Part shown: positions 1-37,874 of the stretch, piece by piece
How positions within the stretch are numbered: position 1 is the stretch's first letter
Layout: every line of letters begins with the position of its first letter
Source: Alphaproteobacteria bacterium
GTDB lineage: Bacteria > Pseudomonadota > Alphaproteobacteria > CACIAM-22H2
DNA: 37,874 bases
NCBI GenBank assembly: GCA_044359885.1
Contig: JBIKLI010000003.1
Location: 1 to 37,874 of the forward strand
Direction: 5' to 3'
Translations under genes and position numbers: made by a program
Notes under the pieces: model-generated
The model's database searches: none
What the model saw: the letters and a program-made list of their open reading frames with translations, nothing else
What the model was told of the DNA's origin: nothing

Positions 1-1811
1 CTGCCCACGAGAAGCTGCGCGATGAACGCAGCGGGGATGCCGAAGATGCCGACCGAGATGTTGTTGATGCCCCAGATATAGGCGACGTCGCGACCACGGA
101 TCTTCACGATCTGGATGTCGCCGAGCCAGCTGAAGGCCTCCTTGACCCACAGCCCGTGGAACTCGGTCGTGTAGAGGAAGAACATGCAGACGAAAAAGCC
201 CGCAGCCACCCCCGCCACGCCCGACGCGTTGCCGCATCGTTTCCACCAGATTCCGAGCACCAGACCGGCGAACAGGCCGGACGCGGCGATCGAGAAGGCC
301 CAGGACACCAGGAACAGGATGTCCGCGCCGAGCGATCCCGCCGTGTAGGCGGCGATCAGGGCGACGACCATCAGCAGCGCGCGGCTGATGACGAGGCGAC
401 GCTTGGTGTCGGCGTTCGGGTCGATCATCTTGTAGTAGACGTCGTGGCTGAGCGCGTTGGCGATCGCGAGCAGCAGGCCGTCGGCGGTCGACAGCGCGGC
501 CGCGAGGCCGCCCGCCGCCACCAGGCCCGAGATCACGTAGGGCAGACCGGCGATCTCCGGCGTCGCGAGCACGATCGCATCCGCGTGGATGCGGAACTCG
601 CCCAGCTGGAGAATGCCGTCGCCGTTGCCGGTGACGCCGCGGCAGAGCGGGTATTGCTGCACCGCGTTCGCGGCGTCGCAGGCGCCGACCAGCGCAAGAC
701 CCGGACGTCCCCAGCTCTTGACCCATTCCGGCAGATTGGCGATCGGCGTGTTGATCAGCCCCTGATAGACCTCCAGCTTCGCGAAGGCGGCATAGGCCGG
801 CGCCGTGAAGTAGAGCAGGAAGATGAAGAACAGGCTCCACGCCACCGACTCGCGCGCCTGCCGCACCGACGGGGTGGTGAAGTAGCGCATGAGGATGTGC
901 GGGAGCGACGCCGTGCCGACCATCAGGCAGAGGATCAGCGCGAAGTAGTTCCACATCGCGACTGCGCTGTACTGCCCCTGGGCGTTAACGAAGGCCGCCG
1001 TGTGCGGCTGCGCCACCTTCAGGGTCTGCTCGAGCGCCGCGATCTTCTCCAGCGCCGTGCCGTACATCAGCTGCGGGATCGGCACGCCCGTGACCTGGAA
1101 GGACATGACGACCGCGGGGATCAGATAGGCGATGATCAGGATGATGTACTGCGCCACCTGGGTCCAGGTGACCGCCTTCATCCCGCCCAGCAGCGAGCAC
1201 ACCAGGATGCCGATCAGACCGACGAAGCAGGCGACCTGGAACGAGATCCCGAGGAAGCGCGAGGTGATGATCCCCACGCCCACGATCTGCGCCACGACAT
1301 AGACGAAGGACGCGGCGATCAGCACGATCACGGCCAGCATGCGGGCGGCGTGGCCGCCGTAGCGGGCGCCGAAGAAGTCCGGCACGGTGAACTGGCCGAA
1401 CTTCCGCAGATACGGAGCCATCAGGATCGAGACCAGCACGTAGCCGCCGGTCCAGCCCAGGATGAAGGCAAGACCGCTATAGCCGCCGAAATAGAGCGAT
1501 CCGGCCATGCCGATGAAGGAGGCCGCGCTCATCCAGTCGGACCCGGTCGCCATGCCGTTGTAGAAGGCTGGCACCGAGCGTCCGGCGACGTAGTATTCCG
1601 AGACCTCGGCCGTGCGCGAGAGCACGCCGATCAGCGCATAGACGCCGATGGTCATGAAGATGAAGAGATAACCGAGCCAGCGGTCCGGCACGCCCATCCA
1701 TTCCAGGATGCCGAGCACGACCACGAAGCCGAGGAAGCCCCCCGTGTAGAGGGCGTAGATGCGGCCGAGGTTCTGAAGGAACCCGGAGCCGCCGACCGAA
1801 TAGCCAGCCAT
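1..1811 (-). CDS. Sodium:solute symporter, ActP/VC_2705-like (probable acetate/monocarboxylate permease); 3' end runs off the window
   Basis: Absent from the ORF track because it has no stop in the window. Translated by hand from ATG 1811: MAGYSVGGSGFLQNLGRIYALYTGG...EYYVAGRSVPAFYNGMATGSDWMSAASFIGMAG, later GLVAAGGLAAALSTADGLLLAIANALSHD. These are SLC5 hallmarks. Lies directly downstream of a DUF4212 gene. Confidence 0.9.
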   Translation of the reverse strand, partial: MAGYSVGGSGFLQNLGRIYALYTGGFLGFVVVLGILEWMGVPDRWLGYLFIFMTIGVYALIGVLSRTAEVSEYYVAGRSVPAFYNGMATGSDWMSAASFIGMAGSLYFGGYSGLAFILGWTGGYVLVSILMAPYLRKFGQFTVPDFFGARYGGHAARMLAVIVLIAASFVYVVAQIVGVGIITSRFLGISFQVACFVGLIGILVCSLLGGMKAVTWTQVAQYIILIIAYLIPAVVMSFQVTGVPIPQLMYGTALEKIAALEQTLKVAQPHTAAFVNAQGQYSAVAMWNYFALILCLMVGTASLPHILMRYFTTPSVRQARESVAWSLFFIFLLYFTAPAYAAFAKLEVYQGLINTPIANLPEWVKSWGRPGLALVGACDAANAVQQYPLCRGVTGNGDGILQLGEFRIHADAIVLATPEIAGLPYVISGLVAAGGLAAALSTADGLLLAIANALSHDVYYKMIDPNADTKRRLVISRALLMVVALIAAYTAGSLGADILFLVSWAFSIAASGLFAGLVLGIWWKRCGNASGVAGVAAGFFVCMFFLYTTEFHGLWVKEAFSWLGDIQIVKIRGRDVAYIWGINNISVGIFGIPAAFIAQLLVG

Positions 1812-1821
1812 GTCTATGTCC

Positions 1822-2088
1822 TCACTCGTCCGAGACGCCGAATTCGTCGTCGATCTTGTTCTGCGCCTTCGTGTTCCAGACGCAGAGCGCGACGAACGCG
1901 ATCAGCGAGCCCTGGGCCGCCATGTAGTAGCCCAGCGGGAACCCGATGATCTGGATCTTGTTCAGCGCCGGGGCGAAGAAATGAATCGCGAAGCTGAAGA
2001 AGAACCAGAGAGCGAGAATCGTCCACATCAGCGAGGACGTTCGGCTCCAGTAGGATTGCATCTGCTCCGGGGTTAGTTTGGCTGCCAT
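1822..2088 (-). CDS. DUF4212 small membrane protein, symporter-associated small subunit
   Basis: 88 aa with two hydrophobic segments and the motif GFPLGYYMAAQGS. GAGGGAG RBS upstream; 10 bp from the symporter start. Confidence 0.88.
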   Translation of the reverse strand: MAAKLTPEQMQSYWSRTSSLMWTILALWFFFSFAIHFFAPALNKIQIIGFPLGYYMAAQGSLIAFVALCVWNTKAQNKIDDEFGVSDE

Positions 2089-2179
2089 GCCGTGTCTCCC
2101 TCATCACCTGCGGATCTGCGGCGTCCGCTACCGGGCGGCCGACCTTGGTGGTTTTCACCTGGACAACGGCCACATTGAC

Positions 2180-2213
2180 GCGACGAAAAGAGTTAAGATT
2201 CGTCGCACGAATC
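2180..2213. promoter_or_regulatory. Overlapping inverted repeats in the divergent promoter region
   Basis: GCGACGAA-N11-TTCGTCGC (2180-2206) overlaps GATTCGT-cgc-ACGAATC (2197-2213). Function is inferred only. Confidence 0.35.
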
Positions 2214-2297
2214 GGCACATAGCACTGAAAGCCTTGGGGCGGCAATAGGGTATGCTCACCGCCTCTGGCATCCTTCGAGACTGGCTGGGACCCCGAC

Positions 2298-2903
2298 ATG
2301 CTGACCCGCGCCTACCGGTACTTCTTCCCGCCGCCGATCCGCGACCGGGCGGCGCTGGGCAGCTTCATGTCCGGCGAGGCCGCCTATCTCGCCCAGCGCT
2401 CGACCTATGAATTCACCCGCAACACCCTGGCGTGGCACGGTCAGGCCGCTTTCGGCGACAGGGAATTCAACGATGTCTTCCGGATCTGCCGCTGGGAGGC
2501 CTTCGGCGCCGTCCTGTCGGGGTTCAGCCTCCTCGCCTTCGCCCGCCTGGCGCCCGGGCCGGGCGGACGCCGGGGCGATCTGGAAGCGGCCATGGTCAAG
2601 TTCTATGGTGACCTGCTCGGCGCCTACGAGACCCCGCGCCATCGGACCGACTGGGCCGACGAGCTGGCGGCCCTGGCCGAGCGCCTGCATGTCCTGCCGC
2701 CGGGCGTCGTTCCGTCCGCTGCCGAGGCGACACGGATCGCCGCGGCCAAGGTCTACAAGACCCTGCCGGCCCGGGCCGGCAATCCGCGCGAAGAGAAGGA
2801 TGTGATCGCCAACGCCCTTCGATTCGGCACGATCGGGTTCGGCGAGCGGCTGGACCGGCGGCTGCGGCCCGCCGAGACGACGGCCTCGCTGCTGGCCGGT
2901 TAG
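2298..2903 (+). CDS. Hypothetical protein, probably co-transcribed with the DUF294 gene
   Basis: 201-aa ORF with normal composition and GC-ending codons; 6 bp gap to the next gene. No catalytic motif recognised. Confidence 0.75.
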   Translation: MLTRAYRYFFPPPIRDRAALGSFMSGEAAYLAQRSTYEFTRNTLAWHGQAAFGDREFNDVFRICRWEAFGAVLSGFSLLAFARLAPGPGGRRGDLEAAMVKFYGDLLGAYETPRHRTDWADELAALAERLHVLPPGVVPSAAEATRIAAAKVYKTLPARAGNPREEKDVIANALRFGTIGFGERLDRRLRPAETTASLLAG

Positions 2904-2909
2904 GCCCCC

Positions 2910-4356
2910 TTGGCCCCGCCCCGGTCCCGGATCGAGGTCTTCGGCCGGCGCGCCCGCGACGCGATGACACCGCGCGTGCACCGCGCCGGCCCCGAGACGC
3001 CGGTCGGGGAGGCGATCGCCGGCCTCGCGGCCACCGACGCCTCGGCCGTGGTGGTGGTGGATGGCGCGGGGCGGCTGATCGGGATCGTCACCGAGCACGA
3101 CATCGCCCGGCGGGTCGCGCTGCGGCTGCCGCCCGAGGCGCCGGTCGAGCGGGCCATGACCGCGCCGGTGAAGTCGGTCGGTGCCGACGACCTGCTCTAT
3201 CGCGCCATCGGGCGGATGCGCCGCGAGAAGCTTCGTCACATGCCGGTCGTCGATGGCCAGGGCCGCCCGGTCGGGATGCTGGACCTGCATGCCGCGCTGG
3301 CCGCGGCGGCCGAACGGATCGTCGACCAGATCGACCGGCTGACCCGCGACGCCTCGATCGACGGCTGGACGGAGGTCAAGCGCGCCCAGGCCGAACTGGC
3401 CCAGGACCTGCTGGACGACAATCTCCCTGCTCCGGAGATCCAGGCGCTGGTCACCGAGATCAATCTCGACATCCATCGCCGCCTGCTGGAGGCGGCGATC
3501 GAGCGGCTGCGCGCCGAGGGCTGGGGCGAGATGCCGGTTCCCATGACGCTGCTGATCATGGGGTCCGGCGGGCGCGGCGAGAACTTCCTGTTCCCCGACC
3601 AGGACAACGGGTTCATCCTCGCCGACTATCCCGACGCCGAGCACGCCCGCATCGACGCCTGGTTCATCGCCCTGGCCGAGCGACTGACCGCCGGGCTGGA
3701 CCGCGTCGGCTTCCCGTTCTGCAGGGGCGGCGTGATGGCCACCAACCCGCTGTGGCGCAAGACCGCCAGCCAGTGGCGCGACCAGATCTGGCTCTGGGGC
3801 GAGCGGCGCAGCCCGGTCGCGGTGCTGTTCGCCGACATCTTCATGGATTTCGCCCCGGCCTGGGGGGATGCGGACGCGGCCGCGGCGCTGCGCACCGAAG
3901 TGACGCGGATGCTGGCGCGATTTCCCGCGCTGCTGCGGGCGATGGCGGAGGACGAGACCGGGCGCGGCGTGGCCCTGAGCCTGTTCGGCAACCTCAAGGT
4001 CGAGAACGACGCCGCCCATCCCGGCCGCACCGACCTCAAGCTGCACGGCACGCTGCCGCTGGTCGGCGCGACCCGGCTCTACGCGCTGCGCGCCGGCCTG
4101 GCGGAGACCGGGACGCTCGCGCGTCTGGCGGCGCTGGCCCGTCTGGGCGCCGTCGGGGCCGACGACGCCGAGGCGCTGGCGCAGGCCTACGCGACGGTCA
4201 CCTTCGTCATGCTGCGCCAGCAGCTCGCCGATTTCCGCGCCGGACAGCCTGTCGGCAACCATGTCGATCCCGATGCCCTGACCCGGCTCGAGCGCGATCG
4301 GCTGGTGGACGCGCTCAAGGCGATCGAGCGCCTGCGCAAGCGTGCGCGGGCTGATT

Positions 4357-4376
<20 letters not shown>
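2910..4376 (+). CDS. CBS-pair + DUF294/DUF294_C putative nucleotidyltransferase (GlnD/GlnE-like pol-beta fold)
   Basis: CBS motifs (GRLIGIVTEHDI, RHMPVVDGQGRPVGML), NTase motif GSGGRGE...DQDNG, CRGGVMATNPLW and DLKLHG. TTG start is uncertain. Confidence 0.9.
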
Positions 4377-7085
<2,709 letters not shown>

Positions 7086-7089
<4 letters not shown>

Positions 7090-7280
7090 GGCGGGTCGCC
7101 GCCGCCGCGCGCGGCCAGGGCGAGCAGCGCGATCACGCCCCCCCAGGCGGCGAAGACGTAGAGCAGCAGCGCCGGGACGCCGGACACCAGCACCGGACGC
7201 TGGAAGAAGCCGATCGCCACCGGACTGAACAGCAGGGACGCCAGCAGCAGCAGCCCGATCAGCCTTTCGCCGCGCCGCAT
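7086..7280 (-). CDS. Small two-TM membrane protein coupled to the SLC5 kinase
   Basis: 64 aa, hydrophobic, with GVP...YVF..W. Its stop overlaps the kinase ATG. Confidence 0.75.
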
Positions 7281-7292
7281 CGCCGTCTCCGG

Positions 7293-9434
7293 CTAGAAGT
7301 CGCGCGCCCGCGCGCGCAGTTCGAAGGCGATCCGGGCGGATCGCAGCAGCTGATCCAGCGTGTCGACGCCGCGCTGGCCCAGCAGGTCGATCAGTCCCGC
7401 GAACACCGCCGCCGTCGCCATCGCGTCGCCCAGCGCCGTGTGCCGGCCCGCGATCGGCACGCCGATCCGGGCGGCGATCGCGTCGAGATCGTGGTCCTGG
7501 ATGTCGGGATGCAGGAAGGCCGAGATCAGCAGCGTGTCGAGCACGGGCATGTCGAAGGCGACACCGCTCTCGGCCTGCTTCATGCGCAGGAAGGTCATGT
7601 CGAAGGCGGCGTTGTGGGCGACCAGGACGGCGCCCTCGCAGAAGGCGCGGAACTGGGGCAGCACCACGGCCGCCGGCGGCGCATCGGCCACCATCGCGTC
7701 GGTGATGCCATGGAAACGGATCGAGCCGGGCGGGATCGGGCGCCCCGGATTGACCAGCCGCGCGAAGGTCTCGCCGGTCAGGATCCGGCCGTTGACCACG
7801 CGCACCGCGCCGATCGACACGATCTCGTCGCCGGCCGAGGGCTTGAGGCCGGTGGTCTCGGTGTCGAACACGACGAATTCCAGGTGCCGGAGCGGACGTT
7901 CCCCGTCGCGCGCCGCGGCGGCGGGCAGATCGAAATCGTAGAATTCCGGGCGCGCGGGCAGGCCCGCCCGCGTCTTGGCCATGCGCCGCTCGGTCTCGGC
8001 CGCCGCGGGCACCGGGATGCGCAGCCGCGAACGACCGTCGTCCAGCGCCTGGCTCCATGCGGCGCTGCCATGGCGCTGCAGAACGTCGCCCAGCGTGGCG
8101 GCGCCCAGCGCGCCGGCCAGTTCCTCGGCCAGCCATGAATCGATGCGCGAGGACGGCACCGGTGCGCCGCGCCAGACCAGATCGACATAGGCCGTGCGCG
8201 CGCCCACCGATGCCTCGACGTCGAGTGCCGCGACCGAGGCGGCCGCCGCGACCCGGGATGCAAGACGCGCCAGCGCGACGACCAGCGACTGGCTGTCGGC
8301 ATGCAGCCAGCGCGGCAGCCCGACCGGGGTGAGGGCCGGTCCGCCGCCTTCCGCGACCTGGCGCGCGAGCAGCCGGAACAGGTCGATCGACAGCACGTCG
8401 GCCAGCGGCCAGTGCCCGCCCTTGAGTTCGCGCGCCGACCGGTCGAACCCGTCCAGGCAGGCGATCATCGCGGCGCTCTCGCGCTGCACCACGGCGTCGA
8501 AGGCCGCGCGCTGCGCCGCCGGCATGCCCGGGAAGGCGGCCAGGGTCTCGGCCGCGGCGCCGAGATTGGCGAGCGGCCGGCGCAGCCCCTCGGCCAGTTC
8601 GCGCATCGCGCGGTCGCGCGCGGCGAGCGCCGCGACCTCGCGGGTGGCGTCGGTCAGGGTCAGGACATAGCCGCTCGGCGCGCCGTCCTCGCCGCGCGTC
8701 AGGGCGATGCGCCCGAAGAGCAGACGGGAGGCGTCCGCGGTGGCACAGACCAGCGGGCAGAATTCCGCCGCCTCGGACGGCGGACCGCCGTCGTGGAGCA
8801 GCCGCTCCAGCGCGTGCAGCACGGGCTCGCGCGCCACGACGTTGAAGAGCGATCGGCCGAGGCCGACCTCGCCGGCGTCGCGCAGCAGGCCGAGCGCCGC
8901 CTGGTTGTAGAGCTGCACCCGGTGCTCGAGCGTGCAGATCAGCACGCCTTCCGCGAGATCGCGCAGGATCGTCTCCAGCCGGCCGCGCTGCTCGGCCGCC
9001 CCGCGCGTCGCCGCGGCGATCGCGGCAGCGTGGTCGCGCCGTCCGGCGGCCAGCGCCGATGCCAGCGCAGCGACCGCTTCCGGCACGGGCGCGAGCCAGG
9101 GATGGGCGCCGGGCGTCACGGCCCGATCGGCGCCCGCCTCGGCCGCGAAGCGTGTCTCCGCCGCCAGCCGCCGCAACGGCAGGACGACGCGCACGCGCAG
9201 CACCGCCGCCGCGACCACGAAGCAGGCCAGCGCCGCGCCGGCGATCGCGACGCCGGCCTCCGCCGGGGTCAGCGCGGCGAGCCCGCGCCCGGACTCGGCC
9301 GGCGTGGCGGCACCGGCGACGACGAGAAACGCGCCGGCCGCCGCACCGGTCGCCGCCGCCGCGCCGAGCGCCAGCCAGAGCGGCCGCGCGCTGTGACGGC
9401 GCGCCGGACGCCAGGCGCCGCCGGCCTCAGCCAC
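7293..9434 (-). CDS. Membrane-anchored PAS / degenerate kinase-like protein with a C-terminal DEDDh (DnaQ-like) 3'-5' exonuclease domain
   Basis: Two N-terminal hydrophobic segments; PAS-like LAEGVLICTLEHRVQLYNQAA; ExoI FDTETTG, ExoII AHNAAFD and ExoIII HTALGDA. GTG start overlaps the response regulator stop. Confidence 0.88.
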   Translation of the reverse strand: MAEAGGAWRPARRHSARPLWLALGAAAATGAAAGAFLVVAGAATPAESGRGLAALTPAEAGVAIAGAALACFVVAAAVLRVRVVLPLRRLAAETRFAAEAGADRAVTPGAHPWLAPVPEAVAALASALAAGRRDHAAAIAAATRGAAEQRGRLETILRDLAEGVLICTLEHRVQLYNQAALGLLRDAGEVGLGRSLFNVVAREPVLHALERLLHDGGPPSEAAEFCPLVCATADASRLLFGRIALTRGEDGAPSGYVLTLTDATREVAALAARDRAMRELAEGLRRPLANLGAAAETLAAFPGMPAAQRAAFDAVVQRESAAMIACLDGFDRSARELKGGHWPLADVLSIDLFRLLARQVAEGGGPALTPVGLPRWLHADSQSLVVALARLASRVAAAASVAALDVEASVGARTAYVDLVWRGAPVPSSRIDSWLAEELAGALGAATLGDVLQRHGSAAWSQALDDGRSRLRIPVPAAAETERRMAKTRAGLPARPEFYDFDLPAAAARDGERPLRHLEFVVFDTETTGLKPSAGDEIVSIGAVRVVNGRILTGETFARLVNPGRPIPPGSIRFHGITDAMVADAPPAAVVLPQFRAFCEGAVLVAHNAAFDMTFLRMKQAESGVAFDMPVLDTLLISAFLHPDIQDHDLDAIAARIGVPIAGRHTALGDAMATAAVFAGLIDLLGQRGVDTLDQLLRSARIAFELRARARDF

Positions 9435-9804
9435 GATCCGCCGCGAGCAGCGCCTGCACGCGTTCGACGAGCGCGCGGGTCGAGAACGGCTTGGTGACGT
9501 AGTCGTCCGCGCCCAGCGCCAGGCCCTTCTCGCGCTCGACCTCGCGCGAGCGCGCCGTCAGCATGACGATGCGCGTGCGCGCGCAGGCCGGGTCGGCGCG
9601 GATCGCCTGGCAGACGTCATACCCGTCGCGCCCGGGCATCATGACGTCGAGCAGGACCAGATCGGGCGGTCGCGCGGCGATCTCGGCCAGGGCCGCGTCG
9701 CCGTCGCGGGCCACGCGCACGTCGTAGCCGGCCTGACGCATCAGGAATTCGAGCGACAGGACGATGTTCGGTTCGTCGTCGACGACCAGCACGGATGCCG
9801 CCAT
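9427..9804 (-). CDS. Single-domain (receiver-only) response regulator
   Basis: 125 aa from MAASVLVVDDE, with LLDVMMPG (phospho-Asp), MLTA and TKPF. GGAGGG RBS. No output domain. Confidence 0.93.
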   Translation of the reverse strand: MAASVLVVDDEPNIVLSLEFLMRQAGYDVRVARDGDAALAEIAARPPDLVLLDVMMPGRDGYDVCQAIRADPACARTRIVMLTARSREVEREKGLALGADDYVTKPFSTRALVERVQALLAADRG

Positions 9805-9898
9805 GCGCCCCTCCGTCGCGGCGGCCGCCGGCCGCCACCCCGCCATGCGATCGACCATAGGCCGTGCCGCGCGCCGCCGCCAGATGGCCGCGCGCGAC

Positions 9899-12100
<2,202 letters not shown>

Positions 12101-12162
12101 GCCGCAAATATGCATCGCCGCGCCCGGGATGCGAGTCCCCGGCGCGATCCGGCGCCGTGGGG

Positions 12163-12178
12163 ATTGACCGGCGTCAAT
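12163..12178. promoter_or_regulatory. Fnr/FixK-type box (TTGAC-N4-GTCAA)
   Basis: ATTGAC-CGGC-GTCAAT has perfectly complementary arms and is centred about 70 bp upstream of the ATG at 12240. Matches the TTGAY-N4-RTCAA consensus. Confidence 0.7.
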
Positions 12179-12239
12179 GCCCCGCCGCGCCGTCCCTGGC
12201 GAAGTCGGGGTCGACGCAGCGGCTGGCGGGGTGACGAAA

Positions 12240-12758
12240 ATGAAGACGCGCGGTATCGGCAGGACGGGACGGCGGCACGACGAGCGCAAGGCGCATCTGA
12301 TCGCCGAGGAACGCCACGACCCCTACAAGGCGCGCGCCAAGCATGCCGGGCCTTGCGTCTGCCCTGGCTGCGGGGCCGTCTTCGCGGCAGGCCGATGGCG
12401 CTGGGACGATCACGCGACGGGGGTCGAGGCGCGCGAGACCTGCCCGGCATGCCATCGCATCGCCGACAGCTTCCCCGCAGGCCGGATCACGATGGCCGGC
12501 GCTTTCCTCGCCGCCCATCGCGACGAGATCGTGGCGCTGGTTCGCAACACCGAGGCGCGCGAGCGGCGCGAACATCCGCTGCAGCGGATCATGGCCATCG
12601 GCGAGGGCGAGCGCGACGGCGAGATGGTGATCACCACCACCGACCTGCACCTGCCGCGGCGCATCGGCCACGCCCTGGTCGACGCCTACAAGGGCGACCT
12701 GCGCACCCATTACGACGAGGCCGGCCATTTCGTGCGCGTCGACTGGCGGCGGGACTGA
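12240..12758 (+). CDS. BCAM0308-family protein (CxxC...CxxC, putative zinc-binding)
   Basis: [36 protein letters not shown] and [18 protein letters not shown] are typical of this family. Confidence 0.82.
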
Positions 12759-12787
12759 AGCCGCGGCGCGACCCTGCGGACTGGCGC

Positions 12788-15700
12788 CTATCCCCAGATC
12801 TCGACCGGGACCTGCAGACGCGCCGACAGCGACGCGAAATAGGCCGCATCCAGGGTCTCGATGCCGCTGCCGCCCGGTGTCCAGCTGCCGTCGACGTCGC
12901 CCTTGAGCACCGCCACGAAGTTCTTGCCCTCGGCGACGGCAAGGTCGGCGACGACCGCCTGCCGGTCGTAGGTCACATTGCCGGCATCGAGCGTCACCCG
13001 GCCCTGCGCCTCGTCCCAGAAATCCTCGTCCTCGCGCACGAAGATCCAGTCCTGCGCCGGCGCATCCGGGCGCCGGACCACCATCTTCAGGATCCCGAGC
13101 GCATCCTGGGCATCCACGCTTCCGTCGCCGTTCACGTCCGCGCCGATGAACTGGTACGGAGTCACAAGCGCCGGCTGATCCGGTCCGACGCCATCGGGAT
13201 CGTGGTTCGGATTGCGCCCCACCGCGATCTTCAGCGCCGCGAGCGCGTCCGCGGCGTCGATCGAGTCGCCCGAATCGGCCGTCCCGCGCCGCAGCGACAG
13301 CGCGTAGACGTCTTCGGACAGGTCGCTCAGCGAATATCGCCCGTCGCCGGGCGTCGTCTGTCTCGTCGCCTGGGTCGCGAAGCGCGGCGCCTGCGCACCG
13401 CCCAGTTGCGCCGTCGATACCTCCACCTCCGTCATGCCGGCCCCGGGCGCCAGATCGATCGTCGCCGTCCCCAGAGCGACGGCGCCGGAGAGCGTGGCCG
13501 GGCCGGTCGCATCCAGATCCAGACGCCCCGGAGACGGCCTGACACTCAGCGTCCAGCCATCGAGCGCCGCGCCCGGCGTCCAGGACACCGGCGCCGCGCC
13601 ACCGACGCGCAGGTCGAAAGCCAGAGACGAAACCGCGGCACCGGCATTCGCCCACACCTCGAAACGCGCATCGCCATTCGCATCGAACCCCAGCCCGCGG
13701 ATCTCGATCGGCGATGTCGCCCCCGCCGGCCTGCCGTCCCCGGCAGCCGTCACCGACACATCGGGCAGCAGCGCGCGGTTCTTCCAGTGATAGGCCATGC
13801 CGGAAATGCCGAACGGTGCCGCAGCCCACGTCGCACCGACCGAGAAGCTCGCCACGTCGTTGCCCGCGACGTCCTGCAGCACATCGCTCGTCTGATCGCC
13901 CGCCGGATCGGCGTAGGCGACGACCGAACCGGCGCCGGACGCCACCGCGCCGCCCAGGCTCAGCGTCGCGGTTCCACCCGCCAGCGTCACCCCGGTCACC
14001 GCGATCACCTGGCCGTCCGCATTCACGGCGAAACCGCCGGGCGTGACGCCGCCGGCCGCAAGCACCTCGTCGAAGGTCAACGTCACCTGCGTGCCGGCGG
14101 CATTGAACCGCGCGCCATTCGCCTGCAGCTTGGGCGCGCGGTCATCGACGTCGTCGTTCCGGATCGTCGCGGATGCGCTGGCCGTGCCCAGCGTCGCCCC
14201 TGTCGCGCCGGACAGGGTCAGGGTGAAGCCCTCGTCCGGCTCGATCGTCGTGTCGCCGGCGATATTCACGGCAACGGTCTTCGACGTCTCGCCCGCCGCG
14301 AAGCTGATGGTCCCATGCGGCAGCGCATTGCCGACGAAATCCCCCGCGCTCGCCGGATCGCTGCCGCTGCCGGCGACCGACCAGACGCCGCTCGCTGGCC
14401 GGGACGCATCGCCGCTGCGCGCCACCTGAAACACGACCGTCGCGGCCCCCTGATCTCCCTCCGCGACCGGCGAGGCGGGCCCGCCCACGGACAATTGGGT
14501 ATCCGACACGCTGTCGTCGTTCACGATCGTGGCGATCGCCGACGCCGCGGCCAGGATCGTTCCCGGCGACGGGGCCGAGAGCGTCAGGGCGAAGGCCTCG
14601 TCGGCCTCGATCGCGCCGTCGCCGGCCACGGTCACGACGATCGGCCGTGCCGTCTCGCCCGCGGCGAACGTGATCGTTCCCGAGGGCAGGAATCCCGCGG
14701 CGAAATCGGTCGCGCTCGCAGGGTTCGGGCCGTTGCCGGTCACCGACCAGACCGCGCTCGACACACCGGAGATGTCCCCGGCGCGCGTGATCGAAAAGAC
14801 GAAAGCGGTATCCTCGCCATCGCCCTCGGCCGTGATGCCCGGGGGGGCCTCGACCGACAGCGTGAACGCCGCCGCGACGACCCGATCGGCGAAGCGGATC
14901 ATTTCGACGCCGCTCAGCGTGTCGGTTCCCGACGACCCGCTCAGCGCGCGCAGCGTGAGCGCGCCCGTCGGCTCGAGCCGGATGTCGTAGGCGGACCGCA
15001 CCAGCGGGTAGAGCGCGCTGTCGGCGCCGTCGCCCCCGTCGAGACGATCGTCGCCCGCGCCGCCGTCCAGCATGTCGTCGCCGCGACCGCCGGACAGGAC
15101 GTTGTCGCCGGCGTTTCCCGTCAGGGTGTCGGCGAAGCTGCCACCGCGCAGGTTCTCGATGCCGGCGAAGCGGTCGGCGCCGTCGGCGCCCGACGCGCTT
15201 CCGCCGCCGTCGGCGCCCAGCACCGCGGTCACCGGGCCGCCGGCATGCGCGTATTCGACCGTGTCGATGCCGGCGCCGCCGTCGACCAGGTCGTCGCCCC
15301 TGCCGCCGGCGAGAACATCGTCGCCGGCCTCGCCGAAGATCTCGTCGTCGCCGTCGCCCGCATCGATCCAGTCGGCACCGGGACCGCCGCGGAGCGCTTC
15401 GCCATAGGCGCTGCCGACGATCAGGTCGTCGCCGGACAGGCCCTGCACCGATTGCGCGGCCGCGAAGCCGAAATCCCGGTTGGCGACCGTCGCGCCGGCG
15501 ACGACCTCGACCGCATGCGAAACCGGCAGGAACTGCTTCATGCCGAGGATCGCCTCCGCCATGGCGAGCATGTCGATGCGATGGAATGTCAGGCCGGTAT
15601 TCGCGACGTTGTCATTCTCGTCGTCCCCGTCGACGATCGCGTCCCCGGTGCTCTTGAGCAGGCTTCGGACCTCGTCGAAATTGAGCCGGCGGCCCAGTTC

Positions 15701-18700
15701 GCGCTCGGACAGCTGCTGCGCGAGCGCGATCATCCCGGCGACCTGCGGCGACGCCATGCTGGTCCCGGACAGCACGGCATGGCCGCCGCCCAGATAGGCG
15801 GCATCGATGAACACGCCCGGCGCGAAGATGTCCGACTCGGTGTCGTCGCGCTGCGAGAAGACGGCGATCGCGTCGGTCGTGCCAGTCTGGCGATTGCCAT
15901 AGGTGCCGCCGCGCGGCCAAACGGCGCCCACGGACAGCGAATAGGGATCCGCCGACGGATAGGCGACGCCCTGGTTTCCGGCATAGGAATTGCCGGACGC
16001 CGAAACGACGACCACGCCGCTGTTGCTCAGCGCCTTGAACTGGCTCGACAGCGGGCCTGCCACGGGCGCGGCGTGAAATTCCTGGGAACCGAGCGAGAGA
16101 TTGACGGCGACGACGTTGTACTGCCTGGCGTTGGCGACGACCCAGTTCGCGGCCTCGACGATGTCGCCATAGCTGGCCGCCCCCGATCCGTCGGGAAAGA
16201 CCTTCAGGACGATCAGGTTCGCTCCCGGCGCGACGCCGGGATAGGTCGCGTCGCCCGAGGCGACGATCCCGGCCACATGCGTGCCATGGCCGGCGCCATC
16301 GGCGGCGCTGGCGTCGTTGGCGCCGAAGAAGTCGTACTGGAAGACGATGCGATCGGCGATCCCGTCGCCATCGCCATCGGGGCCGAAATGAGGGTGGTCG
16401 AGGTCGATCCCCGTGTCGATGACGACGACGGAATATCCCGCCCCGTCGATGCCGGCGAAACGCGGATCGGCGCGGAAGGCGGCGATGTTCGTGGCGGTGC
16501 CGAGATTCGCATAGGTCGGCGGCCCGCCCGATTGCAGATCGAGAGTGCCGGCGGTCGTCACCGCCCCGGCGGTCGCCTGGTTGGTGACGATCGTCGCGCT
16601 GGCGTCGCTCGCGGTCGGGAAGGTCGGAACCCAGCCGGGGGCGACCCGCGCGACGATCGCATGCGGACCCGGCGCGAGGCCGTCGAGGCGATAGGCCCCC
16701 GATGCGTCGGTCCGGGCTTCGGCCTCGCCGCTGTCGAGCCTGCCGTTGCGGTTCGCGTCGTCGAACACCGTCCAGTTGGCAAGCGACGTCTCGGCCGGAT
16801 CGAGGATCTTGTTCCGGTTGAGGTCGTGCCACAGCCTGCCGCCGACGCTGCCGGTCGTCGGGGCATCGTTGTCCGAAATCGTGAAGGCCAGCCCGCTGGC
16901 GGGGAGGTTGCTGTAGGGACCGTCGGCCGCGATCGTCGTCGCCCGCAGCGTCCCGCCATGCGTCCGTTCGTCGGCGACGTCGTCGATCGCGAGGACCGTC
17001 AGGGCCTGCGGCACGTTCCAGTTCGCCGGACCGAAGGCCAGCGACGGCACGGCGGGGAACAATTGGTCGCCCCCGTCGAAGACAACCGTCACGACCGAGG
17101 ACGGCGCGGCCGCGAGCGAGACCTGGACCGCCGCGCCGCCACCCCCTTCGGCCAGAAGGGTCGTCGCCGGCGCCATGACGACCTTCGGTGGATTGGCCAC
17201 CGCGACGTTGCGGTCGAGGAAAGCGAGCATCTCGACATTCGTCGCGGCGACCGTCTGGCCAGCCTGGATCGTGCCGGCCTTGCCGGTGACGATCAACTGG
17301 TCGCGCGCCGCCGACGGGAAGTCGATGACGAAGTCGTCATGTCGGCCGAAGAAGGCCAACGTGTCCTGGCCGGTGCCGCCGTCGACGACATCGCTGCCGC
17401 CGCGGCCATCGACGATGTCGTCGCCCGTCGTGCCGGCCAGGACGTCCGCGACGGGCGCACCGAAGATCTTGTTGATGTCGTTCGTCTCCAGCGCGCGGGT
17501 CTGCGACTGGTTGAAGGCCAGGGTCTCGATGCCGATCGCGGTGATCGTATGGCCGGCATATTCATGCGCGGCGTCGCCGCCCTGGATGCGGGTGATCCCT
17601 GCCACGGTCTGGACGACGAACTGCTCGCGGGCGCCGAACAGCGCCAGCGTATCGTGTCCAGCCCCGCCCTCGACAAGATCGCTTCCACCCAGCGGGTCGA
17701 TGAGGTCGTTGCCGGCGGTGCCTGAGACGACCTCCGACTGCGACGTCCCGAAAACCGGCGTCGCTCCGGCCGCGCCGAGATTCTCGGTGCCAGACCAGGT
17801 CCGGATCTTCTCGACGTTCCAGACCCGCGAGACGGTGAAGGCGTGTTCGCCGGCGGCATAGTTGCCGCGGATGGCCGTGATCCCGCCGATCGCGTTGACC
17901 GAGAGATTGTCGGCATGCGTGCGGAAGAGAACCGTATCGGTGCCGTCGCCACCATCGATCTGGTCATGACCACCGGCGCCATAGACGAGGTCGGCGCCCG
18001 TGGTGCCCTGGATCCTGTCCGCGCCGGGTGTCCCGACGATCGCACCGGACGGGATCCCGTCGTCCAGCGACGCGCCTGCCGACAGCCGGTATTCGCCGTC
18101 GCTATGGAGATGGCCGGCCGCGCTCACGGAGAGGAAATACGTCCCCGGCGCGGCGGCCTCGACCTCGAAGGCGACGTCGCCGCCGGTGTCGCGTGTCGCG
18201 AGCGTGACGCCCAGGGCGTCCTGCACCTCCAGATGGAAGTAGTTGGCGTAGGTGCTGTCGGTCGGGCCGTCGAATTCGATGGCCAGTTTCCCGCCGGAGG
18301 CCAAGGTCACGACATATCGGTCGTCGTCGCCGAGCCAGGAGAGCTGGCCGCGAATGCTGTCGCCGACCGCCAGGACATCGGCCGTGGCGTTGCTGTCGTT
18401 CGTCTCGCTCTCGCGGGCGATCGTGCTGGCGGTCGCGGTCGCCGTCAGGGCGTATTGGCGGGCGTCATGCGCGTAGAACCCGGCCGTGACCGCGATGAAA
18501 TGGCCGCCGGGAACGGGCGCCGCGACCGTGAAGCCGGTGTCGCCGAAGACGGCGCGGCTCGCCAGGAGATTGCCGAGCTCGTCGAAGACCCAGATGTTGA
18601 AATGTTCAAGAACTTCGTTTTCGACCGGTGAATCGAACGCGATCGCCAGGTCGGCCGCCGCCGCCGTGTCGAGGCGGTACCAGTCCACGTCGTCCCAGTT

Positions 18701-19864
18701 CGAGATGCGGCCGAACTTCGCGCTGCCGGAGGCAAGCGGATTGGCGAGATCGTCGTTCGGTTCCTGCTCGAAATCGGCCTCGGCCCCGGCGGTCAAGGCC
18801 AGTTTCAGCCTGTACTGCCCCGGATCGAAGAAGATGTCGCCGCTGCCGACCTGCACGAAGATGTCGCCGGGCGTCGCGACCCGTGACTGGAACACCAGAT
18901 CGGAACCCGCGCCCGCCGAACCGAGTTCGGTCCCCTGGGCGTCGAACACGGCGATGTGGAAATAGTCGAAATATTCGCTTTCGGCCGGCGCATCGAAGTC
19001 GACGGTCAGCAAGCCGGCGGTCGCGGCGGTGAACCGGAAGATGTCGATGTCGTCATGGCCGGACAATTGTCCCGCGATGGCGCCGTCCGCGACGATCGGG
19101 TCCGCCGCCGAGAATGTCCCGTTCGGTTCGGACTCGAAGCCGGCGATCGACCCGGCGGCGTGGCTGACCGTCAGCCTGTAGGGATCGTCGCTGTGGAAGC
19201 TCGCGGCTTCGACGGCGACGAAATAGCTGCCGGCCGCCGCAACGCCCACCTGCCATGTCGCATCCGAGCCCGTCTGATGGAGGCTCATCAACCTGCCGGC
19301 CGCGTCGTAGAGACCGAGCATGAAATCGTCCAGCAGCGAGTCCACCCAAACGTCCAGCGCCAGCGTCACGATGCCGGGCGCATCGGCCTCGAACCGGAAG
19401 ACATCCAGGTCGCGGTCCGTCATCAGCTGCGCCGACATCGCCGTGCCCAGCGTCAGCGCGTCGGCGGTCGTCAATGTCCCGTTCGGCTCCGACTCGACAC
19501 CGGCGGCTGGCCCTGCGGCATGGCCGACCGTCAACGCGTAGGCTTCGGTGGTGTGGAAGCTCGCGGCCTCGATGACCACGAAATGGTTGCCCGCCGCGGC
19601 GACCCCGGTCTGCCATGTCAGGTCCGAACCCGTCTCGCAGCGGCTCAGCAACTCGCCGCCCGCGTCGTAGAGACCGAGCGCGAAGAAGTCCAGCCACGCG
19701 CTCGTTGGCACGTCCAGCGCCAGAGTGAGGACGCCCGGCGCGCTCAGGTCGAGGCGATAGATGTCGACGTCCCAGGGGATCGATAGGCGGCCGACCGACG
19801 CCACGCCCGGCACGAGCGGATCGGCCAGGGCGAACGAATGGTTGGGCTCCACTTCCTGCGGCAT
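12788..19864 (-). CDS. Large RTX-type secreted S8 (subtilisin-like) protease/adhesin with PPC repeats, Calx-beta, SdrD-B-like, SwmB-like and dockerin-like modules
   Basis: 2358 aa with a GGGGGAG RBS. Triad VIDTG (D1150), HGTHVAG (H1193) and GTSMA (S1369); GGxGxD nonapeptides; IEADEAF/IEPDEGF...ATIxNDD Calx-beta motifs. No Sec signal peptide visible. Confidence 0.92.
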   Translation of the reverse strand: MPQEVEPNHSFALADPLVPGVASVGRLSIPWDVDIYRLDLSAPGVLTLALDVPTSAWLDFFALGLYDAGGELLSRCETGSDLTWQTGVAAAGNHFVVIEAASFHTTEAYALTVGHAAGPAAGVESEPNGTLTTADALTLGTAMSAQLMTDRDLDVFRFEADAPGIVTLALDVWVDSLLDDFMLGLYDAAGRLMSLHQTGSDATWQVGVAAAGSYFVAVEAASFHSDDPYRLTVSHAAGSIAGFESEPNGTFSAADPIVADGAIAGQLSGHDDIDIFRFTAATAGLLTVDFDAPAESEYFDYFHIAVFDAQGTELGSAGAGSDLVFQSRVATPGDIFVQVGSGDIFFDPGQYRLKLALTAGAEADFEQEPNDDLANPLASGSAKFGRISNWDDVDWYRLDTAAAADLAIAFDSPVENEVLEHFNIWVFDELGNLLASRAVFGDTGFTVAAPVPGGHFIAVTAGFYAHDARQYALTATATASTIARESETNDSNATADVLAVGDSIRGQLSWLGDDDRYVVTLASGGKLAIEFDGPTDSTYANYFHLEVQDALGVTLATRDTGGDVAFEVEAAAPGTYFLSVSAAGHLHSDGEYRLSAGASLDDGIPSGAIVGTPGADRIQGTTGADLVYGAGGHDQIDGGDGTDTVLFRTHADNLSVNAIGGITAIRGNYAAGEHAFTVSRVWNVEKIRTWSGTENLGAAGATPVFGTSQSEVVSGTAGNDLIDPLGGSDLVEGGAGHDTLALFGAREQFVVQTVAGITRIQGGDAAHEYAGHTITAIGIETLAFNQSQTRALETNDINKIFGAPVADVLAGTTGDDIVDGRGGSDVVDGGTGQDTLAFFGRHDDFVIDFPSAARDQLIVTGKAGTIQAGQTVAATNVEMLAFLDRNVAVANPPKVVMAPATTLLAEGGGGAAVQVSLAAAPSSVVTVVFDGGDQLFPAVPSLAFGPANWNVPQALTVLAIDDVADERTHGGTLRATTIAADGPYSNLPASGLAFTISDNDAPTTGSVGGRLWHDLNRNKILDPAETSLANWTVFDDANRNGRLDSGEAEARTDASGAYRLDGLAPGPHAIVARVAPGWVPTFPTASDASATIVTNQATAGAVTTAGTLDLQSGGPPTYANLGTATNIAAFRADPRFAGIDGAGYSVVVIDTGIDLDHPHFGPDGDGDGIADRIVFQYDFFGANDASAADGAGHGTHVAGIVASGDATYPGVAPGANLIVLKVFPDGSGAASYGDIVEAANWVVANARQYNVVAVNLSLGSQEFHAAPVAGPLSSQFKALSNSGVVVVSASGNSYAGNQGVAYPSADPYSLSVGAVWPRGGTYGNRQTGTTDAIAVFSQRDDTESDIFAPGVFIDAAYLGGGHAVLSGTSMASPQVAGMIALAQQLSERELGRRLNFDEVRSLLKSTGDAIVDGDDENDNVANTGLTFHRIDMLAMAEAILGMKQFLPVSHAVEVVAGATVANRDFGFAAAQSVQGLSGDDLIVGSAYGEALRGGPGADWIDAGDGDDEIFGEAGDDVLAGGRGDDLVDGGAGIDTVEYAHAGGPVTAVLGADGGGSASGADGADRFAGIENLRGGSFADTLTGNAGDNVLSGGRGDDMLDGGAGDDRLDGGDGADSALYPLVRSAYDIRLEPTGALTLRALSGSSGTDTLSGVEMIRFADRVVAAAFTLSVEAPPGITAEGDGEDTAFVFSITRAGDISGVSSAVWSVTGNGPNPASATDFAAGFLPSGTITFAAGETARPIVVTVAGDGAIEADEAFALTLSAPSPGTILAAASAIATIVNDDSVSDTQLSVGGPASPVAEGDQGAATVVFQVARSGDASRPASGVWSVAGSGSDPASAGDFVGNALPHGTISFAAGETSKTVAVNIAGDTTIEPDEGFTLTLSGATGATLGTASASATIRNDDVDDRAPKLQANGARFNAAGTQVTLTFDEVLAAGGVTPGGFAVNADGQVIAVTGVTLAGGTATLSLGGAVASGAGSVVAYADPAGDQTSDVLQDVAGNDVASFSVGATWAAAPFGISGMAYHWKNRALLPDVSVTAAGDGRPAGATSPIEIRGLGFDANGDARFEVWANAGAAVSSLAFDLRVGGAAPVSWTPGAALDGWTLSVRPSPGRLDLDATGPATLSGAVALGTATIDLAPGAGMTEVEVSTAQLGGAQAPRFATQATRQTTPGDGRYSLSDLSEDVYALSLRRGTADSGDSIDAADALAALKIAVGRNPNHDPDGVGPDQPALVTPYQFIGADVNGDGSVDAQDALGILKMVVRRPDAPAQDWIFVREDEDFWDEAQGRVTLDAGNVTYDRQAVVADLAVAEGKNFVAVLKGDVDGSWTPGGSGIETLDAAYFASLSARLQVPVEIWG
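18060..19860 (-). repeat. Five tandem ~120-aa PPC-like repeats inside the protease gene
   Basis: E.EPN/ETN anchors near 19855, 19495, 19135, 18769 and 18412 (spacing about 360 nt), each followed by D.D.Y/F. Repeats 1 and 2 are visibly similar at DNA level. Confidence 0.8.
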
Positions 19865-20022
19865 CCATCTCCCCCTGAACGCGCCGGACGGACCCGCTGC
19901 GACATGGCGAGCGCAGCGACCCGTCTCGGCCGCACCGCCGGACTGCCGGTCGCCAAACTAGCGCATCGGCGGCGCGCCGGCGACCCCGGCCGGCGCGTGC
20001 GGCAGCGGCTGGCCTCCGCGGA

Positions 20023-20457
20023 TCAGCGACCGAACAGCGCCACGAGCAGGCTGGCGAGCGCGCCGGTCGTGAGGAAGCGGCGCAGCTTCGCGTACCAACC
20101 CGGCGCCGTGGGCTCCTTCAGGGTCTCGAGATCGACAGCCAGGGCGATCGCGAGACCGGCGGCCAGCAGGCCCAGACCCTGGGCCGGCGGCATCAGCAAA
20201 GCGGCCCAGCCGACCAGCGACGGAGTCACGCCCCAGCCCAGCCGCCCCCAGGATGGCGCCGCCCCCGAACGCAGCGCGATGCCCCAATGGACGCCACCGA
20301 GGAAGGTCAGGATCAGGGCGCCGTAGGCGACCTGCGCATACAGCGCCGACGAGGCCAGCTCGTCGTCGCCGAAGACGACCGCGATCGCGCAGGCCCAGAA
20401 CGGGACCAGTCCGGCGAGGCCGAGCAGTCGGGCGGGAAGCGGGATCGATGCGAGCAT
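20023..20457 (-). CDS. DUF3429 family membrane protein
   Basis: From MLASIPLPARLLGLAGLVPF, with YGALILTFLGGVHWG and PGWYAKLR. Confidence 0.87.
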   Translation of the reverse strand: MLASIPLPARLLGLAGLVPFWACAIAVVFGDDELASSALYAQVAYGALILTFLGGVHWGIALRSGAAPSWGRLGWGVTPSLVGWAALLMPPAQGLGLLAAGLAIALAVDLETLKEPTAPGWYAKLRRFLTTGALASLLVALFGR

Positions 20458-20635
20458 CCTTGCGGCTCCGGAGGGGGGCGGGCGGAGATGCGGATATCGC
20501 CGATCGCGCGACATGTTTCCAGCGGCCTCCCCGGCCCCTGGCGGCGGCCCGCCGGATCCTTGAGTCCGCCGCGGCACGAAGACTAGGGTGCGACCCCTGG
20601 TGCTTCCCGGCCCGTCGCGGCCGCAACCGGAAGGC

Positions 20636-22321
20636 ATGATGGCCGTTTCATCACGAGTTCTGCCGGCGAGATCGGCCGGGGCGCTGGCGCCCTGGCGCCT
20701 GGGATGCTGGGCGATCGCGATCCTGGTGGCCGCGCCCATCCTGGGGGTCGTCGCCAGCGTGGGCGATGCCGACGGCGCCGTGCTGCGCCATCTGGCCGCG
20801 ACCACGCTGCCGGGGATCCTCGCCAACACGCTCGGGCTCGCGCTGGTCGTCGCGATCGGCACGGGTGCGATCGGCATCGCCACTGCATGGCTGGTCACGA
20901 TGTGCCGCTTCGCGGGGTCGCGGAGCATGGAATGGGCACTGCTGCTGCCAATGGCGATGCCGGCCTACATCGTCGGCTACGCCTATACCGATCTGCTCGC
21001 CTTCGCGGGACCGGTCCAGACCGCGCTGCGCGAGGCGACCGGGTGGCGGCGCGGCGACTACTGGTTTCCCGAACTGCAATCGGTCGGCGGAGCCGGCACG
21101 ATGTTCGTGCTGGTGCTCTACCCCTATGTCTACCTGATGGCGCGCGCGGCGTTCCTGGAGCAGTCGGTCTGCGTCCTGGAAGCCAGCCGCATGCTGGGCG
21201 CGCGGCCGTGGCGCAGCTTCCTCTCCGTCGCGCTGCCGCTCGCGCGGCCGGCGGTCGCCGCGGGGGTGGCTCTGGCGCTGATGGAGACGCTCGCGGATTT
21301 CGGGACGGTCCAGTATTTCGGGATCCAGACCTTCACCACCGCGATCTACCGGACCTGGTACGGCATGGGCGAGCGCGGCGCGGCCGCGCAGCTCGCCTGC
21401 ATGCTGCTGGCGGTCGTCCTGGTGCTGCTGGCGCTGGAGCGCGCCTCGCGCGGCCGCAGCCGTTACCACCATGCCTCCCGGCGCCGGCGCGAGATCCGCC
21501 CCTTCGTCCTCGTCGGCTGGCGCGCCGTCGCCGCCTGGATCGCCTGCGCCGTGCCGGTCGCGCTCGGCTTCGCCGTGCCCGTCGGCGTCCTTGCACGCTT
21601 CCACGCGATCGCCGGCGAGGCCGCCTGGACGGCGCAGTTCGGCGCGCTCGCCCTGAACTCGCTGGTCGTGGCCGGTCTCGCCGCCCTCCTCGCCGCAGCC
21701 GCCGCGCTGGTGCTCGGGTACGGGCTGCGCCGCGCGCGCGATCGCTGGACGCTCGGGGCGATCCGGCTCGCGACCATGGGCTACGCGATCCCCGGGACGG
21801 TGATCGCGGTCGGCGTGGTGATCTGGCTGGGCCGTTTCGACAACACGCTCGATGCCTGGGCCCGCGCCGTCCTCGGCGTCTCGACGGGATTGCTGCTGTC
21901 CGGGTCGATCGTCGCCCTGCTCTTCGCCCATCTGGTCCGCTTCCTGCCGGTGGCGACCAGCGCGATCGAATCGGGCCTCGGACGGATCACGGCCAGCATG
22001 GACGATGCGGCCCGCACATTGGGCGCGCGCCCCGCCCGGATCCTCGTCGACGTCCACGCGCCGATGATGCGCGCTTCGGTGCTGACCGCGGCCACGCTGG
22101 TCTTCGTCGACGTGCTCAAGGAACTGCCCGCGACCCTGCTGGTCAGGCCTTTCAACTTCGACACCCTGGCGGTGCATGTCTACGCGCTGGCCTCCGACGA
22201 GCGGCTGGCCGAAGCATCGACCTCCGCCCTGGCGATCGTGCTGGTCGGGCTCGCCCCGGTTGCGATCCTCAGCGCCATGATCCGCCGTTCGCGCGTCGCC
22301 CTGGATGCGTCCAAACGATGA
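20636..22321 (+). CDS. Fe3+ ABC transporter permease (FbpB/SfuB-like)
   Basis: Duplicated permease halves with LLPMAMPAYIVGYAY, EASRMLG, ETLADFGTV, DAARTLG and KELPATLLVRPFNFDTLA. Confidence 0.9.
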   Translation: MMAVSSRVLPARSAGALAPWRLGCWAIAILVAAPILGVVASVGDADGAVLRHLAATTLPGILANTLGLALVVAIGTGAIGIATAWLVTMCRFAGSRSMEWALLLPMAMPAYIVGYAYTDLLAFAGPVQTALREATGWRRGDYWFPELQSVGGAGTMFVLVLYPYVYLMARAAFLEQSVCVLEASRMLGARPWRSFLSVALPLARPAVAAGVALALMETLADFGTVQYFGIQTFTTAIYRTWYGMGERGAAAQLACMLLAVVLVLLALERASRGRSRYHHASRRRREIRPFVLVGWRAVAAWIACAVPVALGFAVPVGVLARFHAIAGEAAWTAQFGALALNSLVVAGLAALLAAAAALVLGYGLRRARDRWTLGAIRLATMGYAIPGTVIAVGVVIWLGRFDNTLDAWARAVLGVSTGLLLSGSIVALLFAHLVRFLPVATSAIESGLGRITASMDDAARTLGARPARILVDVHAPMMRASVLTAATLVFVDVLKELPATLLVRPFNFDTLAVHVYALASDERLAEASTSALAIVLVGLAPVAILSAMIRRSRVALDASKR

Positions 22322-22416
22322 AATCAAGGTGACATTTCGGTTGCGATGTTCCATTCCTGAGGAAGGTTTCCGATGGGCGCCGCATCGGCGAGCGCCCCGC
22401 CCCGAGGGAGAACGTC

Positions 22417-23490
22417 ATGGTCCTGGCCTTCGCCAAATCCGGCGCCGCAGCCGCTGCGCTCGCAACCCTTGTCCTCGCCCAGGCGTCGCCCGCCGCGGCG
22501 CAGGACAGCTGCCCCAACCGCGGCCAGCTCGACACGCTCTATTGCGATGCCGACGGCGATCTGGTCGCCGACGTGCCGCGCGACCCGGCGCGGCAACGCG
22601 ATCCGTCGACGCTGGTCTGGGCCTATACGCCCGTCGAGGACCCGGCGATCTACGCCAACATCTTCAAGCCCTTCACCGACCATCTCGCGCAATGCGTCGG
22701 CAAGCGCATCGTCTACTATCCGGTGCAGTCGAACTCGGCCGAGATCGAGGCGATGCGCTCGGGCCGGCTGCATTTCGCCGGCTTCTCGACCGGTCCGACG
22801 GGTTTCGCGGTCAACATGGCGGGGGCCGTGCCCTTCGCGGCGAAGGGCACCGCCGATTCGGTCCGCGGCTACAACCTGCTCGCTGTCGTGAAGGCCTCGA
22901 GCCCGTTCCAGAAGCTCGCCGACCTCAAGGATCGCAAGGTCGCGCATACCTCGCCCTCGTCCAACTCCGGCAACCTCGCGCCGCGCGTCCTGTTCCCGGA
23001 CCAGGGGCTGCGGCCCGACACGGATTACCGCCCGCTGATGTCCGGAGGCCACGACAAGTCGATCCTGGGCGTCGCCTCGGGCGACTACGACATGGCCGCG
23101 GTCGCGTCGGACGTCTTCGAGCGCATGGCGACGCGCGGCACGATCAAGGCCGCCGAGTTCCGCGAGATCTATCGCAGCCCGGTCTTCCCGACCTCGTCCT
23201 TCGCCCATGCCCATGATCTCAAGCCCGAGCTGGCAAGGAAGCTGAGGGACTGCTTCTACGCCTTCCGCTTCCCGGCGGAGATGCAGAAGGAGTTCAACGG
23301 CGACGACCGCTTCTTCCCGATTTCCTACCAGAAGGATTGGGCGGTGGTACGCGAGGTCGCCGAGAAATCCGGCACGCCCTACAACAAGGCCGCCTTCGAG
23401 GCGGAGTCCCGGCGCGAGGCCGAGGCCGCCGCGCGCGCCCAGCAGCAGCGCCAGCAACAACAGCAGCAACAGCAGCAACCGGCGCGCTGA
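22417..23490 (+). CDS. Phosphate/phosphite/phosphonate-family ABC substrate-binding protein, copy 1
   Basis: Signal peptide ending AAAQ; [18 protein letters not shown] and GGHDKS; GAGGGAG RBS; poly-Gln tail. Confidence 0.9.
   Translation: MVLAFAKSGAAAAALATLVLAQASPAAAQDSCPNRGQLDTLYCDADGDLVADVPRDPARQRDPSTLVWAYTPVEDPAIYANIFKPFTDHLAQCVGKRIVYYPVQSNSAEIEAMRSGRLHFAGFSTGPTGFAVNMAGAVPFAAKGTADSVRGYNLLAVVKASSPFQKLADLKDRKVAHTSPSSNSGNLAPRVLFPDQGLRPDTDYRPLMSGGHDKSILGVASGDYDMAAVASDVFERMATRGTIKAAEFREIYRSPVFPTSSFAHAHDLKPELARKLRDCFYAFRFPAEMQKEFNGDDRFFPISYQKDWAVVREVAEKSGTPYNKAAFEAESRREAEAAARAQQQRQQQQQQQQQPAR
23440..23478 (+). repeat. CAG/CAA trinucleotide tract encoding QQQRQ9
   Basis: Read directly from the sequence. 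Confidence 0.9.
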
Positions 23491-23519
23491 ACGCGACACA
23501 GGTCGCCAAGGAGGACCCC

Positions 23520-24590
23520 ATGCATCGCTTCGTGACCCTGGCGGCGCTCGCCGCCGCTTTCCTGCTCGGCGGCACGGTTCCCGCGGCCGCCCAGGACAGC
23601 TGTCCCAATCGCGGCCAGCTCGACACGCTCTATTGCGACGCCGATGGCGATCTGGTCGCCGACCTGCCCCGCGACCCCGCGCGGCACAAGGATCCCTCGG
23701 CGCTGATCTTCGCCTATTCGCCGACCGAGAACCCGGCGGTCTATCAGCATGTCTACGGACCGCTGATGGACCATCTGGGTCGCTGCACCGGCAAGCGCAT
23801 GGTCTATTTCCCGGTGCAGTCGAACACGGCGCAGATCGAGGCCTTCCGCGCCGGACGGCTGCATATCGCCCTGCTGGCGACGGGCGCGGTCGGCTTCGCG
23901 GTCAACCTCGCGGGCGCGGTGCCGTTCGTCGTCGTCGGCTCCGAACGCGGCCCGGCGGGCTATCAGCTCTATGCGATCGTGAAGGCGGACTCGCCGTTCC
24001 GGACGCTGGCCGATCTCAAGGGCCGGAAGGTCGCGCATGTCTCGCCGTCCTCCAACTCGGGCAATCTCGCCCCGCGCGTGATGTTCCCGGAGAACGGGCT
24101 CAAGCCGGACGAGGACTACAGGCCGCTGATGTCCGGCGGCCATGACAAGTCGATCATCGGCGTGTCGCTGGGCGACTACGACATGGCGCCGGTCGCCTCC
24201 GACATCTTCGACCGCATGACCGCGCGCGGCCAGGTCAAGGCCGAGCAGTTCCGCATCATCTGGAAGAGCGACGTCTTCCCGACCTCGTCCTATTCGATGG
24301 CCCACGACCTGAAGCCCGAGTTGCAGGCGAAGATCCGGGAGTGTTTCCTCAACTTCGCCTTCAACGAGGAGATCAAGAAGGAATACCAGGGCGAGGACCG
24401 CTTCCTGCCGATGACCTACAAGGAAACCTGGCGGCCGATCCGCGAGGTCGCGGAGAAATCCGGCACGCCCTACAACCGCGCCGCCTACGACGCGGTCGCC
24501 AAGCGCGAGGCCGACGCCGCCGCGCAGCGCGCCCAGCAACAGCAACAGCAGCAACAGCAGCAGCAGCAGCAGACGCCGCCCCGGCAATGA
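23520..24590 (+). CDS. Phosphate/phosphite/phosphonate-family ABC substrate-binding protein, copy 2 (tandem paralog)
   Basis: AGGAGG RBS and start MHRFVTL. Mature N-terminus [24 protein letters not shown] is identical to copy 1. Confidence 0.9.
24534..24572 (+). repeat. CAG/CAA trinucleotide tract encoding Q13
   Basis: Read directly from the sequence. Confidence 0.9.
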
Positions 24591-25348
24591 CCGCCGCCCT
24601 CGTCATCCGCGGCCTGCGCAAGGAGTACCGGGCCGGCGTCCCGGTGCTGCGCGACGTGTCGCTCGAGATCGGCGGCACCGGGATGACGGCGGTCATCGGT
24701 CCCTCGGGAACCGGGAAATCGACGCTGATCCGCTGCATCAACCGCCTCGTCGATCCGACGGCGGGCGAGATCCTGTTCGGCGGCCAGGATCTCGCCCGGC
24801 TGCGCGGCCGCGCGCTGCGCGAGGCGCGGCGTCGCATCGGGATGGTGTTCCAGGAATACAATCTGGTCGAGCGGCTCTCGGTGATCGAGAACCTGCTCTG
24901 CGGCCGGCTCGGCTACGTGCCGGTCTGGCGAGCCTGGCTGCGGCGCTTCCCGGCCGCCGACGTGGCGCGCGCCTTCGAACTGCTCGACGCGGTCGGGCTG
25001 GGAGAATACGCGACCCGGCGCGCCGACGCCCTGTCGGGCGGCCAGCGCCAGCGCGTCGGCATCGCCCGCGCGATCATGCAGGACCCCGAGCTGGTCCTCG
25101 CCGACGAGCCGACCTCCTCGCTCGACCCCAAGACGTCGGTGGAGATCATGGATCTGCTCGCCGGCCTCGCGCGCGCGCGCGGCATCCCGGTCGTCGTCAA
25201 CATCCACAATGTCGACCTCGCACGCCGTTTCGCGCAACGGATCGTCGGCATGTCCGCGGGGGCGATCGTCTTCGACGGACCGCCGTCGCAGCTGCAGGAA
25301 AGCCATCTGCTGGCGATCTACGGCGGCAAGGGATGGCTCGACACGTGA
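24587..25348 (+). CDS. phnC: PhnC-like ABC transporter ATP-binding protein
   Basis: [27 protein letters not shown] and [18 protein letters not shown] overlap with the upstream gene. Confidence 0.9.
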
Positions 25349-26133
25349 GCGCGCGCGCCGTCCGCACCCCCTTTCCGGCGAACTGGACCGCGCGCCTGCT
25401 CTGGACGGCGCTGGCGCTCTACGTCGTCTATGCCTGCGGCATCATCGACGTCTCCTGGGACCGTTTCCTGCGCGGTCTCGACAACGGCGCCCGGTTCCTC
25501 GGCCGGATGTTCCCGCCCGATTTCTCGCGCCAGAAGATGGAACTCCTGCGCGAAGGCATGATCGAGAGCATGCAGATCGCCGTGCTGTCGACCGCGGTCG
25601 GCGTCCTGCTTTCCCTGCCGCTCGGCCTGCTCGCCGCGCGCAACCTGATGCCGGCCTGGGTCTCGTGGACGGCGCGCGCCGCGATCGCGCTGTTCCGGTC
25701 CTTTCACCCGGTGATCACCGCGATCCTCTTCGTGAAGGCCGTCGGCTTCGGCGCGCTCGCCGGGGTGCTGGCGCTGATCGTGGCCTCGATGGGCTTCATC
25801 TCGAAGCTCTTCGCCGAGGCGATCGAAGAGATGGACCTGAAGCAGGTGGAAGCGGTCCGCGCCACCGGCGCCGGTTTCTTCAACGTCCTGATCATGGGCG
25901 TGTTCCCCCAGGTCATCGCGCGCTTCATCGGTTTCAGCGTCTACCAGCTCGATTCGAACCTGCGGAACTCGACCATGGTCGGGATCGTCGGCGGGGGCGG
26001 CATCGGAGCGACGCTGTTCACCGCCTACCAGCGCTTCGACTACGATTTCGTCCTGACCATCCTGCTCGCGATCATCGCCGTCATCATGGTCGCAGAGGTC
26101 GTGTCCGGGCAGCTGCGCAAGGCCTTCCAGTGA
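25345..26133 (+). CDS. phnE: PhnE-like ABC permease 1
   Basis: [23 protein letters not shown] and [21 protein letters not shown] overlap. Confidence 0.88.
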
Positions 26134-26933
26134 CCGAGACCGACCGCCTGCGGCGCTGGCGGCGCTTCACGACCGGCCAGCGGATCGGCCGCGCGCTGAC
26201 CTACATCCTGTCGGTGGTCGCGATCGTCTGGTCGCTGCGCACGATCGAGGTCATCCCCGAATTCCTCTACGACGCGCCCGAGCAGACCGCGGATCTGTTC
26301 CGCCGCATGTGGCCGATCGACTGGTCGTTCTGGCGCAGCATGGTCGCCGACGCGCTGGTCGAGACCTTCCATACCGCGACGCTGGGGACGATCATCGCCC
26401 TCGTCCTGTCCGTGCCCGTGGCCCTGCTGGCGGCGCGCAACGTCACGCCCTCGCCGACGCTCAACCTCGTCGCCAAGTTCATCCTGGTCGCGTCGCGTTC
26501 GGTCAATTCGCTGATCTGGGCGCTGCTCTTCGTCGCGATCTTCGGGCCGGGCGCGCTGGCCGGCACGCTCGCCATCGCCTTCCGCTCGATCGGCTTCATC
26601 GGCAAGCTGCTCGCCGAGGCCATCGAGGAGGCGCAGCGCGGACCGCTCGAAGCCCTGACCGCGGCCGGCGCGCCGCGCAGCGCGATCCTGCTCAAGGGCT
26701 ATTGGCCACAGGTCGAGCCCAGCTTCTGGTCGGTGGCGCTGTTCCGCTGGGACATCAATATACGGGAATCCGCGGTCCTCGGGCTGGTGGGTGCGGGCGG
26801 CATCGGCGTGGCGCTCGATACCGCGCTCAACAACCTGTACTGGGATCAGGTCGGGCTGTGCCTGCTGGTCATCTTCCTGGTCGTGATCGCGACCGAGATC
26901 GCGACCTCCGCCATCCGCAGCCGCATCATCTGA
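26130..26933 (+). CDS. phnE: PhnE-like ABC permease 2
   Basis: GKLLAEAIEE and RWDINIRESAVLGLVGAGGIG. GTGA overlap. Confidence 0.88.
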   Translation: MTETDRLRRWRRFTTGQRIGRALTYILSVVAIVWSLRTIEVIPEFLYDAPEQTADLFRRMWPIDWSFWRSMVADALVETFHTATLGTIIALVLSVPVALLAARNVTPSPTLNLVAKFILVASRSVNSLIWALLFVAIFGPGALAGTLAIAFRSIGFIGKLLAEAIEEAQRGPLEALTAAGAPRSAILLKGYWPQVEPSFWSVALFRWDINIRESAVLGLVGAGGIGVALDTALNNLYWDQVGLCLLVIFLVVIATEIATSAIRSRII

Positions 26934-26934
26934 T

Positions 26935-27001
26935 CCGCGCAAAAACGGATCCGGACAGATGTTTCCGCCCGGAATTGTTGTCTGGGTCCGATTTCGCGCG
27001 G
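26935..27001. terminator. Long imperfect hairpin between convergent genes (bidirectional terminator or REP-like element)
   Basis: 23-nt arms 26935-26957 and 26979-27001 pair with two G-U pairs and two mismatches. Inner TTCCG-cc-CGGAA repeat. Confidence 0.55.
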
Positions 27002-27008
27002 CCCATGC

Positions 27009-27764
27009 TCAGGCGACGACGCGCTCCACGTTCACGGCGCGGCAATCCATCTCGTAGTCGAGGCCGTCGACAGGCGGGCGGTTGAGATGCCAGGTCACCC
27101 CGTGGCGCATCGCGCCGCGGCGGGCAAGCTCGCCGGCCAGGAAGGGGTGGATGTCGTGGACGGTATAGACCTGGGTCGCGGTCGTGTCGGCCCAACCGGC
27201 GCCGAGCGCGGCAAGCCGGCGCTCCATCTCGCCAAGAACGAACACGGCCTTGGCGCGCATCCCCGCCGGGCTCGTGTCGCCGCGGGCGACCGTGTGGTCG
27301 CGGTAGTTGCCCTTGCCCTCCGGCGCCTCGCCGCTGCCGGCGACGACGAAGGACGGGCCTTCCTCGCCCGAGGCGGGCATGGTGAAGGCGAAGGCGTGGA
27401 AGCTGGGCGATGCGGGTGGATCGATCGCCGGACAGGTGTTCGAGCGCGCCACCGGATTGATCCCGTCGCGATAGATTCCCCAGCGCGCCAGCGTGCCGCA
27501 ATAGAGCTCGTTGAAGGCCTTGAAGCCGGACTCGGTGAAGGGTGCGGGCGAATGCAGCTCGCAGGCGGCGAAGGCGGTGGTCGGCCGGCCCGCCGCCGCC
27601 AGCATCGCCGCGATCCGCGCGAAGCCTTCCTCCAGCGGCAATGGCCGCGCGAAGCGCACGCGCTCCAGCCGCCAGCCGGGCTCGGCCGCGACGCCGCCGG
27701 AGTACTGGAACACGCCCGGCATGTAGCGATAGCCGCCGGGCGCGAAGGCGATCGCGGCGCTCAT
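27009..27764 (-). CDS. CnbZ-like (2-amino-5-chloromuconate deaminase family) protein
   Basis: GGYRYMPGVFQYSGGVAA, ACELHSPAPF, NPVARSN.CP, FVVAGSGE, TQVYTVHD and RPPV.GLDYEMDCR, recognised from memory of the family. Substrate unproven. Confidence 0.72.
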   Translation of the reverse strand: MSAAIAFAPGGYRYMPGVFQYSGGVAAEPGWRLERVRFARPLPLEEGFARIAAMLAAAGRPTTAFAACELHSPAPFTESGFKAFNELYCGTLARWGIYRDGINPVARSNTCPAIDPPASPSFHAFAFTMPASGEEGPSFVVAGSGEAPEGKGNYRDHTVARGDTSPAGMRAKAVFVLGEMERRLAALGAGWADTTATQVYTVHDIHPFLAGELARRGAMRHGVTWHLNRPPVDGLDYEMDCRAVNVERVVA

Positions 27765-28531
27765 GTCTTGTAGTCCGGCTGTTCGCGGTCGAGCACGCGC
27801 ATCATCGCGTTGAAATGGACGATCTCGGCGCTGGGCTCGAGCCCGGGATCGCGGTTGCCGTAGCTGCGCAGCGCGGAATCCGGCACGGCGTGCAGCTCCT
27901 GGCCCATCTGCCGCGCCAGCACCGTGTACATCGACATCCGCTCGGCGAAGTAGAAATGGTCGTAGGCCTCCGCCACCGTCGCCCCCAGCGCCGTCATGCC
28001 ATGCATGGCGTGCAGGATGATGCGCTTGTCCGGACCGACGATCCGGATCAGCCGGTCGGCCTCGTCGTCGTTGACGGGCCCCTGCATCTCGTCGTCGTAG
28101 CAGACCAGCTTCGCCAGCCCCATCGCGATGCCGTGGGCGGTGCCGAGCCGCCCGCCCTTGACCAGCGAGATCGCGGTCGAATAGGGCGCATGGGCGTGAA
28201 GGACGCACTTCGCCCCCGGCAGGGCCTTGTGGAGCCGGCCATGCAGATAGAAGGCGACGGCGCGCACCTGGCCATGGCCGGCGAGGCGATTGCCCTTCTC
28301 GTCGACGACGATCAGGTTCGAGGCGGTGATCTCGCTGAAATGCAGTTCGCGCGGGTTGAGCAGGTAGCGGTCGGTGGCGCCCGGCACGATCATCGAGAAG
28401 TGGTTGGCGATGCCTTCGTTCCAGCCCAGCCGGTTGGCGAGGCGGAACGCGGCGGCCAGATGGACCCGGGCCTCCCATTCGGCGGCATCGGCGCCGTGGA
28501 GACGGTCGAGGGAACGCAGGATCGCGGTCAT
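27761..28531 (-). CDS. Class II aldolase/adducin family protein
   Basis: LAAAFR...EGIANHFS, LNP...FSEITASNL, and metal-binding LHAH and MHG. Confidence 0.9.
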   Translation of the reverse strand: MTAILRSLDRLHGADAAEWEARVHLAAAFRLANRLGWNEGIANHFSMIVPGATDRYLLNPRELHFSEITASNLIVVDEKGNRLAGHGQVRAVAFYLHGRLHKALPGAKCVLHAHAPYSTAISLVKGGRLGTAHGIAMGLAKLVCYDDEMQGPVNDDEADRLIRIVGPDKRIILHAMHGMTALGATVAEAYDHFYFAERMSMYTVLARQMGQELHAVPDSALRSYGNRDPGLEPSAEIVHFNAMMRVLDREQPDYKT

Positions 28532-28544
28532 CGTGATCCCCCCG

Positions 28545-28922
28545 TCAACGCGTCTCGGTATGGAAGGATTTCGAGATGACCCGCCAGCCTTCGGCCGTCT
28601 TGAGGCAGGTCAGGTAGTCGGTGAAGAAGCGCGGCGGGATGGCGCAGGCGACCTTCACGAAGGCCGTCGCGGGCCCCGAGAAATCGACCGAGAGGATGGC
28701 GTCGTGCCGCGGCAGGCCGAGCGACGCGGGCGACTGGCGGGCGCGCACGCGTTCCAGCCACAGGTCGCGCGGCACGTCCTGGACCGCGCCGTCGGCGACG
28801 GAATAGAGGTGGCTGGCGGGATGGAAGGCGGCGGCGAGCTTGTCGACATCGCCGGCATGCAGTCCGTCCAGATAGGTACCGACCAGGGTCTTGATCTGAT
28901 CGAGGTCGCTGCCGAGCGTCAT
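28545..28922 (-). CDS. NTF2-like (lumazine-binding-2 type) protein
   Basis: 125 aa; YLDGLH.GD...L..AFHP, FTDYL and WRVISKSF. GGGGAG RBS. Confidence 0.85.
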   Translation of the reverse strand: MTLGSDLDQIKTLVGTYLDGLHAGDVDKLAAAFHPASHLYSVADGAVQDVPRDLWLERVRARQSPASLGLPRHDAILSVDFSGPATAFVKVACAIPPRFFTDYLTCLKTAEGWRVISKSFHTETR

Positions 28923-29016
28923 GGGTTCTCCCCGCGTTGAGACATTTCCACGGCAGACCATAGCCGCGCGGCATCCGGGACCCAAGCGCGGCGCGTCTGC
29001 CTGCCTGCGGCGCGGC

Positions 29017-29937
29017 CTAGGATCGGCCGGTCTTCGGCGCCCTGCCGCCGCGCGGCCGGGCCTCCTGCCACGCCATCATCCCGCCCGCGGCGACAATGAC
29101 CGCCGCGCCGAGCCACACGAAGGCGTCCGGAACCTCGCCGAAGACGATCAGGCCGAACAGCGAGGAGCCGACGATCTGCCAGTAGTTGAAGGGCGCGATC
29201 AGGCTGGCCTCCGCATGCTGCATGGCCCGGGCGATGCAGTAGTGCCCCAGTCCGCCGAGCACTCCCAGCCCGGACATGACGACGATGTCGAAGGCCGTGG
29301 CGGGCGTCTTCCACACGAAGGGCAGGAGCAGCGCCATCGCCAGGGTGCCGATCAGGGCGCTGTAGACCACCGAGGTCTCGGCGGTATCCTTGTCGGCGAC
29401 GAAGCGGGTGCAGACCTGGTAGGCGGCATAGAAGAACGAACTGCCGAGCGGCAGCAGGTCCGCCCATTGGAAGGCCGACGATCCCGGCCGGATGACGATG
29501 ACCGCCCCGAGGAACCCCAGCCCGACGGCGGCGAGACGCGCCGCGGACAGGCTTTCTCCCAGCAGGCGCCACGCCATCACCGTGACGATGAACGGCGCGA
29601 CGAACTGGATCGTCGCCGCCTTGCCCAGATCGATGTACTTCACCGCCGTGAAGAAGCAGATCGTCGACAGCAGCAGCAGCAGCGAGCGTGCGAACTGCAG
29701 GCCCGGCCGGCGCGTGCGGAAGATCGTCCAGCCCCGCCGCGGCGCGAACAGCGCCAGCACGAAGAGCAGATGGGTGGCGTTGCGCGCCCAGATGATCTGC
29801 TCCGACGTGTAGTCGGCGCTGAGCATCTTCACGAAGCCGTTCATGATCGGGAACAGCGTCGCCGACCCGAGCATGAACAGGATGCCGATCGCCGGACGGG
29901 GCACGAAGCCCGGCCGGTAGGGGCCCGGTTCAGACAC
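29017..29937 (-). CDS. DMT/EamA family transporter
   Basis: About 10 TM segments; LLGE, GFLGAVIVIRPG, ASLIAPFNY and FGEVPD. GTG start overlaps the upstream stop. Confidence 0.88.
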   Translation of the reverse strand: MSEPGPYRPGFVPRPAIGILFMLGSATLFPIMNGFVKMLSADYTSEQIIWARNATHLLFVLALFAPRRGWTIFRTRRPGLQFARSLLLLLSTICFFTAVKYIDLGKAATIQFVAPFIVTVMAWRLLGESLSAARLAAVGLGFLGAVIVIRPGSSAFQWADLLPLGSSFFYAAYQVCTRFVADKDTAETSVVYSALIGTLAMALLLPFVWKTPATAFDIVVMSGLGVLGGLGHYCIARAMQHAEASLIAPFNYWQIVGSSLFGLIVFGEVPDAFVWLGAAVIVAAGGMMAWQEARPRGGRAPKTGRS

Positions 29938-31462
29938 GCTCGAAGCGCCATCGGCGCGAACGATTGCCCGACAGCACGAAGCCCGTGCCGTCGAAGCGCA
30001 GGGCCGGACGCTGGCGCCACGGGCCGTTGGCCGGGGTCGCGGCGGCATAGCTGCCCGCGATCCCCGGGCGCAGCGCCTGCCAGGCGGCCGGCACCGGCCC
30101 GCCACCCCAGCTGATCGCGAGGTCGTCGCCCCGCATCGCGACCTCGTGCGTCGCGTCGAGGGCCGCGCATCGATACCGGCCCGCGCGCGCCGCCTCCGCG
30201 ACGCCGTCGGCGCGCCGCCAGAGCCGCGCCGGAGCGCCGCCGATCGCGGCCTCGATCTGGGCTGCGCCGGCATCGACCGGCTGGATGCGGATCGGCAGAT
30301 GCGGCGCATCGCTCTCCCAGGCACCGCCGGCGCCGACGTAGAGCCGTTCCTCCGCGCCGAGAAAGGCGGCACTCGGCCCGGCCGCGCCATGCGCCAGTTC
30401 CAGCGTGTCGCCGGTCTGCGGATCGACGAACAGCCCGGCCGGGACGCTCGCCGGCGCGCGGCGGCCCGCATCGATCCCGCTGGCCGCGGCGAGCAGCGCC
30501 ACCGCCAGGGCCTGGGCCTGGGTCTCCTCGCGGTTGCTCGTCACCAGCGCTCCCCGTCCGGTCGCGGGATCGACCAGCACATGGTTCCTGTAGCCGGGCA
30601 GGCTGCCGCCATGCCCGACCATCACCCGGTCGCCCAGACGATGGAGGGTGAGGCCATGCGCGTAGCCGGTCACGGTTCCGTCGGCCAGCCGGCCGGGTTC
30701 GGCGAGCCGCGCCAGCAATCCTGCCAGCGCCCCGGTGCCCGCCGCCATCGCGTGCATCCAGCGCGCCAGATCCGCCGGACTCGCCACCATCCCGCCGGAG
30801 GCCGAGTAGTGCAGGCCGTAGCTGCCGCGCCTTGGCGCGCCGTCCTTGTGCCAATAGCCGGCGGCAAGCCCGGGGACGACGACGCTCTGGTCCTCGACCA
30901 GCGCGAAGCTGGCGAGGCCCAGCGGCGCGAAGAAGGCGTCGCGCAGCCAGCCGGCGATCCCGGTGCCGGCGTTGCGCTCGATGGCGCGCTGGAGCAGCCG
31001 GTAATTGGTGTTGGAATAGGAGATCTCGCTGCCCGCCGGAAAATTGAGATGACCGAGCCGGCGGGACAGGCCGTGCAATCGCTCGGCGTCGAGCGCCGGC
31101 GATCCCGGCACCCCGGCGAGGCCCAGCGTCTCGGCGAGGTCGGGAATGCCGCTGGTCATGGTCATCGCGCGGGCGGCGGTCGTCGCGGCGACCGGCCCCT
31201 GGAGGTCGGGCAGCCACGAACCGAGCGTCCGTCCCGCGTCCAGTCCCTGCGCGAAGAACGCGGCCGCCGTCACATGCTTCGACACCGAGGCCAGCCGCGT
31301 CGGCGTGTCGAGCGTCCAGGCGCGGCGCGATTCGATGTCTGCGAGCCCGAGGCACCAATGGCGCTCGATCCGCCCGCCGGCGAAGAGCGCGATCACGCCG
31401 CCGGCGGCGTCCGGACCCGTCCAGTCGCGGGTCGCGCCCGCGACGATGTCGTCGACCGTCAT
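29930..31462 (-). CDS. Serine hydrolase of the beta-lactamase/penicillin-binding family (D-aminopeptidase-like)
   Basis: SxxK (ASVSK), YxN (SYSNTNY) and HGG motifs, plus a C-terminal extension of roughly 170 aa. ATGA overlap. Confidence 0.87.
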   Translation of the reverse strand: MTVDDIVAGATRDWTGPDAAGGVIALFAGGRIERHWCLGLADIESRRAWTLDTPTRLASVSKHVTAAAFFAQGLDAGRTLGSWLPDLQGPVAATTAARAMTMTSGIPDLAETLGLAGVPGSPALDAERLHGLSRRLGHLNFPAGSEISYSNTNYRLLQRAIERNAGTGIAGWLRDAFFAPLGLASFALVEDQSVVVPGLAAGYWHKDGAPRRGSYGLHYSASGGMVASPADLARWMHAMAAGTGALAGLLARLAEPGRLADGTVTGYAHGLTLHRLGDRVMVGHGGSLPGYRNHVLVDPATGRGALVTSNREETQAQALAVALLAAASGIDAGRRAPASVPAGLFVDPQTGDTLELAHGAAGPSAAFLGAEERLYVGAGGAWESDAPHLPIRIQPVDAGAAQIEAAIGGAPARLWRRADGVAEAARAGRYRCAALDATHEVAMRGDDLAISWGGGPVPAAWQALRPGIAGSYAAATPANGPWRQRPALRFDGTGFVLSGNRSRRWRFERV

Positions 31463-31800
31463 CGTTCCTCCCTGTCGCCGGCGTCCGGCTCGATCACGGG
31501 CAGCGAAAGAGCCGCGAAGGACAGGCTCTTGCCATGGGAATCGAGCGCCAGCGAGGTGTTGACGCCGCCCTTCAGCGCGTGGCGGCAGACGAAATGCAGA
31601 CCGTCGAGCAGCGGCAGCTCCCAGCGCAGGATTTCGCCCGCGACGATGCCCGCGAGATGGGCGCGCAGACGATCGACCGTGGCGCTGGCCCGCAGCGCCG
31701 GATAGTCCGCGGCGCGATAGGCGAAGATCGACAAGGTCAGCGTGTCGCCCTTGTCGCCGGTGCGGGCATGGGCGATGTCGTGCAGTCGCCGGGGCGTCAT
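31459..31800 (-). CDS. AtuA-related small protein (C-terminal-domain-like partner of DUF1446)
   Basis: LHDIAHARTGDKGD and ALKGGVNTSLALDSHGKSLS. ATGA overlaps at both ends. Confidence 0.85.
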   Translation of the reverse strand: MTPRRLHDIAHARTGDKGDTLTLSIFAYRAADYPALRASATVDRLRAHLAGIVAGEILRWELPLLDGLHFVCRHALKGGVNTSLALDSHGKSLSFAALSLPVIEPDAGDREER

Positions 31801-33116
31801 GGCCGCACCTCGACGGCGCGGAAGCCGACCGCCGCGCGCGGCAGGAAGGCCGACGCGACCCCGACGATCTCGCGCAGGTATTTGCGCGCGCCGCCGCCCC
31901 CTGCGGGCCCGTTGCAGTAGAGCGCCTCGACCTCCTCGCCGACGCGTTGCGCCAGCGCGGCGACGCCGGTGCGCGCGGCGACGCGCAGCCGCACCTCGTA
32001 GGCCTCGGGCCGGTTGCCGTAGGACCGGCCATGGGTCGAGTCGATTCCGATCAGGTCGGTGCGGATCTCCGCATAGCCGCCGCCCAGCCGCGCCACCACG
32101 ATCTCGCCGGCCAGCCGCGCGCGGGCCTCGGCCCCCGGCCCCGCATAGGAGATCTCGCCCTCGCCGACGAAGCCGGCACGGTAGCCGACGCTGATCTTCA
32201 GCCGGTCCGGCCGCTTCGCGCCCTCGCCGCCGGTCAGCTCGACCCGGTCCCCGCCAAGGTCGCGCAGCGCGATGCGGGTGAAGTCGGCCGAGGCATCGGG
32301 CGTCAGGTAGGCCGCCGGATCCAGAACCTCGTAGAGCAGCTGCTCCTTCGCGGTGCGCAGGTCGAGACGGCCGCCGGAACCGTCGGGCTTGCCGAACACG
32401 GCGCGGCCATCGGGCCAGACATCGACGAAGGGAAAGCCCAGCCGCGCGAGATCGGGCACGTCCTTGCGGCCGGGATCGGCGAAATAGCCGCCGGTCAGCT
32501 GGCCGGCGCATTCCAGCAGATGACCGATCGCGGTGCCGCGCGCCATCAGCCGCTGGTCGTCCGCCGCCCATCCGTGGCGATGCATCAGCGGCGCCAGCGC
32601 CAGCGACGGATCGGCGACGCGCCCGGCGATCACGATGTCCGCGCCCAGACGCAAGCCCGCGAGCAGCGCTTCGGCACCAAGATAGGCGTTCGCCGACACG
32701 ACCTCGCCGAGATCGCCCACGCGCCGGCCGTCGTCGAGTTCCAGACCGGGCGACAGCCGGTCCAGCACGTCGTCGCCCAGCACCGCCGCGATCCGTGGCG
32801 CAAGACCCAGCCGCGCGGCCAGCGCCGCGACCGCCTGTGCCCCGGCCAGCGGATTGGCGGCACCGGCATTGGTCAGCAGCCCGACGCCGCGCGCGCAAAG
32901 CGCCGGCAGCAGCATCTCCATGCGCCGCAGCAGCATGCCGTCGAAGCCGCGCGCCGGGTCGGCCAGCCGCTCGCGCTGGGCGATCGCGATCGTGCGCTCG
33001 GCGAGGCATTCGAGGATCAGGTAGTCGAGGGCCGCGCGCTCGACGAGTTCCAGCGCCGGCTCCAGCCGGTCGCCCGCGAAGCCGGCGCCGCAGCCGATCC
33101 TGACCGGCCGGGTCAT
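31797..33116 (-). CDS. Acyclic terpene utilisation AtuA family protein (DUF1446)
   Basis: RIGCGAGFAGDR, ECLAERT, SANAYLGA, GRVADPSL, GHLLECAGQLTGGYFADPG and EQLLYEV.DP..YLTPD. AGGAGG RBS. Confidence 0.92.
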   Translation of the reverse strand: MTRPVRIGCGAGFAGDRLEPALELVERAALDYLILECLAERTIAIAQRERLADPARGFDGMLLRRMEMLLPALCARGVGLLTNAGAANPLAGAQAVAALAARLGLAPRIAAVLGDDVLDRLSPGLELDDGRRVGDLGEVVSANAYLGAEALLAGLRLGADIVIAGRVADPSLALAPLMHRHGWAADDQRLMARGTAIGHLLECAGQLTGGYFADPGRKDVPDLARLGFPFVDVWPDGRAVFGKPDGSGGRLDLRTAKEQLLYEVLDPAAYLTPDASADFTRIALRDLGGDRVELTGGEGAKRPDRLKISVGYRAGFVGEGEISYAGPGAEARARLAGEIVVARLGGGYAEIRTDLIGIDSTHGRSYGNRPEAYEVRLRVAARTGVAALAQRVGEEVEALYCNGPAGGGGARKYLREIVGVASAFLPRAAVGFRAVEVRP

Positions 33117-33235
33117 CCTCCTGCCGCTTTCGTCGCCGGGCCGTCCGCCGCCACGCCGCTCCTCCCGCGAATGCCGGGTTCCAGTCTAGAGTCGCTCCGT
33201 TCCCCGCGCGAGCCGCGCGACCCTTCGCCAGACGC

Positions 33236-34432
33236 ATGACCCCAATGTCCGCGCCTCCGCGCCCGCCCCGCTTCTGGATCGTCGTCGCGATCTCGGTCCT
33301 GGGTCCCTTCTCGCTTCATGTGGTCATTCCCGCGATGAACCCGATCGCGGCCGCGTTCGGCACCGAGCCGGCCGAGGCGCAGGCGACGCTGACCGTCTAT
33401 CTGATCGGCATCGCGTTCGGCCAGCTGGCCTGGGGTCCGGTCTCCGACCGTTTCGGCCGCCGGCCGGTCGTGCTGGCCGGCATCGCGCTCTTCCTCGTCG
33501 CCTCGCTCGGCTGCGCGCTGGCGCAGTCGCTCGACATGATGCTGGCGGCACGCCTGCTTCAGGGCGCGACCGGCAGCGCCGGCCAGGTCCTGGGCCGGGC
33601 CATCATCCGCGACTGCTTTCCGCGCGACCGTGCCGCCAGCCTGATGGGCTATGCGACGATGGCGATGTCGTGCTGCGCATCCTTCTCGCCGCTGGCAAGC
33701 GCGATCGTCCAGGATCTCGCCGGCTGGCGCGCCGGGTTCCTTGGTCTTGCGGGCGCGGCCGCGATCGTCCTCGCCTGCACCTGGCGCAGCCTCGGCGAGA
33801 CGAAGCTCGACCGCCTCGACGGGCAGGGCCCGCTGCGCCTGCTGGGCAACTATGTCGTGCTGCTGCGCTCGCGGGCCTTCCTCGCCTATGCCCTGTCGAC
33901 CGCCTTCGCCAACGCCGCGTGGTATGCGTTCGTCGCCGGCGCGCCCCATGTCCTGGTCTCGATCCTCGGGCTGCCCCCGATCGCCTATGGCCAGTATGTC
34001 CTGATCGTGCTGGCAGGCTACATCGTCGGCAGCTTCTTCGCCGGCAGGCTGTCGATGCGCCTGGGCGGGGCGCGCATGATCGCCATCGGCCAGGCGCTGG
34101 CGCTGGCCGGCGCCGCGGCGCAGGTCGCTGTCCATGCCGCCGGGATCCTCACCCCGCTGGCGCTGTTCCTGCCGATGACGCTCGTCGTCTTCGCCTCGGG
34201 CCTCTTCCTGCCCAACACCAATGCGGGCGCGCTCAGCGTCCATCCGCAGATCGCGGGCTCGGCCGCCGGCCTCACCGGTTTCCTGCAGATGGGCCTCGGC
34301 GCCGTGACCACGGTCGCGATCGCCGGCGCGATGGACATGTCGGACGCGCCGCTGGTCGCGACCATCGCGGCGACGTCGCTGCTCTCCGCGCTCTCGCTCC
34401 TGCTGCTGCCGCGCGAGCGAGGCCGCGCCTAG
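33236..34432 (+). CDS. Bcr/CflA-type MFS efflux transporter
   Basis: Motif A GPVSDRFGRRPV, ARLLQG, RAIIRD and GWR; about 12 TM segments. Confidence 0.9.
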   Translation: MTPMSAPPRPPRFWIVVAISVLGPFSLHVVIPAMNPIAAAFGTEPAEAQATLTVYLIGIAFGQLAWGPVSDRFGRRPVVLAGIALFLVASLGCALAQSLDMMLAARLLQGATGSAGQVLGRAIIRDCFPRDRAASLMGYATMAMSCCASFSPLASAIVQDLAGWRAGFLGLAGAAAIVLACTWRSLGETKLDRLDGQGPLRLLGNYVVLLRSRAFLAYALSTAFANAAWYAFVAGAPHVLVSILGLPPIAYGQYVLIVLAGYIVGSFFAGRLSMRLGGARMIAIGQALALAGAAAQVAVHAAGILTPLALFLPMTLVVFASGLFLPNTNAGALSVHPQIAGSAAGLTGFLQMGLGAVTTVAIAGAMDMSDAPLVATIAATSLLSALSLLLLPRERGRA

Positions 34433-34500
34433 ATCCCGGCCCGGAAGTGGTCGCATCCGCCGCCGTCGCGCGCTTGCGTGGTGACCTGAGGCGCCGACAA

Positions 34501-34537
34501 GATCCTGCGTCGCGCGCGGGGCGCGCGTCGCGGGACC
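34501..34537. terminator. GC-rich hairpin between convergent MFS and PhyH genes
   Basis: 17-nt arms around a GGG loop, with one G-U pair and two mismatches. No U-tract. Confidence 0.35.
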
Positions 34538-34539
34538 CG

Positions 34540-35307
34540 CTAGAGCCGGACGCGGAAATCGTTGCGGCCGCTGAGGTCGCGGCCGCGCATCAGATAGACG
34601 GTGCGCTGCGAATGGTTGGCGCCCAGATGCTTTTCGCGGAACATCGAATCGGCGAGTTCGCGGTCGAAGACCGAGCTGGTCGGCATGAAGCGCAGCGTCA
34701 TGCCGCGGCGGGGACGCGGCGAGCGGTTGGGCTCCGAGCCGTGGATCAGATAGACGTCGTGCAGCGAGACCTGGCCGGTCTCGAGCACGATGTCGGCCGC
34801 ATCGGCCTCGTCGTACTCGGCGCGGTCGAGCTCCTGGTTGAGCGCGAGGCCCGGACCGTCGTTGCGGTTGTGGCGGAACAGCGACTTGCGGCGATGCGAG
34901 CCGCGGATCACGCGCAGGCAGCCATTCTCCGGCGTCGAGTCGTCGCAGGCGATCCACACCGTGCAGGTGGACAGCGGCCGGATCGGCCAGTACTCGCCGT
35001 CCTGGTGCCAGGGCGTGCGCGAGCCCTTGAAGGCGGGCTTGGCGAAGAAGCTGGAATTCCACAGCGCGAAATCCGGACCGATCACCTGCTCGACCATGTC
35101 GAGGATGCCGGGATCGCGCGCCCAGTTGAGGAACGACGTGTCGTGGGCCAGCACCATCGGACAGTAATCGGCGAATTGCGGCAGCTTCGCCACCAGCCGC
35201 GCATGCGCGGCGCGGATCTCCTCGATCGTCGACAGCGGCAGGCGGAAACCGGCCGGCACGACATAGCCATGGGTCTGGTAGTGCTCGATCTCCTGGGGCG
35301 TCAGCAT
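34540..35307 (-). CDS. PhyH-family Fe(II)/2-oxoglutarate dioxygenase
   Basis: MLTPQEIEHYQTHGY, PWHQDGEYW (HxD), ENGCLRVIRGSH, distal IHGS and 2OG-binding RR. Confidence 0.92.
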   Translation of the reverse strand: MLTPQEIEHYQTHGYVVPAGFRLPLSTIEEIRAAHARLVAKLPQFADYCPMVLAHDTSFLNWARDPGILDMVEQVIGPDFALWNSSFFAKPAFKGSRTPWHQDGEYWPIRPLSTCTVWIACDDSTPENGCLRVIRGSHRRKSLFRHNRNDGPGLALNQELDRAEYDEADAADIVLETGQVSLHDVYLIHGSEPNRSPRPRRGMTLRFMPTSSVFDRELADSMFREKHLGANHSQRTVYLMRGRDLSGRNDFRVRL

Positions 35308-35409
35308 GGCGGTCCCTCGTCCTGCGGCTTGGCTCCGGGCAGCATCCGGGACGGCGGATCGGGATGCAAGATCGTTCCGCTGCCGGACGGGCCTGCTAGG
35401 CTGCCGGCC

Positions 35410-36288
35410 ATGAGCCTGCACCAGGACCTCGCCCGCATCGCCGCGTTGCCCTGCTGGAGCGGTGCGCCGCGCGCCGAGCCGCTGGCCGGCGGCATGACCA
35501 ACCGCAACTATCTGGTCCGCGACGCGCGAGGCGCGCATGTCGTGCGCTTCGGCGCGGATGCGCCGCACCACATGGTGCTGCGCTGGCACGAACTGGCGGT
35601 CGCGCGCGCCGCCCATGCCGCCGGCCTGTCGCCGGCGATCCGCCATGCCGAGCCCGGGCTGATGGTCATGGACCATGTCGACGGACGCAGCCTGACGGCG
35701 GCGGAGATCGCCGATCCGGCGCGGCTGCCCGCGATCGCCGCCCTGCTGCGGCGCTGCCACCATGATCTGCCGCGGCATCTGGCGGGACCCGCCCTCGCCT
35801 TCTGGCCGTTCCAGGTGGTGCGCAGCTACATCGCCGGCCTGCGCGCCGATCGCTCGCCCTGGAGCGACAGGCTGGACGGCTTCGCGGCCCTCGCCGGCCG
35901 GCTGGAGGACGGGTTGGCGCCGATGCCCTTCGTCTTCGGCCACAACGACCTGCTCGCCGCCAACCTGATCGACGACGGGCGGCGGCTCTGGCTGATCGAC
36001 TGGGACTATGCCGGCTTCGGATCGCCGCTCTTCGACCTCGCGAACCTGGCGAGCAACAACGCGCTCGGCGCGCCGGCCCAGACGGCGCTGCTCGCCGCCT
36101 ATTTCGGCGCCCCGCCCGGTGCGGCGATACGCCGTGACATGGCGGCGATGCGCGTGGTCTCGGCGCTGCGCGAGGCGCTGTGGAGCATGACGAGCGAGCG
36201 CCATCCGGCGGTCGAGTTCGACTACGCCGCCTATACGCGCGCGGCGCTCGACCGGCTGGACGCGGAGCTCGCCGCGCTGGAGACCTGA
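35410..36288 (+). CDS. Choline/ethanolamine kinase-like phosphotransferase (APH superfamily)
   Basis: GGMTNRNY, Brenner motif HNDLLAAN and LIDWDYAG. Confidence 0.88.
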   Translation: MSLHQDLARIAALPCWSGAPRAEPLAGGMTNRNYLVRDARGAHVVRFGADAPHHMVLRWHELAVARAAHAAGLSPAIRHAEPGLMVMDHVDGRSLTAAEIADPARLPAIAALLRRCHHDLPRHLAGPALAFWPFQVVRSYIAGLRADRSPWSDRLDGFAALAGRLEDGLAPMPFVFGHNDLLAANLIDDGRRLWLIDWDYAGFGSPLFDLANLASNNALGAPAQTALLAAYFGAPPGAAIRRDMAAMRVVSALREALWSMTSERHPAVEFDYAAYTRAALDRLDAELAALET

Positions 36289-36295
36289 CGCCGGC

Positions 36296-37183
36296 TCAGT
36301 CCCAGTCGTCGACCGGCACCACCGGCGTGCCGCGGCCCGCCGGCCACGGGGTCTCGCCACCCGCCGCCAGCACGCCATGCGCCACCGTACAGCCGGCGTA
36401 ATTGCCCTCGGCGTCGCGATAGAGGCGCCGATGCGTGGCGAGATCGGTCCAGACCGTGCCGGTCTGGTTGAAATGGAACTGCACCGCCCGGCGGCGCATG
36501 TCGGAATCGTTCGGCGCCGTGTAGTGATGCAGATAGGGATGGAAGATCAGCGCGTCGCCCGGCTCCATCTCGACATACTGGCGGTCCGCCAGGCGCAGCC
36601 GGTCGGGGCGGATGGTGCAGAGATTGATGTCCTCATGCGCGACATGCTCGGCCGGGCCATCCGCATGCGAACGCGGGATCACCTGCATGCACCCGTTCTC
36701 GCGCCGCGCCGGATCGAGCGCGATCCACACGCCGACGACGAGCCCCGGGTCGCGGACACGGAAATAGGCGGCGTCCTGGTGCCACGGCTTCGCGCCGCCG
36801 ACGCGCGGCGGCTTGATCAGCGCCATGTCCTGCAGCACTTCGCGACCTTCGCCCAGCAGCTGGTCGAGGATCGCGTGCAGGCGCCTGGACATCGCGATCG
36901 CCCGCAATGGGTCGGAGTCGTCGATGTAGTGGGAGAACTTGCGGATGGCGCCCTCGCGTTCCGCGGCCGGGATGCGCGACGCATCGATCCCCGGCTCGAA
37001 GGCGATCTGCGTGGCGCGGACCGGGATCCGGCCGCTGGCCAGGCCCGAGATCGCATCGAGCGCGGCGGCGACCAGCCGCGGGGCGATCAGGCCGCGGAGC
37101 AGCACGTAGCCTTCGCGCCGATAGGCGGCGATCCCGTCGGCCCCCAGCATTCCCGCGCCACGCGCGACATCGGTTCCGTCCAT
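36296..37183 (-). CDS. PhyH-family Fe(II)/2-oxoglutarate dioxygenase
   Basis: KPWHQDAAYF, ENGCMQVIPRSH, LHHYT and RRRAVQ. GGAGGAGG RBS upstream of 37183. Confidence 0.9.
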   Translation of the reverse strand: MDGTDVARGAGMLGADGIAAYRREGYVLLRGLIAPRLVAAALDAISGLASGRIPVRATQIAFEPGIDASRIPAAEREGAIRKFSHYIDDSDPLRAIAMSRRLHAILDQLLGEGREVLQDMALIKPPRVGGAKPWHQDAAYFRVRDPGLVVGVWIALDPARRENGCMQVIPRSHADGPAEHVAHEDINLCTIRPDRLRLADRQYVEMEPGDALIFHPYLHHYTAPNDSDMRRRAVQFHFNQTGTVWTDLATHRRLYRDAEGNYAGCTVAHGVLAAGGETPWPAGRGTPVVPVDDWD

Positions 37184-37273
37184 GTCCCGTCCTCCTCCGC
37201 CTCGCCTTTCGTGCCGATGCCCGGGCCCGGTACCGGACCCGCGACCATCGCCTGCACCCGGTCAATGGACGCT

Positions 37274-37383
37274 TCATTCGATACAAAAGTCAATGAGGCC
37301 GCTGCGACTCACGCGAAAATCCAATGATTTCATATTTATCCGGGGCCGCGCCCGATACGCGATCCACGAAATGTATCGATTGA
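37274..37383. promoter_or_regulatory. Two oppositely oriented copies of WTGTATCGAWTGA; candidate GntR operators
   Basis: 37274-37286 on the minus strand reads TTGTATCGAATGA; 37371-37383 on the plus strand reads ATGTATCGATTGA (11/13 identical). Lies in an AT-rich divergent promoter region. Confidence 0.5.
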
Positions 37384-37453
37384 TTGGCTGTCCGGCGTCG
37401 CCGGGCGGTCGAAGCTTCTGGCAAACCCGCGGGGTTCGGACATACTCGCGCCG

Positions 37454-37874
37454 ATGTCACCGTCGATCCAGGACCGCATCGTCGACCATGTCCGGCTGCT
37501 CGTCGCCCGGGCCGCCCCGGGAACGCGGCTGCCGACGGTGCGACGGCTGATCGCCGAATTCGGCGTCAGCCAGCACATCGTCCAGGCCGCCTTCGAGACG
37601 CTGCGCCGCGAAGGCCTGATCTCGAGCCATGTCGGCAAGGGCACATTCGTCGGCGGCGCGGGCCCTGCGCGGACCACTTCGCGCCGCGTACTGACCCTGC
37701 TCTGCCAGCACCCCTATCAGCGCGGCGACGTGATCGCCCGCCTGATCCGTCAGGGACTGGCCCTCGACGGCCACGAATCGCTGACCCTGACCTACAGCGA
37801 CGCCAGGCATGTGATGGAATTGCTGCGATCCGACGCACGCTACGACGCGGCGATCCTGCAGCCCCGCTCCTCCA
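37454..37874 (+). CDS. GntR-family transcriptional regulator (partial; wHTH plus probable periplasmic-binding-protein-like effector domain)
   Basis: Translated by hand: MSPSIQDRIVDHVR...PGTRLPTVRRLIAEFGVSQHIVQAAFETLRREGLISSHVGKGTFV. Truncated by the window end. Confidence 0.88.
   Translation, partial: MSPSIQDRIVDHVRLLVARAAPGTRLPTVRRLIAEFGVSQHIVQAAFETLRREGLISSHVGKGTFVGGAGPARTTSRRVLTLLCQHPYQRGDVIARLIRQGLALDGHESLTLTYSDARHVMELLRSDARYDAAILQPRSS

Follow-up and report, generated by a model that had tools for sequence, protein, structure and literature searches.

The window analysed here, 37,874 nucleotides of an alphaproteobacterial contig, carries near its start a compact set of transport and signalling genes (Table 1). 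An overlapping minus-strand operon for the receiver, the exonuclease, the 64-aa protein and the histidine kinase converges on the plus-strand genes for the 201-aa protein and the DUF294 protein. By their coordinates, the receiver and exonuclease genes overlap by 8 nt, the 64-aa ORF follows the exonuclease gene after 12 nt, the stop codon of this ORF overlaps the kinase start by 4 nt (ATGA), and the DUF294 and kinase genes share 20 nt at their 3' ends. GC3 is 0.88-0.93 across all genes, including the 201-aa (0.89) and 64-aa (0.92) ORFs and the DUF4212 gene (0.88). Every gene named for the region 3-9804 in an earlier note, made from the sequence alone, was found in its place, and the region encodes no DNA-binding regulator, as that note had stated.

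Table 1. Genes at the start of the window.
Feature	Position	Strand	Basis and remarks
Na+/solute symporter, VC_2705 family, large subunit	3..1811	-	Pfam SSF 2e-52; C-terminus lost at contig end
DUF4212 small membrane symporter subunit, 88 aa	1822..2088	-	Pfam DUF4212 1.9e-27
201-aa protein, no assigned family	2298..2903	+	directly upstream of DUF294 gene
CBS-CBS-DUF294-DUF294_C nucleotidyltransferase, 488 aa	2910..4376	+	Pfam; TTG start uncertain
SLC5-like/STAC-like/HisKA/HATPase_c histidine kinase, 910 aa	4357..7089	-	Pfam and hhalign
64-aa protein, two hydrophobic stretches	7086..7280	-	ORF
TM-TM/HAMP-like, PAS, DHp-like, CA-like pseudokinase with DEDDh exonuclease, 713 aa	7293..9434	-	Pfam RNase_T, model
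Stand-alone receiver (REC), 125 aa	9427..9804	-	Response_reg 3.6e-30
uvrB	9899-12289		next gene after REC

In the DUF294 protein, Pfam finds two CBS domains (4.7e-22), DUF294 (3.2e-38) and DUF294_C (2.5e-41), with no cNMP-binding domain. The GS..R.E...DxD motif corresponds to G218, S219, R222, E224, D230, Q231 and D232; all of these except E224 are invariant in 41 DUF294 sequences, and at least 90% of the sequences keep E224, as they do D313. The likeness to protein nucleotidyltransferases that had been proposed from the sequence is borne out by the structure model (pLDDT 91), whose top matches outside the CBS domains are GlnE (1v4a, Z 27.1; 3k7d, Z 26.4) and DrrA (6yx5, Z 25.1); a Foldseek search with the same model also gave a protein AMP-transferase fold of the GlnE/DrrA type. 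All of the best non-CBS matches are enzymes that add AMP to proteins or remove it. To our knowledge, neither a DUF294 protein nor its partner exonuclease has been assigned a biochemical activity. The roles of both were called unclear as of September 2026 in a recent preprint (bioRxiv 10.64898/2026.09.07.749794).

The 713-aa protein matches RNase_T (5.3e-38) and, weakly, PAS. Its model (pLDDT 80) resolves the domain limits, and Foldseek matched the N-terminal part to WalK, VicK, YF1 and HK853 and the C-terminal part to the exonucleases PolC, epsilon and DinG. Its kinase-like part aligns with the core of the neighbouring kinase (hhalign probability 98.7%, E 3.5e-16), and the earlier description of it as a pseudokinase holds: Glu282 stands at the phospho-acceptor position, where none of 22 homologues has a His, the N-box Asn is replaced by Arg and the G1 Asp by Trp. 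The DEDDh residues (D524, E526, D612, H665 and D670) are invariant in the 22 homologues. The nearest relatives of the exonuclease domain, in sequence as in fold, are DNA proofreading domains (PolC-type 2p1j, 7.7e-28; epsilon, ~1e-19, rmsd ~2 A).

The 910-aa kinase (HisKA 7.6e-19, HATPase_c 9.3e-29) is not a hybrid kinase. Its transporter domain goes unseen by Pfam even at E 10; hhalign aligns the N-terminal 560 aa with an SSF-permease profile (96.9%, E 1.5e-10, 420 columns). Residues 563-570 form a conserved RFLGP.RA, compatible with the STAC motif LGPx(x)A, and His685 lies within THELRTPL. The translated receiver has D9, D10, D53, T81 and K103. Among 78 hits, the median tail past the end of the receiver query is 7 residues, with two outliers, one having a stop codon (L054) and the other a tail of 52 (L043). 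A DNA-binding partner for the kinase may in addition be encoded at another place in the genome. The 64-aa protein was detected by tblastn in 13 of 80 exonuclease-centred loci, mostly just 5' of the kinase gene.

The permease had been described as ActP-like, and this has to be corrected: it belongs to the VC_2705 family of symporters, scoring 671.7 bits against TIGR03648 of NCBIfam (cut-off 320.75). ActP proper was rejected (181.6 bits, where its model requires 750), and the NCBIfam model for MctC also scored under its cut-off. SSF permeases recur in 38/80 exonuclease-centred and 37/56 DUF294-centred loci. The 201-aa protein has zero matches in Pfam or NCBIfam, and its homologues (61 clusters) are all hypothetical or without a name. 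A homologue is present in 20 of 24 genomes of the same family and in 1 of 16 from other families. In the relatives' loci its gene comes after a divergent DUF4212 gene in 9/9 and is followed by DUF294 in 6/9, two of the others ending within the gene and one having no DUF294; it was found in 0/80 of the wider exonuclease-centred loci. It is a lineage-specific gene, either accessory or possibly encoding a target.

We sampled 121 genomes evenly over the phylum, 48 of which have a match to PF03445 (DUF294). Around 57 such matches outside the present genome, 56 loci were fetched; 52 of them have an RNase_T-type ORF within ~9 kb, mostly adjacent, and in one of the four that do not, the DUF294 gene lies 456 nt from a contig end. 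By our own arithmetic from paralogue counts (2-10 per genome of 3.6-6.2 Mb), linkage by chance is expected in ~1-4%. In two loci (L116 and L137), RNase_T, two CBS domains, DUF294 and DUF294_C are fused in a single ORF, and one genome (G103) has four DUF294 genes, every one of them next to an exonuclease of its own. Viewed from the exonuclease, DUF294 is present in 59 of the 80 loci, and in 33 of the 42 that have 5 kb or more of sequence to either side. The nine full-flank loci in which it is absent nearby carry REC and/or kinase, or neither. Where an exonuclease locus has no DUF294, the genome encodes it elsewhere in 5/5 cases, and only 1 of 10 unlinked DUF294 places has an exonuclease-like sequence within 1.5 kb. 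The pseudokinase module occurs in 21 of the 121 genomes, and 19 of the 20 other than our own also have DUF294; one genome, in 310 contigs, has the module and no DUF294 match. The co-occurrence put forward as a check in the earlier note is thus strongly positive (52/56, 33/42 and 19/20), and the two genes are not distributed independently.

When ORFs of 136 loci were clustered in an unbiased way, the sole recurrent families were the exonuclease, DUF294, SLC5 kinase, SSF permease, REC, Acs, DUF485 and DUF4212. The commonest arrangement in the phylum-wide sample has a short form of the exonuclease (29 of the 52 exonuclease-bearing DUF294 loci), and the 23 DUF294 proteins that have no cNMP-binding domain include 16 with a long exonuclease and two fusions. 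In the exonuclease tree, 29 of 31 short DUF294-linked sequences cluster weakly (77/94), with the long, fused and DnaQ-like paralogues in an unresolved polytomy. A single clade of all DUF294-linked exonucleases was not recovered in this tree; therefore, the partner of DUF294 may have been recruited more than once.

DUF294 and the exonuclease very probably serve a common pathway, and we infer a conserved two-enzyme module with a functional link to the uptake of small carboxylates coupled to Na+. REC is present in 59 of the 80 exonuclease-centred loci, and in 58 of these 59 its gene immediately precedes that of the exonuclease on the same strand; an SLC5 kinase is present in 51/80. The exonuclease is probably an output of this kinase/REC pair. 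An enzyme pair plugged into a transporter-like kinase suggests that a reversible chemical tag controls the uptake of small organic acids. With this in mind, one may propose the CBS-DUF294 protein as the writer and the TM-PAS-pseudokinase-DEDDh protein as the eraser and signalling output. With its CBS pair the writer would sense the adenylate state, and it would move an NMP onto a target hydroxyl, the likeliest target being a protein of uptake or activation, for instance the SSF permease or a partner of it. The DEDDh domain would cleave this phosphodiester, freeing 5'-NMP. The SLC5/STAC transceptor kinase would phosphorylate the stand-alone receiver, which would then dock on the membrane-anchored pseudokinase at its His-less DHp, in a reversed signalling of the DivL/DivK style, and the docking would switch the fused exonuclease. 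In this lineage the eraser would be built into the signalling pathway, in contrast to the transcriptional control of the CrbS/R-driven Pseudomonas operon.

We hold this writer/eraser cycle on carboxylate uptake, with an eraser gated by phosphorylated REC, only tentatively, since its chemistry, target, direction of regulation and REC-pseudokinase docking are all things that we infer. It draws on the linkage and the two fusions, on the GlnE/DrrA fold matches together with two intact and invariant active sites, on the receiver upstream, the SLC5 kinase and the His-less pseudokinase, and on the differing pyruvate phenotypes of pp_0353 and pp_0354 in Pseudomonas putida with the precedent of RNase Z and SelO, and on the short list of recurrent neighbour families. 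Against it count the likeness of the exonuclease domain to proofreading domains, a linkage that is not universal, the exonuclease tree, and the mutant phenotypes of the later preprint. Whether the two enzymes are opposed, one adding to a shared substrate what the other removes, is in our judgement evenly balanced; that the shared substrate is a protein is conceivable, and somewhat doubtful.

The DUF294/exonuclease operon, the idea of nucleotidylation and the pyruvate phenotype are already in print. The Pseudomonas operon is a target of CrbS/R (MxtR/ErdR) (PMC5715377, PMC9927547), and nucleotidylation of proteins as a means of regulation by DUF294 orthologues was proposed for Pflu5625 (PMC5715377) and PP_0354 (bioRxiv 10.64898/2026.09.07.749794). 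In P. putida, growth on pyruvate was reported to be impaired in the pp_0353 (exonuclease) mutant and in the actP-I mutant and not in the pp_0354 (DUF294) mutant (PMC9927547), a pattern that would fit an inhibitory mark locked in place. In the later preprint, both the PP_0353 and PP_0354 mutants were moderately inhibited on propionate and pyruvate (bioRxiv 10.64898/2026.09.07.749794), which blurs a clean eraser-only phenotype.

The substrate could instead be a nucleic acid, with DUF294 extending a specific RNA 3' end or making a short, possibly protein-primed, oligonucleotide signal, and the DEDDh enzyme trimming or degrading it 3'-5', so that the pair sets the level of a signal controlling carboxylate uptake. 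DEDDh enzymes usually work on nucleic-acid 3' ends, this domain is nearest to exonucleases of the PolC/epsilon/DinG type, no protein target is known, and the tight pairing and fusions would suit a polymerase with a trimming nuclease as well. However, GlnE and DrrA, the top non-CBS structural matches, act on proteins, and the best 50 matches listed include no RNA-tailing or cGAS/OAS-type enzyme, although CBS domains fill that list and it excludes nothing. We consider a nucleic-acid substrate unlikely. Less probable still is that the enzymes share a pathway without being opposed, DUF294 modifying a protein and the exonuclease separately degrading particular mRNAs or small RNAs that belong to carbon metabolism, here under the SLC5 kinase and REC. 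Such RNA degradation was speculated by the P. putida authors, whose mutants in the two genes differ in phenotype (PMC9927547), and would agree with the nine full-flank loci that have no DUF294 nearby; but the single-ORF fusions and the one-to-one pairs in G103 are better explained by one shared substrate, and an mRNA nuclease anchored in the membrane would be unusual. Finally, despite the adjoining uvrB and the resemblance to epsilon and PolC, an ordinary repair or proofreading exonuclease placed here by chance, with no role in carboxylate signalling, is highly improbable, given its fusion to transmembrane helices, PAS and a pseudokinase, its operon with REC and SLC5 kinase in most of the 80 loci, its linkage to DUF294, the absence of UvrB from the 14 neighbour clusters identified among the 32 that are most widespread (the other 18 all have a median length of at most 233 aa), and the presence in the genome of exonuclease I and, at a contig edge, a dnaQ fragment.

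Returning to the writer/eraser cycle, its closest known relative is the PP_0354/PP_0353 (Pflu5625) pair, in which the same two enzyme families are adjacent and tied to an SLC5/STAC kinase, SSF permeases and the use of acetate and pyruvate. The Pseudomonas exonuclease is soluble and ~230 aa long, whereas here it is fused to a TM-PAS-pseudokinase within a kinase operon that has a REC-only protein; we found no description in the literature of such a fusion inside a two-component operon. The Pseudomonas DUF294 protein has a cNMP-binding domain, absent here, and the Pseudomonas operon is coupled to the kinase by transcription, with a LuxR-type regulator in between, in contrast to the stand-alone REC of this locus, where there is no LuxR-type partner.

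Compared with GlnE/GlnD and DrrA(SidM)/SidD, the DUF294 nucleotidyltransferase and C-terminal helical domains can be superposed on DrrA and on each of the two GlnE domains (Z 25-27, 300-323 residues aligned), the G-S...D-x-D motif is intact and the transferase carries a sensor domain. The eraser of GlnD is an HD domain; none of the erasers in these systems is a DEDDh nuclease, as proposed here, and we know of no DEDDh enzyme that takes an NMP off a protein. The erasers of protein nucleotidylylation described in PMC12663964 use a second nucleotidyltransferase domain or a PP2C-like fold, and the same source reports RNase Z as the deAMPylase for SelO, an RNA-metabolism nuclease acting as an eraser of protein AMPylation. 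The folds differ, with a pseudokinase writer and an RNase Z-type endoribonuclease eraser there and a pol-beta-type writer and a DEDDh nuclease here.

With the SLC5/STAC kinases CrbS, CbrA and RpuS, the kinase shares the SLC5-like membrane domain, the LGPx(x)A-type linker motif, the HisKA/HATPase core and an adjacent monocarboxylate-type symporter. Unlike CrbS, for which a hybrid architecture is described (PMC5715377), the present kinase has no fused receiver and is partnered by the stand-alone REC and then the pseudokinase-exonuclease. In Caulobacter, DivL hands its signal on to another kinase, whereas the pseudokinase here is fused to an enzyme domain. DivL is itself a His-less kinase fold that has been proposed to read the phosphorylation of a single-domain response regulator, DivK (PMC4211667, bioRxiv 10.1101/812529), and by analogy the His-less fold here may read the single-domain REC. 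The exonuclease domain shares sequence, fold and all five DEDDh residues with the proofreading domains of DnaQ and PolC, but it is carried on a membrane sensor-pseudokinase, and it is paired in the genome with a GlnE-like transferase in place of a polymerase.

The locus is built as the earlier note had read it, with every gene in its place in both the gene map and the Pfam assignments. In this genome of ~70% G+C, eight genes lie within positions 3-9804 of the window, which is the entire 37,874-bp contig, and all carry a strong coding signature with a GC3 of 0.88-0.93. From the stand-alone receiver gene (REC) to the histidine kinase gene, successive genes of the minus-strand operon overlap by 8 nt, are spaced by 12 nt and overlap again in an ATGA, and the 3' ends of this operon and of the DUF294 gene converge with an overlap of 20 nt. 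The locus is known only up to the left contig end, which falls inside the symporter gene. The label "ActP-like" given to this permease has to be dropped. The protein scores 671.7 bits against NCBIfam TIGR03648, the VC_2705 family (cut-off 320.75), and only 181.6 and 148.3 bits against the NCBIfam ActP models (cut-offs 750 and 1099), and the partner encoded upstream is DUF4212, not the DUF485 protein YjcH.

Features of the locus and of the remainder of the window
Feature	Position	Strand	Remark
Na+/solute symporter, VC_2705 family	3-1811	-	Pfam SSF 2e-52; cut by contig end
DUF4212 small subunit of symporter	1822-2088	-	Pfam DUF4212 1.9e-27
201-aa protein, no family	2298-2903	+	divergent from symporter genes
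CBS-CBS-DUF294-DUF294_C protein, 488 aa	2910-4376	+	Pfam
Histidine kinase, 910 aa	4357-7089	-	HisKA and HATPase_c
Hydrophobic protein, 64 aa	7086-7280	-	operon member
713-aa protein with C-terminal RNase_T/DEDDh domain	7293-9434	-	Pfam PF00929
Stand-alone receiver (REC), 125 aa	9427-9804	-	Response_reg
uvrB	9899-12289		just upstream of minus-strand operon
2358-aa ORF	12788-19864	-	RTX calcium-binding repeats; subtilase, Calx-beta, PPC and SdrD-B-like domains
Phosphonate-type uptake genes	20588-26933	+	two periplasmic binding proteins, two ABC permease genes
Candidate catabolic genes	27761-37183		class II aldolase, beta-lactamase-fold protein, AtuA, MFS transporter, two PhyH-type dioxygenases

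The 713-aa protein joins a kinase-like N-terminus to an exonuclease. Its C-terminal domain matches PF00929 with 131.6 bits over aa 521-678 (cut-off 24), and the DEDDh residues D524, E526, D612, H665 and D670 are invariant in an alignment of 22 sequences. D524/E526 correspond to the Exo I motif (DxE), D612 to Exo II (D) and H665/D670 to Exo III (Hx4D), and the domain is predicted to be an active member of the DEDDh (DnaQ-like) 3'-5' exonuclease class. In an AlphaFold model built on 22 homologues (mean pLDDT 80), two hydrophobic N-terminal helices and a long helical linker are followed by a PAS domain (163-262), a two-helix DHp domain (264-338), an alpha/beta CA-like domain (345-477) and the exonuclease (519-712). 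Foldseek matches the N-terminal part to the sensor kinases WalK (3e-18), VicK, YF1, ThkA and HK853, and the C-terminal part to the exonucleases PolC, epsilon, DinG and ExoX.

Pfam detects neither HisKA nor HATPase_c in this protein; in the profile-profile comparison by hhalign, its N-terminus aligns with the core of the neighbouring true kinase at 98.7% probability (E 3.5e-16), in agreement with a DHp-CA fold. The phospho-acceptor His of the kinase is aligned there with Glu282, a column in which none of the 22 sequences has His (E in 15, D in 2, Q in 2, V in 2 and A in 1). The ATP-binding boxes are degenerate as well, the N-box Asn corresponding to Arg and the Asp of the G1 box (DxGxG) to an invariant Trp421. 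Since these losses occur together with invariant DEDDh residues, the description of the protein as a pseudokinase fused to an intact exonuclease is correct. Seventeen of the 22 homologues have Glu or Asp at position 282, an acidic residue that may mimic a phosphorylated or otherwise charged state. Intermediate exonuclease forms of ~480 aa, in which the kinase-like N-terminus survives in part (HMM 105-111 bits) and which are partnered by DUF294 proteins with a cNMP-binding domain, were seen in two fetched loci (L085:6433-7881 and L089:6503-7930).

The second enzyme, the CBS-CBS-DUF294 protein, matches DUF294 with 131.2 bits (cut-off 21) and DUF294_C with 141.3 bits (cut-off 22.5). Its GS..R.E...DxD motif is indeed intact: G218, S219, R222, D230, Q231 and D232 are invariant among 41 sequences, and at least 90% of them share E224 and the third carboxylate, D313. 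A sequence search for a solved structure of the DUF294 part found none. Compared with ~48,000 chains, the DUF294 model (pLDDT 91) has its best non-CBS match in the N-terminal domain of GlnE (Z 27.1, 323 residues, 3.3 A), followed by the C-terminal domain of GlnE (Z 26.4) and Legionella DrrA (Z 25.1), and Foldseek agrees. All three add AMP to proteins or take AMP off. In the model, DUF294 has the fold of the protein adenylyltransferases, as its supposed likeness to GlnE-type enzymes had it, and NMP transfer is a predicted activity.

The association of the two enzymes was examined from either side. The pseudokinase-exonuclease family comprises 89 clusters at 90% identity, with relatives in at least 562 of 600 candidate stretches of species-representative genomes; of clusters at 50% identity, the N-terminal 500 aa alone retrieve 218 with a limit of E<=1e-30 and 635 with E<=1e-10. 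We took the 80 best loci centred on the exonuclease, whose records come from Alpha-, Beta- and Gammaproteobacteria, Nitrospirota, Chloroflexota, Acidobacteriota, Actinomycetota and Desulfobacterales, and identified neighbours by tblastn with the proteins of the window. Forty-two of these loci have at least 5 kb on either side and form a full-flank subset.

Neighbours of the pseudokinase-exonuclease gene in the 80 best loci
Neighbour	All loci	Full-flank loci
REC	59/80 (58 of 59 directly upstream, same strand)	35/42
SLC5 kinase	51/80	34/42
DUF294	59/80	33/42
SSF permease	38/80	23/42
DUF4212	18/80	11/42
64-aa protein	13/80	10/42
201-aa protein	0/80	0/42

A second set was centred on DUF294. Out of 121 genomes sampled evenly across the phylum, 48 have a PF03445 match (E<=1e-10), and ~9 kb fetched on each side of all 57 non-own matches gave 56 loci, which were scanned with an HMM built from the exonuclease domain. 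Of the 56, 52 contain an exonuclease ORF, in nearly every case as the next gene; within the ~9 kb per side, the HMM found none at L088, L096, L114 and L099, in the last of which the contig ends 456 nt from the gene. At 2-10 paralogues per genome of 3.6-6.2 Mb, our own arithmetic puts adjacency by chance within 18 kb at ~1-4%. The pseudokinase module occurs in 21 of the 121 genomes, and DUF294 is also encoded in 19 of the 20 non-own ones, the exception (G106) being an assembly of 310 contigs. Independent distribution of the two proteins, named in the earlier note as evidence against its proposal, is clearly not what is observed. Where an exonuclease locus has no DUF294 gene within 10 kb, DUF294 is encoded elsewhere in all five such genomes, and an exonuclease-like sequence lies within 1.5 kb of only one of the ten unlinked DUF294 places.

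The exonucleases of the DUF294 loci are of three types: 21 pseudokinase forms, 29 short stand-alone forms and two fusions. The fusions, from two genomes of the window's class, are single ORFs in the order RNase_T, CBS, CBS, DUF294, DUF294_C (L116:7810-9963, plus strand, 718 aa; L137:8461-10596, minus strand, 712 aa). A 1154-aa protein (P0162), in which a TM-PAS-pseudokinase and RNase_T run into CBS-CBS-DUF294-DUF294_C, was not counted among them; its RNase_T match covers profile positions 1-107 of 164 with the Exo III motif missing, and it may represent a genuine fusion, the result of a deletion or an error of gene calling. In one genome (G103), which has ten RNase_T paralogues in all, four DUF294 genes (L094, L106, L110 and L113) each stand beside a short exonuclease of their own, which suggests that its four pairs are specific rather than interchangeable. 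In a tree of 66 exonuclease domains, 29 of 31 short DUF294-adjacent ones fall in one weakly supported group (77/94), and the long, fused and DnaQ-like paralogues are left without resolved order. This tree neither demonstrates nor rejects monophyly of all DUF294-linked exonucleases, and gives no proof that the partnership arose only once. A complex prediction for DUF294 and the exonuclease domain returned a score of 0.00, "no answer", which weighs neither way on binding.

Both enzymes of the pair may be subject to regulatory input. A cNMP-binding domain is carried by 34 of the 57 DUF294 proteins; among the 23 that have none, 16 pair with a pseudokinase exonuclease and two are the fusions. Regulatory input seems to move between the putative writer, by way of the cNMP domain, and the putative eraser, by way of two-component control. 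For the latter, the locus encodes REC, which matches Response_reg with 104.8 bits (cut-off 30.2). Its translation has D9, D10, D53, T81 and K103, and with them the usual acidic pocket, phospho-acceptor Asp, Thr and Lys. An apparent REC-exonuclease fusion in L054 was a false alarm, its translation showing a stop codon between the two. The kinase has an intact catalytic core (HisKA 68 bits, HATPase_c 100.5 bits, His685 present). In its 560-aa membrane part Pfam SSF goes undetected even at E 10, and hhalign aligns this part with the SSF permease profile at 96.9% (E 1.5e-10, 420 columns), in agreement with an SLC5-like N-terminal domain. A conserved RFLGP.RA (VGPARA in the window) after the membrane domain fits, in a comparison of motifs only, the STAC linker motif printed as LGPx(x)A (PMC4834066).

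When all coding-like ORFs of the 136 loci were clustered free of labels, the recurrent families were exonuclease (126 loci), DUF294 (106), SLC5 kinase (76), SSF permease (76), REC (72), an acetyl-CoA synthetase-like protein (33), DUF485 (29) and DUF4212 (21); the rest are minor families and unannotated ORFs, some antisense to real genes. The recurrent set places the module in monocarboxylate uptake and activation. The 14 identified of the 32 most widespread clusters include no DNA-binding regulator and no UvrB. Among the conserved genes, the only candidates for a target in cis are those of the kinase, REC, Acs and the permease with its small subunit. A CBS-GGDEF-EAL protein lies near the module in 8 of the 136 loci (for instance L037:18148-20073).

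Neither the 201-aa nor the 64-aa protein has a match in Pfam or NCBIfam, and an Atlas search with the former returned hypothetical-protein clusters only, none with a model. The 201-aa protein is the product of a real gene, which is syntenic within the window's family and evolves faster than its neighbours; it is confined to that family, being present in 20/24 genomes there and in 1/16 from elsewhere. In the divergent intergenic region between it and the DUF4212 gene (2089-2297), a block at ~2220-2250 (TAGCA..CGA ... ACAAT) is kept in most of nine relatives and could be a promoter or operator. A 17-nt inverted repeat farther upstream in the same region (GATTCG-N5-CGAATC) was set aside, not being conserved in these nine relatives. 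Farther into the window, the 2358-aa ORF probably encodes a very large protease-adhesin, secreted or at the cell surface and with no relation to the signalling module, the phosphonate-type genes are apparently a duplicated uptake system, and the last group of genes looks like a small catabolic island.

Counterparts of both enzymes have been studied in Pseudomonas. The DUF294 protein Pflu5625 of P. fluorescens is described as CrbS/R-dependent, with a CrbR-type promoter motif and a mutant without phenotype (PMC5715377). In P. putida, ErdR binds the operon of pp_0354 (DUF294) and pp_0353 (RNase_T exonuclease). Both mutants are unimpaired on acetate; on pyruvate, the one lacking the exonuclease is impaired and the one lacking DUF294 is not, and an actP-I mutant shows the same impairment (PMC9927547). 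The authors of that report speculated on mRNA degradation. A preprint of September 2026 still calls the functions of both proteins unclear, and records moderate inhibition of both mutants on propionate and pyruvate (bioRxiv 10.64898/2026.09.07.749794). In the literature covered, with most subscription journals outside its scope, we found no description of the pseudokinase-exonuclease fusion or of the operon that it shares with REC and an SLC5 kinase, nor of DUF294-exonuclease fusions or a phylum-wide pairing, and searches on STAC or SLC5 domains with an exonuclease gave nothing relevant to this architecture.

From the near-obligate pair, the fusions, the GlnE/DrrA fold, the two intact active sites, the sensor domains on both enzymes and the setting in carboxylate uptake, we infer a cycle in which DUF294 adds a nucleotidyl group and the exonuclease removes it. 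A DEDDh site cleaves a phosphodiester and frees a 5'-NMP, and in a Tyr/Ser/Thr-O-NMP adduct the oxygen of the protein would stand in for the 3'-oxygen of the penultimate nucleotide, which makes de-nucleotidylation by such a site plausible by analogy. RNase Z, a ribonuclease, was recently shown to act as a protein deAMPylase for SelO (PMC12663964). If the mark were inhibitory to uptake and removed by the exonuclease, the P. putida phenotypes would fit, as loss of the eraser gives the same pyruvate defect as loss of ActP-I and loss of the writer is silent; the inhibition of both mutants in the 2026 preprint weakens this pattern.

A serious rival is that the substrate is a nucleic acid or an oligonucleotide. 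Of known domains, those for DNA proofreading come closest to the exonuclease domain; the closest non-CBS folds to the DUF294 model are those of enzymes acting on proteins. An ordinary role in DNA repair, to which the neighbouring uvrB might point, is unlikely, as the domain is membrane-anchored and encoded in an operon with signalling genes, the adjacency to uvrB is not conserved, and the genome also encodes exonuclease I and, at a contig edge, a dnaQ fragment.

The putative eraser of this locus carries a kinase-like module that, judged by its residues, is unable to autophosphorylate, and its gene follows one for a lone receiver with great regularity. In the simplest reading, the SLC5 kinase would phosphorylate REC, and phospho-REC would dock on the degenerate DHp domain and thereby switch the nuclease. 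These two steps, like the nucleotide and the target, are inferred. Taken together, the DEDDh domain would be a protein de-nucleotidylase that removes an NMP set by DUF294 on a membrane component of carboxylate uptake, and in this lineage would be the immediate enzymatic output of a two-component pathway in which phospho-REC, bound to a His-less pseudokinase, switches it; as a whole, we hold this joint reading to be rather unlikely. Were it true, it would provide the first eraser of the DEDDh fold, and transporter flux (sensed by the SLC5 kinase) and energy charge (sensed by the CBS pair) would converge on a single reversible mark, transcription playing no part. The observation of the earlier note is confirmed and its interpretation is supported in part.

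The pair is widespread, its pseudokinase form reaching into records of Nitrospirota, Chloroflexota, Acidobacteriota and Actinomycetota, and in Pseudomonas both genes depend strongly on CrbS/R. Given the fusions and the near-obligate pairing, what was a vague notion of nucleotidylation becomes a concrete two-enzyme hypothesis. The fusion of pseudokinase and exonuclease also suggests a new type of two-component output, in which a stand-alone receiver switches an enzyme, and with it a possible job for many orphan REC-only regulators.

Two known systems bear comparison. In fold and in the loss of the His, the 713-aa protein resembles the reversed-signalling pseudokinase DivL, on which DivK acts (PMC4211667); the proposed docking of REC would be analogous. 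CrbS/CrbR, in contrast, pairs a hybrid kinase, to which a receiver is fused, with a DNA-binding regulator of the LuxR type, and the present locus has neither, since Pfam detects no Response_reg within the 910-aa protein and the sole regulator encoded is the 125-aa REC. The link between SLC5 kinase and the exonuclease/DUF294 pair is apparently transcriptional in one lineage and made by protein fusion in the other, which amounts to a natural experiment. Compared with the Pseudomonas arrangement, the system described here is a protein-level rewiring of a known, biochemically uncharacterised gene pair.
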